Source: a virus
Taxonomy: Duplodnaviria; Caudoviricetes
Virus record (IMG/VR): IMGVR_UViG_3300024187_000002
Span: 8,322-72,321 of that record
Strand: one strand, 5' to 3'
Length of the DNA: 64,000 nucleotides
In this document: positions 1 to 64,000 of the stretch, in pieces
Layout: every line of letters begins with the position of its first letter
Position numbering within the stretch: position 1 is the stretch's first letter
Position numbers and translations under genes: made by a program
The notes under the pieces: generated by a model
What the model was told of the DNA's origin: nothing
What the model saw: the letters and a program-made list of their open reading frames with translations, nothing else
Databases searched by the model: none

Positions 1-2
1 CT

Positions 3-518
3 TACTATCCATCTAACCCGTCGTATGTTCAAAGGATTGTAGAATTCCGCGAGATTGCAGACATGAATTTTGACTGGGGCCTGCCGGTCAATATTTCATC
101 TTACCTTTACACCGATGGCTCTAACTGCACAGCAATGCGAATGGCGTTCTACTATCAGGATGACGGATCGCGGTGGGTTAGAGTTTTGCCGCAGCCGGGA
201 TTGCAAGCTAGTTATTTAGTGACCTTTGCTAGTGGCGACTGGACGAGCGCGGCGGCATTAGAAAGCTCTGCTGTCCTCACTCAATTTCATTCGTTAATCG
301 AAATTTGGGCTTCTCAATCTATCCTTCCTTCGTGCCGATGGTGGGACGAAGAAGAAAAGAATATCGTTCATCGCAAAGAAATCGCCGCTGCATTGGAAAA
401 TGACAAACTAAGAATCAGTGATGAATTTGACCGTTACTGTAGAAATTTAATCCAAGACCACATGACCATTCGATCTTCTAGTATGGACGACGACGGGATC
501 GGCATGTGGGGATACTAG
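3..518 (+). CDS. Virion structural protein, head-tail joining region (5' truncated)
   Basis: The frame of ORF 63..518 is open back to position 3 (YYPSNPSYVQRIVEFREIADM...). It is the first gene of the structural operon; function is inferred from position only. Confidence 0.5.
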   Translation, partial: YYPSNPSYVQRIVEFREIADMNFDWGLPVNISSYLYTDGSNCTAMRMAFYYQDDGSRWVRVLPQPGLQASYLVTFASGDWTSAAALESSAVLTQFHSLIEIWASQSILPSCRWWDEEEKNIVHRKEIAAALENDKLRISDEFDRYCRNLIQDHMTIRSSSMDDDGIGMWGY

Positions 519-539
519 AACTGTTAGCATTGTACCGCT

Positions 540-1271
540 ATGAGCGTTGCGACACATATTATCTTACGAGAGGCAGCGGTGAGATGCAATGCGCTTGTGG
601 GTGCTACTGCTGCTGCGCTTGAACTGACCTACGCAGCATTGCCGCTCACTGATGCCGATTTCCAATCTTCGATTTTTCCCTTTACGGCGTTCTTAGATCA
701 AGAGACGGGGAGCATCGCTCGCTTTGCGGATATTATTTCTAGCACCGGAAACCATCCGTGGCGATCTTTTGTAGGACTGACAGTAACAGACACGCTGGAT
801 AGTGGCGATGTAATGCCCTCTGTTGGCACGAACGGCGATCCGATTATAGGTATCTACGGATCGGTTTTAGACGCGGACGATCAAACGATTGTTTGCACTG
901 AATACCCTGAACAAGTTATTAGGCGACGAAATAATAATTTAGCTATCTGGACGATTCCTGTCTATGGATTCAAGATGTCAGGGGATGGAATCGTCCACAC
1001 TCGGCCTAATGGCGTAGCGGTTCAGGTATGCACGTTCAACTGGGATTCTATCGCCGCTATCGTGGCGGCAAACGGTGATTTACCCTTACCTGATTCTCTC
1101 GCTAATGCAATTTGTTATGACATGGTAGGAGCATTGGTAAGAGACGATGAGTTTGTCACACAGTCGGCGATTTATCGCAAGTATGCAGACAATGCAGAGA
1201 TGTCGATTCGGCAAGGATTAACTTCAGTGAGTGAACAATCAATAGCGGGGCCAACATTAATCAATTCGTAG
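540..1271 (+). CDS. Putative head-tail adaptor / virion structural protein
   Basis: 243-aa ORF in the structural operon; size and synteny only. Confidence 0.45.
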   Translation: MSVATHIILREAAVRCNALVGATAAALELTYAALPLTDADFQSSIFPFTAFLDQETGSIARFADIISSTGNHPWRSFVGLTVTDTLDSGDVMPSVGTNGDPIIGIYGSVLDADDQTIVCTEYPEQVIRRRNNNLAIWTIPVYGFKMSGDGIVHTRPNGVAVQVCTFNWDSIAAIVAANGDLPLPDSLANAICYDMVGALVRDDEFVTQSAIYRKYADNAEMSIRQGLTSVSEQSIAGPTLINS

Positions 1272-1364
1272 TGGAGCATTGCATGACTCAATCTGTTTTC
1301 GATAATAGCGAGCCAAGCAATCGCGGAATTATAGCATAAGCCCACAGGTAATTACGGTTTAATT

Positions 1365-1961
1365 ATGGCCTTCAGCTATCAGACTTTGATCGATCTGGCG
1401 TTACAGCAAGCTCTTGCGGGCGGCGATCAGTTAAGGTCTGCCTTACTTGACGCAGACATGACAATGGAATCGCTGGTTCAGACTGTATTCCAAAATGTCG
1501 CGCTTCAAAAAGCCGCAGATCAAGAAGGGCGCGGCCTTTTACGACGAACCCACACGCTAGCCGTGACGAACGGTGTTGCAACTCTACCCGATACTGTGTT
1601 GACTCAATGTAAATACGGGGCCTCGATTTCTGATCCTGATAACATCGCGGTAGCGCAAGCTCAATCAATGGTGGAGTATTGGCAGGACTTTGTTCAGCCT
1701 AGGGTTGGAATCTTTGCTCAGCCTGCATGGTGGATTATCAAGGGCGACGATGATTTCCACTACATCCAACCGAACGAGAACTACGATCCGTCCACTGGAT
1801 TTACAGGCAGTTTGGAGTTAACGATTGCCAGCGTGCCGGAAGTTCCCGCCGGCGCAAGTGACACGGTTGATGTTGTTGCTGAAGTGTTTAGTGATTTGGT
1901 GAGCGCGTTAGCAGTAGCGATTCGCGGGTTAATAGATCGACAACAACCGAAGGCGGCATAA
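1365..1961 (+). CDS. Putative tail adaptor (tail tubular protein A-like)
   Basis: 198 aa, helical N- and C-termini, directly before a 769-aa beta-rich protein as in podovirus adaptor/nozzle pairs. Confidence 0.45.
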   Translation: MAFSYQTLIDLALQQALAGGDQLRSALLDADMTMESLVQTVFQNVALQKAADQEGRGLLRRTHTLAVTNGVATLPDTVLTQCKYGASISDPDNIAVAQAQSMVEYWQDFVQPRVGIFAQPAWWIIKGDDDFHYIQPNENYDPSTGFTGSLELTIASVPEVPAGASDTVDVVAEVFSDLVSALAVAIRGLIDRQQPKAA

Positions 1962-4271
1962 GTGGGCAACAATCTTCCAACGCGAACCATTAGACCCTCC
2001 GCGTTTTATCCAACGCAACCTAAATCGGGTAATGTTAATAACGACGTTCTTTACCGAATGGAAAACGCGATTATTCAAGGGAATCACCCGCTTACCTATG
2101 TTCAGAGCTATGCAGGTTCATTAAGCTATTCAGAAACGATAGCTACTGCTGATCTTACGGGCACTTTAACAGCCACTTCAGGCTCAACCACGGTTACGGG
2201 ATCGGGAACGGCGTTTACTACCGAACTAAATCCCGGTCAATATGTGTTGGCGGTAAACACCTCGACACACGCATCTTATCTTCTGGTAGTCCGTCGTATT
2301 GTGTCAGACACGTCTTTTGTCTGCTGGAAAACTCCGACAAGCTCAAAGTCGGGGATGACCGGTAAGAGACTACCGGTAATTTTTACGGTAGACCAAGATC
2401 GAGGCACTCAGATATTCGGCAACACTATCAGGCTGGATCGAGGCACGCTGCTCTCCGCTGGGCAGGGCACATTTCGACTAAACGGATCGGCGTTAAGCGC
2501 GAGCCTGTCTGTGACTCGCGCGCCTAAGATTTCTCTCTACAACTCAGGTGCTGGGACGTATACCAATTTCCCGTTAGGAATGAACCTTTCGTCCGTAACA
2601 ATTTCTGCCGCGACTAATGCGGCGGCTGCGGTGCTGACGGTAAATAATCACGGGCTGTCTACGGGAGATGGCATAACAATCTCAGGAGCAACAGGAAACT
2701 GGACGGCGATAAATGGTTCGTGGACAATTACAGTTCTAAGTGTAAACACTTTTTCAATTCCGGTTGATTCTACAGCCTTTGGGGCGCTGACTGGCACTCC
2801 GGTTTTCCCTTCACGACCTACGTTGGTAGCTGTAGCGGGTGGCACAAAAAACATGAGGGCGGGTCAGTATTCAGTTGTTATCGCTCCGGCTAGAACTCAA
2901 ACCCTTGGCTATAACAATCCATCTCAAAGAGCCGTTGTTACCCTTACGGATAATCAGCGAATTCAAATTACCTTTCCGCCAATGGACACAACCAACGGAC
3001 AGAATGCTTGGCTAGTGGGAGTAACGCTGTTTGCGAGCACGTTAGGGGCCGATCTGAACTACTTGGAAGGTCCGTGGTACATATTGGATCAATTCACAGG
3101 CAGTACGTCAGGATTTACAGCTTACATCGAATGGTACGATGCGGAAGTTGAACGAATGAATTTAATCACCTTCGACAACGATCCGCCCCCGGCAGCTAAT
3201 TTTGTGGTAATGCTGAATAATGTTCCTGTGTGGGTTTCCTGTCAGGGATTAAACGGATCGTCGCCGGGGCCGTTTATTTTCCCAGCTAAGCCGGGAAACA
3301 TCGAAGCCGCGCCAGCAATATTGGCGTTTTCATCTTCACCGCCGGAAGTGATTCTTGGTGTTATCTCCGCTGACGGTAGAGCGTATTTACCTACTGCAAA
3401 TAATCTTCTAATTTCTCAAGGCACTCCACAATCAGATGTGCCAGTTTTAATCAGACCATTTTGGTCTGTGGGCTTTACAGGGCCAGATCAAATTGTCTTT
3501 GTAAATAAAACTCTCTACGGCCATTCAGTGCAAGGCCCAACCCGCTCTGCGCCTGACGGTGTTCCCGGCTCGGAAGAGATGGACTTCGCCATTCCGGTTT
3601 CTGAGATTACTGACAGTTGGATTGCCGGAGACGTGAAGGTTGCCTACGATCCGATTAACAATGCGGTGTGTTTTATTCATGCCAGCGACTCGCTCAATTC
3701 ATCTGGATTTTGGACGACAAAGGTTCTCATGTACGGATTGCGTCAAGAGGCATGGATCGGGAGTGTTGTGTTGTCTTCTACTACTCAAGACATGATCGTC
3801 TGTGGCGCGGCGATGGTAAGCAACACTCTCACCTTATTGGTGGGCGGTAGGCAATCTGACGATTCTGTGAGCATTGGGACTTACGCGTGGAATCAAGCAG
3901 CGGGTGCGGCTGTGGCTTGGTATGTCGCCACTAACTTTTCGGATTACGATGATGAATTGAGATCGCATACAGTTAAGCGATTTCGCGTTACGGGCAAAAC
4001 CACCAGCGGATCGGGGGGTGTTTTTGGAGCGCAGCCGTCGGAATCGATCCCTGTTGCGTCTTTGGAAGCGGGAAACTCATCTAGTCTTACTGGGGCCGTG
4101 TCAATCGCCAACACTTCTACCGTAGCCCAAAGTCAGCAGTTCCAAGTCAACTGTCCGAACTTGGCGCAATCAGCTTTAAGAATTCAAGGCACGTACAACG
4201 GTAGCGATTCGGTATTGGATCGGGTCGATGAAATTGTCATTCAGAGCGCAGCGATTGGCGTAAGGATATAG
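1962..4271 (+). CDS. Putative tail nozzle/hub protein (tail tubular protein B / P22 gp10-like) with inserted beta-sandwich modules
   Basis: 769 aa, beta-propeller-like composition, podovirus synteny; contains a ubiquitin-activating-enzyme-FCCH-like virion module (TVNNHGLSTGDGITISGATGNWTAING). Confidence 0.55.
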   Translation: MGNNLPTRTIRPSAFYPTQPKSGNVNNDVLYRMENAIIQGNHPLTYVQSYAGSLSYSETIATADLTGTLTATSGSTTVTGSGTAFTTELNPGQYVLAVNTSTHASYLLVVRRIVSDTSFVCWKTPTSSKSGMTGKRLPVIFTVDQDRGTQIFGNTIRLDRGTLLSAGQGTFRLNGSALSASLSVTRAPKISLYNSGAGTYTNFPLGMNLSSVTISAATNAAAAVLTVNNHGLSTGDGITISGATGNWTAINGSWTITVLSVNTFSIPVDSTAFGALTGTPVFPSRPTLVAVAGGTKNMRAGQYSVVIAPARTQTLGYNNPSQRAVVTLTDNQRIQITFPPMDTTNGQNAWLVGVTLFASTLGADLNYLEGPWYILDQFTGSTSGFTAYIEWYDAEVERMNLITFDNDPPPAANFVVMLNNVPVWVSCQGLNGSSPGPFIFPAKPGNIEAAPAILAFSSSPPEVILGVISADGRAYLPTANNLLISQGTPQSDVPVLIRPFWSVGFTGPDQIVFVNKTLYGHSVQGPTRSAPDGVPGSEEMDFAIPVSEITDSWIAGDVKVAYDPINNAVCFIHASDSLNSSGFWTTKVLMYGLRQEAWIGSVVLSSTTQDMIVCGAAMVSNTLTLLVGGRQSDDSVSIGTYAWNQAAGAAVAWYVATNFSDYDDELRSHTVKRFRVTGKTTSGSGGVFGAQPSESIPVASLEAGNSSSLTGAVSIANTSTVAQSQQFQVNCPNLAQSALRIQGTYNGSDSVLDRVDEIVIQSAAIGVRI

Positions 4272-4274
4272 ACG

Positions 4275-7091
4275 TTGGCTGATGTATACAACAACACGGA
4301 TGTTCAATATGACTCTTATTTAGAGCCAGAGATAGATCCGTTTGTCCAGCAGATTCTTGCCACGACTGCAATCACGAACCTCAACGGGATTACCGGCCCG
4401 ATGATTACTTTAGCAGGCGGAACGTCCGGATTTTCATATGCACCTTCAGGCTCGACGATTACTTTGGTTGGGCCACTCACAACTAAAGGTGATATTTATA
4501 CCTACGGAACTGCTGGCACACGATTTGGAGTTGGCACTGACGGACAAGTATTAACGGCTGATTCTGCTTCTTCACAAGGGCTTAAGTGGGTAACGCCGGG
4601 AGCAGGAATAGGTACAGTCACATCCGTTTCGGTAGTCACTGCAAATGGCGTTAGCGGCACAGTTGCGAACCCGACTACAACTCCGGCGATCACTTTAACA
4701 CTAGGCGCGATCACTCCATCCAGCGTTGCGATTGGAGGCATAGCTGCGACGTGGCCCCTTTCAGTTCGGGGAACCACATCAAACAATACCGCTGTCTTTG
4801 CCACAGATGATTTCGTCCTATCTAGTGTTGGCACGGCTCTCAATGTCGGTTTTGGAGCGTCTACAGGCAATACAAATGGTGCTATCCAAGCCGCGAGTAG
4901 TGGGGCGACCGCTAACGCTGCGCTTGTGCTCAATCCGAATGGCGGTAACGTTGGCGTTGGCGTAGTTCCAGCAACCTCAGCCATTCTAGAGTTGTCCTCG
5001 ACTATGGGCGCGTTGCTCGTGTCCCGCATGACCACAACTCAACGCGATGCGTTAACGGCTGTAAATGGAATGCTCATTTACAACTCGACGCTATCGAAGT
5101 TCCAAAGTTATGAAGCGGGGGCGTGGGTTACAGCAACCAATGCGGCGATAGTTCCAAATACCGCGCCTTCAGCCGGACAGATTCTAGTTGGCAACGCCGG
5201 AGGGACAGCCTACGCGCCTGTATCGATGAGTGGCGATGCGACGTTAGCCAGCACCGGCGCGTTGACTCTTGCTTCTGTTATCACAGCAGGTGGCCCAACC
5301 GGAGATGCTACGCATGTTCCCCAAATCACTTACGACGCTAAAGGCAGACTGACGACGGTTTCCAGTATTCTCATTACCGGCACCGCACCGGGAGGTAGTG
5401 CAGGAGGTGATCTCAGCGGTACTTATCCAAACCCAACAGTTGCGAAAATCAACGGCGCAACTCTGGGAACAACGACAGCTACCAGTGGGAACGTCCTAAT
5501 CGGATCGGGATCGCAGTGGGCAACTCAAGCTATTAGCGGTTCGGGCGCAACCATCACGTTAGGCTCCACAGGTGTGATAACTATTAGCGCCATCGCAAAT
5601 GCGAGTCTCTCAAATTCATCGATTACGATTAACGGTACGTCAGTTAGCTTGGGGGGCACTCGCACGCTGACTCTCGCATCGTCTGACTTCGTTAATCAAG
5701 GGACTACCACGACAATCCTGCATGGCAACGCGGCGGGTAATCCTTCATTCGGGCAGATCGTCAACGCAGATATTACTAATTCGACGATTGACCTGACTGC
5801 GAAAGTGACTGGAATCCTACCGTCTGCGAATGGTGGCTCGGCTAACGCTTTCTTCGCCGTGTCCGGGCCTGCCGCGTCCGTAAAGACCTTCACGTTTCCG
5901 AATGCCAGCGCCACGGTGTTAACTGACAATGCCGCGGTAACGGCGGCTCAGGGTGGCACTGGAATCGCGAGCTACGCAGTCGGCGATATTCTCTATGCCT
6001 CTGCCTCAACGACGCTAAGCAAGCTGGCTGACGTGGCAGCGGGAAGCTATCTTCGATCAGGCGGCGTAACAACTGCGCCCGTATGGAGCACGACCACGCT
6101 CCCGAATAGTGCCACAACCGGCGACATTCTCTACGCTTCAGCGTCAAACGTCTATTCAAATCTTGCTGATGTCGCAGCAGGTTCTTACTTACGATCCGGC
6201 GGAACATCGACTGCGCCTGTGTGGAGTACAACGACACTTCCTAACAGTGCGACGACTGGTGACTTGCTCTATGCCTCGGCTTCTAATGTTTACTCGAACC
6301 TTGCTGATGTTGCGGCTGGTTCTTATCTACGTTCAGGTGGTACGTCTACTGCGCCGTTATGGTCAACGTTGATCCTGCCGAACTCAGTTACGGCGGGGAG
6401 CATTGTCTACGGTAGCGCCACTAACACCTACGGACAGGACAACGCGAATTTGTTTTGGGACGGAACCAATCACCGTCTTGGTATTGGTTCGACCGCGCCC
6501 ACTTCTAGACTTCACGTAGACGCGGCGGGCGGCACTACTGCCGATGAGATTGCGACCTATTTCCAGAGCGGCACGTTTGCGAATATCCGCGGCTCGATCT
6601 TGCACGGCGGTAACGCGGGCGGCTATTTATCGGTTGGCGGGTTGCAGATCATGGCGCAGGGGGCAGCCAACAGCGTGAGCGGATCGGGTGATATTAACTT
6701 CCTTACGCCCGTTTCAAACTCTGCTAATAACAGCACCGACGCTACGCTTACTCTGCAAATGAAGATAAGCAACGTCGGTGTCGTAAAGATTGGCGGCACG
6801 GCTAGTCGGGGCACGACTGAAGGCACGAATCAGTTGGCGATTTTCAATGGCACAGCACCGGCTGGAACATTGACTAACGGAGCATCGTTTTTCTGCGCGG
6901 GTGGGGAAATGAAGGTGATCGATTCAGGGGGGACGATTACTCAAATTTCGCCCCATGACTCTGACGGGTATTGGGTATTTGATTCCACAAACTCGGTTAA
7001 GCATACCCGTCTCTTAATTGACGTAGAGAAACTACTGCGAGCAATGAACGATTATTTAGGCACTGATTTTGTTCACGATCTTGCTGCGTGA
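4275..7091 (+). CDS. Tail fibre protein
   Basis: 938 aa, Gly/Ser/Thr/Ala-rich, with fibre motifs (LTTKGDIYTY, GQVLTADS, GDILYASA repeats); TTG start. Confidence 0.85.
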   Translation: MADVYNNTDVQYDSYLEPEIDPFVQQILATTAITNLNGITGPMITLAGGTSGFSYAPSGSTITLVGPLTTKGDIYTYGTAGTRFGVGTDGQVLTADSASSQGLKWVTPGAGIGTVTSVSVVTANGVSGTVANPTTTPAITLTLGAITPSSVAIGGIAATWPLSVRGTTSNNTAVFATDDFVLSSVGTALNVGFGASTGNTNGAIQAASSGATANAALVLNPNGGNVGVGVVPATSAILELSSTMGALLVSRMTTTQRDALTAVNGMLIYNSTLSKFQSYEAGAWVTATNAAIVPNTAPSAGQILVGNAGGTAYAPVSMSGDATLASTGALTLASVITAGGPTGDATHVPQITYDAKGRLTTVSSILITGTAPGGSAGGDLSGTYPNPTVAKINGATLGTTTATSGNVLIGSGSQWATQAISGSGATITLGSTGVITISAIANASLSNSSITINGTSVSLGGTRTLTLASSDFVNQGTTTTILHGNAAGNPSFGQIVNADITNSTIDLTAKVTGILPSANGGSANAFFAVSGPAASVKTFTFPNASATVLTDNAAVTAAQGGTGIASYAVGDILYASASTTLSKLADVAAGSYLRSGGVTTAPVWSTTTLPNSATTGDILYASASNVYSNLADVAAGSYLRSGGTSTAPVWSTTTLPNSATTGDLLYASASNVYSNLADVAAGSYLRSGGTSTAPLWSTLILPNSVTAGSIVYGSATNTYGQDNANLFWDGTNHRLGIGSTAPTSRLHVDAAGGTTADEIATYFQSGTFANIRGSILHGGNAGGYLSVGGLQIMAQGAANSVSGSGDINFLTPVSNSANNSTDATLTLQMKISNVGVVKIGGTASRGTTEGTNQLAIFNGTAPAGTLTNGASFFCAGGEMKVIDSGGTITQISPHDSDGYWVFDSTNSVKHTRLLIDVEKLLRAMNDYLGTDFVHDLAA
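5982..6395 (+). repeat. Three tandem 138-bp (46-aa) repeats within the tail fibre
   Basis: GD(I/L)LYASAS..S.LADVAAGSYLRSGG..TAP.WS...LPNS.T units start at 5982, 6120 and 6258 and differ mostly at synonymous positions. Confidence 0.9.
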
Positions 7092-7104
7092 ATCGTGCTA
7101 AGAA

Positions 7105-7470
7105 GTGTTTTTACGATTTCAGATTTCCTTCACGGGCGGCGTAAAATTGGCAAACATCGGCGGGACACAAATAATCGACGCGGTAGCCGGAACAACGGTA
7201 ACGATCACAATCGACGCCACGATTCCGCACACGGTTGCGAGATGGACTGCGGCACAAACTACCACGATAAATATCTCGGGTACGCCAGTTGACGGCCAAG
7301 AGCTAACGCTGATTGTCCTGAACGATGGAGTATTACCGCGAGTGTTGACGTTGGGGACAGGATTAGTAGGGATGGGGATAATTACTGGAGTCCTCAGCAA
7401 ACGAAGCGTGATACTATTTGTTGCTTCAGGGGGAGTCTTTTATGAAGTAACTAGGAGCGTTGGTCTATGA
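7105..7470 (+). CDS. Small beta-rich virion/fibre-associated protein
   Basis: 121 aa, follows the fibre gene; composition and synteny. Confidence 0.5.
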   Translation: MFLRFQISFTGGVKLANIGGTQIIDAVAGTTVTITIDATIPHTVARWTAAQTTTINISGTPVDGQELTLIVLNDGVLPRVLTLGTGLVGMGIITGVLSKRSVILFVASGGVFYEVTRSVGL

Positions 7471-7679
7471 GACAGAGACGAGCACAGAAGCCAGACGTGG
7501 AAAAGCTGGCAATGGAAGCAAAAGCCAAGCGAGTTAAGGAGTGTGGCGATGCCGTCCAAAAGGTTTTGGCTCAGTATGAATGCAGGCTATTCACCGCTTT
7601 AGGCGCAGGACAACAGCCAATAGAACTTAGAGACATTGCGGGACTACCAGTTTTAATCCAATTAGGTTCAACTAAGTGA
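7467..7679 (+). CDS. Hypothetical protein
   Basis: ATGA overlap with the upstream gene; helical 70-aa ORF. Confidence 0.55.
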   Translation: MRQRRAQKPDVEKLAMEAKAKRVKECGDAVQKVLAQYECRLFTALGAGQQPIELRDIAGLPVLIQLGSTK

Positions 7680-8176
7680 ACATTCGCAGGCTTGATCCAA
7701 TTAAAGACCGGGGATGCTTCGTGGATGCGTGGCGTTGGGAGGCTCGTGCCCCTCGTTGGTTTCGCGATGCTGATAAAGTGTTTGGGCCGCAAACCTTTGA
7801 AGATTTTCTTGAAAGCTCTAAAGAGTTTGAACGTGCGACGTTCGGGATATTTGATGAGCATCTAGCGGGACTGATTATCTTCACTCTCAAGGGATCGTCG
7901 GTTGAAGTGGATTTAATGGCGCGGCCTAAAACGTCACGTGAAACCATTTTAATCGGGGCAAGTATTCTACGCGAACAAATCTTTGCTGATTTAGACATTC
8001 AGGAACTATATGTATGGCTTCCGAGAAAAAACTACCCCACTAGAAAATTATGTGGCATACTAGGTTTCCGTGAGACTGGGTTGACATTAATTCGGGGAAC
8101 ATACCGAGAAAAAGTAATTGAATGGCTACACCTTAATCTCACACGAGAGGCTATAGCGATGCGATTAGCCGCTTGA
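7676..8176 (+). CDS. GNAT-fold acetyltransferase-like protein
   Basis: C-terminal WLPRKNYPTRKLCGILGFRETG resembles the GNAT N..S.RL..KLGF..EG motif; position before internal virion proteins as in podoviruses. Confidence 0.65.
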   Translation: MNIRRLDPIKDRGCFVDAWRWEARAPRWFRDADKVFGPQTFEDFLESSKEFERATFGIFDEHLAGLIIFTLKGSSVEVDLMARPKTSRETILIGASILREQIFADLDIQELYVWLPRKNYPTRKLCGILGFRETGLTLIRGTYREKVIEWLHLNLTREAIAMRLAA

Positions 8177-8254
8177 TAATTTAAGCTTTATCGAGTTGAG
8201 TTCTCGAAGGGCCGTGCGTAATCGATTAGATCGAGCGTACGGCCCTTTCTGTTT

Positions 8255-8914
8255 ATGGGGAAAAAAACCACAAAAACGACGCAGAATCAAACGCAATCGT
8301 TTAATAACGCTAATACGTACGGCCAGATTACGCCTCAAGACACTCAAGATACCCAGAACTTCCGCGCTTGGAATCCCCAGATTGATCCGGGCCTTGCTTC
8401 TCAGTATGGTAATGCAAAGAATCAGTTTACTTCTTCATTCAATAATCCCCTTGGGGGATATCAAACAGCGCAAACCCGTGACGCTCAACAGCGAACAGGG
8501 CTGCGCCAGTTGAATCAAGATGAAGCTCAAGCATTTAGAAGCGGATCGTATGATGTAAATAATCAGAAGGCCGGACAGCTAGGAAGTCTAGCTGCTCTTA
8601 CCGCGCCCCGTATTTTGCAAACGGGAAGTAGCGGAAGCGGAACAGGTTCAGGAACATCAACTCAGGTTCAATCAGGAGACTTGTTAGGTCAGCTTATTGG
8701 CGCAGGGTCACAGGTAGGGAGTGCCGCCTTGTTGACCCTTACGCTATGCTGCGGGCTTTTCGTTTATAGTAGGACGCTAGACAAGCGGCCCGTTGCTTAT
8801 CGCGCCGCGGATCATCTGACGGCATCCGCTGCCAAAATCTGCGAGCAGACGCACGGCTGCAAATTCGACAATCTCGGCCACCCCTCTTGCGAGGTTTTGT
8901 ATTCTCAGGGGTAA
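8255..8914 (+). CDS. Internal virion (DNA ejection) protein; C-terminus extended by the HNH insertion
   Basis: MGKKTTKTTQ start, Q/N/S/G-rich. After ...GSQVGSAA the ORF reads the antisense strand of the HNH gene; the likely native end (AAFSL*) lies at 9486-9503. Confidence 0.65.
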   Translation: MGKKTTKTTQNQTQSFNNANTYGQITPQDTQDTQNFRAWNPQIDPGLASQYGNAKNQFTSSFNNPLGGYQTAQTRDAQQRTGLRQLNQDEAQAFRSGSYDVNNQKAGQLGSLAALTAPRILQTGSSGSGTGSGTSTQVQSGDLLGQLIGAGSQVGSAALLTLTLCCGLFVYSRTLDKRPVAYRAADHLTASAAKICEQTHGCKFDNLGHPSCEVLYSQG

Positions 8915-9493
8915 ATTCATGGCCGTGGTCACAGTGAGTTTTTGCGGCATTTGTAACGGCGAAGCTAATACCGCGCATGACGTTTTCTTTGTTTGTTACG
9001 GGTTCTATGTGGACTGGATTGATACAGTGACGCACACGGCACAAATGATCGGATTGAAGCTCGGCAGGGATTGGCTCAACAACCAACCCATAGAGAAACC
9101 GATGGACGTGCACTACGCGCCGAGCCACACGCAAGTGCGCATACCCCGACGTTTTATGAATTGCGCCCGCCCACAGCCAGCAAGGCGTACCCTTAAAACT
9201 TACGCCAGCGTCGATTTTAATTTTAGGGAAAATCTGCTTAATCAGCCCGCTAGTCAGCCGTGTCGGCAGAGGCGGTTTTGGCTGTTGAAGCAACATTTTA
9301 CCGGCGACAGCGTGGCATTCCTTGCAAACTGCGCGCGGCTTGCCATTCGACTTGCGATAATAATCGCTAGTTGGTTTAGGAGTCTTACATTTACTACAAG
9401 GGGTGAGTTGAGTAGAATCGTCGATGGGCATGATCTGAAGTTACCTTTCAGCTTGTGTCTTGGCGACGTAAGGCTACAACCTTGCGCCGCCTT
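8723..9493 (-). mobile_element. HNH-only insertion cassette bounded by an 8-bp direct repeat
   Basis: GCCGCCTT at 8723-8730 and 9486-9493; imperfect subterminal inverted repeat (GTTGACCCTTACG at 8731-8743 vs CGTAAGGCTACAAC at 9469-9482); removal restores ...AGT GCC GCC TTT TCA TTA TAA C ATG. Confidence 0.6.
8739..9431 (-). CDS. HNH homing endonuclease (HNH_3 type) with Cys zinc fingers
   Basis: CWLWAG...GYA...HVHRFLY...DHLCRVRHCINPVHIEPVTNKEN...KTHCDHGHEFTPENT, plus an N-terminal CxxC...CxxC. Confidence 0.92.
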   Translation of the reverse strand: MPIDDSTQLTPCSKCKTPKPTSDYYRKSNGKPRAVCKECHAVAGKMLLQQPKPPLPTRLTSGLIKQIFPKIKIDAGVSFKGTPCWLWAGAIHKTSGYAHLRVARRVVHVHRFLYGLVVEPIPAELQSDHLCRVRHCINPVHIEPVTNKENVMRGISFAVTNAAKTHCDHGHEFTPENTKPRKRGGRDCRICSRASARRFWQRMPSDDPRRDKQRAACLASYYKRKARSIA

Positions 9494-9496
9494 TTC

Positions 9497-9505
9497 ATTA
9501 TAACA
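9497..9505 (-). promoter_or_regulatory. Extended -10 promoter (TGTTATAAT) pointing into the HNH gene
   Basis: The reverse complement of ATTATAACA reads TGnTATAAT, 66 bp upstream of the HNH start. Confidence 0.5.
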
Positions 9506-10098
9506 TGCACGACGCAATACAAAGAGCATTCAGCGAGAGTAACCGAGTGGCACTGTTGTGCTCGTTTGGGAAAGATAGCCTTGTGCTGCTGAGAACAGTT
9601 TTAGACATGGGGCACAAACCCACAATTATTTGGTTTCGCGATCATCTAAACCCTTTTGCCGCGAAGATTATTCGCGAATGGGACTTGGAAGTGGTTGGCT
9701 ATGCTCCGAGTGCAAGGTATCAAGTTGAGAATACTTTGGTTTCTGAATATGCAATCGGAAACGCAAGACTACCTTTACTTCAGGACATTTCCGAACAAGG
9801 TCAACCCGTAAATAAAGTAACCACTCCACGATTTGATTACGGGTGGGACACTACCTTATTTGGCTACCGCAAGTCGGATAGTCACCCATTAGTTCCCGTC
9901 ACCTTTGAGCCGGAGTTTCAGCTAGGACCCACCAAGATGATCGCGCCGCTTTACGATCTTTCAGACAGGGAAATTTTCAGACTCACAAACGAGATGGGAA
10001 TACCCCGCGAAACAATTTGTGATGACGTATTACCGAGTGAGTTTCCGGTAATATCTACTCAGTTCTTTCAAGAACGATTTGGTTTTCAGGTTCATTAA
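9505..10098 (+). CDS. PAPS-reductase-family (PP-loop) protein
   Basis: VALLCSFGKDSLVLL (SGGKDS variant), FGYRKSDS and APLYDLSDREIF motifs; no CC...CxxC Fe-S motif. Confidence 0.75.
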   Translation: MHDAIQRAFSESNRVALLCSFGKDSLVLLRTVLDMGHKPTIIWFRDHLNPFAAKIIREWDLEVVGYAPSARYQVENTLVSEYAIGNARLPLLQDISEQGQPVNKVTTPRFDYGWDTTLFGYRKSDSHPLVPVTFEPEFQLGPTKMIAPLYDLSDREIFRLTNEMGIPRETICDDVLPSEFPVISTQFFQERFGFQVH

Positions 10099-10109
10099 GG
10101 AGAATCAAC

Positions 10110-10805
10110 ATGCCTATTCAAGATATTAGCCGCAACAGTAATACGATCAACATCAGCGCGGCTTACACCCTAAAAGACCCAAACATCGGGCAGGTCATTG
10201 CCAACTGCACAAGTGCAGGGTTCACGCTGACAATTTATGACGATCTGGATAGCGGCGCATATCACCGCCTAGTAGTCAAGATTAGTGATAGCGACTCGTC
10301 AGGAAACACGCTGACCATTGTGAATGCTGGGGCGACCTTTAGCACCACGTTGGCGTCTACGAGCGCGGCAGTTGAGTTGGAAACAGACAATGAAGGTAAT
10401 TGGCTGGCTGTTGCGTCGTTCCCTACCCTCGACGCGAATACGGCAATCTCTGCCGCGGACTCGGCGGGACTGCGAGCGTCTGACGCTCAGTCTGGTGCGG
10501 ACTCCACAGCCTTAACAGCTAGCACTACGGCGTCAACTAATAAGTCCACTGCCGCCAGCGCGACGCTCAGCGGCGTATCAGCGGCAGAGTCTATCGCGGC
10601 AAGCGCCACGCTAAGCGGGGTGTCGGGTACAGCGTCCACGGCTACAAGTCAAAATGTTTCTCAGTCGCAAAATATTTCCACCACAGGATCGATAGCTGCG
10701 AGCGCTACTTTGAGCGGAGTATCCGCGACGGCAAGCGTAGCCACCTCACAGAACGCATCCCAGAGCTTGAATGTATCTTCAGCGCTGAGTTTGGCGTCTA
10801 GCTAA
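10110..10805 (+). CDS. Virion fibre-like protein with a Ser/Ala/Thr-repeat C-terminal tail
   Basis: Beta-rich N-terminal ~105 aa; C-terminus has AASATLSGVS x3 and ATSQN.SQS.N.S x2. Confidence 0.65.
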   Translation: MPIQDISRNSNTINISAAYTLKDPNIGQVIANCTSAGFTLTIYDDLDSGAYHRLVVKISDSDSSGNTLTIVNAGATFSTTLASTSAAVELETDNEGNWLAVASFPTLDANTAISAADSAGLRASDAQSGADSTALTASTTASTNKSTAASATLSGVSAAESIAASATLSGVSGTASTATSQNVSQSQNISTTGSIAASATLSGVSATASVATSQNASQSLNVSSALSLASS

Positions 10806-10806
10806 A

Positions 10807-11850
10807 ATGAAAATCTGCCATTTCTCTGCTTTCAATTCTTCAGGGATGCACAAGTGCGCTGAGACGTTAATGCGCGCCGAGCGCAAGTTGGGTCTCGATA
10901 GTCATCTGGTGAACATCCACGAAGTACCGTCTGAACAGTGGGACAAGTATGCGGATGCGGACATTTTCGTTCCGCATACTCATTTCCCTAACGAGATGAG
11001 AAAGAGGCTGACGAAGCCTCTCAAGATGGTCTTCCTTGGTCATGGTACGCCTGAATATATCTTTCGGTCTTCTGTCGATAGCGCCAAGCAAGGGTATGGG
11101 CATGGTGATGGCTTAATGCTCTGGATGTATTGGATGCAGAACGCGGATGCTGTCTGCACGTTCTGGCCGCGACATCAGGCGATTATGCAGTCGATGTGTG
11201 ACAAGAACACGAGGGTTCACTTAATCCCGCTGGGGTTAGATTTGGACTTCTGGAAAAGCGGGGTAAGCAGGGGAAAGTTTGCCGGAAACCCTTCGGTGAT
11301 GATCTGCGAGAACAGCCACTTTATGAAGTGGGCTTACGACCTGTTTATTGCGTGGCCGTGGGTTTACAAAGAGATACCTGACGCCTGCCTTCATGCTAAC
11401 TACCTGCCGGTGGATCAGCATCGCTGGTTCTTCCCGCTGGTAAACCGAAACGGGGCAAGCTACGGCGCTCATATTTCTCCCTTAACGTTTGCACATGAAG
11501 AACTAAGAAACGTACTCAAGAGCGTCGATGTCTATGCGAACCTCGTACGTTACGGGGATCACAACCGCATGGGGTTAGAGGCGAGTATCAGCGGCGCAAA
11601 AGTAATCAGCTATCGCGGGAATCCCTACGCAGACTTTTGGATTCAGGAAGGCTCTCAGGTCGGCATGGCTCAAGAGTTAATTCCTATCTTAAAGGGGGAC
11701 GTAACCCCGCGAGTTAAGGAGACTATCGCCTCAGATGTGGAAATGGCTCAGGCGATGATTGAGGTTTACCACGAGGTTTTGAACCGAGGAATTATGCCGA
11801 TAAAGGCGAAACAAGAGGATATCTTAGACGCCGCGGAGATAACCCTATAA
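10807..11850 (+). CDS. GT-B fold glycosyltransferase (GT4-like)
   Basis: MKICHFS start, G...AETL, ADIFVPH, IPLGLDLDFW, VDVYANLVRYGDHNRMGLEASISGAKVI (degenerate E-x7-E region). Confidence 0.8.
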   Translation: MKICHFSAFNSSGMHKCAETLMRAERKLGLDSHLVNIHEVPSEQWDKYADADIFVPHTHFPNEMRKRLTKPLKMVFLGHGTPEYIFRSSVDSAKQGYGHGDGLMLWMYWMQNADAVCTFWPRHQAIMQSMCDKNTRVHLIPLGLDLDFWKSGVSRGKFAGNPSVMICENSHFMKWAYDLFIAWPWVYKEIPDACLHANYLPVDQHRWFFPLVNRNGASYGAHISPLTFAHEELRNVLKSVDVYANLVRYGDHNRMGLEASISGAKVISYRGNPYADFWIQEGSQVGMAQELIPILKGDVTPRVKETIASDVEMAQAMIEVYHEVLNRGIMPIKAKQEDILDAAEITL

Positions 11851-12404
11851 TGCATCAATTCTCTAACAACGCATTCAACTTTGTGGACAAGACGGCGACG
11901 ATAGGTCAGAACGTCACTATCTGGCACTTCGCCGTCCTGTTAGCCGACGTGAAGATTGGCGACAACGTGTCAATAGGTTCACGGACGGAGATTGGCCGAG
12001 GATCTACAATCGGCGATAACACGCGCATTAGTTCAGGGGTGTTCTTACCTTCAAACAGCATCATAGGGAAAAATTGTTTCATCGCTCCGAACGTGACGTT
12101 TACCGATGATCGTTACCCACGTGCCGGGAATGATTCGTACCACGCGGAACCTCCGATCCTTGAAGACGGCTGTTCCGTAGGGGCCGGCTCAGTCGTCCTT
12201 CCGGGCGTCACAATCGGCGCAGGGGCGCTTGTGGGGGCAGGGTCGGTCGTCACTAGGAATGTTCCGCCCAAGGGCCACGTACGGGGCGAGCCAGCACGAG
12301 AAAAGGCATACTCAGGGGTTCACCGAGAAGAGTTCCACGAGCTTGTAGCTCCAATCGTTATTGAACATTTCAAAAAGACGGGTAGGCACATTCTACCTTC
12401 GTGA
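11850..12404 (+). CDS. Hexapeptide-repeat (left-handed beta-helix) acyltransferase, WxcM/FdtC/WbpD-like
   Basis: IGQNVTI, IGDNVSIG, IGDNTRI, IAPNVTFTDDRYPRA, VGAGSVVLPGVTIGAGALVGAGSVVTRNVP. Confidence 0.9.
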   Translation: MHQFSNNAFNFVDKTATIGQNVTIWHFAVLLADVKIGDNVSIGSRTEIGRGSTIGDNTRISSGVFLPSNSIIGKNCFIAPNVTFTDDRYPRAGNDSYHAEPPILEDGCSVGAGSVVLPGVTIGAGALVGAGSVVTRNVPPKGHVRGEPAREKAYSGVHREEFHELVAPIVIEHFKKTGRHILPS

Positions 12405-12414
12405 AAGGAAGGCT

Positions 12415-12741
12415 ATGGCTACACAAACCGACTTCGCGTTTATCCCTGTCACGATAACAGCAGGGGCGATAGCGTCCTCCGTTTATGATTTGCTAGTTGC
12501 GGGCGGTTTAACGCCAACCGGATCGTGTGTAGCACTGCGAATCGCCCTCGGAGCAGACACGTACTGGGGAAACGTATCCACAGTAACCGACTCGTCCGGT
12601 GCCTTAGTTACTTCGGGAACCGTAATTACCGACACCGCAACCGGCGCGAGTAGTAATGCCATTCCAATAGCCCAAATGTTTATTTACAAGAAGGCGTCGG
12701 GCGACGCGACAGGCACGATTTATGCGCGCTTTACTCCGTAG
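12415..12741 (+). CDS. Small virion structural protein
   Basis: ATG at 12415 after the SD-like AAAGGAAGG; beta-rich 108 aa. Confidence 0.55.
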   Translation: MATQTDFAFIPVTITAGAIASSVYDLLVAGGLTPTGSCVALRIALGADTYWGNVSTVTDSSGALVTSGTVITDTATGASSNAIPIAQMFIYKKASGDATGTIYARFTP

Positions 12742-12758
12742 GAATCGCTTAGTTAAGA

Positions 12759-15206
12759 ATGATCGTATCTCTTTCATCGTTCCAGATTTACCCTGCCGCC
12801 AATGCCGGGTACGATCCTGATAATCTTGAGGTGCGTTGGTGGTATAATCGAGGCTACATTGATAGCAGCACAGTCTTTGTTCAGGGCGGAAATGGTCAAT
12901 CAGGATTCTACATAACGTCGCCTTGTACTGTAGACGGTGACGGAATAATTTCTGTTCCATCCACCGATCTGTTTTCGACTTTAGACGCAGCCGATCCCAA
13001 CCCTCAAAGCATTCAAATCTTTGGGCGGCTCTACAGCAACAACACTGCCAAGCAATATGTTACTGCCTATTCTTCGACGCCTACGGGTTGGGTGGTACAA
13101 AACTCTAGTCCGCTTACCTATGAAGATTTAGTCTTAGAGAATCAGTCGATCGTCCTCGCGAATCCATCGCCAACTTTCCCGACGTTCGCGCAGATGATTG
13201 CCTACATCAACTCGCTCACGCCAACGCCTTTAGCTAGCGATGTGGTTATAGGGCGCTCCCGTTTCCGCACCGCGCCCACTGACGCTCTCGACCCTATAGC
13301 GGTAGAAGATAACGATCCTCGCGTTAACGCAGTTTACAATATTAAGACCTATGGAGCAGTGGGTGACGGCAACTCGTCGCTTTCATCTGCGCCGTGGCGT
13401 GCTCAATTCGGTATTCCATCGTCTGTGCCTAATGCTTACCTAGGTGGAACTACTTTCGGGACACTGACCTTTGTGGACGGAGTTGACACCAAAGATTACG
13501 TCGCAATGGCCTATGCGGTTTACTTATCAGGGCAGAATCGGGGAACGTATGTTCCCGGTTCAGGGGTGACGTTAGTTGAGTCCATTGAGATCATCATTCC
13601 TCCCGGTACTTATAATCTTAACAAACTGATTGGCTTGTACTCGTCTTACTACGTGACAGCTACCAATGCAGTGTTAGTGAGAAGCGGCGCAGGGCCGATC
13701 TTCAACATTCTTGATCCCATCAAGACCGTCATCTCTGGTATCCAGTTTCAGGGCGGCACAAATGCGATTTTAGTCGCAAACGAAAATATCGACGCGACTG
13801 AATTGGATGTTACTCGTAACACTTTCCAAGGTCAGACTGATTATGCAGTTCGCGGCAGCAGCACGGCGACGGCAATGCCCAAGGCCCTGCGTGTTGTTGA
13901 CAACAAGTTCATTAATACAGCAGGGGGCGTCTACAACACCAGCAACCAAGCAATTATTGAGAGCAACTGGTTTGAAATGACCACCACAAATCCGCTGCTT
14001 TATAACGATGGTGGTCAGGCGTCTTTTTCTAAAAACCGGATTACCGCCGGAGCAGCCTCCCCACCTGCCGACTGGATTATCAACGCCGGACAGTTAAGGG
14101 CCGAGTGGAACATTATCGGCGGGGAAAGTCCTGCGGGTAAGAGATTCCTGCGTGTAATTGCAGGTGCGCAATACACTTCAGTCCAGCATAATATCGTCCA
14201 CTCAGATACTGACTCTTACAACATTCAATTAGACGTATATCCGATCAATGTGTTCATTGAGCATAACTGGTTTCAGTCAAACAATGGATTTATCGTTAAC
14301 GATAATTACGTTGGGGCCACCGCGGGGGCGACAGCGAGCATAGGCGCGGCACTTGGCACAAGTAACAACACCTTTAAGCATAACCAGCAGGGTAATTCTG
14401 CCACGCCGGTACTACCCTTTATCGCCTTCAAAAACGGCGGGCTATATTTCACCTTTGCGGGCACTGGTCTAGGCCGTACTGCAACCACGAGAGAAGTAGA
14501 GGTCGTTTGGCCGGGAACTGATTTTACCAACTTATTTCCTGATGCCTCTGAGGGGATTTCCGGGAGTTGGACGGCCAGCGGAGTGTCCTTCAGCAATAAC
14601 GCGGTAGTTGCCCCAGACGGCTCTACAACCGGCAGTAACATCGCTGGCAACGCGTTTGGCACACTGGATAGCACGAACATTACTACAGTCGCTTTAGGGG
14701 GCGCAGGGGCTTACACCTTGTCTCTGTATGTGCGGAACTATGCCGCGGCGAATATTGTTTCGGTTTATAACGTAACTGATTCTGTAGTCGTAGTTGCTCG
14801 CCCGCTTTCGGTAGGTACGGAGTGGATTCGGGAAATCATCTCGTTCTATGCGGCCACGGGAAAGACTTATATTGTTCGATTCAACCTTGTCACAGGTGGA
14901 TCGTTGAATGCGTGGGGATTTCAAATTAACCCCGGCTACCATGCGGCACCGTATTTGTATCGCGGAACGAGCGCTAAGAGCAGTGCGTTTCCTTTTGTAG
15001 GGCCAGAGCGTCCTGTTTATTATTCTGCGGCAATGCCCTCAACAGGTGACTGGAAAGCTGGTATGACCGTGTTCGCAACTGCACCAACCGAGCAGGGAAC
15101 GGCATTGAGTAAATACATTCTTCTAGGCTGGCGCAGAATAACTACCGGGTCAGGAAATGTTTTGAATACTGACTGGTTAGAGATGCGAACATTGACAGGG
15201 AACTAG
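12759..15206 (+). CDS. Tailspike / depolymerase (pectate-lyase-like beta-helix plus CBM-like domain)
   Basis: NIKTYGAVGDG and IIIPPGTYNL (Pectate_lyase_3 signature), Asn-rich beta-helix, NLFPDASE...WT...APDGSTT CBM-like module, tailspike-type C-terminal PSTGDWKAG. Confidence 0.85.
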   Translation: MIVSLSSFQIYPAANAGYDPDNLEVRWWYNRGYIDSSTVFVQGGNGQSGFYITSPCTVDGDGIISVPSTDLFSTLDAADPNPQSIQIFGRLYSNNTAKQYVTAYSSTPTGWVVQNSSPLTYEDLVLENQSIVLANPSPTFPTFAQMIAYINSLTPTPLASDVVIGRSRFRTAPTDALDPIAVEDNDPRVNAVYNIKTYGAVGDGNSSLSSAPWRAQFGIPSSVPNAYLGGTTFGTLTFVDGVDTKDYVAMAYAVYLSGQNRGTYVPGSGVTLVESIEIIIPPGTYNLNKLIGLYSSYYVTATNAVLVRSGAGPIFNILDPIKTVISGIQFQGGTNAILVANENIDATELDVTRNTFQGQTDYAVRGSSTATAMPKALRVVDNKFINTAGGVYNTSNQAIIESNWFEMTTTNPLLYNDGGQASFSKNRITAGAASPPADWIINAGQLRAEWNIIGGESPAGKRFLRVIAGAQYTSVQHNIVHSDTDSYNIQLDVYPINVFIEHNWFQSNNGFIVNDNYVGATAGATASIGAALGTSNNTFKHNQQGNSATPVLPFIAFKNGGLYFTFAGTGLGRTATTREVEVVWPGTDFTNLFPDASEGISGSWTASGVSFSNNAVVAPDGSTTGSNIAGNAFGTLDSTNITTVALGGAGAYTLSLYVRNYAAANIVSVYNVTDSVVVVARPLSVGTEWIREIISFYAATGKTYIVRFNLVTGGSLNAWGFQINPGYHAAPYLYRGTSAKSSAFPFVGPERPVYYSAAMPSTGDWKAGMTVFATAPTEQGTALSKYILLGWRRITTGSGNVLNTDWLEMRTLTGN

Positions 15207-15207
15207 C

Positions 15208-15711
15208 GTGAACGAAGATAAAAGCCACGCACAGGAAGCCGCCGATCTTCTCGGCGCAACCGAATCAGACCGACTGGCAGAGACGGCCAGCCTGCTGTTG
15301 TCTTACAGTTTTCTGTTTAATAATTGGAGTGAAGGCCCCGATGCAAACCTGAAGGTAGACGGCGAAACGGGGCGCATCGTTGCGGTAAATAAGCAAGCTG
15401 CTCCGATGTTTGGCTGTCACGCCACGAAGATGATTGGCACCTTGGTTGAGGACTGGATACCGGAACGACTAAGAGAACAACATAAGAAACATCGCGAAAG
15501 GTATCGCGCATTCCCAACCAACCGCCCTATGTCATACGGCCAGCAGTTAGTCGCGTTACGCGCCGATGGTAAAACTGAGTTCCCTTGTTTTATCAACCTG
15601 ATCTTTCAGTATGACGCTGAGAGACTAGTTGTTGGGGTTACTATACGACGGCTTGATCCGGCTGGCGTGAAAATGCCTCCAATGCAAACAGGGGGCGAGA
15701 CGGTAGAGTGA
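15208..15711 (+). CDS. Stand-alone PAS-domain protein (FixL-like subfamily)
   Basis: PDANLKVD..GRIVAVN.QAAPMFG....MIG..VEDWIPERLREQH..HR.RY...P..RPM..G..L.ALRADG..FP matches the PAS consensus, including the FixL proximal-His position; no output domain. Confidence 0.88.
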   Translation: MNEDKSHAQEAADLLGATESDRLAETASLLLSYSFLFNNWSEGPDANLKVDGETGRIVAVNKQAAPMFGCHATKMIGTLVEDWIPERLREQHKKHRERYRAFPTNRPMSYGQQLVALRADGKTEFPCFINLIFQYDAERLVVGVTIRRLDPAGVKMPPMQTGGETVE

Positions 15712-16166
15712 AAGAGTTGCTTCCCTATGTTGGGTTATTGGCGCTGGCGCTGTCGATAGCTAACACCGTTTATCAGCGGCGCAAAGACGTGCAAGGTGAT
15801 TGGCAAAAAAAGATCGATAAGGCAGTTGAGCCGTTTGCGGGACTACCCCAGATGGTGACAGAGATCGCGGCAGATTTAGCGGTCGCCAAGAAACAGTTGG
15901 AAGTGTTTTGGAGGGGCGTGAGTTTTTCATCGGCACAGGCTTTACATTCGCCACACACTAAAGAACTGGACGTGTTACTGGAAAAGTTCCAACGTGATGA
16001 GATTCAAAGTGAAAAGGACTTGTTCAAGCTTAAGGAAATGCTAAAAGATGTTGCGGAGAATGACCCTGAGCCTATGCGGAAGAAATTCGCACTGGATATT
16101 CTCACGCTGATTCATGTTCGATTTGAAATAGGGGGCGACTTGGTAGAATCGTTTCGACAAACATGA
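15708..16166 (+). CDS. Membrane-anchored coiled-coil protein (lysis-region type)
   Basis: N-terminal hydrophobic helix LLPYVGLLALALSIA; GTGA overlap with the PAS gene. Confidence 0.55.
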   Translation: MKELLPYVGLLALALSIANTVYQRRKDVQGDWQKKIDKAVEPFAGLPQMVTEIAADLAVAKKQLEVFWRGVSFSSAQALHSPHTKELDVLLEKFQRDEIQSEKDLFKLKEMLKDVAENDPEPMRKKFALDILTLIHVRFEIGGDLVESFRQT

Positions 16167-16239
16167 AGCAACTGAAAGAGAATCAAATCAGTAAAGGTTC
16201 GTCGCCTATGCAACCGCACCCGATGATAATGGTTACGAC

Positions 16240-16671
16240 ATGAGCGCCAATGCACCCGTTAAGTCCATACGCGAAGTCTCCCAGAATGGCTATAAACCGA
16301 TTGGTACTATGCCAAAATCGCAGCAAGAGCCATTTGTGGAACGTATCAGGCGCATCCTGCCCCACCGAGAGGACATTCAGATGAGCGATGGCCGACAGAT
16401 TAAGGGTGGTATTGTGATTCATCCGATTATCGCCACGGCGTTGTTGGGCGCAGTCATTGCTATCGGCCTCAGCGTTCGGTCGGAAATGAGTTGGCAACAC
16501 GATCAAATCGTGAAGATAACCACCCAAAAAGAAGACGCGGAAAAGCGCGACGCAGAGCGAGCCGAAGAATTAAGCAAACGACTTCAGAATATTGACGCGG
16601 TACAGATCGCCTTGGGGCGTGATATAGTTCGCGCTCAAGAAATACAGAAGGCTAAGAATTCCAGAAACTAG
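16240..16671 (+). CDS. Single-TM coiled-coil protein (holin/antiholin-like)
   Basis: TM IIATALLGAVIAIGLSV followed by a charged coiled coil; the start may be the later ATG (MPKSQQ). Confidence 0.5.
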   Translation: MSANAPVKSIREVSQNGYKPIGTMPKSQQEPFVERIRRILPHREDIQMSDGRQIKGGIVIHPIIATALLGAVIAIGLSVRSEMSWQHDQIVKITTQKEDAEKRDAERAEELSKRLQNIDAVQIALGRDIVRAQEIQKAKNSRN

Positions 16672-16681
16672 GAGAAACCCG

Positions 16682-16999
16682 ATGAGCAACGGAGACCCCG
16701 ATCCGATTTCAGGTGCGCCTTACATTATCATATGCGGGGGCCGTACCGGAGTCGCGCTCGCAACTACTTACGATGAAAAGGTTATTGCGGCAACTCAGTG
16801 CTCGGCACAGTTCGCTGCGTTCATGGGAATGGAGTACGGCGACTCTGACGACTTCATTTCAGACCTGCGACCTATTACAACCATTCAGCATCAGTTAATG
16901 AACCACGCTATCGGCGTCCATAAACTCAGCCACGATGAATTGGATCAGAAGTTTGCGGATCTATTCGCGGCAATGGCGACGATGGAGGGCGAGTATTGA
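16682..16999 (+). CDS. Hypothetical protein
   Basis: GGAG SD, 105 aa. Confidence 0.6.
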   Translation: MSNGDPDPISGAPYIIICGGRTGVALATTYDEKVIAATQCSAQFAAFMGMEYGDSDDFISDLRPITTIQHQLMNHAIGVHKLSHDELDQKFADLFAAMATMEGEY

Positions 17000-17293
17000 A
17001 CGGAGTTGTCATTGCTCGCTCTAAAGTCCATCCGCGTTCAAGCCTAGATGCGAGACTTTGCTTCTTACCGCCTAATTCACGCGACCAATCGCTGATAACC
17101 TGAGTGCGCCCTTTCCACGTAATCCAACGATTATTGCGCCTGTTGCGTTGCTGCTCGTGGTTGGTAGCCCAGCGGCAATTCGACGGTTCATAGTTTCCGT
17201 TGTTATTCTCTCTGTCGAGAGAGTGTTTAGGACTTGGCTTTGATCCCATATCGACCAAGAAGTTTTCGGCAAGCTTCCACCGTCAGACTTCAC
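16996..17293 (-). pseudogene. Degenerate HNH homing endonuclease remnant
   Basis: RWKLAENFLVDMGSKPSPKHSLDRENNNGNYEPSNCRWATNHEQQRNRRNN...SRLERGW is typical of AP2/HNH-type phage endonucleases; there is a TGA immediately upstream of RW and the N-terminal half is missing. Confidence 0.75.
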
Positions 17294-17405
17294 CCGATCT
17301 TAGGGAGTCCGACCCCTATCGGCTTTCCGTCGAGCTCTTAGACGGAAAAACGCCCCAAGCCGCTTGCAACGACTCAGGGCGTTAACGCTGAAAGGAGATA
17401 ACAGC

Positions 17406-17489
17406 ATGAACTGTTATATCCATCGGAGCTGGGTGATCGTCGTTGTCGTTTACGGTGACGTTACGATCATCCTGTTAGTGCCAATATAG
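17406..17489 (+). CDS. 27-aa hydrophobic peptide (MNCYIHRSWVIVVVVYGDVTIILLVPI), type I toxin-like
   Basis: Strong SD AAAGGAG 7-8 nt upstream, structured leader, followed by a UUCG hairpin and an intrinsic terminator; below the ORF-track size cut-off. Confidence 0.6.
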   Translation: MNCYIHRSWVIVVVVYGDVTIILLVPI

Positions 17490-17512
17490 GGCTTCGGCCC
17501 TATGTTGCTGCG

Positions 17513-17539
17513 GGACGGGTCGAAAGGCCCGTCCTTTTT
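17513..17539 (+). terminator. Intrinsic terminator
   Basis: GGACGGGTC-GAAA-GGCCCGTCC followed by TTTTT. Confidence 0.85.
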
Positions 17540-17737
17540 GTCAAAGATAGCGTTTTGGATTACGTGTATGCGCTTCGCGTTGCGTGGATGTATGCGTTGA
17601 TGTATGCGCCTTATATACTTACGCGGATGTTACTAACTTACGCGTAAGTATACTCAACGTTATTACTAAGTGCTTGAACGATTGTCAACCACTAATTCAC
17701 TAGTGAAACCGCAAGTGAATCACAAAACGGCTTACAG

Positions 17738-17772
17738 ATAACTTTAAGTAACTGACCGTAACCCTAAGCAAC
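17738..17772. repeat. Four 10-bp-phased RYAAC repeats in a palindrome-rich non-coding region
   Basis: ATAAC 17738, GTAAC 17748, GTAAC 17758, GCAAC 17768; nearby palindromes at 17636-17649, 17696-17707 and 17811-17826. Confidence 0.7.
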
Positions 17773-18174
17773 TTTAGGTGATTAGCGTGTTACCCCTAGC
17801 GCAACCTCTAGTCTTACTTGTAAGACATTTTCTTAACCTAACAAAGCAATCCGTAACCGTTAAGGTCATCGACAGCCCAGAAGCGCGAATTCAAAGAACT
17901 ATGTGCTCGAACGCGGCTTAATTATGATGCTGATTTACCGTGAAGAGTCACACGGTGTCACTTGGCAACACTATCACAGTGGAGCACTACCAGATGCTGA
18001 GAACTATACGCCTAGTTTTCACTTGTTGCAAGCACTTTGTTGTGCTATCTTCTGATTGTCCATTCGTACGGAGTCAGACATCCAAGATGCACTTGCGCCT
18101 CGACTCAAAAGGTTGGGGCGTTGGTGTCTTTACGCCACAAAGAGCGTAGACAACTCTAACAGTTCAGGACTACA

Positions 18175-18486
18175 ATGCCTCTTGAGATTATGGCGACTCT
18201 GCTGATTACCGTCTTAGCTCTGGTCGCTGCAAACTCAGTTCTACTTTGGCAACTCAGGAAGGACATCAAGAAAATGGCTGGAACAATTCTCGATCTGCAA
18301 AACGAAGTTACCGCACTAACGACCGTTGAAGAGAGCGCGGCTAAACTTTTAGACGGCCTCTCTCAACAACTGAAAGACGCGCTCGCGCAGAACGATCCCA
18401 CCGCAATTCAGAAAGTCATTGACGATTTGGATGCAGGGAAAGCAAACTTGGCGGCGGCGATTACAAGGAACACGCCAGCAGCGTAA
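18175..18486 (+). CDS. Membrane-anchored helical protein (spanin/lysis-accessory-like)
   Basis: N-terminal TM, coiled coil, C-terminal LAAAITRNTPAA of a kind common in phage lysis regions. Confidence 0.5.
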   Translation: MPLEIMATLLITVLALVAANSVLLWQLRKDIKKMAGTILDLQNEVTALTTVEESAAKLLDGLSQQLKDALAQNDPTAIQKVIDDLDAGKANLAAAITRNTPAA

Positions 18487-18500
18487 CCAAAGGAGTTCAC

Positions 18501-18725
18501 ATGCTTCTCTTACTCACAGGCGGCTTAAGCCTTAGCGCGTTGCCGTTGCTTTTGGTCTACCTGTTAATCATCCTGATCGTCGTGTCAGTGATCTATTGGT
18601 TGATTAACTCGTTCGCGCCAGAGCCGATCAAGCGTTATGCGATTGCTGTAGTGGTCGTAATCGCGGTGATTTGCTTAATCTATTTTCTACTTCAATTAGT
18701 TGGCGGCGCGTCGCCGCTTCGCTAA
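18501..18725 (+). CDS. Small 2-TM membrane protein, holin-like
   Basis: Two long hydrophobic helices joined by APEPIKR; GGAG SD. Confidence 0.6.
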   Translation: MLLLLTGGLSLSALPLLLVYLLIILIVVSVIYWLINSFAPEPIKRYAIAVVVVIAVICLIYFLLQLVGGASPLR

Positions 18726-18739
18726 AAGGAAATCAAAAC

Positions 18740-18922
18740 ATGAAAATCAAATGGTTTCGTAGTGTTCGATTTAAGAATGACTGGGAATTGAACTTCATTG
18801 GCAGAGTGTGGAACTTTAGAATCGGGCGTAGTCAATTCGCCTCGTGGCGCAACTACGAGCCGATCTTCAACCTCTTCCGCGACCATGGAAATGGCACTTG
18901 GAGTTTGCCGTTCAGCGCTTAA
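18740..18922 (+). CDS. Hypothetical protein
   Basis: AAGGA SD, ATG at 18740, Trp/Phe/Arg-rich 60 aa. Confidence 0.45.
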   Translation: MKIKWFRSVRFKNDWELNFIGRVWNFRIGRSQFASWRNYEPIFNLFRDHGNGTWSLPFSA

Positions 18923-19073
18923 ATACAAATCAGAAAGGTTTGCGGCGGGTCTTTCGGCCAATGTTCTTTGATGAAGAGAGCAGCTCGTTTGACAGGAAAC
19001 AACGACCACGTTCAAGTAGCTACGCGCTTTGCGCAACCGGCACTGACTCGCCTTCGTCTCTAGGGGATAATTT

Positions 19074-19565
19074 ATGCACAGACGTTCATTCATCCAAAGC
19101 ACCACCACCGGAGCAGCCAGCATGGTTGCGCTTGGCATGTCCAAGTGCAGCAGTCCAAGTGTCAAGGGGTCAGTTACGATCATCACTGGCGCGGTCAGTG
19201 AGCTTCAGATTCTTTTCCCTAACAACTCTGCGCTTGGCAAGATTGGAAGTCTCGCTAATGACTTCTCAAAAGACTGGTCGGCAGGCAATTTCGCTTCAGC
19301 CCGAACCGCGTTCGACAACCTCGACACTTTAATCAATCAAGTCATCACAGATTTGGGACTGAATGCGTCAACGAGAATCAAGCTAATTCTCGCGGCTTTA
19401 GGAATTGGTCTGAGAGTGCTTGCGGCGATTATCGCAGAACAGGGAAGCCAGAATACTTCTGCTTCAAGGGCTGCGAGAGTATCAGCACCATCGACAGTAA
19501 ACCGGATAAATCAACTTGCTGATCCGGTTGTGGCGGATAGGTTGCTTAAGAGTTTGAAGCCGTAG
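19074..19565 (+). CDS. Twin-arginine-signal protein, probable lipoprotein
   Basis: MHRRSFIQ Tat-like motif, h-region ending SKC-SS, amphipathic helices. Confidence 0.55.
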   Translation: MHRRSFIQSTTTGAASMVALGMSKCSSPSVKGSVTIITGAVSELQILFPNNSALGKIGSLANDFSKDWSAGNFASARTAFDNLDTLINQVITDLGLNASTRIKLILAALGIGLRVLAAIIAEQGSQNTSASRAARVSAPSTVNRINQLADPVVADRLLKSLKP

Positions 19566-19572
19566 TGCGGGG

Positions 19573-19743
19573 TTACTTCCCGACTAGCCAGACAAGAATC
19601 TTAGCGAGCGTATTTCCGTCCATTGCTTCGCCGCGCTCAATTCGGGATAGAGTGCCGTGAGATATGCCGATTTCTTTTGCGGCTTCACGTACGCCGATAT
19701 CAGACATTCTGCGCCACTTCTTTAATACTTCACCAAGTTTCAT
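19573..19743 (-). CDS. XRE-family HTH regulator (56 aa)
   Basis: Manual translation: MKLGEVLKKWRRMSDIGVREAAKEIGISHGTLSRIERGEAMDGNTLAKILVWLVGK. Confidence 0.85.
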   Translation of the reverse strand: MKLGEVLKKWRRMSDIGVREAAKEIGISHGTLSRIERGEAMDGNTLAKILVWLVGK

Positions 19744-20280
19744 TTACTTACTCCGGTCTTTTTCGGCTAATCGGCGACGTTCATCCCACGAGAGTTGCGG
19801 CCCCATTCTTACGCCGTCAATGACACGGGAAGCGGCGTGCCACCTATCGTACGATTCAGTTGTCATCCTGCTAGGCAGTTCGTCTTCGTGGATCAAGGGC
19901 GTTGTCCACGGCGGCGGTTCAACCGCAATAAATTCACCCTCACAGTTTTCTAGCTTAAACGTTCGCTGATACCCGACAGCGGACACCCACGGACGCTCAA
20001 TCTTGACTACTTCTGGCTCGAAATCGTCGTTGAGGCGATACCAGTAATAACCGTCCGGTAATCCGTTGTTGTTAGGACGCAACACCCATGTTTTAGCTTC
20101 CGTGCGACAATAGCCGCGCGAATCATCTTGCGGGTGTATGCGAAAACTCCGCGACTTGCCGCACATCGGACATTCTAGCCATTCAAAGTATACGTCATGC
20201 TCATCGCAGACTTCTCCCTCATGGCTAACCATCGTCGGACAGTTAGAAGCGGCGCAGGGGTGTATCGGCGGATAAAACAT
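19744..20280 (-). CDS. Hypothetical Cys-rich protein
   Basis: 178 aa, abuts its neighbours. Confidence 0.55.
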   Translation of the reverse strand: MFYPPIHPCAASNCPTMVSHEGEVCDEHDVYFEWLECPMCGKSRSFRIHPQDDSRGYCRTEAKTWVLRPNNNGLPDGYYWYRLNDDFEPEVVKIERPWVSAVGYQRTFKLENCEGEFIAVEPPPWTTPLIHEDELPSRMTTESYDRWHAASRVIDGVRMGPQLSWDERRRLAEKDRSK

Positions 20281-20294
20281 CTACAGTCTCCCTC

Positions 20295-20513
20295 TTAATT
20301 GCGCGTCCCGGAACAATATCGAACCGCGTGATCGTGCTTACAATCATCGCAGATAATTTGATTGCAAACTGGACACGGGAAAAAATACGCCCAGCTATCG
20401 TCAACCGTTGCACAATTTGGACATCTCATAGCTTCTCGCTTTAAGCCGTTTGATTCACGTCGCTCGACATTCGCTCTTTTAGCCAACCATGTGAATATCC
20501 AATTTCTTCCCAC
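20295..20513 (-). CDS. Small zinc-finger protein
   Basis: CPNC...CPVC....CDDC...H...C. Confidence 0.5.
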   Translation of the reverse strand: MGRNWIFTWLAKRANVERRESNGLKREAMRCPNCATVDDSWAYFFPCPVCNQIICDDCKHDHAVRYCSGTRN

Positions 20514-20834
20514 TCTTCATGTTCAAGTTCTTCTAGTAACAGCCGTCGCGCCGTTGCGCACAGTCCTGAAATACCCGCCCACGGATTACAGCGACGGCAC
20601 GAAACGCCGTGAGCTACAAGCGGTGAAGTATTCCTCTGGGAAGCCATCGTAAAAAGTTACCCGCATCTGGGAAAGGCGGCGGGTCTGCCCGATACGATCC
20701 TTTATTGCGGCCCTCGTATCAGTCTCCGCGTGGCTACTAGCCACAAGCCAACCGTATCACAACTAAGACGCTAATTCAATATTCCATTTCGTGTGAGCAT
20801 TCATGCCTACTCCAATACTCAACACAAAGTAGCT

Positions 20835-21602
20835 TCAGCCGAGTTCGCGAATCTCTACACGAACGAAATAATCTCTTTTACCAGTTGGCACCTGATTGTA
20901 TTCAAATCTGATTCGCGCCGTGTCGCCGTCGTCTACCTCAAACCAATCCGCGATGGAATCTTGAACGTGTTTGAAACTACCCGCGAGATTGTCTGTATCT
21001 AGTGCCTTTGCGCCGTAGCGGGTGAGCGAAACATGACACGGTAAACCAATCGGACTCTTACCATGCAAACCGCAAGGAATACCAGCGGCCATTAATGATA
21101 CGGCTGTCACTTCTTGCTGTTGTTTCTTTCGCCGATTCTTAGCCGTCCAATGTTCTCGCATATTAGCTTCGCTAACCGTTCTGACCGGAATCGTGAATTC
21201 TACTCGCCCTGACCGCCTCTTCCTACCGCCATTTACGCGCTTTTGAGGCTGGCTAGGCGCAATCCCCTCTAAAGGCTCTACGGTGGCACTTGGCCGGATC
21301 GGACGCTCAGGGGTCAAATCTAGCGCCCACGGGCACGGTGGCGGAATTCGCTCTTCTGGGCTTAGGCATGAATGAGGTTCAAAGTGGTGCACTTTATCCT
21401 CTGCGATTGGGTTACGAGTCCACGGTTTTGCATGGACGGCTCTTTTCAACACTCCGCAACCTTCACGGTGAACCATTGAAGGCGCGCCACGTCGTAGACG
21501 AGTCACAACATAATACTTCACTGGCGGTTTCTCACGATGTACCCGTAGGTGGGGATTATTGGCTATAGCTTGGGCTAAATCAGATGGAGTCCATCGAGTC
21601 AC
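20835..21602 (-). CDS. rusA: RusA-like Holliday junction resolvase with N-terminal extension
   Basis: C-terminal VSLTRYG...LDTDNLAGSFKHVQDSIADWFEVDDGD carries the RusA acidic catalytic pattern. Confidence 0.75.
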   Translation of the reverse strand: MTRWTPSDLAQAIANNPHLRVHREKPPVKYYVVTRLRRGAPSMVHREGCGVLKRAVHAKPWTRNPIAEDKVHHFEPHSCLSPEERIPPPCPWALDLTPERPIRPSATVEPLEGIAPSQPQKRVNGGRKRRSGRVEFTIPVRTVSEANMREHWTAKNRRKKQQQEVTAVSLMAAGIPCGLHGKSPIGLPCHVSLTRYGAKALDTDNLAGSFKHVQDSIADWFEVDDGDTARIRFEYNQVPTGKRDYFVRVEIRELG

Positions 21603-21985
21603 GCCAACCTCCCGGCGTAGAGCGGATCGTCAATCAGCGTTTCAGGGAAATCCTCACCGTTCGCCTTGCACCAGTCCCAAATGGTATCGAACTGCTTAAT
21701 ACTCACGTCGCCCTCTGGATACCATTCGCCGCGACTTAGTTTGACAAACTTCTCTTCTTTCAATCCGGTCAGCTTTTCCAGATGACCAGCGAGCCAGTTA
21801 TGCGCCCACGAATCGCACGAGTAGAGTTTGCCGTCCGGCGTTAACCATCCGTTCCGAATGTTCTCAAGATCGCGCACGGGTATTAGCCGCTTGGCGAGTG
21901 CCGCTGCTTCGCGTTTATCTTGCCGTTCCATTGCGCTAGCCCAAATCACCTCATCCACCCCAACCACTTCAACACAGAACGCCAT
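21599..21985 (-). CDS. Hypothetical protein
   Basis: Contains the GWLTPDGKLYSCDSWAH phage motif; overlaps its neighbours. Confidence 0.6.
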   Translation of the reverse strand: MAFCVEVVGVDEVIWASAMERQDKREAAALAKRLIPVRDLENIRNGWLTPDGKLYSCDSWAHNWLAGHLEKLTGLKEEKFVKLSRGEWYPEGDVSIKQFDTIWDWCKANGEDFPETLIDDPLYAGRLA

Positions 21986-22209
21986 TTAAGCGCGGGGCTG
22001 TCCACAATAATACACAGTCCAGACTTAGATAAGATTTCATCTACAGGTAATGTAGGGCGTTGATTAGGCTCGCTGAACGGCTTCCACGACTTACCGTTTA
22101 TGCCAATCCATTCTCGCCAACTTTGGGCCATGCGCGCGAGTTCGATATCGGCACGAGTAACTTTTGGTTCCTCTCTGGATGCGATTTTTAGTTTGTGTTG
22201 TGGGTTCAT
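21946..22209 (-). CDS. Hypothetical protein
   Basis: ATG at 22209 overlaps the stop of the upstream gene. Confidence 0.4.
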   Translation of the reverse strand: MNPQHKLKIASREEPKVTRADIELARMAQSWREWIGINGKSWKPFSEPNQRPTLPVDEILSKSGLCIIVDSPALKWRSVLKWLGWMR

Positions 22210-22742
22210 GTTGCCTCCGGCTGCGCGGTTCTGCCGAGTTGTCTTCGTGTCCATGCCAGCACTTTCTCGTAACGATCCTCTGGCGTGATCGGAACCCACT
22301 GTTTAGGCTTTTCTGCGGGCCAACGATACGGCCCTTCGGCCCGAACGAGTGTGCACCCGTCAAGCTGAACGTCGTTTAGTTCGACCACCTTCCACGCAAC
22401 GAGACGGGGCATTCCTAACTCCATGCCAATTTCCTCCATCTCCCCGTCGCCTTCAAGCTCGTCAACATCGCGGTCGATGCCGATTTGAGCAAGTTGTTCG
22501 CGAGTCTCCGCAATCAGATTGCGGCCCTTGTACTTTGCCAGCGCGCCTATGGCGCACACTTCGCCGTCTGCGTCAACCATCTTTCCTGCGATCAGTCTCT
22601 TGTCTGGTAACGCGAGAAGCGCGGCCTCAAGTTCGCGCAACGCCGATTGCCCCGCCTTGCCGTGAAGCGAACGGCGGCAGTTGGCTTGCCACAACTCAAA
22701 TTGACCACCAAAATCTTCGTCTTCCGAGTAGCTGATTCTCAT
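22206..22742 (-). CDS. Conserved phage hypothetical protein
   Basis: GGAG SD; RSLHGKAGQSALRELEAALLALPDKRLI...VCAIGALA. Confidence 0.65.
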   Translation of the reverse strand: MRISYSEDEDFGGQFELWQANCRRSLHGKAGQSALRELEAALLALPDKRLIAGKMVDADGEVCAIGALAKYKGRNLIAETREQLAQIGIDRDVDELEGDGEMEEIGMELGMPRLVAWKVVELNDVQLDGCTLVRAEGPYRWPAEKPKQWVPITPEDRYEKVLAWTRRQLGRTAQPEAT

Positions 22743-23233
22743 GTGGATTTCTCCTTTAATCGAGCTAGTTCATTTCGCAGCCCAACGCGGATAGCTAGAA
22801 GATCAACATATTCAAGTCTAGGATTTTCTTTGGCCATGAGCTCGATTTGAAACGTGACGCCAATGCCGTATTTAAGAAACATGCTATCCCGATAAGATTT
22901 CGAGTTTTCGTTATGCGCTTTATTGTGAAACGAGCATTGGCCGTTGCAGTTTCTTAAATCCCACCGCAGACTCAAAACTTCTCTCTTGATGTAGTGGCCG
23001 ACTTGCAAACCTTCCGTTGCTACACAGTCGAAGATGACGCATTTGCTGTCGCGGAGCTTGAGAATCTGGCGTACCAACTCGTCACAATCATCGCGGATTT
23101 CTCGCTCAGAATCCCCATCAACTGACGGCTTCTTATTGAAGCGCGGCTTGATCCTTTTACCGCGATTCATCTGAGAACGCTTCATTGGTCGATGGGCGGC
23201 TTTTGCCTCAGCGTAAGATTTCTTGAAACTCAT
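22739..23233 (-). CDS. ninG: NinG/Rap-like recombination endonuclease
   Basis: CVIFDC...QVGHYIKR...LRWDLRNCNGQCSFHN...Y...KYG. Confidence 0.8.
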   Translation of the reverse strand: MSFKKSYAEAKAAHRPMKRSQMNRGKRIKPRFNKKPSVDGDSEREIRDDCDELVRQILKLRDSKCVIFDCVATEGLQVGHYIKREVLSLRWDLRNCNGQCSFHNKAHNENSKSYRDSMFLKYGIGVTFQIELMAKENPRLEYVDLLAIRVGLRNELARLKEKST

Positions 23234-23382
23234 TGTAAGCACAAAAGAATTAACTCTGCGGCCTTCTTAGCGCGGCAGTAGCACCTTGCATACGCTAGGA
23301 ACACTCCATCAAGATACAAAGCATAAGTTAACGGTCTTTCACCGGAGTGTGTTGGGTAGAACTGGTAAACAATTCTGATCAT
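23230..23382 (-). CDS. Hypothetical 50-aa protein
   Basis: ATGA overlaps at both ends (methylase stop, ninG start). Confidence 0.45.
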   Translation of the reverse strand: MIRIVYQFYPTHSGERPLTYALYLDGVFLAYARCYCRAKKAAELILLCLQ

Positions 23383-24344
23383 GCTATCGCAGCGAAGATG
23401 CTGTCTTGTTCTGATTGTGGTTCATCAATCGCCGCGAGATTTTTGATTGCCTGTCGATAATATGAAGGTTTTAACTCAATACCGACACTCTTACGACCCG
23501 CACGAACCGCTCCATAAACCTCTGAACCTACGCCCATAAACGGCGTCAACATTGTCTCATTTGGGTTTGACCACAAAGCTAAAACACGGTCAATCACGTC
23601 AAGCTGTAAAGGGTGAACATGTTTCTCGTCGTCCTCATCTTTAGAAGCTTTGAAAGGAAGAACCCGACCTAGCCGAATGTCGTCCCAAAAGGCCGATGCG
23701 TATTGCCTCCAGATCCAGTGTGAATATCTATTTTTTGTTTGGTCGCCTTCGTATCCCCGAAAGCGCAATAATTCCTTAGGAATCTCACGCTCTCCTGCGT
23801 ATTCCAACAAGCCAATAGGATGCACGATAGGAATAGTGTTTTCGCCCTTGCGTCGAAACACTAACAACCAATCCGCAGATGCAACAGAACACCGAGAAGA
23901 ATCTTCGACAATGGTTTTATGCGCGAGGTTCTTTGCCATTGTGCGATTACGAACTGTTAGAGGTTCTTTCCAGACGGCATAGCGGGCGATATAGTGAAAA
24001 CCTTCTTTCTCGTGTAATCGAATTATGTCGCCGGGAAAGTCGATCAAATGATCACGGCCACTGTTTCCGCTTGGCACATCCATACAATGAACGGCAGTCA
24101 TTCGCCCCGGCAGCGTCAGGCGGCAAATCTCACGCACAACAAAGGCATAGTGCTCAAAGAACTGCGCGTAATCTTTGCAGTTGGAAAGGTCTTGGTCGCT
24201 GGATGAATAATGATATAGACCCCCAAACGGCGGGGAGTATAAAGACAAGTGAACGCACTCGCTTGGCAGCGTAGCCATTGTTGCGACGCAATCACCGTTA
24301 TAGAGAGCATACCTGTCAGTTATACATTGGTCGATTACAGCCAT
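23379..24344 (-). CDS. DNA methyltransferase, N6_N4_Mtase (beta class, probably m4C)
   Basis: LSLYSPPF (motif IV) precedes LTPFMGVGSE (motif I); HVHPLQLDVIDR. Confidence 0.9.
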   Translation of the reverse strand: MAVIDQCITDRYALYNGDCVATMATLPSECVHLSLYSPPFGGLYHYSSSDQDLSNCKDYAQFFEHYAFVVREICRLTLPGRMTAVHCMDVPSGNSGRDHLIDFPGDIIRLHEKEGFHYIARYAVWKEPLTVRNRTMAKNLAHKTIVEDSSRCSVASADWLLVFRRKGENTIPIVHPIGLLEYAGEREIPKELLRFRGYEGDQTKNRYSHWIWRQYASAFWDDIRLGRVLPFKASKDEDDEKHVHPLQLDVIDRVLALWSNPNETMLTPFMGVGSEVYGAVRAGRKSVGIELKPSYYRQAIKNLAAIDEPQSEQDSIFAAIA

Positions 24345-25699
24345 GAAGGTAGTACCTCCGCTTGGGTTGGGCGAAATCCATTGCGCTTAATATTCATTGC
24401 GTCCGTCATGTATTCGACAAGCACCGCAAACATATTGTCGGCAGCTTCCGCTTTTCGCTTAAGATTAGCCATTACCATTTGCTCGCCCTCGGTAGTTACG
24501 ATATCAACTTTAACGGGATTTTTCTGACCAACCCTCCAGCACCGTCTGACTCCCTGATAATACTGCTCGTAGGAATGTGACGGGAAAAAAGTCATGTGCG
24601 CACAATGTTGCAGATTCAATCCCCACGCGCCGATCTTTGGCTTGGTTATTAGAGTTCGGATTTGGCCCGAGATAAACGCGAGAAACTTTTCTTCTTTTGC
24701 TTCGTCTGAATCCTTGCCTGAGATTTGCATGCCGTCAGAAATCAATTCCTCCAAAAGATCCCCTTCCGGATTGAGTTGGCACCATACCAGTGCCGGTCTG
24801 TCATGTGAAACCAGCTCCGCAACTTTCTCGCATCGCTCTTTTAAGGTTCGCCTTCGCTCGTCGCGTTGCTCTTGAAGGTTTCGAGCCAACGGCATAAACA
24901 AACAACCGTCAGGCATTACAGTAGCGGCAATTACGTGATCCTTTTCTATTAGCGGTGGTAGCACGAACGAGGCATCGTCAAATCCTAAATCTGACGGTTT
25001 GCGCATTGCTCGCGCCCACGAGGACACCCACCGCCAAAAAGGTTTTTCAGCGTGACCCTTAAACCTCCACTTAATAACCTGACCGTGCATTCTTCCGGTT
25101 GCGGAGTTGTTTTGGTCGTTCTTGAAAAACCGATTGAGCATGTCCATATGCCCAAGTTCGCCTAACGCCTCAGATGACGTGCCGAGTTCAGTGTAATCAT
25201 TTGGCGCAGCCGTCGCCGTCGCAAGCAAGCGATAAGGCAGCTTGCGCATAAACTCAGTGATTGCTTTCCGAGTTGAACCGTCAAACGATTTAAGGATGGA
25301 GCTTTCATCACAAACCATTCCCGCAAAGTCGTTAGGGTCGAAAAGGTGTAGCCGCTCATAGTTTGTGACAGTGATATTCTTTTGCGGCTTACCGTCGCCT
25401 GACCGTTTACAGTCAATTCCGAACTTATCAGCCTCTCGCACAAACTGATGCGACACGGCTAACGGAGTGACGATTATTACCTTCTTGTTTGTGTGACGAA
25501 TGACGTTTTCGGCCCAGACAAGAGCTTGAGGACTCTTACCTAAACCACAATCTTCGAATAATCCGGCTTTCCCCTTGCGAATACTCCAATCAACAAGTGA
25601 CTGCTGGAAGTCGAAGAGAAAATCAGGCATCCAAATAGGCTCAAAACCTGAGTATCCACCTATCTGAGACTTGTCCTTTAGGAAGTCCTGATAGCTCAT
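24335..25699 (-). CDS. SF2 (SNF2-like) helicase
   Basis: DCGLGKS Walker A, DESSILK, TATAAPND, YQGVRRCWRVGQ. Confidence 0.9.
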   Translation of the reverse strand: MSYQDFLKDKSQIGGYSGFEPIWMPDFLFDFQQSLVDWSIRKGKAGLFEDCGLGKSPQALVWAENVIRHTNKKVIIVTPLAVSHQFVREADKFGIDCKRSGDGKPQKNITVTNYERLHLFDPNDFAGMVCDESSILKSFDGSTRKAITEFMRKLPYRLLATATAAPNDYTELGTSSEALGELGHMDMLNRFFKNDQNNSATGRMHGQVIKWRFKGHAEKPFWRWVSSWARAMRKPSDLGFDDASFVLPPLIEKDHVIAATVMPDGCLFMPLARNLQEQRDERRRTLKERCEKVAELVSHDRPALVWCQLNPEGDLLEELISDGMQISGKDSDEAKEEKFLAFISGQIRTLITKPKIGAWGLNLQHCAHMTFFPSHSYEQYYQGVRRCWRVGQKNPVKVDIVTTEGEQMVMANLKRKAEAADNMFAVLVEYMTDAMNIKRNGFRPTQAEVLPSWL

Positions 25700-26796
25700 A
25701 TCCGCAACTTCCCTTGAACGTAGGTAAACGCAAAAGGCAGCGGTTCTTTAGGTGTGAACTTCAACGCAGAATGGTTCGCGCTTAACTCCCAAACCATATC
25801 ACCTTTAACTATCCGAAACAGATCAAGTAATTGCACGCCGTCTATCGCGATAGGTAGCGTATCGCCATTAAGTGTTGGACAGTCAAAGGCTAACTGCTCA
25901 TTCGCTTCGCCGTTGATGCTTTGACTAAATAAATCTGATTGACCGTTCTTTAATCGAAAGTCCACGCGAGCGCCGATACGGTTTCGGTCACTGGCTAGCA
26001 ACACTCGCTTGAGCGCGGGTAAAAGAATTTCAGGGTTGATGTTGATTTGATGTTCGCACTTCGCTTCAACAACCGGAGACCAATCGCCCCACTTATGGCT
26101 TGAGAGTTTGAAGGTAGCTTCGTTTTCACCGAACCGCGCCGTCAGTACGTTTTCAGAAAGAAACAGCGTTACAGTCTCGGAATTCGCCACAAACGCGGTT
26201 AGCGCCGACACCGCCTTGGCCGGGAGCAACGCATAGAATTCTTCACCTTTGTACGGAATGCTTGTTGTGGCCGCGCGTGGGCCACACATGCCTGTTACTT
26301 GAAACCTGTCCCCTTTGGTGCATAACTCAAGATTCTTCCATGATTCTTGACCATTAGGGTTGGTTTCCATTGCGATCGACGCAGCTTTCAGCATTCCCGC
26401 GAGAGTCTTACCCTCTATGGCGATCTTTTCGTCTGCGGCTACGTCGATAAATCGAAATTCTTCTTTCGGGAGATAAGGCAATCTGTGTTTGGCCGTCTCG
26501 GTCTTGACCCAAACCTGATCATTCTCTGCCGTGATTACCACGCCACCCGACAGTAGCGCCATCAAGTCGGCAATCTGTTTGGCCTTAACGCAGAATGCGC
26601 CCTCTGTTTTGATTTCAGCGGGGACGTGAAGTGAGATGCTCATGTCCATATCCGTGCCGGATAGTTTCAGCTTGCCGGCTTGAGCCTCAATCAAAACATA
26701 CGAAAGCCACGGTAACGTTCCTTTAATCTCCGCAGAATTCAGCACGAGATTCAGAGCATCTGACAGGTCTTTAGCGTTTACAGTAAATTGAGTCAT
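25696..26796 (-). CDS. dnaN: DNA polymerase III beta sliding clamp
   Basis: LKLSGTDMDMSI, three-domain clamp pattern, ~366 aa from MTQFTV. Confidence 0.85.
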   Translation of the reverse strand: MTQFTVNAKDLSDALNLVLNSAEIKGTLPWLSYVLIEAQAGKLKLSGTDMDMSISLHVPAEIKTEGAFCVKAKQIADLMALLSGGVVITAENDQVWVKTETAKHRLPYLPKEEFRFIDVAADEKIAIEGKTLAGMLKAASIAMETNPNGQESWKNLELCTKGDRFQVTGMCGPRAATTSIPYKGEEFYALLPAKAVSALTAFVANSETVTLFLSENVLTARFGENEATFKLSSHKWGDWSPVVEAKCEHQININPEILLPALKRVLLASDRNRIGARVDFRLKNGQSDLFSQSINGEANEQLAFDCPTLNGDTLPIAIDGVQLLDLFRIVKGDMVWELSANHSALKFTPKEPLPFAFTYVQGKLRI

Positions 26797-26987
26797 TCGT
26801 GAACCCCACACAAATCGCATTCGTCACAATCTCGAACATCATCGCGATATTCTGAGTTGTCAGCCAGCGTTTCAACTTGACGCGCTAACCATTCAATCTT
26901 CTCTGCGTCAGTATTTAGCCCTAGATGCTTAGGCCAGTACCCGGTTAATGTGCCGGTTGCTATTTGCCTCAGTTCGTCAGCGTCCAT
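26793..26987 (-). CDS. Hypothetical protein
   Basis: 64 aa, overlaps its neighbours. Confidence 0.5.
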   Translation of the reverse strand: MDADELRQIATGTLTGYWPKHLGLNTDAEKIEWLARQVETLADNSEYRDDVRDCDECDLCGVHE

Positions 26988-27132
26988 GATTACGCCCCCT
27001 CGGTTTTAAGTGCACCTCAATGGCGATAGTGATCTCGGCATTAACCGTGCGCCGATTCTTCTCGGCAAGCGCCTTAAGTTTGCGGTAGATATCTTTCGGA
27101 ATATAAAGGTGCGCCTCGTGTTTCTCGCTCAT
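26977..27132 (-). CDS. Arc-like ribbon-helix-helix DNA-binding protein (51 aa)
   Basis: Manual translation: MSEKHEAHLYIPKDIYRKLKALAEKNRRTVNAEITIAIEVHL... Confidence 0.75.
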   Translation of the reverse strand: MSEKHEAHLYIPKDIYRKLKALAEKNRRTVNAEITIAIEVHLKPRGRNHGR

Positions 27133-27176
27133 ATCCTGTGATAGTATCTGAATGTCCTATCGAAGTCAATAGCGAA

Positions 27177-27398
27177 TTACGCCGCGATATACACTCTGCG
27201 CCTGAGTGCGTAACGATCCAGCTTATTCTCTGCATGCAGGTCAGCCAAAGCATCACAAAGCTGGTCTATCGTAATATGCTTATTGATTGCCAGTTTGATT
27301 TCATCTTGAGTACGCGCCCCGCCTTGTATTGCAGATAAGACTTCACCTTTAGGTTCTGGGATGTTTATCTGACGCTTTTTGTAAACTCGTTTTGCCAT
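27177..27398 (-). CDS. Small winged-helix-like protein
   Basis: VLSAIQGGARTQDEIKLAI...LCDALADL. Confidence 0.5.
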   Translation of the reverse strand: MAKRVYKKRQINIPEPKGEVLSAIQGGARTQDEIKLAINKHITIDQLCDALADLHAENKLDRYALRRRVYIAA

Positions 27399-27535
27399 TA
27401 CTCGCTCTCAACCTCGCAATCCAGTTCGTCCATGAGTGCGCTGATCGCTTTCTCATATTCGTCGGACGATAAGTTCTGCCTCTGAATCGCCGCCTTGCGT
27501 CGTTCGTATTCTTCCCAATCAGTTTGCTTGCTCAT
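27398..27535 (-). CDS. Hypothetical 45-aa protein
   Basis: MSKQTDWEEYERRKAAIQRQNLSSDEYEKAISAL...; fills the gap between dnaB and the next gene. Confidence 0.5.
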   Translation of the reverse strand: MSKQTDWEEYERRKAAIQRQNLSSDEYEKAISALMDELDCEVESE

Positions 27536-28850
27536 AATGTTCTCCGGTTAGCTGTGGTCTCATTCGATAAGTAACGAGTTCGCCGTTGAATGCTAATTCA
27601 GTCCTAAACAGTGGGCCTTCCCTTTGCTTGGCACATTTGAATTGTCGCCCGAAAAACTTAGCGCCCTCTTCTGGCTCATCGCCGAACAAAAAGAATACGG
27701 TGTCCGCGTCTTGCTCGATCTCGCCAGAGTCTCGTAAGTCTCTTAATTCCGGCTCTCGTTTTTCCTTGGCGAAGTTTCGGCTTAATTGGCTGATTGCAAC
27801 TATCGGGATGCGGTATTCCATTGCTAACCCTTTTAGGCCGCGAGACACTGATCCAACTTCTTGATTACGGCTCTCTTTTCGGCTGCCCTCTAAAAGCTGG
27901 AGGTAGTCAATCACAAGCATTTCTACAGATTCATTTCGTCGCTGATACTCAGCGAGATAGGCGCGCACATCAGCAAGCGATGTGCTTACGTCGTCAAGAA
28001 TCATCGGACGGCTCGCGAGTCTTATAACGCCTTGGACGATGCGCTTGTAATCGGACTCGTAAATGCGCGGGCGAATCTTCCATCGCTCAACGTCGGACTC
28101 CACAGCGACAAGGCGATCAAAAAGCGACTCGCGCGACATTTCTCGCGAAACGATATAGACCCTGTGCCCTGTCTCTGCGATGTTCGCGGCAATGTCTAGC
28201 CCCAAAGTCGTCTTGCCAAAACTTGTAGGCGCGGCCAGTACGTACAAAGCAGATGGCACTAACCCACCACCTAAAAGACGCTCGTCAATCTCACGAAACC
28301 CGGTCGGCAGCGCATCGCTGACGCCCTTGAAGAATAGTTCGTATCGGTTTAATTGGTTATCTGCGAGTTCTTCTAAACTTTGAGCCTTGCGTTTCTCGCT
28401 TTTGTAGTTTCGGACTTTATCAAGTTGTTCAATAGCGACCGATAACACGCCGTCAAGTTCTTCGCCTTCATCGCCAGCTTGAGATAGCAAACGGTCTGCG
28501 AGTCTCATTAATCCTCGACGCCGCGCAGTCTCTTTAATCGGGCCAATGTAGCACTTAAGGTTCGCTACATGCGGTAACCCAAAGTCAAGATTCGACAAAA
28601 AGACGATTCCGCCAACCAGATCAAGACTATCTCTTTTGCGGAGCGTATCGGCCAGCGTTACCGAGTTCACGGGTTCTCGGTTCGTTAAGAGGGCAAGCAT
28701 GGCTTGATAAATAGCTTTGTGTGATGGAACGTAAAACCACTCCGCAGGAAGTTCGCGCCGCGCTTGTTCAAGCAAAGTCGGATCGAGCAACACTGAGCCG
28801 AGTAGCGCCCGCTCGGAATCCGCGCTATGTGGTAGTTGGTCGATAGACAC
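27519..28850 (-). CDS. dnaB: Replicative DNA helicase
   Basis: LPHSADSERALLGSVLLD, LAAPTSFGKT, VIDYLQLL, SQLSR, LRDSGEIEQDAD, KQREG. Confidence 0.97.
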   Translation of the reverse strand: MSIDQLPHSADSERALLGSVLLDPTLLEQARRELPAEWFYVPSHKAIYQAMLALLTNREPVNSVTLADTLRKRDSLDLVGGIVFLSNLDFGLPHVANLKCYIGPIKETARRRGLMRLADRLLSQAGDEGEELDGVLSVAIEQLDKVRNYKSEKRKAQSLEELADNQLNRYELFFKGVSDALPTGFREIDERLLGGGLVPSALYVLAAPTSFGKTTLGLDIAANIAETGHRVYIVSREMSRESLFDRLVAVESDVERWKIRPRIYESDYKRIVQGVIRLASRPMILDDVSTSLADVRAYLAEYQRRNESVEMLVIDYLQLLEGSRKESRNQEVGSVSRGLKGLAMEYRIPIVAISQLSRNFAKEKREPELRDLRDSGEIEQDADTVFFLFGDEPEEGAKFFGRQFKCAKQREGPLFRTELAFNGELVTYRMRPQLTGEHYEQAN

Positions 28851-29574
28851 GCCCAGCCCTCCTTGCTAGTTCTGCCTGTCGCGCATGCCATGAGGCATCA
28901 TGCCCATTGCCGTTCATCGGTTCATCTACGGGTCGAAAAGGTTGTTCAATGCGGTTCAGCCACGATACGAAGAACTTAGGGGTCAGCTGGCGACGGTTCA
29001 CCGAACACCAGCGTTCAGCTTTCCGAAACTCAATCGCAACATCAAGACGTTCATAAGCCGGATCGCTTTGAAGGTCAGAAATAAATGCCGTACGGCCTTC
29101 TTCATCGTTCTTCTTCAGTATGTTCTTCTTACGGTCAATGTCGTTGACCTTGTTTAACACGCGGGATTGACCTTGCTGCTTGTTTTGTTGACCTTGCTCA
29201 AGGTCAATATCTTTACCTTGTTCTGAATATCTTAAAGCGTTTTCGCGCCAGATATCCGCGATGCTGATTTCGTGGTAATCTTGTCCGCCTTTTGGGTTGG
29301 CCCGTTCCTTAACTGTGATTAACGCCTTCCCGTTCAGGTCTGCGCGTGGCCGTGAAAGTAATTGCTTCGCTTTAATGATTGTCGGGACGCTGACGCTGCA
29401 TTTTTTTGCTAGCGTGCGTGTAGACTGAAAACACTTTCCGCCGTTACCGGCTACGCGCTTGAGATAGGAGTAAAGTAGGAACTCGTAAGAGGAAAGCCCG
29501 ATGTCGAATACGATGTTTGGAATCTGCGTCCAGTAATATCGAGGATCGCCCGCGTCGTCTATTTCATGCTTCAT
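28825..29574 (-). CDS. Phage replication initiator (N-terminal wHTH; lambda O / DnaD-like role)
   Basis: TQIPN...LYSYLKR...CFQSTRTLAKKCSVSVPTIIKAK; directly upstream of dnaB; internal iterons. Confidence 0.8.
   Translation of the reverse strand: MKHEIDDAGDPRYYWTQIPNIVFDIGLSSYEFLLYSYLKRVAGNGGKCFQSTRTLAKKCSVSVPTIIKAKQLLSRPRADLNGKALITVKERANPKGGQDYHEISIADIWRENALRYSEQGKDIDLEQGQQNKQQGQSRVLNKVNDIDRKKNILKKNDEEGRTAFISDLQSDPAYERLDVAIEFRKAERWCSVNRRQLTPKFFVSWLNRIEQPFRPVDEPMNGNGHDASWHARQAELARRAGRVYRPTTT
29133..29220. repeat. Iteron-like repeats inside the initiator gene (candidate origin)
   Basis: TTGACCTTG at 29144, 29167 and 29188; inverted CAAGGTCAA at 29199; degenerate TTTACCTTG at 29212; GGTCAA at 29133. 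Confidence 0.7.
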
Positions 29575-29583
29575 TCAGGGAAA

Positions 29584-29770
29584 CGCCTTTCAGGGACAGG
29601 CGCTAGAGACAGAAAAACGGCTCTAGCGAACCGCGCCGCATCGGCTACGCCTCTCTACCCTTCCCCAAGGCCAGAAAGACGCTATAGCAAACGCGGCTCA
29701 CTAGAACCGTCTGGGGAAGGATTTTAGCGCCTCGCCGAAAGGCACGTCAAATCACAAAATTGTCAAAGAC
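29584..29770 (-). ncRNA. Structured, pseudoknotted 5' leader of the initiator gene
   Basis: 19-bp helix (29692-29710/29617-29635, three G-U pairs valid only on the - strand), 8-bp closing helix, 9-bp pseudoknot helix. Confidence 0.6.
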
Positions 29771-29776
29771 CTAAGC

Positions 29777-29805
29777 ACGATAATCTCAATTCGCCTTTGC
29801 GTCAA
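29777..29805 (-). promoter_or_regulatory. Sigma70-like promoter for the initiator leader
   Basis: TTGACG-17-TATCGT on the - strand. Confidence 0.55.
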
Positions 29806-29819
29806 CACCCTTTTGCGAT

Positions 29820-30113
29820 TTACTTTTCCACCGTATCTAATCGATACCGAGCTACTCGTTTACCTAATGCTGTAACGTGTGTTTCTGTTTTAATCTTGTG
29901 GCCCTCACGTCTCAAATCCCAAATTCTTCCACCAAGGCGTAGCGTGCCGAATCGATCTAATGCCTCAAGTGGGGTCAGTGCGTGTCCCTGCTTCAGCCAG
30001 TTCAGGATAGCTTGGTTCTGTGATGTAGTTTTGTTCACTGATCTGCCCTCTGATAGCGAAACACTGCTCTGCGTTCTAATCGAGTTCGCCGTGCTTCTTG
30101 CTTTACTTCGCAC
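29820..30113 (-). CDS. Winged HTH protein (HTH_39-like); real start may be internal
   Basis: QNQAILNWLKQGHALTPLEALDRFGTLRLGGRIWDLRREGHKI. Confidence 0.8.
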   Translation of the reverse strand: MRSKARSTANSIRTQSSVSLSEGRSVNKTTSQNQAILNWLKQGHALTPLEALDRFGTLRLGGRIWDLRREGHKIKTETHVTALGKRVARYRLDTVEK

Positions 30114-30439
30114 ATTGGTCTTGGATGGCCGACCACTTGCCCGCTTTGAAGCTTTATGTATTGACTTGGGGCAGGTGACTGCGATGTGAGCGCATGGTGC
30201 GAACGTGGCCGCAGGATGCGATCCTTGCTTCCCCTGCGTTCGCGTCGCTTTTGCGCTTCGTCTTGAATCTTGGTTATGCGCTCCGGTTCGCTCGCTTGGT
30301 TGGCCGTCAAATACGCTTCTGACCCGCCTTGAGTGGCGCGACGGTAGATATCCATCAAAGCTGAGCCGTAACCCGTTTTCTCGGAATTCGCCGTGGCACG
30401 TTTGCGCCTGAATTGAACTCGTTTTTTGTGTTTACTCAT
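30035..30439 (-). CDS. Basic hypothetical protein
   Basis: GGAG SD; Arg/Lys-rich. Confidence 0.45.
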   Translation of the reverse strand: MSKHKKRVQFRRKRATANSEKTGYGSALMDIYRRATQGGSEAYLTANQASEPERITKIQDEAQKRRERRGSKDRILRPRSHHALTSQSPAPSQYIKLQSGQVVGHPRPMCEVKQEARRTRLERRAVFRYQRADQ

Positions 30440-30491
30440 ATATCCATTCTCCCTAGAAGTTAATCCCGGGTTGTCTCCCCGAGTTACGTTT

Positions 30492-30710
30492 TCAGATCAC
30501 CTGTTCGGCTTTAACTGTCGCTTCGTTGCCGCGTGATATCCCATCACCACCGCAAGCCTGACAACGGCGATACATGAACATCAATTCGTTACCAGTTCCG
30601 TCGCACCGTTCGCAGCGCATGGTTGGCTCAACCGCGGCTGCGAGGTAGTTGTCAGCCTTTACACGCGGATCGTTCTTCGGATTGATAACGATCACTCGTC
30701 GCACTTTCAT
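30492..30710 (-). CDS. Small protein with DnaJ-type CxxCxGxG zinc finger
   Basis: CERCDGTG...CQACGGDG. Confidence 0.6.
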   Translation of the reverse strand: MKVRRVIVINPKNDPRVKADNYLAAAVEPTMRCERCDGTGNELMFMYRRCQACGGDGISRGNEATVKAEQVI

Positions 30711-30762
30711 CGCGTCTCCTCCATTTCAGACTCATCAGGGCATTCAGGGAACGAAGTGCTAA

Positions 30763-31386
30763 TCATGGTTTTGTGAAATCCTTTGTCTTGAGTTTGACGA
30801 TTAGCCTATGGCCCTTTTTGTCGAATAGCGTTTCCGCTGTGCGGCCCACAAGCCCCTCAGCTCGCGCCTTCCCTTCGCCAAGCAGCGACGGAAACCCTCT
30901 CTTGACCATTGCCGTTGCGTCATCAAGCGTCATCTCTCCGATGAACGGAACAACCTCAAGATTCAGCCTTCGCGCTACGTCGCAAGTGTTATCCCAACTC
31001 AGCCACCATTTATCGTCAACGAGCACATCGAACACGATGAACCGTTTGATAGGCGAATAATCGCCGCCCTTCTGAATGCCCGCGCCGTAGCCTTCGCCGT
31101 AAATAACAGCGTTCGTGTCGGGGAAGATTTCAGCCATCTTCGCCGCGCTCACGGACTCGTAAAGGTGCTTGATAAGGTCGGCGTGAATCTGTGCGTTATC
31201 AGTCTTACCGCCAAAGGTCAACGTGCCGTTCTTCCAGATGCAGCGGATATTCGTGCCGTCAACTTTCTCCGTCCATTGCCACGTCTTAATCAGCGAGTAG
31301 GTGGCGTTCTTGAGCTTCGACGGATCGACCTTGAACGTGTCCATATCGCGTTCGTATAGAGTTTCAATCTTGTGGTATTCGCTCAT
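30763..31386 (-). CDS. RNA ligase (Rnl2-like nucleotidyltransferase domain)
   Basis: TEKVDGTN (motif I), IYGEGYG (III), FIVFDV (IIIa), EGLVGR (IV), IVKLKTKDF (V). Confidence 0.88.
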   Translation of the reverse strand: MSEYHKIETLYERDMDTFKVDPSKLKNATYSLIKTWQWTEKVDGTNIRCIWKNGTLTFGGKTDNAQIHADLIKHLYESVSAAKMAEIFPDTNAVIYGEGYGAGIQKGGDYSPIKRFIVFDVLVDDKWWLSWDNTCDVARRLNLEVVPFIGEMTLDDATAMVKRGFPSLLGEGKARAEGLVGRTAETLFDKKGHRLIVKLKTKDFTKP

Positions 31387-31389
31387 CTT

Positions 31390-31572
31390 TCCCCCGCCGC
31401 TTCAGCGGCCCACACTCTTTCAAGAATCGGGCGTCTCAAGACTCCCTTTGCTCTGGACACTTAAGAAATTATTCCGAGCCGATTGCTTTCCCAGAGTTTG
31501 TGTCCAACCGAGACCCCGCTACTGCGATAGAGCGTTTCAGTAGTCGAAATCTCACTCCTCAACCGGCTCGGC
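31390..31572 (-). ncRNA. Pseudoknotted structured RNA upstream of the RNA ligase
   Basis: 12-bp P1 (31560-31571/31474-31485), nested 9+6-bp hairpin, 7-bp pseudoknot (31500-31506/31454-31460), further 3' hairpins. Confidence 0.55.
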
Positions 31573-31900
31573 TGATCTTCTCCGACTTGCCAAACTGGAG
31601 ATTTCAGGCCGCTCTCGCGAGCGTCTCGTGGGCCAATCCAGCCCCGGCAATGAGCGCGTTCATGGCCGCATTAATGTCGCGATCATGGCGAGCACCACAG
31701 GCTCCGCAGTCCCATTCCCTTACCGATAGACCTGTCCATCCGGTCGGACCAGTCAAAGCCCCGCACGCTGAACAGGTTCTAGTGGAATTCTTGGATTCAG
31801 GTTCGACGTAGATTCCAAGGCCGTCTGTACGACACTTGCTCTTGTAGGCCAACATCGAACGTAGTTGATAATGACTTGACGACGCGACACTCTTCCCAAA
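31573..31900 (-). mobile_element. tnpB: IS200/IS605 TnpB 3' remnant with probable right end
   Basis: FGKSVASSSHYQLRSMLAYK...STRTCSACG...REWDCGACGARHDRDINAAMN (Zn ribbon plus last RuvC Asp); in-frame stops upstream; imperfect hairpin and ...GGAGAAGATCA end at 31573. Confidence 0.85.
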
Positions 31901-31980
31901 TCGCCGGACGCAAGCGCGCTCTTCCGGTTTCGTTCTCGCTGAATTTCACTAATCGTTCTCATGGCTGCAAACTTGATTTC

Positions 31981-32312
31981 AAAGGGAAGCTGGCTCATCG
32001 CCACGCCGATCTGCCGTCGCTTTCCGGTCGTAACCGTTGGGCTGTTTCACGGTCGCTGCTTCCCTTTATGGCCGAAGTAGATTCTTAATCAATAACCGCT
32101 ATCCGTTCTTGAGCCTTAAGCTTTCTCGTCATATGGCGGTTTACCCTTCGGCTAATTTGATTCAAAGAACGCTGCGCGACTCTTCACAGCCTCTCTTTCG
32201 AGGTGCTTATCGCTTCGGCTCCAAGCCGCGCAACCTTGAATTGCCGGACTGTCGCGCCCCAAGAAAGGAAGTCAGGGCCACGGGTGTTACCTATTCACCG
32301 TGAGTCCGGCAA
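31981..32312 (-). ncRNA. Candidate multi-domain structured RNA
   Basis: Two perfect 10-bp long-range helices (32303-32312/32241-32250; 32058-32067/31981-31990), 7-bp pseudoknot (32251-32257/32174-32180), 7-bp helix (32146-32152/32071-32077), several GAAA-type loops. Confidence 0.5.
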
Positions 32313-32323
32313 AGTGAAAAGAA

Positions 32324-32977
32324 CTAAAGTGCAAAATACTTCTGGGCAAATGATAGTGTAATTGAGTGGGGCGGTAATCCCTTTTTCATACAGTTAATCG
32401 CTTGGCCGAGAAGATAGCGGCCCATACGCTCTCGTGAATTGAACCACTCTGGTTCATGTCCCGCATATTCATTCTCGCTGTATCCCGCGGCTATTAGCCG
32501 ATCTGCGACTGCGGCTGAATCCCAAGCCACATCAACATCGTCGGCAGGCTCAACGATCTCTACCAGCCAGTATACTAAGGCGTTTAGATGGTTGTCAGCC
32601 CGTAGAATCTTAGGAAGTGCCTCAACGCACGAATCGAGTTCTACTTGCTTGCGCTTTACTGTTTCCGCGCGTTCCGCCGCGGCCTTACGACCCGCGGGAG
32701 ATTCGCGGTAGGCGCGTTGACGGTCGTCTAAAAGGGACTGCCACCGCGCAACGAGAACACTTGATTGATCGTCCGGCAACACCCGTAACGCGATGTCGTT
32801 AAACTTAAAACTCACAGGGTTACCGGACTCTTTTGCCAACCCAATCGCCTCATCGCACGCTTTTGTGATATGACTACCGGCTAACGGTTCGTATGTTTGC
32901 ATTTGTTCTCCTTGCGCGTTTACGCGCTCCACGAATCTAACCAGTAACCGAGTCCCTGAGAGTTCCCGTGGCTTCAC
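32324..32977 (-). CDS. Hypothetical protein
   Basis: 217 aa; the real start is probably MQTYEP. Confidence 0.6.
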   Translation of the reverse strand: MKPRELSGTRLLVRFVERVNAQGEQMQTYEPLAGSHITKACDEAIGLAKESGNPVSFKFNDIALRVLPDDQSSVLVARWQSLLDDRQRAYRESPAGRKAAAERAETVKRKQVELDSCVEALPKILRADNHLNALVYWLVEIVEPADDVDVAWDSAAVADRLIAAGYSENEYAGHEPEWFNSRERMGRYLLGQAINCMKKGLPPHSITLSFAQKYFAL

Positions 32978-33389
32978 CTTCTAACTGCTTAACGACTTCC
33001 TCTCGTGCTTCCAACAGACTCACCGCACTAATCAACGCATCAACCTCGCGCGAAACAGGGAGTTGATGTAAGCGCGCAACTAGCCATTGACTAGCCGTCC
33101 GCGCCTTGTCCAAAACTTCTTTCTCAGCAATCGCCACGAGGTCTAGCGTCCCGTCTCGTTGTGCGCGTTCTGAATTTCCAAGTGTGCGGATTGGATAAAT
33201 AGCAGACCACCCACAAGAACCCTTTGAGCATTTGAAAGTGATGTTGCGCTCATTCAGTTCGATTAGATGGTGAGCACGGCACCGCGGACAACAACCCGCC
33301 TCAATCCACTGCTTGAGATTCTCGGCGTGAGCTGCGAGTGTTGCTTCGATTCTCTGATCCATTAGTCGAAAGTCGTGTTCTGTTTTCAC
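32937..33389 (-). CDS. Hypothetical protein with zinc ribbon
   Basis: CPRC...CSKGSC. Confidence 0.5.
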   Translation of the reverse strand: MKTEHDFRLMDQRIEATLAAHAENLKQWIEAGCCPRCRAHHLIELNERNITFKCSKGSCGWSAIYPIRTLGNSERAQRDGTLDLVAIAEKEVLDKARTASQWLVARLHQLPVSREVDALISAVSLLEAREEVVKQLEGEATGTLRDSVTG

Positions 33390-33616
33390 GCTTCACGCTC
33401 CAGTCTGAAAGGTAGATATCGACGCCCACCGCCGACATTGACATATCTCAACTCTACTTGATCCCCAACACTTCTAGTTTCAAGTGGAAAGTCTGAAACA
33501 GGAAGTAGTAGGCGCGGCATCTCCGGTGAATCAGTATATAGCCAGAAGTAGTCTGTTGTTTTCCAACTGCTGCCAGCTACGAGTTCTTGAGTACGTTCTG
33601 TGATTAGTCCGACCAT
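33386..33616 (-). CDS. Hypothetical protein
   Basis: AGGA SD; GTGA overlap. Confidence 0.5.
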   Translation of the reverse strand: MVGLITERTQELVAGSSWKTTDYFWLYTDSPEMPRLLLPVSDFPLETRSVGDQVELRYVNVGGGRRYLPFRLEREA

Positions 33617-33631
33617 TAACTCTGTCCTTTC

Positions 33632-34039
33632 TTAGAACGGCGGGTCTGTGTCTGGATCTTCTTCGCCGCTAGTCTGGTTATTGGTCTGTTTCGGCGCAGA
33701 CTGTCCGCGGTCATTGCCGCCGATAAATTGCATGTCCGTAGCGTTTACCTCTAGCGAGTATCGCTGCTTACCCTCTCGGTCGATGTATTCCTCGACTCGC
33801 AAGCGCCCCTCGATGTAAACCGGACGCCCTTTAGCGAGGTATTGCGATGCGGCCTCAGCTTGTCTGCCCCAAAGAGTTATCTTGAACCACGTGGTTATAT
33901 CTTCGATTTCCCCTCCGCGCCCTTTACGCTTCTCGTTCGTGGCGAGACTGAAACCGCACACCGGCGTTCCCTGCGGCGTATATCGGAGTTCAGGATCGCG
34001 GCCCAGATTGCCAACGATGATAATTTTATTGAAACTCAT
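33632..34039 (-). CDS. ssb: Single-stranded DNA-binding protein
   Basis: NKIIIVGNLGRDPELRYT...KGRPVYIEGRL...acidic DPPF tail. Confidence 0.97.
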   Translation of the reverse strand: MSFNKIIIVGNLGRDPELRYTPQGTPVCGFSLATNEKRKGRGGEIEDITTWFKITLWGRQAEAASQYLAKGRPVYIEGRLRVEEYIDREGKQRYSLEVNATDMQFIGGNDRGQSAPKQTNNQTSGEEDPDTDPPF

Positions 34040-34656
34040 TTGTTTCCGTTCCTGAGTGCGGCTATTTTTGCCTCGATTTCTGCGTCAAACTCTATTATGG
34101 CTTGCTCGATTTTCCTGATTACGTGATCGTCGCGCTCGATTCGCTTTCTCCAGTATTTCAACTCTTCCGGCATGTCAGGATGATAGGCTACGAAGTCCCA
34201 CCACTTACGCTCTGAACACGCCATTCCAAATTGACACTGATAAAGATAGGTGGTATCAACAATCCCCGTTTCAATCATGGCTAGATGTGCGCCAGCGTCG
34301 CAGCACTTAATTTCTAATCCACCATCATTGCCTACCAGACCGTCCGGCGACGCGCCAGCACGATCGATGTGCGGGTGCGGGATAAATCCGACCTCTACAA
34401 CGTCATTCCCTGTATAGAATTCGTAAGCACTGCGGGCTTCTGGTTCCATTTCCAGCCGGTTATTAAGGCTGTAGACATAACGACTGGTGCGTCTACCTGT
34501 GAGCCTTTGGGCCAGCAGTTCGTTGAAATAATTCTTGCGCGACGCAGCCCACCCGCTCTTAGTCGTTGCGAGCATGTCGCCTACGCGAGACGCGCCGATC
34601 CATCCGCATTTAAGCTGATTCCATTCGGGCGTGTTTTGGATTACCTCGTCGCTCAT
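34036..34656 (-). CDS. YqaJ-like viral recombinase exonuclease (lambda-exo family)
   Basis: IGASRV, EPEARSAYE, GASPDGLV, LEIKC, YQCQFGM, WWDFV. Confidence 0.93.
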   Translation of the reverse strand: MSDEVIQNTPEWNQLKCGWIGASRVGDMLATTKSGWAASRKNYFNELLAQRLTGRRTSRYVYSLNNRLEMEPEARSAYEFYTGNDVVEVGFIPHPHIDRAGASPDGLVGNDGGLEIKCCDAGAHLAMIETGIVDTTYLYQCQFGMACSERKWWDFVAYHPDMPEELKYWRKRIERDDHVIRKIEQAIIEFDAEIEAKIAALRNGNK

Positions 34657-35390
34657 TTAGCCGCCTCGCGTATTTTCTTAGCCAATCCCGCAACCGCGTT
34701 CTTATACTTGCTCGCGGGTAATTGTTCCAACGTCTCGCACTTGAAGTACTTACACAGACGCGCTTCTTGTTGATCGTCGATTTCTTGACACATAGCGCGC
34801 ATGTCCGCGACTTGCTTCTCGGTGATGAATTCTTGAGGCTCATTTCCGTCCGTGTCGTCCTTATCGACCAACATCGGAATGTTCCATATCATCTTGGCGA
34901 GATTGCGCATTCCGTAGGACGTGCCGGAGTTCACGGCTTGAGGCTTAGTCATCACACCGCCGCCCTTTGGCCCTTGCCCGTCAATAGGCATTGGTGTGCG
35001 ATAGCGGCGCTTGTGACCGCCGACGTGGATTAAATCGCAGCACAGCATGGCCATATCCGGCGTTGGCCCTGCTTCGGTGTCCCAACTTTGCGTAAACTGG
35101 TACTTAATACGGATCGGGCGCAGCATCTTATCAATCTTCGGATAGCTTACGTTCCGGCTATTCTTTTCTTGATTGACCTTATCCCACTTCAATATTTGCA
35201 CTTCGGCCTGAGCTTTAATCAGCGCGGCGTCAAATTCCCTTTCGGCTTGGCGATCTTCTGCCTGAAATTGCATGTCGGCCAACATCTTGACCTTTTCAAT
35301 CGGCACTTCAGGATTATTAACAACCTCGCGCAGTATTTCCATGAATGAAACGGCGGGTTTGATTGGCTCTAATGATTGCTGTTCGCTCAT
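34653..35390 (-). CDS. erf: ERF-family ssDNA annealing protein
   Basis: FDAALIKAQ, H.GGH, QAVNSGTSYGMR (ERF GS..SY..RY motif), DDTDG. Confidence 0.82.
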   Translation of the reverse strand: MSEQQSLEPIKPAVSFMEILREVVNNPEVPIEKVKMLADMQFQAEDRQAEREFDAALIKAQAEVQILKWDKVNQEKNSRNVSYPKIDKMLRPIRIKYQFTQSWDTEAGPTPDMAMLCCDLIHVGGHKRRYRTPMPIDGQGPKGGGVMTKPQAVNSGTSYGMRNLAKMIWNIPMLVDKDDTDGNEPQEFITEKQVADMRAMCQEIDDQQEARLCKYFKCETLEQLPASKYKNAVAGLAKKIREAAK

Positions 35391-35845
35391 CTTTTCCCTT
35401 TCGGCTGCTGATTTCGTTCGTCAAAGTAAACTTCCGGCGATAGCACAACAATTCCACAGAATGAGGCTAAGAATTCAGCCGCGCGATCCAAATACTCTGC
35501 AAATTCTGCCGTGTCCATGTCGTGTGTCGTTGGCCGCGCTTCGTCTAGAATTTCGCCGGTCTCTTTGCTGATGATGTCCTTAACCCCTAAAACCCTTTTA
35601 ACCAGCGCGTCATGCGCCTGCTCTGCTGTGATCCAAGGCTCGCCACTCGCTTCCCTTAACCATTCCAACCAAGCGGGTATATAGGCACTCCAGTAGTACG
35701 CATTAGCATTCAAAGACCGCGTGCGCTTGCGTTGGCGCATCTGGAATTCCCAGATACCCCTGAGAGTCCCGATCTTTGACATGAGACGCTGCTTGTTATG
35801 CAGACTGTTCATGTCTAGGACTAATGGCGGCTCTTTAATGCGCAT
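35387..35845 (-). CDS. ninB: NinB/Orf-like recombination mediator
   Basis: KRTRSLNANAYYW...TTHDMDTAEFAEYLDR. Confidence 0.7.
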   Translation of the reverse strand: MRIKEPPLVLDMNSLHNKQRLMSKIGTLRGIWEFQMRQRKRTRSLNANAYYWSAYIPAWLEWLREASGEPWITAEQAHDALVKRVLGVKDIISKETGEILDEARPTTHDMDTAEFAEYLDRAAEFLASFCGIVVLSPEVYFDERNQQPKGKR

Positions 35846-35890
35846 GTCTGCGTGTTTCGCTATAGTGGATGCCGATGTTGGTCACTGTTA

Positions 35891-36370
35891 TTACTCGACT
35901 ACTTGGCCGGTTCGGATTACATGAGTAAGATAACGAACGGCTACCTTAGCCTCTTCCATGCCCGGTTCTGCTTCGGCGAATTGAGTAGCGAACGGCTCAG
36001 GCCACTCGCCATCGATCCAACTAGTGAAAATCTGATCTTCACTTGTGTTTCTGTCTAGTCCCAACAACGCAGAAGCTCTACCGGCAATAGTATTGCGTCG
36101 CGTGCGCCACAGCAAAGCTAATCCTTGTTTCGCGCTGCGTTCAGAGCAGATTAACGCTTCTCCCGCTAGGCATGCTTGCGTGCCACATGGAGCGACTGAT
36201 GATTTTTGTTTCCAATAACCTTGATTGTAACTTTCAGGCACAGCAGCAATTCGGTTGCGCACCTTTACCCAAAGAGGGAAGTTAAGCGGCGGCTTGTCGG
36301 CGGCTTTGCGCTTGGCGTTGATGTTCTTCCACCGTGCTCTAAGTGCTGACGTAACGGTTAGTGGCTTCAT
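35891..36370 (-). CDS. Conserved phage hypothetical protein
   Basis: PESYNQGYW...CGTQACLAGEA motif. Confidence 0.6.
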   Translation of the reverse strand: MKPLTVTSALRARWKNINAKRKAADKPPLNFPLWVKVRNRIAAVPESYNQGYWKQKSSVAPCGTQACLAGEALICSERSAKQGLALLWRTRRNTIAGRASALLGLDRNTSEDQIFTSWIDGEWPEPFATQFAEAEPGMEEAKVAVRYLTHVIRTGQVVE

Positions 36371-36404
36371 TTCTTTGCTCCATTTCTCTTAGCGGGTTTC
36401 GCCG

Positions 36405-36533
36405 CTACGATTTCTTCGGTTCTTTGTAGTCTACTCGCTTACATCGGGGACACTGGACGGGATTTTTCTTTCGCGCTCCCCAGTCTGCGCCGCACTGATT
36501 ACAGTGTTGCGGATATGACGGATTCTTTTTCAT
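36405..36533 (-). CDS. 42-aa zinc-ribbon protein
   Basis: Manual translation: MKKNPSYPQHCNQCGADWGARKKNPVQCPRCKRVDYKEPKKS; GAGGG SD. Confidence 0.7.
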   Translation of the reverse strand: MKKNPSYPQHCNQCGADWGARKKNPVQCPRCKRVDYKEPKKS

Positions 36534-37023
36534 CAACTATTCCCTCTTCGGAGACGGTGTATTTGTAGCCCTCATGCTCGAACGCGATTAAGTAAGACTT
36601 GTCGTTGATAAATCGCTCCACTTTCAGTAGTAGCTTGAGGCGTTCTACGCGCGCCAGTCGCGCCTTGTATTCAATGTCACGCTGGCGATCTTCGTCTCGC
36701 CGCCGTTGCCGGTTCTTTTCCGCGCTCTTTGCGTGTCCGGTCTTAAATTCTTCCATCGCCGCCTCGAATTCCGCTCTAGAACCGCAGCGACCGCAAAGAC
36801 TCCACCCCTCAAGTTCGGACACTGCCTTAGTAATGCCATTTCCAAAATAGTGCTGGAACTCGATAGCCCGACCGCATTCAGCCAAGGAGCGAAAACTGCC
36901 GTTTTGCGTGCACCGTTGCCGCGCAATATGAAGCGGGCCGCGCCCCGTCGCCGGATTGTAAACCCACCCAATGCGCGGATATGGTAGGGCGGTAATTTTG
37001 GTGATCGCGTGTTTGGTTGCCAT
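36499..37023 (-). CDS. Hypothetical protein (probably leaderless mRNA)
   Basis: ATG at 37023 lies 8 nt below a -10 box. Confidence 0.6.
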   Translation of the reverse strand: MATKHAITKITALPYPRIGWVYNPATGRGPLHIARQRCTQNGSFRSLAECGRAIEFQHYFGNGITKAVSELEGWSLCGRCGSRAEFEAAMEEFKTGHAKSAEKNRQRRRDEDRQRDIEYKARLARVERLKLLLKVERFINDKSYLIAFEHEGYKYTVSEEGIVDEKESVISATL

Positions 37024-37030
37024 GTTAGTA

Positions 37031-37059
37031 ATAATAAACAGGCGTAATAATAAAGTCAA
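37031..37059 (-). promoter_or_regulatory. Sigma70-like promoter
   Basis: TTGACT-17-TATTAT; overlapping inverted repeat AAGTCAA/TTGACTT. Confidence 0.65.
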
Positions 37060-37125
37060 CTGTCAATTTGACTTGTTTATTTTCCCGCAAGGTCTACAAG
37101 CGTAAGTGCGGCGTCTTTGTTGAAT

Positions 37126-37485
37126 TTAGAGAGTCGGGGGTTTGGGGATAGCCTCAAAGTTGCGTTGGGAGGCTTCTCGCTCGTGACGGACTTGTTCTGC
37201 GCGTTGAAGCCACGCCTTGCGCTTAATCCCCGTGGTGAATTCTTCTCTCGCCTCGTCATTTTCTCGTTGGTAAAAATCCAGCCAGTAATTATAAGCAGCG
37301 CGGATGTGGCTATCGTCCATTTGCGCGACGCGGGTGCGGTACTCGGCGATAAGATCGCGCTGTCTATTTAATGCAAGTTCGTTCCCGTCATGTAATGCTA
37401 ACTCAAAAGACAAGGAACTTGGCCCGCGGCCTAGAGTGGGTTGAAGCACTGACAGTGCTGCGTCTTTTAATTCGTTTGTGGTCAT
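37126..37485 (-). CDS. Hypothetical protein
   Basis: 119 aa, helical. Confidence 0.55.
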   Translation of the reverse strand: MTTNELKDAALSVLQPTLGRGPSSLSFELALHDGNELALNRQRDLIAEYRTRVAQMDDSHIRAAYNYWLDFYQRENDEAREEFTTGIKRKAWLQRAEQVRHEREASQRNFEAIPKPPTL

Positions 37486-37505
37486 TCTTCACCATCCATT
37501 GTTCA

Positions 37506-37760
37506 TTAGCGAGCTTGGCGAGTCGATTCGTTAAGAGATTGTTTCTGCTTTTCAATAAACGGCTGACTGGCTTCGTCCCACTGAGTTTCGGCGCATCGAA
37601 TTAGAAAGTCAGAGCGAGTCTTTTCCACTCCGCGTTCAGTGAGCATCCGGCGTAGTACCTTGATTGCTCTTTTTCTGAGCAAGTGTCGTTTCGGATGCCG
37701 AGCGTAGGTTTCCACCATTGCGTCGTAGCCGATTTTGATTAGGTCTGTGTCAGTCAGCAT
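37506..37760 (-). CDS. Hypothetical protein
   Basis: 84 aa; first gene of the leftward operon. Confidence 0.55.
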   Translation of the reverse strand: MLTDTDLIKIGYDAMVETYARHPKRHLLRKRAIKVLRRMLTERGVEKTRSDFLIRCAETQWDEASQPFIEKQKQSLNESTRQAR

Positions 37761-38487
37761 TGAATTTAATTGGCCGGAGTCACTGCGGGAACTGGATTGC
37801 TATCCGGCCTAGTCGCCGCGTTCGCCCGCTACCCTAGCCATTGTTTCAGGTGGGTTCTCCCGCGATTTCGCAGCATTTTCTTGTTGCTCCCATGAGCGAT
37901 TTCTGTTATTTTACCACCGCTACTCTAGTATTGTGATGAATCAATCCACGCAATCAAATAAAGCAGCAAATACCGTCAGCGAAGTAAAGCATGGTTCTTG
38001 TCGTTCGCTGAGTATCCAGATCGCGAAAATCAGCGGAGGCCAGATGACGGCTGGCGACGTGGGAGCATGGAAAGCACCCGTGGAACAACGCGCCACGGCG
38101 AAGGGCATGCACAGTTGAGATAGCCAGTTCCTATGACTGAGTTCAAATCACTCATAGTCTTTCCGGGTAATCGCAGACGAACAGTGAACCCGGCCCAAAA
38201 CGCCCAGAGCAGATTATCGCTTTGTTCAAAGAACGTGTCTTGCTTGCAGGGCAAGACTTTGGGTTAAATCTCAACGAACCTCGTCACAAATAATATCGCT
38301 TCGCTAATAGCCCAAAACGGCATGCAACCTAGAGCCTCTCACTCTTATAGGCGCGCAGAAGGGATAAGGTTCGGTACGCTCTAGTTCCCAAACAAGATCG
38401 GCCAGAAATAAACATAGAAAAGGATAATAGACAAGACAATCAATCCCTGCCCTGTTACAGATGACCAGCTTTGGATTTTAGACTTCA

Positions 38488-38700
38488 TCACTGTTTGCTC
38501 TTTCCGTTACTTCGACCTGACCGTTGCATATTTGGATTGATTATCAGCTTAGCCAGCACCCCGCGCTTAATGCGGACACTTGGTATCGAGACCTCTTCAG
38601 TGGCGAGCTTTCCGGCTTTAATTGCCGCCCAAATCGCTTGCCGCGTCACCCCTTTAATGGACGCGGCCTCGTTCACGGTTAATAGATCGCTTGCCTTCAT
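38488..38700 (-). CDS. HTH_17 / excisionase-like DNA-binding protein
   Basis: LLTVNEAASIKGVTRQAIWAAIKAGKL. Confidence 0.85.
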   Translation of the reverse strand: MKASDLLTVNEAASIKGVTRQAIWAAIKAGKLATEEVSIPSVRIKRGVLAKLIINPNMQRSGRSNGKSKQ

Positions 38701-38708
38701 CGACGCTT

Positions 38709-38779
38709 AAGATATACTATCTAAATTTCCTTGTCAACGACAAATAATACTTGACATCGGCAAATAATGAGCGTAGAGT
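38709..38779. promoter_or_regulatory. Back-to-back sigma70 promoters with CAAATAAT repeats
   Basis: Leftward TTGACA(38737-32)-17-TATCTT; rightward TTGACA(38751-56)-17-TAGAGT; CAAATAAT at 38741 and 38761, with a third copy at 38287. Confidence 0.75.
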
Positions 38780-40421
38780 GTCCCTTGTTAGTTTGGTTAG
38801 TTCTTCGACAAGCAGGTGGTTCGCAGAAAGGTAAGGCCAAAAGATGTTGACAATGAAAGAAGTCGGAGAGGCTAACACCCTCTTTCGCAAGTATGTCTCA
38901 ACGCGTAGGCCGTTTAACTTGTTAGAGCTTTATGGCTGCGTTCGACGGGAGACGCGATTAGCGGAGCGCGGAGAAATCAGGGTGACGCGAGAATTGCTAA
39001 GAGAACTAAGAGCGGATCGCGCCAAGGTCGGGCGATTGGCTCACGAGGCGATAGGGCGAGCAGAATTAAAGAATCCGTGGCAACCATTCGCCAACTACGT
39101 GGAGTGGATGTTGAACAGCTAACTTCTAACCGGCGAATACCTGTTTGACTGAGAACTAGCCAGAAGGGGGAGCAAATGAAATTAGGCGATTACCTTAGAA
39201 ATAAAGAGCGCGAGCATCGTAACGAAGAAGAGCGGTGGAAATTGATCCGTTTACTCGAAAAGATTCAAGCTGCTTATGTTGACGATCCGGGCACCGCTGA
39301 TCTTTACGACGAACAGCCGGTGAATGTCCGCCTCACTCTTGGAGACGTTCGATTTGTGCGCGAGATTATGCGCTAAAACAGGGAGCAGCCAATGAACAAG
39401 AGATACAGAAATCTACTTAACAACTTTGCGGCGCGGATGGGGCGCGAATGTCCGAAATGTGGGCGGATGGAAACGCCACAAGAAATCGCGAACTGTAGGC
39501 CGATTAAGTTTGGTTCGGGACGGGCGAAAAAGGTGAATTTTCGCGGGAACGGGGAGAACGAAGATGCCGCCCAAGACTGAATGGACAATAACCCAACTCG
39601 CTGCAATACGTGAAACCTTGCTGGACGTGATTGACGATGGCGCACCGTGGCAAGGTCTTGGCCGACCGTGGACGTTTTACCCGACAGAGGGATACTGGAA
39701 AACAGAGACACAGGCTACAAACGCTGACCGGCTAGACTTTTGCAGCGAACTACAGCGCCGACTAATGCAAAGGTCTGAGTAGGGCGTGATTCGGTGAAAG
39801 GTGGGTGTAATGGCAATCAAAGTTGACGATTTGGTTCGATGGTACAAAGCGCAAGAACTTGTTTACGCTTCTCAGGGAGTCCGCGGCGACGATAAATATC
39901 ACGTCCGCCTGACCGTTTCGCGCTTCAGCGACTTTCCAACTTGTACGGTCACGCGCCGTAACATTTTAACACTCAAAACAAAAGAGCTTTACCACGGGAC
40001 CTCTGTGGATGCGGCGGTACGAATTTACAACGATGCGATTGGCGAGTAGCTATACACCGGAGAGCGGAGCGAGCGGAGAACGGATTTGAGTCTCAAGGCA
40101 AAGGGAGTCTAACGGCGTTCGTTTCAATAGAGAGTGTGAGCCGCCCTGCGGCGCGGGAGAAGCAAATGAATTATCCAGTAGTTGTCTTTCAGGTTGGCGA
40201 GAAGTTATACGCGCCTTGTGGTTTGTGTGGCGGTAGCGGGAAGCGCACGGAGTACACGTCATCGAGTGACTATCCCGGCACTCGGTACGGGAAAGAAACG
40301 CGATTCAACTGCGGCGGATGCAAAGGCTTGAAATACGACAAAGGGAATCCTGTTCGGATCGCAGTGATAAGCGAAACGAAGCCAAAGCGGACGCCTTAAT
40401 TAACCCCATGGTCGCGCACAA

Positions 40422-40865
40422 ATGGAAAGTGAGAAGCAGAATATGAATCAGGGAGATGAGAACAAGAATCCTTCAGGCGCAGAGTTGTTATCCCCGCTTG
40501 ACGCGCTGGCGAGATGTCCGTTTTGCCACGCGATACCCGAGCCGCCTTACACAAATAATGTCGGTGAGACCTACGCGAGAATCAGGCATCAGGCGGATTG
40601 CATGTTGGCGATCGCCGCCCCTCGCGATCAATGGTTGCATAGCGGAGTATTCGAGAAGTGGAACACTCGCCCCTCTGCATGGCAAGCAATAGAAACCGCG
40701 CCACAGAATTACAGTTGGATTCTCGGATTAACACCGAACCGTAGATGCGTGGTTGTGAGATGGGGCGGCAGCCACTGGGAAGATGACAACCAACTATTCC
40801 GCGACATTAGGCTGTGGATGCCACTACCTCCCGCACCTGAACAGAAAACAGAGGAGACGAAATGA
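40422..40865 (+). CDS. Lar-like zinc finger plus DUF551-like domain
   Basis: LARCPFCH...WNTR followed by WQAIETAP...W...WMPLPPAP. Confidence 0.7.
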   Translation: MESEKQNMNQGDENKNPSGAELLSPLDALARCPFCHAIPEPPYTNNVGETYARIRHQADCMLAIAAPRDQWLHSGVFEKWNTRPSAWQAIETAPQNYSWILGLTPNRRCVVVRWGGSHWEDDNQLFRDIRLWMPLPPAPEQKTEETK

Positions 40866-41239
40866 AGAATCAGAATCAGGTTAATGAGGACAACAACACG
40901 CTGACGAACAGGGCCAGTTCCCCGAGTCCCGCGCCGGTTAGGCATTCATTGGCACCGTGGCGAGCGCAAGAACGACTGAGCGGCTCGGAAAACCACAAAG
41001 GCTGGCTGATTTTCAGCGGACTAAACGGCGTGGTCGCGGAAGTCTACCCGCTCAACGAAGACCCGACGCCCGACGCAAAAGGAAACGCTCGATTAATTGC
41101 CGCCGCTCCTGCGTTACTTGAAGCCGCGAAGTTTGCCCTGTCTGTAATCGAATCGCTACCGCCGATGGAATTAAGCGAAACGATGGCCGAGGACAAGTTG
41201 TCCGCTGCTATTGCTTCAGCAGAAGGGAATCGGGAGTAG
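40862..41239 (+). CDS. Conserved phage protein (NARLIAAAP family)
   Basis: HSLAPW...VAEV...GNARLIAAAPALLEA. Confidence 0.7.
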   Translation: MKNQNQVNEDNNTLTNRASSPSPAPVRHSLAPWRAQERLSGSENHKGWLIFSGLNGVVAEVYPLNEDPTPDAKGNARLIAAAPALLEAAKFALSVIESLPPMELSETMAEDKLSAAIASAEGNRE

Positions 41240-42519
41240 TCATGGGTGAAGGACTAGCAACAGCAAGACCGTGGGATGGTCGCAATGACGGCCTCGTTGC
41301 GTCACATGTTGGTAATACGCGGTTCATTCTTCGGATTGAAAAGCACGGGCCAGCAGCAACTCTGGATGACGAGGATCGCGCTTGCATGGGTTTGGTTTTG
41401 CGCGCAGTCAATGCCTACGACGAAAACCAAAGGGAAATAGAACAACTAAGAGCGGCGCTGGTGGGACTGCTAAACGCAATCCCTGAGATTGCGTCAACCA
41501 AGATGGAGAAAGCGGTATCCTTGGCACGTGCTGCTCTTACCCCAAGGAGGACGCAGTAACCAATGAGTGAATCCAGCAAATCAAATGCAGAAGTAGCGGC
41601 GTACATCGCTTGGAATTGCGGAGCGCAAGAAGGCGAGTCGCCGGATGTGCTCACCTTTAATCGCGGACTACTGGTCTCTGAGATCGAATCTGCGCTTTCG
41701 ACTGCTCAATCTAACCTTGCACGAGAAGTGCTGAAAGACGTTCATCGGAATCGTAACTGCGCCGCACATACTATCGAGACTCGGCTACGTGACTTATTCA
41801 CGCGGTTGAATATTCAAGTGGAGGAGTAGACGAATGGCAACAAAAAAGCAGATTGAAACATGGAAGCGGCGACGGCGTGAAGTCGGCAAGTTGCGTGACG
41901 CGATCAGCCAAGACATCGAGGAAATGGAACAGCTTGCGGAGTGCTGCGACAGCGCCGCCGATAATATTCAAGACGCAATCGACGCGCTGAGCGAGCTCGC
42001 GTGAGCCAGAGGTTCAATAGTGAGTAAGCCAACCAAGCGTCACAAGTTTACCGTGAAAGACCTAGGCGTTAAGGATCGCAGCCGCACGCTGGAGGTTTCG
42101 TGGCCGTCTACGCAGCCGTTTGAGCACGAAGCGGTCGGTGCATATTTGGGTTAGTAACGGTCGTGCAAATTGTACGGGATGCTCAAGTGCTTTGCGCGGC
42201 ATGTCTGGATCGTGCGCCCACGTCAAAGCAGCCAAACGATTTTTAGAAAGGGAATCCAAGTGATGACCACTAACACAGACGCCAGCATGTATGAACTTAC
42301 GTCTACGGACTTAACCAACCTGGGCGGCCCAATGGGGACTGAAAGCACGTCGGAGAATTTTCATAAGCTGTTCGCGTCGCTTGAAAGTGCCAAGTCAGCC
42401 GCAGAGCGCGACTACAACCAATCCCGCGGGCCTATCAAGTGGAAGCGTAATGGCCGAGGATGGACAAGCGGCGATTTGGGATACGTTATGTATGACATTG
42501 AGAAAGTAAGGGTTGAGCC

Positions 42520-43602
42520 ATGAACACAACCACAGAAGGAAACCAGCAGCCAGCCAAGAGACCGTGTAGAGAGTGCGGAGAGAACGATTTCCACGCACTA
42601 GTCTGTCCGTTGAATGAAGGGTTGATGGGAAGTTCACCCGTGTCGGATTCTGAGCGCGTCCCTGAGCCAGTATCTACGCACGAGTACGATCCCGGTGCTG
42701 GCGACGTAACCTGCGGGTGTCCATGTCACGCCCACAAAGACTTTGGACGAATGGCTCAAGCTACCGCAGAGAGTGATGATCGCCTTCCGCCGTGGGCCGA
42801 TCCAAATTGCGGATCATGCGGCGGCTCTGGCTATACCAGTTTAGGCAGGTGTTACGTGTGCCAGAAACGCGCCGCAGAGAGTTTAGGAGTTGAGGCGCAG
42901 AAGTGCTTAAAGTGCGGCGCGACCGAGGGGTTAGATAACGGCCAGTGCATTGAAATTCTGGGAGTTGAATGTGAATTCGCAGCACCCACCTCACCCCAAG
43001 ACTCGCAGAAGTCTATTCGTGCTGACGATACGAACCGCTGCGTAAAATGCGGTCATCACGTAGAGGACTGGAACTCAGAAACGGGCAAGTGTGAGTATCG
43101 GGAGGAGATAGCTTGGTGCGGTTGCCGTTGCAGATTCCCGCCTGCTAACTCACCCGCTGCCTCAGTCCAAGTAGGGCCGGAACTGCCGGAGGATTGGACG
43201 ATAGAGTGTGCTGATTGGATCGTTCGCGGTCAGCTATCCGCAGCGTCTAAAGTGCCGTTAGGCGAATGCTTGAAACTGATGGTGATGCCTATCGCTCGGA
43301 TAATTTCACGCGCAGCGGCCAGGGCTACTCCTACACTAACAGAGCCAAGTGTAGAGCAGTGCTTGAGTGAGGCCGTTGAGTTGTTTCCACATGCAGATAT
43401 TGAAGTTACCGCTAGAGCAGCTTCATGGTCGCCTGAGTACGTGAACATGGGCGACCGCTCGTTAGAAGAAGTTGAGCCGCGACGTTACGACTCGCCCTTA
43501 TGCAGAATTGAAATCGACGGATGCGGCTTCTCTGGGACTACATTGGCATCGGCTATAGCTGCTGCGAGGGAGTTCGCAGCAAGTAAGGAGAAAGAGAAGT
43601 GA
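42520..43602 (+). CDS. Mosaic protein of multiple Cys-rich mini-modules
   Basis: Six or more CxxC/CxC modules separated by SP/AES linkers. Confidence 0.65.
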   Translation: MNTTTEGNQQPAKRPCRECGENDFHALVCPLNEGLMGSSPVSDSERVPEPVSTHEYDPGAGDVTCGCPCHAHKDFGRMAQATAESDDRLPPWADPNCGSCGGSGYTSLGRCYVCQKRAAESLGVEAQKCLKCGATEGLDNGQCIEILGVECEFAAPTSPQDSQKSIRADDTNRCVKCGHHVEDWNSETGKCEYREEIAWCGCRCRFPPANSPAASVQVGPELPEDWTIECADWIVRGQLSAASKVPLGECLKLMVMPIARIISRAAARATPTLTEPSVEQCLSEAVELFPHADIEVTARAASWSPEYVNMGDRSLEEVEPRRYDSPLCRIEIDGCGFSGTTLASAIAAAREFAASKEKEK

Positions 43603-43946
43603 GCAATCCGTTCAACGTCAAAAGAGCGCGGAAGAGTTTGGGTATAAATGATATTCAGGAGTCCGCGCTTTTTACTGACTTTTGTAACCGCTTCAAGCCT
43701 TTCGGGACACGCCGCGAGGCGGACTTTAAGAATTCATTGCGCCAACTCTGCTTAGAGATATTCAGCCTCGGCTACGAAGAGGGCGTGGCAAGTAAAGCGG
43801 AGATTGGAGCACGCAGGCTTGGGAGCCGCGGAGGATTGAAAGGTGGCCCTGCGAGAGCTAGAACACTTTCACCTGAGCGTAGAAAGCGAATAGCCCAAGA
43901 TGCAGCCAATCGAAGATGGCACCCAAAGGAGGATCAACTCAAATGA
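43599..43946 (+). CDS. Protein with C-terminal basic GGxxGG.ARA..L..ERR..IA..AA..RW motif
   Basis: GSRGGLKGGPARARTLSPERRKRIAQDAANRRW. Confidence 0.65.
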   Translation: MSNPFNVKRARKSLGINDIQESALFTDFCNRFKPFGTRREADFKNSLRQLCLEIFSLGYEEGVASKAEIGARRLGSRGGLKGGPARARTLSPERRKRIAQDAANRRWHPKEDQLK

Positions 43947-44530
43947 CAGACAATGAATCACCCGCAGTGCCAGAGCGCCGGATTACCGCAGAGCGGCTAG
44001 TCGATCAACTGCGATTCTTCTTGCCAATCACCGAGGCCAACGTAGATGGTCTGCGGGAACTATTCAATACCGCAATCGTCAACGCGAATGCTGATGGCCG
44101 TGATAACCGCCGCGTCCGCTCCGCTCCTGATACTCGTGAAAGAATCGGACAAGCAATAGACAAGGTGAGATTGTCAGGTGATTCCAAGACTGGTGCGATG
44201 ACGTTAATGCGTGAGGAATTGATAGATGCGCTGGTCGCGTCCGCTCCTGATACCGCAGAAGTAGCGAAGATTGAAGCGCGATGTTTAGCTGACCATCCGC
44301 ACGTCGGGCGCTCTCCTGGCATTTTTGGCGGCAGGTGGATCGTGGGTGGAATTCGCATCGCTGTTACCGACATCCTCTGCTACTTATGGCAAGGGCACGA
44401 TGTCGCGTACATCGCTAACGTTTATGGATTATCTGAAGTGCAAATCAAGGATGCCATCGCTTTCGCGCAAGACTTCATTGAACAAAGCGATAATCGAGGA
44501 GCCGAACTCGTCAGCGATAAGGAGAAATGA
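43943..44530 (+). CDS. DUF433-domain fusion protein
   Basis: HVGRSPGIFGGRWIVGGIRIAVTDIL...GHDVAYIANVYGLSEVQIKDAIAF. Confidence 0.8.
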   Translation: MTDNESPAVPERRITAERLVDQLRFFLPITEANVDGLRELFNTAIVNANADGRDNRRVRSAPDTRERIGQAIDKVRLSGDSKTGAMTLMREELIDALVASAPDTAEVAKIEARCLADHPHVGRSPGIFGGRWIVGGIRIAVTDILCYLWQGHDVAYIANVYGLSEVQIKDAIAFAQDFIEQSDNRGAELVSDKEK

Positions 44531-45152
44531 AATGGGATTGCATAGTGCACTCAGTCGCTCGCCCAAAGGCTCATGGCGATTTGCTCTGTGGCTTTTAGGG
44601 TTCGTGGTTCTCATCCTTTTGATACTCGCGATTGTTGCGCTGAGGGGTTAGATCGAATGACTAAACCTACCGCAGAACTCACCAGCGTTGCTACTCCCGA
44701 TGCAGATGATGAGGAGAAATGAAATGAGTGCCCTTGAAGATCGACTAGACAGGCGAAGCATTGTCGAGCAACTGCTCCGCGTCGAACCGGGAAACGCGAA
44801 CTATTCAATGGTCGCGTTAGACGAAAGAGTTCGTCGCGTAGTCAACCGTCTTATCAACGCAGAATCCAGCGCGAAACCTACCGCAGATGATGAAGCACGC
44901 ACGCAAGCCGAGTCGCTGATTAAAGATACACTTTCGTCCGCTGAGTGGGCGGGCGTCAATCTCATGGTGACGTTTAAGAAAGAAGTCTTACTCGACGCCA
45001 TCGCATCTGCTTTGACTCAATCCCGTCAGCGAGCTATTGAAGTCGTAGAAAGTTTCATGACGATACACGAGGAAGTAGTGAGCAACGAGGACTTGGTATT
45101 GAATGCGAAGTTGCGAGAAATCGTTGCGGCGCTAGAAGGGAGAGAGGGTTGA

Positions 45153-45851
45153 ATGAATAACACGCGCCACATAAGTCCGCGAGATAGTGCGTACTGCCCT
45201 GAGTGTCGTCGCAATCCCCAACAGGAACGCACTCGCAATCACGGCGAACGGCTCTGCTCGGCGGGCCATGTGTTCACGCTGAAAGAGTCACGAGAAGCAT
45301 TCAAACGAGACCATCCTGAACCTGTGAACCAACTAAAGGACGAATGGCGACAACATCACAGCGTTCTCAAGAAAGACTGTGCCTCGTGCTTACAAGGCCA
45401 CGCCGCCCGAATGGAAACAGGAGTGCGTGAACCTGAGTCGGAAGTTGCAGTGTTACGTGCTGAGAATGAAGAACTGAGACATCGAGATCGGCTGTGGAAT
45501 TCAGCCTTCGGAACATCACAACTTACTCACGCGAAGGCGCGACTAGAGGCCGCTGAATCCAAAGCGGAAAGACTTGAACGACAGGTAGCAGAAGCCAAGC
45601 AAGTCTCTGTTGATGAAGCACGTCTAAAGGCTATTAGAGAACGAGTAGATAAAGCGACGCCCGGCCCGTGGATTCACATTGACGACGAGCCGGTTCACGG
45701 TGACGACTATAACGTGTTCTCTGGTGGCCCAAAGAAGATGATGGGCGGCAATCCGATTCCAGTTGCAACGTTTGAATGGGAGGAGGACGAGGCGTTCGCC
45801 TGCGCTGCCCGTGAGGACATCCCCTATCTTCTCACCTTACTTGACCCTTAA
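45153..45851 (+). CDS. Ead/Ea22-like mosaic protein
   Basis: C-terminal RLKAIRERVDKATPGPW...AFACAAREDIPYLL. Confidence 0.7.
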   Translation: MNNTRHISPRDSAYCPECRRNPQQERTRNHGERLCSAGHVFTLKESREAFKRDHPEPVNQLKDEWRQHHSVLKKDCASCLQGHAARMETGVREPESEVAVLRAENEELRHRDRLWNSAFGTSQLTHAKARLEAAESKAERLERQVAEAKQVSVDEARLKAIRERVDKATPGPWIHIDDEPVHGDDYNVFSGGPKKMMGGNPIPVATFEWEEDEAFACAAREDIPYLLTLLDP

Positions 45852-46079
45852 CTGTTCAATAGCTCCCCAAACATAAGGCCGCGGCGTCTTAACTCCGCAT
45901 TCCCAGTTTGAAACTGTCTGTTTTCTTGATAATCCCAACGCTTTAGCAAATTCAGATTGAGACATACCTAGAGCTAATCGAGCAGCTTTAATACGTTGAC
46001 CAGCATTCAGATCAGAGAAAGATTCTGGCGGATTTGATGTAGATTTCGGCGGGTGTTTTGCGTTATACTTGGCAGACAT
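45837..46079 (-). CDS. XRE-family HTH regulator
   Basis: GQRIKAARLALGMSQSEFAKALGLSRKQTVSNWECGVKTP. Confidence 0.92.
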   Translation of the reverse strand: MSAKYNAKHPPKSTSNPPESFSDLNAGQRIKAARLALGMSQSEFAKALGLSRKQTVSNWECGVKTPRPYVWGAIEQLRVK

Positions 46080-46124
46080 TTTGGATAGGTTCCTTCTCTG
46101 AGTTGAATGCTGGTTCTTTGAAAA

Positions 46125-46526
46125 TTACGCATATTTTGCCTGTAACCGCGCAAGCTCACGTCGTTCTTTTGCTTCGGTTTCAGCTTGACATGTAGCGGTT
46201 GCGGCTTCTTCGCGCGCCCGAACTTCTGCGGCATATTCATCTTTTAGTAATTGCAAGGCCGCGTTTAAGTCTTCATCCACCATGTCAAGAATGGTTACAG
46301 GGAACGAAACGTCATAACGATCTGTGTCGCCTGAGTGATATTCATCCCACTCAGCGGTCACTCGATCGGTGTCCGAGTCGTATGAATACTCAAAGGCGCT
46401 CGCTTGGCTCGTGTTCCAGCCCCGTCCGCGAATTACGGCGCACACAATGGAAGCGGGAATGGAGTTGATTGTTCTTGTGGCGGCGGCTCGATCCTTAAAA
46501 GCTTGCCGTATCTCTGTTGATGTCAT
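46125..46526 (-). CDS. Hypothetical protein
   Basis: AAGGAG SD; 133 aa. Confidence 0.6.
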   Translation of the reverse strand: MTSTEIRQAFKDRAAATRTINSIPASIVCAVIRGRGWNTSQASAFEYSYDSDTDRVTAEWDEYHSGDTDRYDVSFPVTILDMVDEDLNAALQLLKDEYAAEVRAREEAATATCQAETEAKERRELARLQAKYA

Positions 46527-46600
46527 GATGTTTTCTCCTTAGCGAATTTCAAGAAATCTCACGGCAAAGCAGTATATAGAGGCTCTGCCGTCAGAGTTCT

Positions 46601-46834
46601 TTAGCGAGCGAGTGGTATGTAGCCGCTTCCGATTTCACATTCATGGTCTTGTGAGATAGCGTATTTGTCACCCATTTTGAAAAGTCGCAGGAAGTACAGA
46701 AGGTCAAGCTGCTGAACCACGTAATACGTGCCTTGATCTTCCCAGAAGTAGAGAATGTTTTGAGTCGATCCTATCCATTTTTGAATCGCCTCAGTGACTT
46801 CGGTTGGTAGTTGCGAGTTGTTGGAATTTGGCAT
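46601..46834 (-). CDS. Hypothetical protein
   Basis: 77 aa in the same operon. Confidence 0.5.
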   Translation of the reverse strand: MPNSNNSQLPTEVTEAIQKWIGSTQNILYFWEDQGTYYVVQQLDLLYFLRLFKMGDKYAISQDHECEIGSGYIPLAR

Positions 46835-47105
46835 TTGTTTCGTGCTCTTTCCGGCTTATTCAGCCTAGCTGCGAATAGGGTTTAGTAACGGATTAGTTAG
46901 CGCGTTCGCCCGCGTGATCCTTAAGAATTCGACTCGCTTCTTGTTGGCCTATGCCGATTTTGTCTAAAGTATTCAGCGGCGATAACGCACATGCAGTCAA
47001 TTCCCTTTCGGCGTTTGGTGGTACAGTCCGAGTCGTGAATGCGAAGGCCACAGGCAGAACAATGCGACCACGACACGCCATTGGTTCTCTTGCTGCAATC
47101 GTGCC

Positions 47106-47420
47106 TCATGTGGCCACCTCTTGCGCGAAGAACGGTAGCTCGCCATTACAGATCGCGTCACGCTGAGTGCGACCTGAGAAGTTAATTGACCAGTCGCCAG
47201 AGATTGCGCCATCAGCAACGCGCTTGCCGAAAGTGACGTTTTCAGCGCCGCTAAATTTTACCCAAGCTGGCCCGTTCGTGGCGAGCATGTCATACAAACC
47301 ACTACGACCACGGCGCGGAGTGTAGCCAACTAAAACCTTGCGACCATCAGAATGAATTGCAACTAATTCATATCGTGTTGAATAGTTTTTGATTCTGGCG
47401 AGTTTTTCTTGGAGTGTCAT
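47106..47420 (-). CDS. Hypothetical protein
   Basis: ATG at 47420 after AAGGG. Confidence 0.55.
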   Translation of the reverse strand: MTLQEKLARIKNYSTRYELVAIHSDGRKVLVGYTPRRGRSGLYDMLATNGPAWVKFSGAENVTFGKRVADGAISGDWSINFSGRTQRDAICNGELPFFAQEVAT

Positions 47421-47507
47421 TTCGTGCCCTTTCATATCGGCTGCGAATGTTCTAACAAGGATTGATAAAACATCGAAACGCATCTCGCGGATGCGCTTCA
47501 GGAATTA

Positions 47508-47792
47508 TCAAGCGTTAACCGCGTGCTTGTTGAGCCACGTTTCAAACATCTTCGCTTTGCGAGCAATGCGCCGGAAGTCTTTCAACTTGAAAGTGGACAG
47601 TGACCACACATACCCGTTCACGTCCAGTTCTTTGCGTGAAATGTAATTCTTTTCATCGAGTTGGCCGATATTCTCAACATGGCCTAGTCGCCTTACTAAG
47701 GCGCGATCATTGTCAAGTAATTGGTCAATGCGAAAATAACTCCCAGTGGATCGGGCTAACCAGACCTCGTTAACTTGTGGCGTGCTTTTCAT
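47508..47792 (-). CDS. Hypothetical protein
   Basis: AAAGGAG SD; ATG at 47792. Confidence 0.55.
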   Translation of the reverse strand: MKSTPQVNEVWLARSTGSYFRIDQLLDNDRALVRRLGHVENIGQLDEKNYISRKELDVNGYVWSLSTFKLKDFRRIARKAKMFETWLNKHAVNA

Positions 47793-47833
47793 TCTAGCTG
47801 CGCTCCTTTGAGTGATTCGTTCTAACAAGACAG

Positions 47834-47863
47834 ACTATACATGAATGTTACCCGTAGCGCAAC
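47834..47863 (-). promoter_or_regulatory. Promoter overlapped by a candidate operator palindrome
   Basis: TTGCGC-17-TATAGT with an extended TG; GTTAC-N7-GCAAC at 47847-47863, near-identical to 17789-17805. Confidence 0.65.
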
Positions 47864-47917
47864 ATACTATTTCGTATATGTACAGAAATTGCGGAATTTG
47901 CTACCTTCTAGCGGTGA

Positions 47918-48571
47918 ATGAAGTCACTAAGACCAGAAAGAGCGCAGAGATTCGCCGCGAAGTATGTTAGGAATGGATTTAATCCGGTTCAGGCGGTAGT
48001 TGATTGCGGCATCACGCGCAATCGTAATTCGGCTCACGTGATTGGCTGGCGTCTGTTACAAAATGTTACAACCCGCCAAGAAATTCGCAAGCATCTTACG
48101 AAGATGATATCTAACGACGTAATGACCGCTCAAGAAGTCCTACAGCGGCTTTCTAAGCACGCTAGAGCCTCTTTAGCTGACGTTCTCACAGATGATGGCC
48201 ACTTCGACCTGCAAACCGCAAAAGATAACCATTCTGACGATTTACTCAAGAAATTAAAGGTTCGCAGATTAAAGGATGGCTCTGTAGAACATGAATACGA
48301 GATTCACGATCCTCAGAACGCTCTCGTGCAAATGGCCCGTGTTCACAAGCTATTGACCGATAGAGTTGAGCAAACCAACACTTCTGAACAATCTCACATA
48401 GTAGAGCAAACTATCCTAAAACGTTCTGAGAGAACTGGTGAAGATGCTGAATCTATTGCACTTAGCCTGCTAGAATCATTTCAGGATGAGCCAGAATTCT
48501 TACAGCCTGAGTTGTGGGGAAAGTTTGCTTATGTGCTGGCTAAACCGTTGGAAAGCAAGGAGATACAGTGA
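47918..48571 (+). CDS. terS: Terminase small subunit
   Basis: FAAKYVRNGFNPVQA...GWRLLQNV...EVLQRLSKHARA...IHDPQNALVQMARVHKLLTDR. Confidence 0.85.
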   Translation: MKSLRPERAQRFAAKYVRNGFNPVQAVVDCGITRNRNSAHVIGWRLLQNVTTRQEIRKHLTKMISNDVMTAQEVLQRLSKHARASLADVLTDDGHFDLQTAKDNHSDDLLKKLKVRRLKDGSVEHEYEIHDPQNALVQMARVHKLLTDRVEQTNTSEQSHIVEQTILKRSERTGEDAESIALSLLESFQDEPEFLQPELWGKFAYVLAKPLESKEIQ

Positions 48572-48699
48572 CGCGAACGGCTGCAGGGATCGCATTATTG
48601 GTTAGCGGCATATCAGTGATAGCCGTGTCCGTTGTGCGTCTGTGTCAAATGTGGCGAGCTGAAACGCTGCGCCGCGCTAACTACTATAAGAATGAATAG
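48568..48699 (+). CDS. 43-aa single-TM protein
   Basis: AAGGAG SD, GTGA overlap with terS; AGIALLVSGISVIAVSVV. Confidence 0.5.
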   Translation: MTRTAAGIALLVSGISVIAVSVVRLCQMWRAETLRRANYYKNE

Positions 48700-48790
48700 C
48701 TTACGCCAATTCTACCGCCAGAAGCGCGTCGGTAAGGGCAAAAACGGAATGGTGTATAGACATTTGCTATGCGAAGTGCTATACAGTAGC

Positions 48791-48927
48791 TAGCGGTTCC
48801 CTCTCGTGGTTGCGTGAGTGGCTGAAACGTGACGCCAGCAAGATCGGAGATGCGATTGAGGCGCTGGATTGGCCGATGCTATCCGACCCGGGGTTCGACT
48901 CCCTCACCGTGAGAAATGGGGCCGCTA
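48791..48927 (+). ncRNA. Non-canonical tRNA-like RNA (class II-like cloverleaf on an extended stem; no CCA, no normal anticodon loop)
   Basis: Acceptor-like stem 48802-48810/48906-48914; D arm CGT-GAGTGGCTGAA-ACG; long variable arm; T arm GGGG-TTCGACT-CCCT; flanks 48791-48800/48918-48927 also pair; promoter-like TAGACA...TATACAGT at 48757-48787. Confidence 0.6.
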
Positions 48928-48937
48928 CAATTTATTC

Positions 48938-49393
48938 ATGGCAAAACAGCAATTCAACCGACGACTATCAGATGAGGCGATAACGGCAATTAGCTGGTGG
49001 GCGAAACAAGACTCAACCCCGGCGCGGAAAGTAACTGATACAGAGATTGTAGAGCGAGCGATTGCGCTGTACGACCAGATGCGTGCGAATGGCGGGGGAG
49101 TTCCTGAAGCCGTTCCGGTTATTCCCGAAGCGCAGCGAGTTGAATCTCGACCATCAACGGGGCGGATAACAAACATTTCCGCTAATGCGGGTTTCGACCC
49201 TGCGACTATTCCCGGCGTCTCGCGTGGTGTTTCAACAAACTTCACCTGTCGCTGTATCCATTCAGGGTGCAAAGGATCGAAGTTTCAGGGAGCATCGAAG
49301 TATGCAAATCTTTGTCCGGCTTGTGGCGAGTCTGGACATTCGGGCGATCCGCGAAGCTGTCAGGAATGTTTTAACGATATGGGGCCAGCATGA
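48938..49393 (+). CDS. RHH-like N-terminus plus Cys-rich C-terminus
   Basis: MAKQQFNRRLSDEAITAI...EIVERAIALY; CRC...C...CPAC...CQEC. Confidence 0.55.
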   Translation: MAKQQFNRRLSDEAITAISWWAKQDSTPARKVTDTEIVERAIALYDQMRANGGGVPEAVPVIPEAQRVESRPSTGRITNISANAGFDPATIPGVSRGVSTNFTCRCIHSGCKGSKFQGASKYANLCPACGESGHSGDPRSCQECFNDMGPA

Positions 49394-49565
49394 GCAAGTG
49401 GAGTATTGCGTGGCGAACGGGGCTGATTTTTGCCTTAGGGTTTTTCGCCGCCGACCAAAGTGAACGCAAGATTTCCCGGCAGCCTTTCGTTCTCTTGGTG
49501 GAAACTGGCGGGTGATTGCCTTTTGGCAGCAACGTTGGGATGGTCTTTGACAATAGGAGAATCAA

Positions 49566-50898
49566 ATGAGCGAACTAAGTGAGGCGATTATAGCATGTGT
49601 TGAGTCGTCTGGATTGAACGATGACGACCAACGGAGTGCAATCGGAATGGCGCGGACGTGGGTAGACAAACGAGAGCCTATTAAGTGGAATCCTGAGCAG
49701 GTTCACTACGAGAAGCGCGACCAGTTAGCCGCAAACCTTGTAGCGATCATAGAAGCGAATCCCGCGGAAGATGAAGAGTACGTTAAGGCCCTACAAGCGG
49801 CACGTGCCGTGGTCAACGCGCCATTTCAAGTAGAAACACATGGCGGGGCAAGATTAGGAAAGCCGGGAGAGAAGAAGAAAGCACGTGAAGTGGCGACAGA
49901 AAGGTAAGGAGTAAGATGGACGGGGAGTTGCGTCGCAGGCTTAGCTTCTTCTTTTGGTTGTTATACCATTATTGCCATTACGAATATTGGCATACTTGCG
50001 ATTCTACTCGCGCTGATCATTAATTACCGCTAGAGAGGAATCAAAGTGAGCGATAGCGTTGATAAACTAGGAACGGTAGTGGTCAAGCAGTACGCTAGTG
50101 GATCAGAAAATCACGAACCTGAATTGGCGCTCATTTTCACTTCTTGTGACGCTCCGACATATGGATTACGTGACGCCGAAAATAATAGATACCATTGGCG
50201 ACAAGACCTGACTCGACCAGCGACTCCGGAAGAAGCCGTAAGGTATTGGCAGCAACGAGCAGAGAACGCGGAGCATCTATTCGAGAAAATGAACGAACTG
50301 AACATAAAACTCAGTGACCACAATGATAAATTAATAGAACGGTTATATTGCCTGCCGGTGGATACGCCAAAATGAGAACCCTGTCTGACGCCTTACGCCG
50401 AGCGGCAGAGTGGTTAGCGCATCTCTGTGGATATTATCGATTCGGGTCGATAGACAGTGAGGGCAGCAAAACTCGGCAATGGATTGATGAAGCATCTTTT
50501 GCTCGTTTGGAGCAACGAGTGCTGAGCCTTGACGAGAAATCCAAGCCAGAGTTTTTGAGTTGGGCGCGGAGCTATTACAACAACGGATGCGATCCCGTGA
50601 AATTGAAATGGGCGGTTGCGATTATTGGCACGTTAGCGCCTGAAGAATTAGATGACGATGAAAGTATTTTGGACGCGGAGATTCTGGACGCATGAGAACA
50701 ATTCAAGACGCCTTAGATCGTGCTAAATCTCTCCGAGACTTCAAAGCAGCAAGTCCAGATAGGTTTGAGAAGTGTAACGACTTTCAGGACTTAGCTACTT
50801 TGGCGGATGAAGTTGAGAGATTAACTCACGCGATCAACGACGCCGCGGGAAATACTCTCTTGAACAATTCATTTACTTACCTACAGCATAAGAGTTAA
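49566..50898 (+). other. Small hypothetical genes between terS and terL
   Basis: ORFs 49566-49907, 50046-50375, 50372-50695 and 50692-50898 with SD sites and overlaps. Confidence 0.6.
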
Positions 50899-50908
50899 AG
50901 TCTCTTCC

Positions 50909-52384
50909 GTGATCAACGTAGATGCTCTTGAGGTAGAGATACGGCAAAAGTTCGCTAAACTTCGTAATCGGTTCCAAGCCGAGATTCCCGACACTTCCAA
51001 GCATCCCAACCAGCACGCCTTCGTCCACAGCACAGCTAAGCGTAACGTGATTCGCGCGGGCCGTCGCGGCGGGAAAACTTTTGGCACTGCTATACGTGCG
51101 GTCACTCGCTTTCAGCAAGGGGCGAGAGTGTTGTACGCTGCGCCGACTCAAGACCAGCTAGATCGATTCTGGGTTACGGTCTGCCGGTGTTTACAGAAGT
51201 CGATTGACTCGAAACAGATTTACAAGAACGAGACTCGGCACATCCTAGAAGTTCCCGGTACGGAGCAAAGGATTAGAGCTAAGACGGCGTGGAATGCCGA
51301 CTCTCTCCGTGGTGATTATGCAGACGAGTTAATTCTTGATGAGTGGCAGCTAATGAACGAGGACGCGTGGAGGCTTGTGGGCGCTCCAATGTTGGCTGAT
51401 AAGAACGGGAACGTGACGTTCATTTACACTCCGCCGTCCCTGCACTCGCGCTCAGCGTCTAAGGCTGACGACCCCCAACACGCGGCCAAGTTATTTAAGC
51501 GAGCCAAACAAGATACTACAGGTCGATGGGCGGTGTTTCACTTCTCTAGCCGAGAGAACCCCTACATTAGTCAGGACGCTATTGAGGAATTAGCACAGGA
51601 TATGACGGCTTTAGCTTATCGGATGGAGATTGAAGCTGAAGACGTAGATCAGAATCCGGGCGCGTTGTGGACGCGAGAAGTTATCGAGAAAGGACGACTC
51701 GGAGAGAACGACGTACCCGACTTGGAAAGAATCGTGGTAGCCGTAGACCCGTCGGCTACAGCTGACGGTGATGAGGCCGGGATAACAGTTGTAGGCAGCG
51801 CTAATGGTCACGGGTATTTACTAGCGGATGTGAGCAAACAAGGTAGTCCTGCTCAATGGGCTGAAACAGCAATTTCAACGTTTCACTATTACGATGCTGA
51901 TCAGATTATCGCAGAATCAAACAATGGCGGTGAGATGGTCAAGCTAACTCTAAACACGGTCGATCCTCGCGTGCCCGTCACGTTGGTTCACGCCTCAAGA
52001 GGGAAACAGACCAGAGCGGAGCCAGTAGCGGCACTAGCCGAACATGCAAGATTGCACCATGTTGGTAAATTTCCGTTGTTAGAGGACGAACTGTGTTTGT
52101 GGATGCCAGGGGATGATTCGCCGAATAGGCTAGACGCTTTTGTTTGGGGAGTGTCGGCGTTGAATTTATTCAAATGGCAAGAGAACCCGCGCAGTCGAAA
52201 AGAGATGATTCACCGTGCTATTCCAGATAAGTATAAACCCGAAACACTGCAAACGAATTACTCCCACGCTCAAGAGATGGCGGTGAGATTTCAATATGAA
52301 CAAGCCAAGAAAAAGGTGCAGACTTCACGGGTATATGAGTTCAACGAGTGGCTTGATCCGGTTGAAGAACGAGACGAAGGCTGA
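50909..52384 (+). CDS. terL: Terminase large subunit
   Basis: AGRRGGKT Walker A, LILDEW Walker B, VVAVDPS RNase H-like nuclease, RLDA. Confidence 0.95.
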   Translation: MINVDALEVEIRQKFAKLRNRFQAEIPDTSKHPNQHAFVHSTAKRNVIRAGRRGGKTFGTAIRAVTRFQQGARVLYAAPTQDQLDRFWVTVCRCLQKSIDSKQIYKNETRHILEVPGTEQRIRAKTAWNADSLRGDYADELILDEWQLMNEDAWRLVGAPMLADKNGNVTFIYTPPSLHSRSASKADDPQHAAKLFKRAKQDTTGRWAVFHFSSRENPYISQDAIEELAQDMTALAYRMEIEAEDVDQNPGALWTREVIEKGRLGENDVPDLERIVVAVDPSATADGDEAGITVVGSANGHGYLLADVSKQGSPAQWAETAISTFHYYDADQIIAESNNGGEMVKLTLNTVDPRVPVTLVHASRGKQTRAEPVAALAEHARLHHVGKFPLLEDELCLWMPGDDSPNRLDAFVWGVSALNLFKWQENPRSRKEMIHRAIPDKYKPETLQTNYSHAQEMAVRFQYEQAKKKVQTSRVYEFNEWLDPVEERDEG

Positions 52385-52428
52385 ACTTTGCTATTTACGT
52401 TTACGGTCAATAAGCATATGATTCGCCC

Positions 52429-53712
52429 ATGCCTGACGGATTGTCATCGACTGATTATTTCCGCGCTAATCTGCCTCAAGTAGAAGCCTTAAAGAAGAGG
52501 CAGTTATTTGACGCGATGAAGAACGCCGCACCACAACCTACAGGTTCACGAGTAGGTATTGGATCGAATGGAAGCTTAACAGGGGTGAAGATGCCTGACG
52601 CGGACGTGATGAAACCGCTAACCACTCCAACTAGTCCAGTGATTAACGTTCCAACGCCTGACACCTCCAGTTTAGCCGAGCGCCAGCCGGTGCGTATGGG
52701 CATAGACTTGTCTGGGTTGAAAGGTTCTGATCGCGGGTTAGCTCAACTTCAGGCGATGCAGGATGCGGACAGTGAAGGGTTGAATACCAAGACCGCTGGT
52801 GATTTTGTAGAAACACAAGCGCCGCGGCCTATGCATTTAGGACTGTTGGAACACCTGAAGAACGCGGGGAAAGATTTAGTCATCAACATGGGCCAGTATG
52901 CTAAAACCCATCCCGGTGCAAGTACGGGAGAATTGCTAGGTGCTGGCGGTGCTGGTGCTTTAGTTGGCGGGATCAGCCCTGACGCTGGTGATGTGCTGAA
53001 TCGAAAATATCAAATTGAGCAGCAACAAGGCGACGTGGCGAATCAGCTAGGGATTGAAGGCCGACAAGCTCAAGTAGTCAACGAGCAAAATAAACCGTTA
53101 GTTGACTTGGCGAGAATTAAGGCACAAACAGAAAAAGCAAGGGCTGACGCCGAGAGAGAGGATGCAAAGCTCAAAGAGACGGCGCAGTATCATAAGGATA
53201 CGATTGCCGAACGTACAAACAGGACGCGAGCAGAACGCGCGCCGCTATTACGAGAACGGGAGAATGGAGACGGCACGAAGACAACGCTGAAGTCTACGGA
53301 CAATGGCGCGACGTGGGCTGAAGTTCCTGAATTAGCGTCATTGTCTAAGCCAAAGGACACCCAAGACTACGCTCAGCTTCGCGATTGGAATTATAAGAAG
53401 CAGAATGAAGCAGCCGCAGCCGAGAAGGACTTACGCCAACAAGCTGATGCGATTAAGATCGTAACTGTAGACGATGAAGAGAAGAAAAAGAACCTCATGT
53501 CTCGTGCTGACGAGGCCGCAAAGAATGTTTTGAAGTATCGAGACGAGGGAGATAAGGCGGCAGCTAAGATTAAAATGCAATCTGCTTCAAGCGTGCCGTC
53601 ACCATCTACTCATGTTCTGAATAAGAAAGCGTGGTTACAATCTCACGATCTTAAGGACTGGCCTAAAGCAGTAGCAGCAGCTAAGAGTGCGGGGTATCAG
53701 ATAGTGCAATGA
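52429..53712 (+). CDS. Putative internal virion / ejection protein
   Basis: 427 aa, Q/A/K-rich helical with a Gly-rich hydrophobic patch (LLGAGGAGALVGG); precedes the giant SLT protein. Confidence 0.55.
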   Translation: MPDGLSSTDYFRANLPQVEALKKRQLFDAMKNAAPQPTGSRVGIGSNGSLTGVKMPDADVMKPLTTPTSPVINVPTPDTSSLAERQPVRMGIDLSGLKGSDRGLAQLQAMQDADSEGLNTKTAGDFVETQAPRPMHLGLLEHLKNAGKDLVINMGQYAKTHPGASTGELLGAGGAGALVGGISPDAGDVLNRKYQIEQQQGDVANQLGIEGRQAQVVNEQNKPLVDLARIKAQTEKARADAEREDAKLKETAQYHKDTIAERTNRTRAERAPLLRERENGDGTKTTLKSTDNGATWAEVPELASLSKPKDTQDYAQLRDWNYKKQNEAAAAEKDLRQQADAIKIVTVDDEEKKKNLMSRADEAAKNVLKYRDEGDKAAAKIKMQSASSVPSPSTHVLNKKAWLQSHDLKDWPKAVAAAKSAGYQIVQ

Positions 53713-53984
53713 CAGACTGCCTTAATCCGACGTGTAGTCATCCACACGACGATCATTTACCCGTTTGTGTTCGTTGTGCGTGTGCCCGGTTTGTCTTTCC
53801 ATCGCTGAATGCGCCCGTGACCGACTGCGGCGGTGGCGCTCTCACGCGAGAGTGGGCGATCGAGAATTTGACCACTGCCGAAGCTCAATATGAACGCAAC
53901 CCCTCTTATGCTAACAAGTGTCGCATTACTGCGTACAAGATGCTCTTGCCACTCTTTATTGAAGAATCCGATGCGGTTCAGTAG
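53709..53984 (+). CDS. Small Cys/His-rich hypothetical protein
   Basis: CLNPTCSHPHDDH...CVRCAC..F. Confidence 0.5.
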   Translation: MTDCLNPTCSHPHDDHLPVCVRCACARFVFPSLNAPVTDCGGGALTREWAIENLTTAEAQYERNPSYANKCRITAYKMLLPLFIEESDAVQ

Positions 53985-56900
53985 ATGCCTGACGATCCTA
54001 ACGACATTCTGTCTGGTGGTTTGGTTCCTCGTACTCCGCGTTCAATAGACCCGTCAGAACGTGTTAGACAAATTGCGTCACGCGCCCAAATCTCGCCTGA
54101 CGTTGCGGATGACTACCTGAAAACAACTCAAGTTGAATCGGGCCATAACGTAAACGTTCGTGATAGCTCCAAGGGGGCGCAGGGCTTTGGGCAGGTGATG
54201 CCGGATCGTCCGGGCGGCACGATTCGCACTGTGGGTGGCAGGCAGTACAATCTCCGAAATCCCGATGAAAACATCGAGGCGGGCTTACGGTATTTCAACG
54301 AAGGCGGCCCCGATCCGGTTAGTCGAAGGCTCTATTATTTCGGCGGCCCAAAAGCTAAACGCCACTATGAGAGCACGGGACAGATACCAAATATTTCAGA
54401 CGGAAATATGTCCGCCGCGCAATACGTAAAAGCTACTGGCGGCAGTGTACCGAATAGACCTATTCGCGCCCAAGAGCCATCAATTCTCAGTGGGGGATTA
54501 GTCAGTAAAAGCCCTGCGTCTAAAACTGAGACGCCTGACATTCTCTCAGGTGGATTAGTTGAGGCAAGTCCGTCCAGCCCGGCAAGTCCTGACAATTCAG
54601 GACAAGTCCCGGCAAGTCCACCTCTGACTACTAATGATGCTGCATGGCACTTTGGCACGACGCCGGACGAAGCGAGACGATTAACGCCCAAGGCCCAACA
54701 GATATTAAGTGAAGCAGTCGCGGAAGATCAGCGCAAGAAAGCAGCAGGCCAACAAGTTCAGCAACCGTCTCTGAAGTATCAGAACGATATGCGTAAGGCG
54801 GCAGGGCTAAGACCGTTAAAGTACAACATTGTCACTGATGAGACCAAGACTGCGCCTTACTACCAACCAACCACAGTTCCCTTCATGCTGAAAGAGAAGG
54901 CCCCGATTCAGGTCAAGCCGCGCCCGTTTACTTTCCAATCGCCAAGCGATGAGCAAATAAAAGAGTCGATTAGACGAGAGGTATTAGCATCAGCGAGACA
55001 AGATACACATCTGCATCCTGAGGCGGGTAACGATATCAACCAGACTGACATTGAAAACATCGTCAACCAACGATTCGCGGATTACAAGGCGAACCAAGCG
55101 AGCGAAACGACTGCGGCGCAGCTTGGGCCAAGTATGCAAGCGCGTCAACGAGGCATCGGAGAGCGCGTCAGCGAGAAATTAGGTGATGTCGCTACAAGTC
55201 TGAATATCGACACTCCGATGGGACTGAAGACGGACGTGTTAAGAGGCGCAGCCAAAGGTCTATTATTGCCTGTCCCGTCACGCACGATTTCACCAGAGGA
55301 GAAGTTAGTCGATCCAAGTGCTGAGGCGTGGCAGAAGTCGTTCCTTGGGCCTGAATCAGTCGGAGAGTTGGCGACCGCGTTCATTCCTTACGTTGGTGCA
55401 GGGAAGCTTGTTTCTAAGCTGGGCGTAGCGAGTCCTGTATTGAGAGACGCACTAACGTTCGGAGTTGTGGATGCGGCGAAACAATTCTCGCAGACGGGAA
55501 AGATTGACCCGCAATCCGTAGCCGAATCGCTATTGATGGGTGGCGCGATGGGGAAGATTGCGGGACTTGATCCAAGTCTAAAGCGTAGAATAGTTGCGTA
55601 TCTTGCCCCTCAAGTAGCCGTAGGATTGGCAAAGGGTCAACCCGCGTCGCAGATAGCTCAGGGTGCTGTTACTAATTTAGGATTTGCGTTAGCAGGTGGA
55701 ACGAAGGGCGAGCCATCAGATTTAAGAGTTACACCAAAAGGAGAGATCAATGCAGGGAGTAGCGTACCAAGTGGACGACAGCAACCAATTTCAAGTGCTG
55801 AACCGAGGCAGATACCCAGAACTCAAGAGCGAGATGTTGCCAGTGAAATATCAAGTCCGTTGGTGGCAACTGCCGAAAGCCTTAATCCTGATGTGGCAGG
55901 GTCGAGTCGAATACAAGAACGGGCATTGGCAGAGCGTCTTGCGTCTCAGCAGAAAGGACTTGGAGCGAGCGAAGCAACAACTCGCCAAGGTGTAGATTAT
56001 GCGAACCAAATTGAAGCGCAGCCGAATGTCACGGCGCAACCTGAGAGCGCGGAGTCAGTCGAGCAAGTTAAGCGGTCGCGTCAAGTGGTTTCGGAGCCTG
56101 TGGGAGCGCCTGCCCGCGTGTCAGAATCCTCAACCTTATCACCCGACGTGGGAACAATGGGCGACGAAGGTAGCCAAGCTATAAGACACGTAGACCTTCA
56201 ACCCCGCAGAGTTCGCGGCGAAGGCAAGGGCCAATTCAAAGCCGAAACTCGCGCACAGAGAGAAGGAAGACTCGCACAAGTAAACTCTCCCGCTACGCCT
56301 TCCGAGGGTGATACTGAAGGAAAGTTCTACGAGCAGTTCCGCGCAACCGATCAAAAAGATTACAACCAAAAAGTTAACGCTCTGGAAGCTTACCTGAGTC
56401 TGGACAAAGAGCGCGCCCAAATCAGCGATAAGTTGGCTGGCTACGAATCCGACCATCCTCAGTACAAGCTGCTTGATAAAAAGCTAGACGAAATAGATCG
56501 CAACTTGAATCTGGAGGTCGATCAGGCAACGAAGCGCCTTGGCGTTAGTGCTCAAGATTTCATCAGCCTGGTAAACGAGTTTGAGAGCAATAAGGCTGCC
56601 GTTACTGCTGCGCTACGTCCGCAGGGTGGCGTATCTGTACCTGAAGGGAAGCGTCCTGTCTCTCGGCAAGAAGCAACGGACTTAGGCTACACCCAGCGCG
56701 ATCCATCTGACGTACGCACTTTCAAAGCGCAATCCATTTCAGATGAATCGCTGAAGTCACATCTCAGAAAGAACGGGTTCAAAGCTGACGATACGATTAT
56801 TACACCAAAAGGTGAAGCCGAAATTTATCAAGCATCTTCGGGGTTGGCTTATTCATGGAAACCCAAAACTGGAAAGGGCCGTGACGGGCGGATATTCATT

Positions 56901-59900
56901 GACGATTCCGAATTCACGCGACATCCGACCACGTGGCGCGATCCCCAGAACCCTGCGTTGACGATTCAAGTCTCCCCTCAACCAGAGACTAAAGCACCCG
57001 GATTCTCTGATAAGACAGTGCAGATGGTTAGAGGCGAATATGCTCCCACACCAGAACTACAAGCAGTCATCGACAGAATCAAGACAACGCACTCTCGCGC
57101 TGATCTGGATACTCTGGAAACTGAACTACACCGCATAAAGGACGACGCTCTTACCCGCCTGCGTTCGGGTGAGCCGGATGCGCTTGAGCGCGTCACTCAG
57201 GTTAATAGCCTAATCAATGCCCTCTTAAACCAATTCTCCGTTGTTCAATCGGGCGAGCTAAAGGAACTGGCAAGGGGTCTCGTTCAGGATAGTCAGAAGT
57301 GGTCGGACGTAGTGCGTCAAGCTCGACGTGCAGCGTCGGGAGATTTCCGCGAACCCAAGAATGTCACGTTATCCAGCGACCAGCCTAAACCTGTTGGGCT
57401 GCTTGAGGCCGCACCGGAGAAAGCACCCGCGGCGACTATGTCTGAAGCCGCGAGTGTTCCAAGTAGCCCTGAATCTCAAGGTTCGTCTGCGCGTTCCGCG
57501 CGAGGTGCAACCCCCGCGACCGAACAAGCATTGCAGGATTGGCGCGAAGGTCGCGCTTACATTGACGGGCGCGGCAACTATCACGTAAAAGCGGAAGGCA
57601 AGCCAAGCGGCCCGATCGCGCCGTGGAATAAAGAAGCCAAGTCTACATTTGCGAATGTCTCAGAGTTGCACCGTGCTGCGAATCTGGAATCTCGAGGCGA
57701 AGAACCGTGGCAGATGACGAAGGTGGAATATGCCCGTAAGTGGCATGACGCGGCTGATACGGCACCGCCCAAAGCCGACGAAGTGCTGACGGGCGCGCAG
57801 CAACGCGATGCCCGCCTTGTTCGTGAGGGGCACTTATACGCCGTGCGCCGCGCCGTCGAACAAGGTAAACCCGTTCCACCTGAAGTTTTAGCCGACTACC
57901 CCGATCTCTCCCCTCAACCAGAGACTAAAGCATCCGCTCCCCCACAGAGCATTAAAGAACAAATCTCATATCAAGCAAAGCGTCAACAAGTGATAGACGC
58001 ATTAGCGCGAGATGAATTTCCCTACAAAGGATGGGATACGGAGTTCCCTGACTTGGCCGCTGAACGCAAAGCATCTGTATCTACTCCGGAGACTAAAGTA
58101 GAACCAGCCGCACCAACAGAAAGGATTCAACCAAGTGAAAATGCTACGCCTGCCGTCGCCGTGGATAACTCGCAGCGATCAGCACTTCAGACGAATCAGC
58201 CAGAAAGAGTTGCGCCAACTACTCAAGACGTACGAAGTACTGAAACAAGCGAACGCCCGCCGTCTAATGCCACTATCGCACGGCCTGAACTAGAACCGTC
58301 AACAACGTCTGCGCGCAAGTCTCAACTGGCTGAAGATCGCGCGCAGCTAGACTTGCCAGAGTTGCCGTCGGCAGAGCGTAAGAGTTGGCGGACCTCCCTT
58401 GCCAATGCCAAGCCGGAACGCGCCGCTTTGTTAGCCGATGAAGTGCTAACCAAGCCTCGTTCGTTGAATGACGAAGAAACGGCTTCTTTGGTGGTTCGTG
58501 CTCAGGAAATTAAGAACGAACACGCTCAGACAATGAAAGAGATCGGAGAATCGTCCGATCCTGACACCATTGCGGCGAAGAAAGCCCAAGCCGATGCGCT
58601 AGAACGGGAATTTGACAAGATTACGCGAGCAACTAAGGCGTCAGGAACGGAAAAAGGCCGCACTCTGGCTGCCCAGAAGCTCACCATCAATCAAGACTAT
58701 GATTTAGTTTCGCTAGTTCAACGCGCCAAGGCTGCTAAGGGGCGCGATTTGAACCCTGCGGAACGTGAACGTTATGAGCAAATGGCAAGTCAGATAGAGG
58801 ATTTGAATAAACAACTCTCAGAAGCAAACGAGAAAGCCCAAAAAGCGCAATTACAGCGGTCTATTGACAAGGTTAAAAGACAAACTCGCCGGGCCGAGAC
58901 CAAGGCGACTTTAGACACTGAATTTGCATCGCTGAAGTCTCAATTAGCACAAGCCAAGCTCGAAACTAGATCGGGCGTTCAGCCCTCACTGCTTGCCAGT
59001 CTTGACCCTGAAGGCAAATTAACCCCGATTATTGCTCGCATGGCAAAGAACCGCGTGAGAGCCGGGATAAATTCCGCTGAAGGGCTAGTCGATGAAGTTT
59101 TTAACGCGGTTAAAGACCATTACGACGTTTCGAGAGATGATATAGCAACACTGATTCGCGGCACGCTTCATCAGCCTGACGATGTGTTGAGCAGGTGGGA
59201 CAAGCGCAGACAGTCTCAGTTGTTGAAACAACAGGGTGAGATTGAGAGTCGATTAGCCACAAGTAACTTTAGCCCCAAGCCCTCGCGAGAAGCACCGATT
59301 TACAATCGAGAGACGTTCAAACTTCAAAGGCAAGTCAACGAACTCAAGGCCAAATATGATCGTGAAATGTATCGCGCCACTCGTGGCGTGACAGGGAAAC
59401 TAATCGACACAGCGGCAGGGTTTGGAAACATTCCCAAGACGATGTTGTCTATGGCAGATGTTTCTGCCGTCTTGCGTCAAGGTGGAATAGGCGTCTATCA
59501 GCACCCGATCCTTTCTGGTAAGGCCGGAGTAGACATGCTGAAGTCTTTCACTTCGCACGGATTTGCGAATGTAGAGAATGCGATTAAAAACAGTCCGCGA
59601 TTTGACCAAGCTAAGAGATCGGGCGTGGAGTTTACCGGGGTCGATAAGGACAATCCACAACTCTCAAAACACGAAGAAGGGTATCTAGGGTCAGGCGCGA
59701 TTGACACACTGTCTCAGGGCAGACTAAACCCCTTGCGCGTAGTTAGGGGCGTGAAAGATTTCTCTGAACGGACTTTCGTTTCGTTTCTAGATTCACAGCG
59801 CATGAGAATCTTTGAGCAGCAGGCCAAGGCCCTCGAAGATATGGGATTAAAAGGGAAGGATTTAGACGCCGCGCTCAGGTCGCAAGCGAAGTATATAAAC

Positions 59901-61034
59901 ATCATCACCGGCAGAGGATCGTTGGGAGCAAGAGGTAATCAGGCCGCGCCCGTATTAAACGTGGCAATGTTTTCTCCGCGTCTTATCGCATCGAGATTTC
60001 AGTTTCTAAACAAGATGGCAAATCCGGTTGCGTGGGCCAACATGCCGAAAGGTGCGCGCAAACTTCAGATGATTGATAACGCTAAATTCCTGTTTGGCGT
60101 AGCGTCTACTTTAGCCCTAGCAAAGGCAGCCGGAGCAAGTATCAATCTCGACCCTGATGATTCAGATTTCCTTAAAGTAAAGACAGGGAATACTCGTTAT
60201 GATGTCTTAGCTGGCCTGCAACAACCGATGAGGTTTATGTATCGTATGGCTCGCGCGGTAAAAGGTGGCGAGACATATGAAGGTGAGGACAAGGGGAAGA
60301 TTGTCGGGGATTTCGCGAGGTCTAAGGCGGCACCGTTGGCGGGGTATGCTGCCGATTATTTAGAGGGCAAGAATCGGCTTTCAGGAAAGAAGTTTGAAGC
60401 GGGGAAAGACTTAGTTAGAAACCTGATTCCACTACCATTTCAGGACTTCCAAGAAGCGATTAAGGAGGATGGCACGGTAAGAGGAATTGCCGAAGCCTTT
60501 CCGACGCTGCTCGGTGTGGGTACGCAGACTTATCCGACTGCGCCGGAAAAAGCAGCGACCAAGGGTGAGAAATTTACTCGCAAGCTGATCGCTCAAAAGA
60601 TGCCGGATGAAGGTCGAACACAAGAAGAAATTGACAAGGATCAGAACCTTGCTGAGTTGAGAGCGCAGGCGCGTCGAGGTGTTGACGTAACCAAGGCCCT
60701 TGAGGCGCTAAAAGGCACGGGCGCGATCACGGACAAGACAGAAAAAAGTATTTTGTCCGCAAGGGGGCAAACTCGGCTACAATCAGATTTTAAGAGGCTA
60801 GGACTGAAAGAAGCTCTTTTGGCGTACTCGACGTACACGCCAGCAGAACAGAATTCAGTTAAAAAGATTTTGGGTGAAAAGGCGATTACGGTTGATGTAT
60901 TACCGGCAGAAGATCAGAAAGACGTAAGAGCAAAACTAGAAAGCTACGGATTCAAGCCGGGAATGCAGATACCTAAGAGGCCGACAGTGCAAAGAGCGGA
61001 GAGGCCAAATCTGAGAGCGTGGAGCGCGCCGTGA
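53985..61034 (+). CDS. Giant internal virion (ejectosome / large polyvalent) protein with N-terminal lytic transglycosylase
   Basis: QVESG...SSKGAQGFGQVMP...NPDENIEAGLRYF...YYFGG (SLT motifs, catalytic ES); 2349 aa. Confidence 0.85.
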   Translation: MPDDPNDILSGGLVPRTPRSIDPSERVRQIASRAQISPDVADDYLKTTQVESGHNVNVRDSSKGAQGFGQVMPDRPGGTIRTVGGRQYNLRNPDENIEAGLRYFNEGGPDPVSRRLYYFGGPKAKRHYESTGQIPNISDGNMSAAQYVKATGGSVPNRPIRAQEPSILSGGLVSKSPASKTETPDILSGGLVEASPSSPASPDNSGQVPASPPLTTNDAAWHFGTTPDEARRLTPKAQQILSEAVAEDQRKKAAGQQVQQPSLKYQNDMRKAAGLRPLKYNIVTDETKTAPYYQPTTVPFMLKEKAPIQVKPRPFTFQSPSDEQIKESIRREVLASARQDTHLHPEAGNDINQTDIENIVNQRFADYKANQASETTAAQLGPSMQARQRGIGERVSEKLGDVATSLNIDTPMGLKTDVLRGAAKGLLLPVPSRTISPEEKLVDPSAEAWQKSFLGPESVGELATAFIPYVGAGKLVSKLGVASPVLRDALTFGVVDAAKQFSQTGKIDPQSVAESLLMGGAMGKIAGLDPSLKRRIVAYLAPQVAVGLAKGQPASQIAQGAVTNLGFALAGGTKGEPSDLRVTPKGEINAGSSVPSGRQQPISSAEPRQIPRTQERDVASEISSPLVATAESLNPDVAGSSRIQERALAERLASQQKGLGASEATTRQGVDYANQIEAQPNVTAQPESAESVEQVKRSRQVVSEPVGAPARVSESSTLSPDVGTMGDEGSQAIRHVDLQPRRVRGEGKGQFKAETRAQREGRLAQVNSPATPSEGDTEGKFYEQFRATDQKDYNQKVNALEAYLSLDKERAQISDKLAGYESDHPQYKLLDKKLDEIDRNLNLEVDQATKRLGVSAQDFISLVNEFESNKAAVTAALRPQGGVSVPEGKRPVSRQEATDLGYTQRDPSDVRTFKAQSISDESLKSHLRKNGFKADDTIITPKGEAEIYQASSGLAYSWKPKTGKGRDGRIFIDDSEFTRHPTTWRDPQNPALTIQVSPQPETKAPGFSDKTVQMVRGEYAPTPELQAVIDRIKTTHSRADLDTLETELHRIKDDALTRLRSGEPDALERVTQVNSLINALLNQFSVVQSGELKELARGLVQDSQKWSDVVRQARRAASGDFREPKNVTLSSDQPKPVGLLEAAPEKAPAATMSEAASVPSSPESQGSSARSARGATPATEQALQDWREGRAYIDGRGNYHVKAEGKPSGPIAPWNKEAKSTFANVSELHRAANLESRGEEPWQMTKVEYARKWHDAADTAPPKADEVLTGAQQRDARLVREGHLYAVRRAVEQGKPVPPEVLADYPDLSPQPETKASAPPQSIKEQISYQAKRQQVIDALARDEFPYKGWDTEFPDLAAERKASVSTPETKVEPAAPTERIQPSENATPAVAVDNSQRSALQTNQPERVAPTTQDVRSTETSERPPSNATIARPELEPSTTSARKSQLAEDRAQLDLPELPSAERKSWRTSLANAKPERAALLADEVLTKPRSLNDEETASLVVRAQEIKNEHAQTMKEIGESSDPDTIAAKKAQADALEREFDKITRATKASGTEKGRTLAAQKLTINQDYDLVSLVQRAKAAKGRDLNPAERERYEQMASQIEDLNKQLSEANEKAQKAQLQRSIDKVKRQTRRAETKATLDTEFASLKSQLAQAKLETRSGVQPSLLASLDPEGKLTPIIARMAKNRVRAGINSAEGLVDEVFNAVKDHYDVSRDDIATLIRGTLHQPDDVLSRWDKRRQSQLLKQQGEIESRLATSNFSPKPSREAPIYNRETFKLQRQVNELKAKYDREMYRATRGVTGKLIDTAAGFGNIPKTMLSMADVSAVLRQGGIGVYQHPILSGKAGVDMLKSFTSHGFANVENAIKNSPRFDQAKRSGVEFTGVDKDNPQLSKHEEGYLGSGAIDTLSQGRLNPLRVVRGVKDFSERTFVSFLDSQRMRIFEQQAKALEDMGLKGKDLDAALRSQAKYINIITGRGSLGARGNQAAPVLNVAMFSPRLIASRFQFLNKMANPVAWANMPKGARKLQMIDNAKFLFGVASTLALAKAAGASINLDPDDSDFLKVKTGNTRYDVLAGLQQPMRFMYRMARAVKGGETYEGEDKGKIVGDFARSKAAPLAGYAADYLEGKNRLSGKKFEAGKDLVRNLIPLPFQDFQEAIKEDGTVRGIAEAFPTLLGVGTQTYPTAPEKAATKGEKFTRKLIAQKMPDEGRTQEEIDKDQNLAELRAQARRGVDVTKALEALKGTGAITDKTEKSILSARGQTRLQSDFKRLGLKEALLAYSTYTPAEQNSVKKILGEKAITVDVLPAEDQKDVRAKLESYGFKPGMQIPKRPTVQRAERPNLRAWSAP

Positions 61035-61081
61035 GTGAAAAGTAGATTGACGCTAGCTCGTTTCAAGGTTAATCTTCGCCT

Positions 61082-61243
61082 ATGGCAGTTCAGTTTGACA
61101 GCATCAAAGACCTAAAGAAGCAGCCAGCACAGACCGGCTTTCCTGTTCCTGTGAATAAGCAGATGCAGCAGTTGGTGAAGCCGATGCGCAAACTACGATT
61201 CCCTTTGCCTAAGAAAACGGAGAAGAAACAAGTTGCCACTTAA
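61082..61243 (+). CDS. 53-aa basic hypothetical protein
   Basis: MAVQFDSIKDLKKQP...MRKLRFPLPKKTEKKQVAT. Confidence 0.45.
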   Translation: MAVQFDSIKDLKKQPAQTGFPVPVNKQMQQLVKPMRKLRFPLPKKTEKKQVAT

Positions 61244-61436
61244 ATCCGGATCGTCACAGAGCGCGATTGGTTCCAATATTCGCGAGCTTCATTCTGGCAG
61301 CGCCTACGCACACACGGCTGAGAAATTCGGCGCGAAGAAAGCCCAAGCTCAGAGCGTCGCAATCGCTCTACATGAGGCTGGTAAATCACGCCCTCGGAAA
61401 CTACGATTCCCAAGTCCGACAAGGAAAACGACATGA
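61233..61436 (+). CDS. Small conserved phage protein (MPLKxGxSQ..I..NIREL...QAVAIAL family)
   Basis: Family motif commonly seen near portal genes; TTG start. Confidence 0.7.
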   Translation: MPLKSGSSQSAIGSNIRELHSGSAYAHTAEKFGAKKAQAQSVAIALHEAGKSRPRKLRFPSPTRKTT

Positions 61437-61910
61437 CCACAAAGAAATCCGTTACACACAAAGCAGTAAGCGACAAGACGACGCCAGAAGAAGTTGAGAA
61501 TGGTTCGTCCAAACCATCAGCGACCGTAACTGACGCTCAGCAATTTCCTAGGCTTGAGAAAGATGCTCATGCAGAACACCGCATAGCTCGCCATGTAGAA
61601 CGCGACGGCCACGTAATCGCGCAAGTGGAAGTTCCCGCGCACACGGCTGAAGTAAGCTTAGGTTCTAGTCGAATCGAAGGCTGTGCGTTAGCCGCCGCCG
61701 AAGCCTGGGACGCGATTGATAAAGCGCCGGATGATGCTGATTTTGCGCACTCAACAAAACTTCACAGACAGGATTTGATTAACCACGCCGAGGAAGTATT
61801 TTACGTCAGGCATTGTCTCACAAGGCGATACCACTATGGCGAAATTTGAACGGGCAGTGCAAAAGATTAAGGCCCGTTTGGGCGAGGACAAAGCTGCGAA
61901 GGCAGCGTAA
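61433..61910 (+). CDS. Hypothetical protein with an apparent 1-nt frameshift at 61799-61802
   Basis: ...HAEEVF continues naturally as TSGIVSQGDTTMAKFERAVQKIKARLGEDKAAKAA* if one T of TTTT is skipped. Confidence 0.55.
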
Positions 61911-61925
61911 CAAGGGAGGTGTGCC

Positions 61926-62282
61926 ATCGCACAGCTTGCAGGACTACATTTTGACGCACAGCAGCTATCGGAACAGCAGATCGGCGGGAGTTGTAAGGGC
62001 GCTCTTGCTGCTTATGCTGCGCCACCGTTTTTAACCAACACGACGATCACGAATGCAAACACGAATGCGGGCCTTCAACTGGCCGTGCTTGCCGCGAAAC
62101 CAACTCGTCACGCCGATGAGCAGCCAATGGCAGATCGGATCAACCTCGGCCTAACACTGGGATTGTACAGCGGTGAGTTGACGGACGCTCGCATCAACGC
62201 TCTGACAACGGGAGCGGGGTTAGTCGGCTTAACCTACGCCGATCCGCTGGTCGTGTCGGGCGCGGCCTACCCTCCTGAATAA
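61926..62282 (+). CDS. 118-aa virion-type protein with apparent ATC start
   Basis: GGAGGT SD 5 nt before ATC GCA CAG...; the open frame has no ATG/GTG/TTG until 62085. Confidence 0.55.
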   Translation: MAQLAGLHFDAQQLSEQQIGGSCKGALAAYAAPPFLTNTTITNANTNAGLQLAVLAAKPTRHADEQPMADRINLGLTLGLYSGELTDARINALTTGAGLVGLTYADPLVVSGAAYPPE

Positions 62283-62362
62283 GAAAGGTTTGCTGCGCGG
62301 CTAAGGGTTCTCGCGGCACGTTTCCTGCGCCGTAACGGGCTAGTCGCGCAGTAATTAATCTA

Positions 62363-62758
62363 ATGTGGCTATCCAAGTCAGACTACGAACGGTTGATAAC
62401 TTTAGCCGCTCAATCTGAGTTCTTATCCAAAGCACTAGAGAGTGCTGAGAAACGTGCTGAGGACGCTGAGAAGGCGTTAGCTTCGGAGCGGAGCAGTAAG
62501 GATTGGCTAACGCTTCAGTTATCGTCTCGGCTAGTCACAAAAAGTGGTCAGTATGGATTGGATCACGAAAAGCCCGTGCCGACCCCGATTCCCGCAAATG
62601 GCTACACACATGAACCAACCGACGTTGATTACGCAAAGTTGGAATATTACAAGACATGCGCGAAGAACGCAGGCAAAGACGAGCAAGATGCCGTAATGAA
62701 GTGGGAAGCTGAAATGCGGGGCGAAGGATTGCAGATTGAGACGGAGGCTGAACAGTAA
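62363..62758 (+). CDS. Coiled-coil hypothetical protein
   Basis: 131 aa, immediately upstream of the portal. Confidence 0.6.
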   Translation: MWLSKSDYERLITLAAQSEFLSKALESAEKRAEDAEKALASERSSKDWLTLQLSSRLVTKSGQYGLDHEKPVPTPIPANGYTHEPTDVDYAKLEYYKTCAKNAGKDEQDAVMKWEAEMRGEGLQIETEAEQ

Positions 62759-62760
62759 TC

Positions 62761-64000
62761 TTGTCCGCTAACCCCCAAGCCCTGCAATCCCCAACTCAGC
62801 AATCACCGCTGACAAATTACGCGCCATTAAAACCGCTGACAGAGTTGCAGCGTGGCGGAAAAAAGCCGTCAACGTATCTACAAAAAGCACTCTCGGAACG
62901 ATTCAAGCACTTCAAGAAAAAAGACGAGCAACCGTTCAGAGAAATAGTAAACGTCGGCCAGCTTGTGTCTCTTTTCATGAACGGGAAACAGTTCTTGGCC
63001 CAGAATCCTTACGACGGATCGTGGGGCGTTCTCCCGCTACCGTCTAGTAATACAAACTCGTCACGTCGCGCGCTCAACGTGATGAACAATCTCAAGCAGA
63101 ACCTTCTCACCAAGTGGGAGAACTCCAACCCTGACATTTTAATCCGTCCCGGTCGTAATTTAGATACTTGTGCATCTGCGGCGAAGTCTGCGGACGCGAT
63201 CAATAACTACTACGAAAGACAATTCTATAACCATTGGTTTTCTCAGCAAGAGGGACTAATGGGGATGACTTTCGGAACGTACATTGATCGCTATCGATTT
63301 GACGATAGCAAAATCTCAATGTCCCTGATTCAAGATGTTTTTGAGCAAAAAGATGTCACAATGGGGGAAGGGTCTGGGTTCTGCGGACACTGTGCATACG
63401 GAGGTACGGCAACAGAGTTTCAAGCCGCGAACCCTGATGAGCTGGGCCAGCTAGGCGGCGACGGGCCATTAGCACAACCGAAGTGTCCCAACTGCCAATC
63501 TACTGCGGTAATGGTTCAGAACCCCGCTAAAGACTCAATCCAGAGCATTGCGGGGCAACAAAAGAGACAGATCGGGGATTTAGTGTGTGAACTTTTACCG
63601 ATGTCTGCTTGTAGGTGGGACTTAGCCAAAAGGCCGGAAGAGTCAAGCTGGTTTATCTATCAACAAGAAATCCCAAAAGGTCGCGTAACTCGCGTGATGG
63701 GCAATATCCTGCTGCCTCAAGGCGAAACGGATCACAATCACGGTCTGGAAGTGTTGAGAGCGCTACAGCACGAGGGGCAGGCGTTAGGCGGTATTAGCAG
63801 CGAAGGAAATCGACGTAAGGAGCGGGGCGGGGATAAGGACGACACGGTAACTTTCGACGAGATCTGGATGTCGCCAGATGATTATGCTGATATTAATTTA
63901 ATCGGCGACGAAGAAACCGTAGGCGGCGAAACAATTCCTAAAGGTAAGTTGGTTGACTTTTTCCCTGACGGTCTCTGTGCGGTAGGGCTTAACGGAATGG
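62761..64000 (+). CDS. Portal protein (3' truncated) with zinc-ribbon insertion
   Basis: TTG start after GGAGG; the frame is open to the window end (>410 aa); P22-like portal pattern (NNLKQNLLTKWENSNPDILIRPGR...AKSADAI), CGHC...CPNC insert; not in the ORF track because it lacks a stop. Confidence 0.75.
   Translation, partial: MSANPQALQSPTQQSPLTNYAPLKPLTELQRGGKKPSTYLQKALSERFKHFKKKDEQPFREIVNVGQLVSLFMNGKQFLAQNPYDGSWGVLPLPSSNTNSSRRALNVMNNLKQNLLTKWENSNPDILIRPGRNLDTCASAAKSADAINNYYERQFYNHWFSQQEGLMGMTFGTYIDRYRFDDSKISMSLIQDVFEQKDVTMGEGSGFCGHCAYGGTATEFQAANPDELGQLGGDGPLAQPKCPNCQSTAVMVQNPAKDSIQSIAGQQKRQIGDLVCELLPMSACRWDLAKRPEESSWFIYQQEIPKGRVTRVMGNILLPQGETDHNHGLEVLRALQHEGQALGGISSEGNRRKERGGDKDDTVTFDEIWMSPDDYADINLIGDEETVGGETIPKGKLVDFFPDGLCAVGLNGM

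Follow-up and report, generated by a model that had tools for sequence, protein, structure and literature searches.

Known bacterial kinases, phosphodiesterases, and transcription factors include sensors with heme in a PAS domain, and in DosP the heme is ligated by a proximal His and, in the ferrous form, by a distal Met. PAS proteins that carry no output domain have been described among photosensors, namely photoactive yellow protein and the "short LOV" proteins PpSB1-LOV and RsLOV, which consist of a single PAS core with N-cap or C-terminal helices and signal via protein-protein contacts only. Present explanations of when a phage lyses its host invoke chiefly the concentration of holin and the energisation of the membrane. 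Regulators of lysis timing, such as the T4 holin T together with its antiholins RI and RIII, and P1 LydA/LydB, are late small membrane or cytoplasmic proteins that set the time of lysis according to a signal, and T4 RIII acts from the cytoplasmic side; no antiholin is known to contain a PAS or heme domain. The best sequence match and one of the top fold matches of the phage protein considered here is FG214, an HTH-PAS regulator of Fimbriimonas ginsengisoli (10jx/10jy), in which H156 binds the heme proximally and M172 may be its distal ligand (bioRxiv 10.64898/2026.03.15.711900).

The window, i.e. the whole stretch of 64,000 nucleotides that was analysed, derives from an uncultured 72-kb phage genome, and the PAS module is placed at the end of the tail-fibre operon. 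It includes the following features.

12759 to 15206, plus strand: spike/fibre-type protein of 815 aa (NCBIfam NF048003 GTA_spike_fiber domain)
15208 to 15711, plus strand: stand-alone heme-type PAS sensor of 167 aa (TIGR00229, PDB profile, AF2/Foldseek, alignment)
15708 to 15711, plus strand: stop/start overlap GTGA, PAS/partner translational coupling (NTGA kept in 11 of 11 loci)
15708 to 16166, plus strand: partner of 152 aa, TM segment 4–22, otherwise helical (homologue clusters, alignment, AF2)
16240 to 16671, plus strand: bitopic membrane protein of 143 aa, TM segment 57–75, basic N-terminus, coiled-coil C-terminus
16682 to 16999, plus strand: acidic soluble protein of 105 aa, last gene of the string (homologue shared by L002 only)
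17512 to 17535, plus strand: intrinsic-terminator-like hairpin, the first strong one downstream (stem, GAAA loop, T-run)
18175 to 18486, plus strand: TM and coiled-coil protein of 103 aa (homologues near the PAS gene in other phages)

The original prediction indicated a PAS open reading frame located 1 bp after a tailspike gene and overlapping the next gene by GTGA, and all these elements are present: the 815-aa gene stops at 15206, leaving a 1-nt gap before the GTG start of the PAS gene (ORF call), and the partner opens at GTG 15708 over the PAS stop codon. The word "tailspike" was partly justified, since the upstream product carries a GTA_spike_fiber domain at residues 590–739 (45.8 bits against a cut-off of 36), which makes "spike/fibre protein" a fair name, while no match to it was obtained in Pfam, PHROG, or PDB sequences; a weak homologue is found at the equivalent position in the related locus L002. 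This adjoining gene shows the PAS module to be the 3' continuation of a late virion operon. Because the PAS gene has no promoter of its own and follows the spike gene after 1 nt, it is regarded as late-expressed rather than prophage- or early-expressed. Downstream, the 105-aa protein has 64% identity to L002 7419–7724 and no family match in Pfam or PHROG. On the plus strand only weak consensus terminator matches with 3 G-C pairs occur between 12000 and 17511, and the late transcript carrying the module probably ends at the hairpin 17512–17535, which has a 10-bp stem including 7 GC pairs.

The frame 15208–15711 encodes a real, output-less PAS protein, as had been proposed. It passes the NCBIfam model TIGR00229 "sensory_box" with 32.0 bits against a cut-off of 22.9, while five Pfam families (PAS_4, PAS_8, PAS_9, PAS, and PF24820) match below their cut-offs. 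The 167 residues comprise an N-terminal helix with an N-cap (about 1–42), the PAS core (43–150), and a tail (151–167), with no TM segment and no second domain; the FixL sensor kinase model NF041777 gave only 19 bits against a cut-off of 850, and only over profile positions 133–216, which are its heme-PAS part. The AF2 model is moderate (pLDDT 64.6, built from a 14-sequence alignment) and has strands at 46–51, 56–60, 108–117, 124–136, and 139–148 with helices in 64–100, that is, the five-stranded antiparallel PAS topology (beta-beta-alpha-alpha-alpha-alpha-beta-beta-beta). In Foldseek this model reached probability 1.00 to many PAS structures, and those ranked first, FixL, 10jx, and EcDOS/DosP, are all heme-PAS, with TM up to 0.85 (BjFixLH). 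The best-conserved segment of the protein is the N-cap (0.85 versus 0.77 for the core), which includes the conserved phage-specific motif L-S-Y-S-F-L at residues 31–36.

When the family profile was compared with PDB, only heme-PAS structures were matched at E ≤ 0.05, with E-values of 1e-13 for FG214 (10jx), 1.8e-6 to 4e-4 for FixL, and 0.02–0.04 for EcDOS. R-E-Q-H92 and the R98-Y99 after it fall in exactly the same columns as R-S-R-H200 and R206-Y207 of BjFixL, and the second FixL sequence of the profile alignment lines up in the same way. His92 occupies the proximal heme-ligand column of FixL and FG214 (BjFixL His200, FG214 His156), in agreement with the original claim of a His at the FixL ligand position, and Met108 aligns with FG214 Met172, the FG214 residue numbers being obtained via a chain-numbering offset of 69 derived from the profile alignment. 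Neither residue varies among the 16 phage homologues (38–91% identity), and no gap is needed to align the FG loop with that of FixL. The FG214-type signature R89/R96/P103/R106/M108 is complete in the phage PAS (5/5), while among 853 related cellular domains it is bimodal, 273 of them carrying 4-5 residues (FG214-like) and 514 carrying 0-1. The His column is kept in 811 of the 853 domains (95%), many of them repeated in tandem, up to 13 times in one protein, and not all of these domains need bind heme. They served for residue statistics only; the representative-library search (53,967 matches at E ≤ 1e-3) was dominated by bacterial multi-PAS kinases, with scores summed over repeats. The O2-binding Arg220 of FixL is replaced by Gln112 (the column is Arg in 4 of the 16 homologues) and the distal His175 of FG214 by Gly111, so that of the FG214 distal residues only the Met is kept and the ligand chemistry is not simply transferable from FixL or FG214. 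Judged by its signature, the phage PAS belongs to the FG214/FixL heme-binding type, and most likely it holds b-type heme via His92 with Met108 available as the sixth ligand; with such a heme it would sense gas (O2, NO, or CO) or redox state.

The likeness to FG214 extends over the common motif P-E-R-[FL]-R-x-x-H-x-x-H-R-x-x-Y-x-x-x-P-x-x-R-x-M; however, FG214 possesses a fused HTH output, the distal His175, and a monomer-dimer switch on DNA, whereas the phage protein, which lacks an output domain, is coupled instead with a membrane protein encoded by a gene of its own. With FixL (1dp6, 1d06, 8js5) it has in common the PAS fold, the F-alpha proximal His, the R-Y spacing, and the FG loop length, but it lacks the histidine-kinase domain and belongs to the R89/R96/M108 sub-class rather than to the A/L/I sub-class of FixL. 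The heme-PAS fold of EcDOS/DosP (1s66, 1v9y, 9cdr) is superimposed with rmsd of 1.9 Å over 109 columns despite a weak sequence match (E = 0.02); its ferrous His/Met ligand pair is the one proposed for the phage PAS, while the fused GGDEF/EAL outputs are found in DosP alone. The output-less photosensors differ in being bacterial, in their p-coumarate or FMN cofactor, and in having no obligatory overlapping partner gene. The T4 and P1 lysis regulators are linked to the phage pair through gene neighbourhood in relatives only, and profile and fold searches detected no similarity of the pair to them in sequence or fold.

The partner is a member of a new, well-conserved phage protein family without known fold relative, which comprises 72 homologue clusters at 90% identity. 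Behind its TM anchor (4–22) come a basic juxtamembrane Q-R-R-K, a long helix, and then about 100 C-terminal residues that form a bundle and include the invariant motif A-L-H-S-P-H-T...L-L-E-K-F. The AF2 model is all-helical (pLDDT 73.5) and predicts a four-helix bundle behind the N-terminal membrane anchor. The best Foldseek match in PDB was at E = 0.7, the best wide Z in VIA-align was 7.5, which is within helical-bundle noise, and scores in the ESM Atlas feature search were 0.83 or less, under the useful range. No family was matched in Pfam, PHROG, or NCBIfam, holin, antiholin, and spanin families included, although such profiles often miss diverse holins. The 13 residues that follow the TM segment carry a net charge of +3, against about +1 before it, and R24 is present in at least 90% of sequences; by the positive-inside rule the C-terminal bundle is probably cytoplasmic, opposite to the N-in/C-out topology of i-spanins.

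In each of the 11 loci for which DNA was available the partner follows the PAS gene directly, and the same order was observed in 3 more contigs known from gene listings without DNA; for close partner homologues (at least 50% identity) a PAS gene is located upstream in every context seen. All 11 loci join the two genes by an NTGA stop/start junction (N is G in 4, T in 2, and C in 5), which is retained even with a CTG start, the conserved N-terminus K-[ED]-L-L-P-Y being read from that codon. By this retention the proposed coupling to the downstream TM gene is much stronger than could be seen initially, and the search for PAS-only genes in the same synteny, suggested at that time, returned the partner as the next gene at each of these loci. 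Two PAS clades with about 40% identity are served by one common partner family, and the tree of the PAS proteins disagrees with that of the partners, a sign of recombination. The second TM gene, 16240–16671, had been counted with the same unit; its sole related match is in L002 (25% identity over 89 aa, E = 8e-4), a homologue is absent from 9 of 10 related loci (L003–L012), and no family match was found in Pfam, PHROG, NCBIfam, or PADLOC-DB. This gene is a co-transcribed neighbour and not a conserved member of the module.

The module occurs in unrelated backbones at module boundaries, i.e. after tail fibres, before packaging genes (L003), or beside divergent early genes (L004). Neither protein was found by tblastn in 50,697 GenBank phage records, the high-GC partner homologue as a query likewise had no match among GenBank phages, and megablast of 10 kb around the locus against GenBank phages gave no match. 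Scanning of IMG/VR with the PAS alignment added no locus, and scanning of GTDB with the partner alignment yielded one 2.3-kb MAG contig labelled Mycobacterium, which is uninformative about the host. PADLOC-DB returned nothing for the PAS protein and only a 14-bit coiled-coil-type match (E = 0.006) for the partner. Among the papers searched, none describes a viral heme-PAS protein that lacks an output domain and has its own membrane partner.

Originally these genes were assigned to a lysis region with an environmental input to lysis timing; however, nothing in this genome marks them as a lysis cassette. The lysin families PF00959, PF00182, and PF01510 are absent genome-wide, SLT (PF01464) is found only inside a 2349-aa virion protein, 30 other ORFs are free of lysin domains, neither lysin nor holin came up when about 40 ORFs were scanned with Pfam and PHROG, and no holin, endolysin, or spanin was recognisable in profile searches, so neither the partner nor the third gene is in a cassette with an endolysin. 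The timing part of the claim gains from the relatives: L003 carries a GH19 endolysin and an Rz-like spanin upstream of the module, L005 a holin upstream (phrog_9752, 6e-10), and a 66.7-kb contig a Phage_holin_10 gene 1.2 kb downstream, which gives lysis genes within about 1–2.5 kb of the module in 3 related backbones, while no lysis gene family is detectable near it in L002, L004, and a 75.6-kb contig. The L005 holin has no similarity to the 74-aa two-TM protein of this stretch, and PDB sequence searches of candidate lysis proteins (147 aa of L010, 146 aa of L005, and 163 aa of this stretch) returned nothing. Position is weak evidence for lysis, since unrelated accessory genes are also commonly found where the tail fibres end and before the lysis cassette starts. 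Distant PAS-less partner homologues are located after the portal gene within head-gene modules of SU10-like phages, which fits poorly to a lysis role. The 270-aa gene adjoining the high-GC partner homologue has only "hypothetical" or "cysteine protease" annotations, and for this reason the lysis-cassette reading of L015/L016 depends solely on a LysM-transglycosylase gene. Taken by itself, lysis timing as the output of the pair is doubtful.

About an even chance is given to the whole reading in which the two genes form a late-expressed phage sensor module of a heme-PAS and a membrane partner, most likely tuning lysis timing. The PAS protein would be cytoplasmic, without output of its own, of the FG214/FixL heme class, and loaded with heme via His92, with Met108 as a possible sixth ligand. 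The partner would be translated by ribosomes just finishing the PAS gene (NTGA overlap), its N-terminal helix would anchor it in the inner membrane, and its conserved four-helix bundle would face the cytoplasm. Binding of the PAS to this bundle, probably through the conserved N-cap motif, would relay the heme state to the membrane, where control of host lysis timing would be the most likely output.

It is rather unlikely that the pair acts at the membrane with a PAS that binds no heme, being instead an adaptor or dimerisation module or the receptor of another ligand, with a structural His. The generality of the His column in cellular PAS domains, long tandem arrays included, would agree with such a role, as would the generic, sub-threshold Pfam PAS matches and the loss of FixL Arg220 and FG214 His175; on the contrary, all solved structures reached by the profile at E ≤ 0.05 are heme proteins, the best match FG214 has the full R/R/P/R/M signature round its ligands, and Met108 is invariant in the phage family against an I/M split in cellular domains. 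An accessory, moron-type function apart from lysis is unlikely as well, either superinfection exclusion, a tethered decoy of host PAS kinases or c-di-GMP signalling, or membrane virion assembly. The scatter of the module over unrelated backbones at module boundaries, the discordant phylogenies, the PAS-less homologues in head-gene modules, and the lack of a lysis gene nearby in this genome are what such a function would predict, but PADLOC gave no match to the PAS protein, the module is late-expressed without a promoter of its own, and holin or endolysin genes lie within 1–2.5 kb in 3 backbones. For the decoy, which was also among the original suggestions, no support was obtained: the closest long cellular relative in a word-index search of longer proteins is P0087, a 640-aa hybrid kinase with 45% identity over 53% of the protein, which is poor for a specific decoy.

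It is extremely improbable that the gene is a piece of a host sensor kinase, captured lately and without function, which was named originally as the finding that would undo the prediction. The PAS core does resemble the repeats of bacterial multi-PAS kinases, as the library matches demonstrate; however, no long protein above 45% identity was found in the word-index search, and the gene is present in relatives, where 33 columns are invariant across 16 phage homologues diverged to 38% identity. Between this PAS gene and that of L004 pN is 0.09 versus a saturated pS of 0.76, and across the PAS homologue comparisons pN is 0.09–0.45 with synonymous sites saturated. Purifying selection on the gene is strong, and the gene is no fragment lately taken from a host; both the phage-specific N-cap and the partner, obligatory in 11 of 11 loci, also argue against this origin.

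Should the pair bind heme and act on lysis or on some other process at the membrane, phages would read host oxygen or respiratory state directly. Lysis timing would then have a physiological input as well, and a compact two-protein gas/redox switch would become available for engineering. Quite doubtful is the extension of the sensor module to an "oxygen-gated lysis clock", in which many uncultured phages would use a heme gas/redox sensor tethered by the partner to gate lysis or a late membrane event by host O2 or respiration. It may also be speculated that the distal heme ligand lacking in the phage PAS (Gly111 versus FG214 His175) comes from the invariant H-S-P-H of the partner.

The 103-aa protein encoded at 18175–18486 is loosely associated with the PAS module. 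In other phages its homologues with 41–52% identity (L005 4286–4540, L009 4295–4537, L011 4318–4554, and L012 3861–4082) lie 0.5–1.4 kb upstream of the PAS gene, mostly directly next to it.

The PAS gene and its partner, which encodes a helical protein with an N-terminal transmembrane (TM) anchor, are positioned at the 3' end of a long plus-strand string of virion genes, and the coordinates and junctions originally predicted for the PAS gene and its neighbours were reproduced exactly in an ORF check:

12759-15206, plus strand: 815-aa spike/fibre-type protein (NCBIfam GTA_spike_fiber, 'phage head spike fiber', residues 590-739, 45.8 bits against a cut-off of 36)
15208-15711, plus strand: PAS gene, GTG start, 167 aa, beginning 1 base past the stop of the 815-aa gene
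15708-16166, plus strand: partner gene, 152 aa, with a GTG start overlapping the TGA stop of the PAS gene as GTGA
16240-16671, plus strand: TM gene, 143 aa, separated from the partner gene by 73 nt
16926-17258, minus strand: HNH endonuclease (phrog_3377, 5.5e-32), overlapping by 74 nt the 3' end of the 105-aa ORF 16682-16999
17512-17535, plus strand: strong terminator hairpin, before which this strand shows only weak consensus terminator matches

The 815-aa product is regarded as a spike/fibre-type protein because its GTA_spike_fiber score exceeds the cut-off; Pfam, PHROG and PDB sequence searches with it gave zero matches, and the domain may hint at an alphaproteobacterial host. Since no strong plus-strand terminator precedes 17512-17535, the simplest interpretation is that the PAS gene belongs to the late genes and is transcribed together with the virion genes.

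The 167-aa protein belongs to the PAS superfamily. It passes NCBIfam TIGR00229 (32.0 bits versus 22.9), has a second NCBIfam match to rhizobial FixL across the FixL heme-PAS segment, and has five PAS-clan matches in Pfam, all slightly under the cut-offs. The AF2 model is of moderate quality (pLDDT 64.6, core blocks 72-84) and displays the canonical PAS topology after a long N-terminal helix, with FixL, the Fimbriimonas ginsengisoli regulator FG214 (10jx) and EcDOS/DosP ranking first in Foldseek. In the search of solved structures by sequence the family profile matched FG214 (E = 1e-13), several FixL heme domains (1.8e-6 to 4e-4) and EcDOS (0.02-0.04), and no non-heme protein below E = 0.4. The homologues from the word-index search fall into 14 clusters, every one of them stand-alone and 149-207 aa long, and two more distant homologues (~40% identity) were recovered from partner gene contexts. 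These data agree with the original description of a FixL-like PAS protein without an output domain; unlike FixL it has no kinase, scoring 19 bits against the FixL cut-off of 850, and functionally it resembles PYP and short LOV proteins, output-less PAS sensors which signal through partners. PAS-only phage proteins have some precedent, since a few stand-alone 'PAS domain' proteins of uncultured Caudovirales are present in BFVD; among the papers searched, none dealt with a phage heme-PAS or with a lysis regulator linked to PAS.

The partner is much more widespread, with 72 homologue clusters, far above the 14 of the window's PAS type. Wherever the context of a partner homologue with 50% identity or more could be read, the search for conserved synteny placed a PAS gene directly upstream; this covers ten viral loci (L002-L006 and L008-L012) and three contigs listed without DNA. 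The PAS/partner junction has the form NTGA in each of the 11 loci with DNA, where N is G in four, T in two and C in five. In the CTG loci (L005, L009, L010, L011, and L012, with the CTGA overlap at about 4989-5004) the conserved partner N-terminus K-[ED]-L-L-P-Y is coded ahead of any canonical start and requires the CTG, which is preceded at 9-12 nt by a GGAGAG Shine-Dalgarno-like motif; in L012 a canonical start follows only 52 codons further downstream. Because in these loci this N-terminus is readable only from a start overlapping the PAS stop, the junctions indicate obligatory translational coupling of the two genes. The PAS proteins form two clades, ~40% identical to each other, and the window partner shares 74-78% identity with partners from the other PAS clade and only 52-67% with those from its own. 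As partner identity thus runs across the PAS clades, the two genes have recombined yet stayed adjacent.

The proposed coupling to both adjacent TM genes held for the partner only. A homologue of the 143-aa protein is absent from nine of ten loci with DNA (the sole match is in L002, E = 8e-4), and the 105-aa protein is common only to the window and L002, so that the conserved unit comprises two genes and not three. Downstream of the partner in L003, L005 and L008-L012 two further families (~145-205 aa and ~133-156 aa) occur in 7-8 loci; both are without family matches and absent from the window genome.

The PAS gene is under strong purifying selection. Between the window and L004 9% of non-synonymous versus 76% of synonymous sites differ, and synonymous sites are saturated in every other PAS gene pair as well. 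The best-conserved segment of the family is the N-cap (residues 21-42), located outside the PAS core, with a mean column identity of 0.85 versus 0.77 for the core and an invariant L-S-Y-S-F-L. The closest long cellular protein in a word-index search of longer proteins, a 640-aa hybrid kinase (P0087), matches 53% of the query at just 45% identity. On these three grounds a stray, recently captured host fragment, the alternative raised by the original prediction, was rejected.

In the alignments, which run without a gap through the FG loop, His92 falls on BjFixL His200 and R98-Y99 on R206-Y207. In FG214 mutagenesis and crystal structure identified H156 as the proximal heme ligand, with H175 as the distal ligand and M172 as a possible alternative one (bioRxiv 10.64898/2026.03.15.711900; preprint residue number = 10jx chain number + 69). 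The phage equivalents are His92, Gly111 and Met108, respectively, and Gln112 aligns with the O2-binding Arg220 of FixL, so the distal residue of neither protein is preserved. His92 and Met108 align with H156 and M172 and occur without exception in the 16 phage sequences, so that the protein retains the proximal ligand together with a potential sixth-ligand Met. Ferrous EcDOS uses Met as the sixth heme ligand, and Met108 would resemble it in this role.

The caution that such a His is widespread proved justified: an exhaustive profile search matched 53,967 proteins at E <= 1e-3, mainly multi-PAS kinases, and 811 of 853 domains from the best 149 of them carry His at this column. The 853 domains include two clean classes, 273 with at least four of R89/R96/P103/R106/M108 and 514 with at most one; FG214 and the phage protein have all five, and FixL falls in the opposite class. 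By these residues the phage protein most likely belongs with FG214 in one heme-PAS sub-class, whose sole member with experimental heme binding uses the corresponding His, which raises the odds, and we consider heme binding rather likely. His71 of the Cys70-His71 pair (window 15415-15420) likewise shows no variation among the 16 phage proteins, and Cys70 none among the 14 members of the window's clade; at these columns the 853 cellular relatives have Y and T/S/A, so the pair is phage-specific.

The partner model is all-helical, with a TM helix running into a long helix and then a bundle of ~100 residues, for which Foldseek on PDB and wider structural alignment found no specific structural relative. 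Conservation is weak in the TM segment (0.55) and strongest in segment 61-98 (0.85), which carries V-F-W...A-L-H-S-P-H-T...L-L-E-K-F. From the Q-R-R-K stretch following the TM, the bundle is predicted by the positive-inside rule to lie on the cytoplasmic side, where it could be accessible to a PAS protein that has no signal sequence. For signalling within this module, of which the anatomy and conservation are directly observed, we infer every step of the following scheme. Late in infection the PAS protein and partner would be produced together, and heme would be held through His92; gas ligand binding or a redox change would displace Met108 or otherwise remodel the FG loop, and this change would be relayed via the N-cap to the cytoplasmic bundle at the membrane. 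The partner might then modify some membrane event late in infection; holin triggering, which responds to membrane energisation, would be the most plausible candidate.

The assignment of this locus to a lysis region stood only in part. About 40 window ORFs gave zero matches to holin, endolysin or spanin families, and the sole match of four whole-genome family searches for lysis domains was SLT inside a 2349-aa protein, probably an ejected virion protein and not an endolysin. A small membrane/secreted protein cluster lies 2 kb downstream of the module (18175-19565), with a promoter-like site ahead of it (18147-18176):

18175-18486: 103-aa protein, TM and coiled coil
18501-18725: 74-aa protein, two TMs, weak Thivi_2564-family match
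19074-19565: 163-aa protein, twin-arginine-like, signal-like N-terminus R-R-S-F-I-Q

Homologues of the first and third proteins adjoin the PAS gene or tail fibre in L005, L009 and L011, and the cluster is a possible unrecognised lysis cassette. Recognisable lysis genes occur near the module in three different backbones: a GH19 endolysin and Rz-like spanin 1.5-2.3 kb upstream in L003, a holin (phrog_9752, 6e-10) 1.5 kb upstream in L005, and Phage_holin_10 1.2 kb downstream in a 66.7-kb contig. The distant, PAS-less partner homologues are mixed in this respect. In high-GC actinophage-like contigs (L015 2873-3655, L016 4782-5309, L007 38-496) they follow a LysM and transglycosylase gene and precede another small TM protein, versus those of podovirus-like contigs (L014 4962-5462, L017 5053-5565; 32-36% identity, L-H-S-P-H kept), directly after an SU10-type portal gene inside the head-gene module. 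The region after tail fibres is a common home of lysis cassettes and accessory genes alike, and for this reason proximity is suggestive only; lysis control as the output of the module is considered possible but doubtful.

The full IMG/VR record (72,321 bp, 127-bp terminal repeat, 100% complete by CheckV), of which the window covers bases 8322-72321, has no DNA-level resemblance to any GenBank phage by megablast of 10 kb around the locus, and PHROG matches in window genes are few. Genes recognisable by family in the window are as follows:

47918: small terminase
50909: large terminase
53985-61034: 2349-aa virion protein, SLT lytic-transglycosylase domain at 54126-54302 (28 bits, above cut-off)
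others: tail-fibre-like proteins, GT4 glycosyltransferase, hexapeptide acyltransferase, HNH endonucleases

The counterpart of the 2349-aa protein in L004 has 1741 aa and likewise carries SLT. A PAPS-reductase-like (PP-loop) protein (9505-10098; phrog_424, 2e-7) and a DUF433 domain protein (43916-44530; 38 bits) are also encoded.

Follow-up and report, generated by a model that had tools for sequence, protein, structure and literature searches.

A closed-end, non-decoding tRNA-Ser-derived element inserted between a promoter-like block and the start codon of a phage gene

The leader region of a small phage gene harbors a tRNA-like element of about 137 nt (48791-48927; this and all features below are on the + strand), which folds like the body of a serine-type tRNA of class II. 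Its D, T and variable arms and its acceptor helix are all retained; however, the element is unable to decode because the anticodon loop has been swapped for a 23-nt segment with an extra helix, and it lacks a free CCA end because its leader and trailer pair over 10 bp. This closed-end, non-decoding tRNA-Ser-derived structure is an insertion, and its site lies between a promoter-like block and the ATG of the downstream gene. Taken as a whole, the description of the element as a non-decoding derivative of a class II tRNA-Ser inserted in a leader is one that we hold with high confidence. Among tRNA-like RNAs it represents a new variant, known from one phage only, whose insertion history is unusually clear. 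What the element does is a distinct question, for which we tentatively favor a role in cis as a processing or stability module of the leader, with a probability of about 0.35-0.4.

The phage genome is 72,321 bp long with direct terminal repeats, an estimated completeness of 100% and a G+C content of 50.5%; the window, i.e., the whole 64,000-nt stretch of DNA analyzed here, spans positions 8322-72321 of it. The genome codes for DnaB, a beta clamp, SSB, a YqaJ exonuclease, NinG, a DNA methylase and an RNA ligase (PF09414), in addition to the small and large terminase subunits and a 2,349-aa SLT-domain protein. The element is located within a 366-nt gap between the gene for the small terminase subunit (47918-48571; Pfam Terminase_2, 1.3e-17; PHROG 51, 2.7e-20) and a gene for a 151-aa protein (p151; 48938-49393), which by eye displays an RHH-like N terminus and a Cys/His-rich C terminus. 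p151 heads a block with four further small ORFs that leads to the gene for the large terminase subunit (terL; 50909-52384; Pfam Terminase_6C; PHROG 2), 2.3 kb downstream. In terminase relatives with 50-67% identity the small subunit, where detectable, directly abuts the large one; thus, the 2.3-kb block is extra in this phage. The nearest large-terminase relatives in genome collections are phage-sized contigs binned with Acidobacteriota MAGs, with a match of 69% identity coming from a Pyrinomonadaceae MAG. Four of the 12 matches are acidobacterial; since other phyla are also represented among them, we only tentatively predict an acidobacterial host.

The ends of the element form a closing helix (5′ strand UAGCGGUUCC, 48791-48800; 3′ strand GGGGCCGCUA, 48918-48927) of 10 bp, two of them U-G, with pair probabilities of 0.67-1.0. 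Within it lies an acceptor-like helix of 9 bp with two G-U pairs (48802-48810 with 48906-48914), which is not followed by CCA; rather, a 1x3 internal loop (C48801 opposite AAU at 48915-17) occupies the CCA position, and the acceptor and closing helices together constitute a quasi-continuous helix of 19 bp. If the acceptor is read as 7 bp, U48804 becomes position +1 of the element, G48913 its discriminator, and G48806-U48910 a G3-U70 wobble pair. U8 and G9 precede a Ser-type D arm (CGU / GAGUGGCUGAA / ACG, 48813-48829) with a 3-4 bp stem and an 11-nt loop. The remodeled anticodon arm (48831-48865) comprises the stem CGCC/GGCG (48833-36 with 48860-63) and a 23-nt loop, wherein an internal loop, AGCAA/GA, leads to a 5-bp helix, GAUCG/CGAUU, with a hexaloop, GAGAUG (GAUCG-GAGAUG-CGAUU at 48842-57). 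Part of this loop reads GAUCGGA-GAUGCGA, resembling an imperfect 7-nt tandem duplication. It is followed by a long variable arm of 19 nt (GGAU-U-GGC / GCU-AUCC, 48866-48884), whose thermodynamic pair probability is only ~0.18, and by a T arm (GGGG-UUCGACU-CCCU, 48890-48904) with a stem of 4 bp, where a fifth pair would be a C-C mismatch.

These helices, loops and the missing CCA were already listed in the original prediction along with the promoter-like pair, and every one of them was recovered at its position in the sequence and the pair list. The elbow nucleotides U8, A14, G18G19, A21, G53, U54U55C56, A58 and C61 are all present, as are a 7-bp acceptor and a T stem (4 bp plus the C-C), which together with the 23-nt anticodon loop bears out the proposal of an elbow-preserving, non-decoding tRNA look-alike. 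Across the closing, acceptor and T helices there are five G-U pairs and no A-C mismatches. This pattern weakly suggests that the pairing is read on the + strand RNA (~P=0.03 if all the departures arose by transitions).

The structure is not a chance product. A strict scan for the tRNA skeleton, requiring a T arm, a 7-bp acceptor, U8 and GG, produced three matches, the element among them, in 1.8 Mb scanned (0.9 Mb of DNA on both strands) and none in shuffled sequences. When ARAGORN was run with introns allowed and a slightly lowered threshold, exactly one site in the 72-kb genome was called, namely the element, albeit through a solution with an arbitrary "16-nt intron"; similar settings (intron <=40 nt) gave just one extra call in 80 related-phage loci (~0.65 Mb). 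By ARAGORN and the Rfam tRNA model the element is the sole tRNA-like gene of the genome. The original prediction took the intact pairing of the flanks as an argument against random decay. A flank helix of at least 10 bp occurs at only 0.24% of random genome positions; the closing helix, with a chance of 0.0024, is thus unlikely to be accidental. The 5-bp stem within the 23-nt loop, in contrast, is not significant, as such a stem arises in 12.7% of shuffled 23-nt loops, and the overall folding energy is unremarkable (MFE z-score -0.41). The cloverleaf with the closing helix reaches -45.8 kcal/mol as compared to -52.4 for the MFE structure, and thermodynamic probabilities are low for the D, T and variable arms, as is usual for tRNAs.

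With standard settings these tools are silent: default ARAGORN reports no tRNA genes in the genome, Rfam at gathering thresholds has no match in the region of the element, and the Rfam tRNA model RF00005 has none in the whole genome even at E<=10. The only Rfam signal at E<1 in the region is a 13-nt stretch of the T loop that matches the tmRNA model RF00023. A tmRNA can nevertheless be set aside, as the tmRNA mode of ARAGORN found nothing, the match is confined to the T loop, and a tag frame, pseudoknots and CCA are not seen. A canonical tRNA is likewise rejected, with the default tools silent and the anticodon loop being 23 nt rather than 7 nt with U33 on a 5-bp stem. Nor is the element an intron-containing tRNA: by eye, no single excision from the 23-nt loop leaves a 7-mer with U33 (the solution forced by ARAGORN is CGAUUGA, with G33), a group I intron would need more than 16 nt, and no bulge-helix-bulge motif was seen by eye in the anticodon arm or the closing helix. 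An attP site or tRNA-targeting integrative element is also rejected, since no tyrosine integrase was found in the genome, both tRNA halves are present, and five candidate-host genomes yielded neither a close match to the element nor a close source tRNA. A host tRNA as the direct source fares no better. The tRNA-Ser genes of the Pyrinomonadaceae MAG, a candidate host, have the same D-loop type; however, their stems differ and they encode CCA.

Upstream of the element, TAGACA (48757-62) and TATACA (48780-85), with a 17-nt spacer, form a promoter-like pair (48757-48785) within GCTATRC direct repeats. A consensus promoter scanner omitted this pair, as it demanded a T at position 6 of the -10 hexamer. 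The promoter-like sequence noted in the original prediction gains weight from the alignment of orthologous loci, wherein the block is kept upstream of the same gene in L084, L085, L087 and L088. The predicted transcription start falls at ~48792-48794, 7-9 nt past TATACA and on the first pairs of the closing helix. Farther upstream, L084-L086 and L088 conserve a C-rich motif that is absent from this phage and in which RNAalifold detected no convincing common structure.

The alignment of the orthologous loci also delineates the insertion: a 144-nt block (48794-48937), comprising the element and a 10-nt AU-rich spacer without SD (CAAUUUAUUC) ahead of the ATG, is missing from them. In L085 and L088, ...CAGTAGCTAG is followed by the ATG after 0-2 nt, and the junction in L084 is similarly short. 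In these three loci the promoter block lies within 0-4 nt of the ATG, with TATACA at 8-11 nt from it, and their mRNAs should accordingly have next to no leader or none at all. In this phage, by contrast, ...CAGTAGCTAG and the ATG are 144 nt apart. At the same junction L089 carries an unrelated 66-nt hairpin that begins directly past the -10 box, and L087 has a leader of ~30 nt. Thus, the 5′ junction of this gene appears to repeatedly acquire closed 5′-terminal structures, and, as the same promoter in three of the orthologous loci lies all but next to the ATG, the element is a lineage-specific insertion into an evolutionarily plastic 5′ junction. In the original prediction, a canonical tRNA at this place in relatives, with differences accumulating without compensation, would have spoken for a simple pseudogene. 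The relatives instead present a third outcome: they are empty at the site and the element is a clean insertion.

The downstream gene begins at ATG 48938 and not at TTG 48869, the start of the recorded 174-aa ORF, which over-extends p151 and overlaps the 3′ half of the element. We recovered 13 homologs of p151 from a large protein collection; the eight closest of 10 aligned homologs start with MAKQQFNRRL or MGKQQFNRRL, matching ATG 48938, and those with the common N-terminal domain all start at that ATG. Lying between the promoter and this ATG, the element should therefore be the 5′ end of the transcript of the RHH/Zn-ribbon gene; this placement in the leader of a conserved gene had escaped the original prediction.

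Searches for relatives of the element returned none. BLASTN and a covariance model of the element found no homolog in 0.79 Mb of terL and p151 relatives, BLASTN found none in public phage and E. coli genomes, and neither the flanking proteins, searched against IMG/VR, nor the p151 alignment, searched against GTDB genomes, led to one. Scans of IMG/VR and the JGI metagenomes with the exact D-loop/T-loop pattern at expanded spacing recovered only unrelated sequences. A second, independently built Logan assembly of this phage matches at 100% identity over 3,525 bp, with zero variation.

Slightly degenerate pattern scans of IMG/VR, on the other hand, uncovered 17 other distinct elongated Ser-type tRNA look-alikes. 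Each has an acceptor of 7 bp, a T stem of 5 bp and a correctly spaced Ser-type D arm, and its D and T loops lie 56-82 nt apart, as compared to the ~42-47 nt of an ordinary tRNA-Ser. Default ARAGORN called none of the 15 look-alikes of the first IMG/VR scan when given as excised sequences. Several occur within phage tRNA clusters (e.g., L116 and L117), and in several an extension helix replaces the anticodon loop (L116, L117 and L127). They are heterogeneous, scoring 18-40 bits with the covariance model of the element as against 34-35 bits for ordinary tRNA-Ser, and cannot be aligned to it beyond the tRNA core. When 12 elongated look-alikes were aligned, pairing of the tRNA core helices was common to every one; however, because this alignment is model-fitted and the origins are probably independent, the pair counts are not evidence for the extra helices of the element.

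The best match among them, L144/L146, combines a Ser-type D arm with a U-GAC junction, an expanded anticodon arm and an 11-bp closing helix, whose GCGG/CCGC core is similar to that of the element; both are lineage-specific insertions at very short junctions. They differ in placement, with the L144/L146 element lying after the end of one ORF and before the SD of the following gene, whereas the present one lies past a promoter. The L144/L146 phage has no proteins in common with this phage, and in its relatives without the element (63% identity in a marker protein) the two genes abut. Beyond the tRNA core the similarity of the two sequences is marginal and homology is not established. There are, then, two closed-end, anticodon-remodeled Ser-type elements, each a clean sporadic insertion. 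Closed ends also occur on canonical tRNAs: two of 135 in the fetched loci, a tRNA-Leu (L121) and a tRNA-Thr (L126), have perfect 11-12 bp leader/trailer helices. If these tRNAs are functional, closed precursors must be processable.

The reading we favor, by analogy with known tRNA-shaped processing signals, is that this non-decoding cassette might serve as a cis leader module for processing or stability. As a 144-nt insertion between a conserved promoter and the start codon, the element would be made as the 5′-terminal part of the mRNA, and its tRNA shape together with the 19-bp quasi-continuous helix could expose it to cutting by host RNase P, RNase Z/E and/or RNase III. In this way it would act in cis as a self-insulated module for processing and for protection of the 5′ end, comparable to a plant-mitochondrial t-element, with the cut freeing a short, unstructured, AU-rich leader before the ATG and leaving behind a stable tRNA-shaped by-product. 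We infer the transcription of the element from the promoter-like block, its cutting by host enzymes and any effect on the mRNA or on host proteins. A role in cis is favored because closed 5′ structures recur at the orthologous junctions and because the predicted 5′ end lies at the start of the closing helix. It is also consistent with a tRNA-likeness and a closing helix far above chance, the parallel insertion of the L144/L146 element at a gene junction, and the closed leader/trailer of the L121 and L126 tRNAs.

Several observations temper this reading. The element is a single sequence, and its two assemblies are identical, offering no variation with which to assess covariation. Leader-trailer pairing is expected to hinder rather than help RNase P and RNase Z, and here the pairing at -1:73 and -2:74 should have that effect. 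A cut past the discriminator would leave a 24-nt SD-less leader, unlike the state of the leaderless relatives. A plain hairpin, such as the one in L089, would suffice as a 5′ stabilizer. A cis module leaves the intact elbow and variable arm unexplained, and the inner helix of the 23-nt loop is, as noted above, within reach of chance.

Somewhat less probable is that the element has no function. Under this alternative, illegitimate recombination at a site that tolerates inserts brought in a tRNA-Ser-like cassette from a phage or host, with inverted repeats already on its two sides. The cassette would then have been inactivated when its anticodon loop gained 16 nt through an insertion or duplication, and would persist only because it is recent and harmless to expression. 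The singleton status of the element in 0.79 Mb of relatives and in the IMG/VR and JGI pattern scans, its absence from the nearest relatives of the flanking gene and the likewise sporadic nature of the L146 parallel are all in line with such a history. So are the loop with its look of an imperfect 7-nt tandem duplication, the C-C mismatch in the T stem, and an acceptor lacking the usual Ser identity pairs, G1-C72 and G2-C71. Moreover, canonical phage tRNAs can bear the same kind of flank helix; hence, closed ends need not be a new adaptation. Decay, however, is hard to discern in a structure with all helices intact (9/9 acceptor and 10/10 closing pairs), the tertiary nucleotides of the D and T loops in place, and departures of the G-U rather than the A-C type. 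A structured, SD-less insert of 144 nt is also expected to be costly ahead of a gene whose leader is absent or minimal in three relatives, and phage genomes usually purge useless DNA quickly.

An action in trans, the function suggested in the original prediction, we regard as unlikely, though it better explains the intact elbow and variable arm than a cis module does. Here the cut-out RNA, or a stable 5′ fragment, would bind a reader of the class II tRNA shape and titrate or mislead it, with SerRS, a tRNA-modifying enzyme, or a toxin or defense nuclease/nucleotidyltransferase directed against tRNA-Ser-like substrates being the candidates. Anticodon-independent tRNA binders of the SerRS type read the elbow, the long variable arm, the acceptor helix and the discriminator; these parts, including a discriminator G, are kept, while the lost part is needed for decoding alone. 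Such a mimic would also fit the position of the only tRNA-like gene of the phage behind a conserved promoter-like block, the 17 elongated Ser-type look-alikes of other IMG/VR phages, several of them in tRNA clusters, and the phage RNA ligase (PF09414), which hints at a biology of RNA damage and repair. Yet no partner gene came to light: a search of the 72-kb genome found no TROVE/Rsr domain, though positive controls matched, and among ~75 proteins scanned the ligase was the sole tRNA-related enzyme. The absence of an anticodon-loop-like 7-mer is difficult to square with a decoy role against anticodon nucleases, and without a free CCA end the element would be a poor decoy for toxins acting on the acceptor end. 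The look-alikes of other phages also lend limited help, as they do not align beyond the tRNA core and the best of them scores 40 bits against 34-35 for ordinary tRNA-Ser. More speculative still, and quite improbable, is a hitherto undescribed class of class II tRNA cassettes that lack an anticodon, have closed ends and move horizontally; phages would take them up at promoter-proximal or intercistronic junctions, with the freed RNA acting in trans on a host factor that reads tRNA shape, e.g., a tRNA-Ser-directed toxin or defense enzyme.

Least probable is a chargeable non-decoding tRNA that, after RNase P/Z cleavage and CCA addition, would be charged with Ser or Ala and act as an extra-ribosomal amino-acid donor. 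Neither SerRS nor AlaRS depends on the anticodon; the element has a long variable arm and G73, which would serve for Ser, and G3-U70, which would serve for Ala, and irregular acidobacterial tRNAs are on record (PMC5389517), the host of this phage being possibly an acidobacterium. Against this reading, CCA is missing though candidate-host tRNA-Ser genes encode it, both ends are base-paired, neither G1-C72 nor G2-C71 occurs in the acceptor, and the phage proteins scanned include none of the aminoacyl-transferase type.

If the element is functional, it would mean that bacteriophages use the tRNA shape without decoding, either as an organelle-like punctuation of mRNA or as a protein-binding mimic, and it would offer a clean natural before-and-after case, since the promoter and gene are shared with close relatives that lack the insert. 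Were the class of trans-acting cassettes to be real, it would represent a new type of RNA anti-defense or host-takeover factor, whereas a mere captured pseudogene would be a minor curiosity of phage genome plasticity. The recovery of 17 look-alikes by simple pattern scans in any case points to an under-annotated class of phage RNAs.

Among known systems, tRNAs that are freed from longer transcripts by tRNA-processing enzymes include the decoding tRNAs of the E. coli thrU-tyrU-glyT-thrT-tufB operon, which are co-transcribed upstream of a gene, and the T4 stable RNAs, species 1 and 2, belong to a tRNA cluster and are freed in the same manner. The present element stands alone, is non-decoding and resides in a leader that is missing from relatives. 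The original prediction had drawn a link to allo-tRNAs, which have a 12-bp acceptor branch in the form of 8/4 or 9/3, a Sec-like D arm with a long stem and a tetraloop, and a long variable arm (Mukai et al. 2017, PMC5389517). That identity does not hold: the branch of the element counts as 7/5, one of the pairs being a C-C mismatch, or as 9+4=13, the two helices being separated by an unpaired C, ARAGORN draws an 8 + 4 branch only by leaving a linker base, and, unlike allo-tRNAs, the element has an ordinary Ser-type D arm, no 7-nt anticodon loop and no free 3′ end. The likeness lies in the long variable arm, the Ser-like ancestry and the possible acidobacterial setting; some allo- and irregular tRNAs are translation-inactive, and sequences derived from Acidobacteria are reported to include irregular tRNAs that can be charged but do not translate (PMC5389517).

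With YrlA, a bacterial Y RNA that is in some cases phage-encoded, the element shares tRNA mimicry, an intact D/T elbow and the lack of a free CCA. YrlA, however, is permuted, with the acceptor stem closed by a loop and the ends exiting via an Rsr-binding stem, bears a GNCGAA motif near the 5′ end, and lies <=4 kb from rsr on the same strand (Chen et al. 2014, PMC4201824). In contrast, the element retains the normal tRNA order and has no CGAA within 48791-48927, the phage lacks a TROVE gene, and no Y-RNA-type Rfam family matches the region even at E<=10; a YrlA-type identity is therefore rejected. The closest functional analogy is with the t-elements of plant mitochondria and the principle of tRNA punctuation, in which tRNA-shaped structures act as signals for cleavage by RNase P or RNase Z at mRNA ends (Forner et al. 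2007, PMC1920247). Like these, the element is a non-decoding tRNA-like fold that adjoins an mRNA 5′ end, going by the predicted start site. Unlike them, it belongs to a bacteriophage rather than an organelle and combines ends closed over 10 bp with a class II variable arm.

Elongated Ser-type tRNA look-alikes are found well beyond this phage. Scanning for D-loop and T-loop patterns, we recovered at least 17 distinct versions from IMG/VR contigs (L112, L113, L116/L136, L117/L124/L131, L118, L119, L122/L130/L137/L145, L125, L127, L128, L129, L133, L135, L142, L143, L144/L146, L178 and L183), which are elongated to 103–126 nt and, where tested, are not called by ARAGORN at its default settings. 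They retain intact 7-bp acceptor and T stems, the latter with 5/5 pairs in most; the added sequence enlarges the anticodon arm, the variable arm or both. tRNA clusters house several of them.

One of these, from a phage unrelated to this one, is likewise a closed-end Ser-type look-alike, with an 11-bp closing helix (L146:7794-7922 = L144:5588-5714 = L185:7794-7920). This insertion separates the end of one ORF from the SD of the gene that follows, and the UGA of its D-loop serves as the present stop of the upstream ORF. In two relatives of the L146 phage (L187 and L188) there is no insert and the two genes abut.

The junction between the promoter and the ATG of the 151-aa RHH-like/Zn-ribbon gene has also received more than one structure. 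In the related-phage locus L089, an imperfect 66-nt hairpin (GCCCGG...CCGGGC; L089:20-88) lies between the same promoter and the ATG of the 151-aa orthologue; it is unrelated to the look-alike of this phage (window 48791-48927), making two independent insertions of structured sequence at the junction. Both here (window 48757-48793) and upstream of the orthologues in L084, L085, L087 and L088, the promoter itself is overlapped by 3–4 copies of a GCTATRC direct repeat spaced by 11–12 nt. The cluster does not recur elsewhere within the 64-kb window, and the repeats are probably the operator of the 151-aa RHH-like gene itself. Upstream of the promoter, four relatives share a partly conserved C-rich non-coding stretch (L084:3800-3950, L085:785-905, L086:3800-3920 and L088:115-240) reading CCCTCCCCGGCAT ... 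GGCACGTAG, which is absent from this phage and for which RNAalifold yielded no convincing common structure among these relatives.

Two further genes of this phage deserve mention. A 43-codon ORF (window 48568-48699, +), whose GTG start overlaps the terS stop (GTGA), appears by eye to encode a single hydrophobic helix and may specify a small membrane protein. The only RNA-repair-type gene found in this phage codes for a stand-alone RNA ligase domain protein of 207 aa (window 30763-31386, −; PF09414, 2e-19).

In the related phage fragment L059, canonical tRNA-Ile and tRNA-Ser genes are directly followed, upstream of terL, by a third tRNA-like sequence (L059:1687-1753) with a 7-bp acceptor, a T arm and only one more arm, scoring 25.2 bits against RF00005, under the 29-bit threshold. 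Canonical genes for tRNA-Leu(tag) (L121 c453-536) and tRNA-Thr(tgt) (L126 9685-9758), neither encoding CCA, have their acceptor stems extended by perfect 11–12 bp Watson-Crick leader/trailer helices, which may represent a processing stalk or a mark of cassette mobility.

Finally, the 5′ half of the elongated look-alike at L178:7189-7291 is, by eye, about 74% identical to the element of this phage, its D stem differing by a compensatory change. An ORF running from L178:7301 onward, about 10 nt 3′ of this look-alike, has an N-terminus that, once translated, resembles by eye that of a tyrosine integrase; this suggests that elongated Ser-type look-alikes can also be integration targets.
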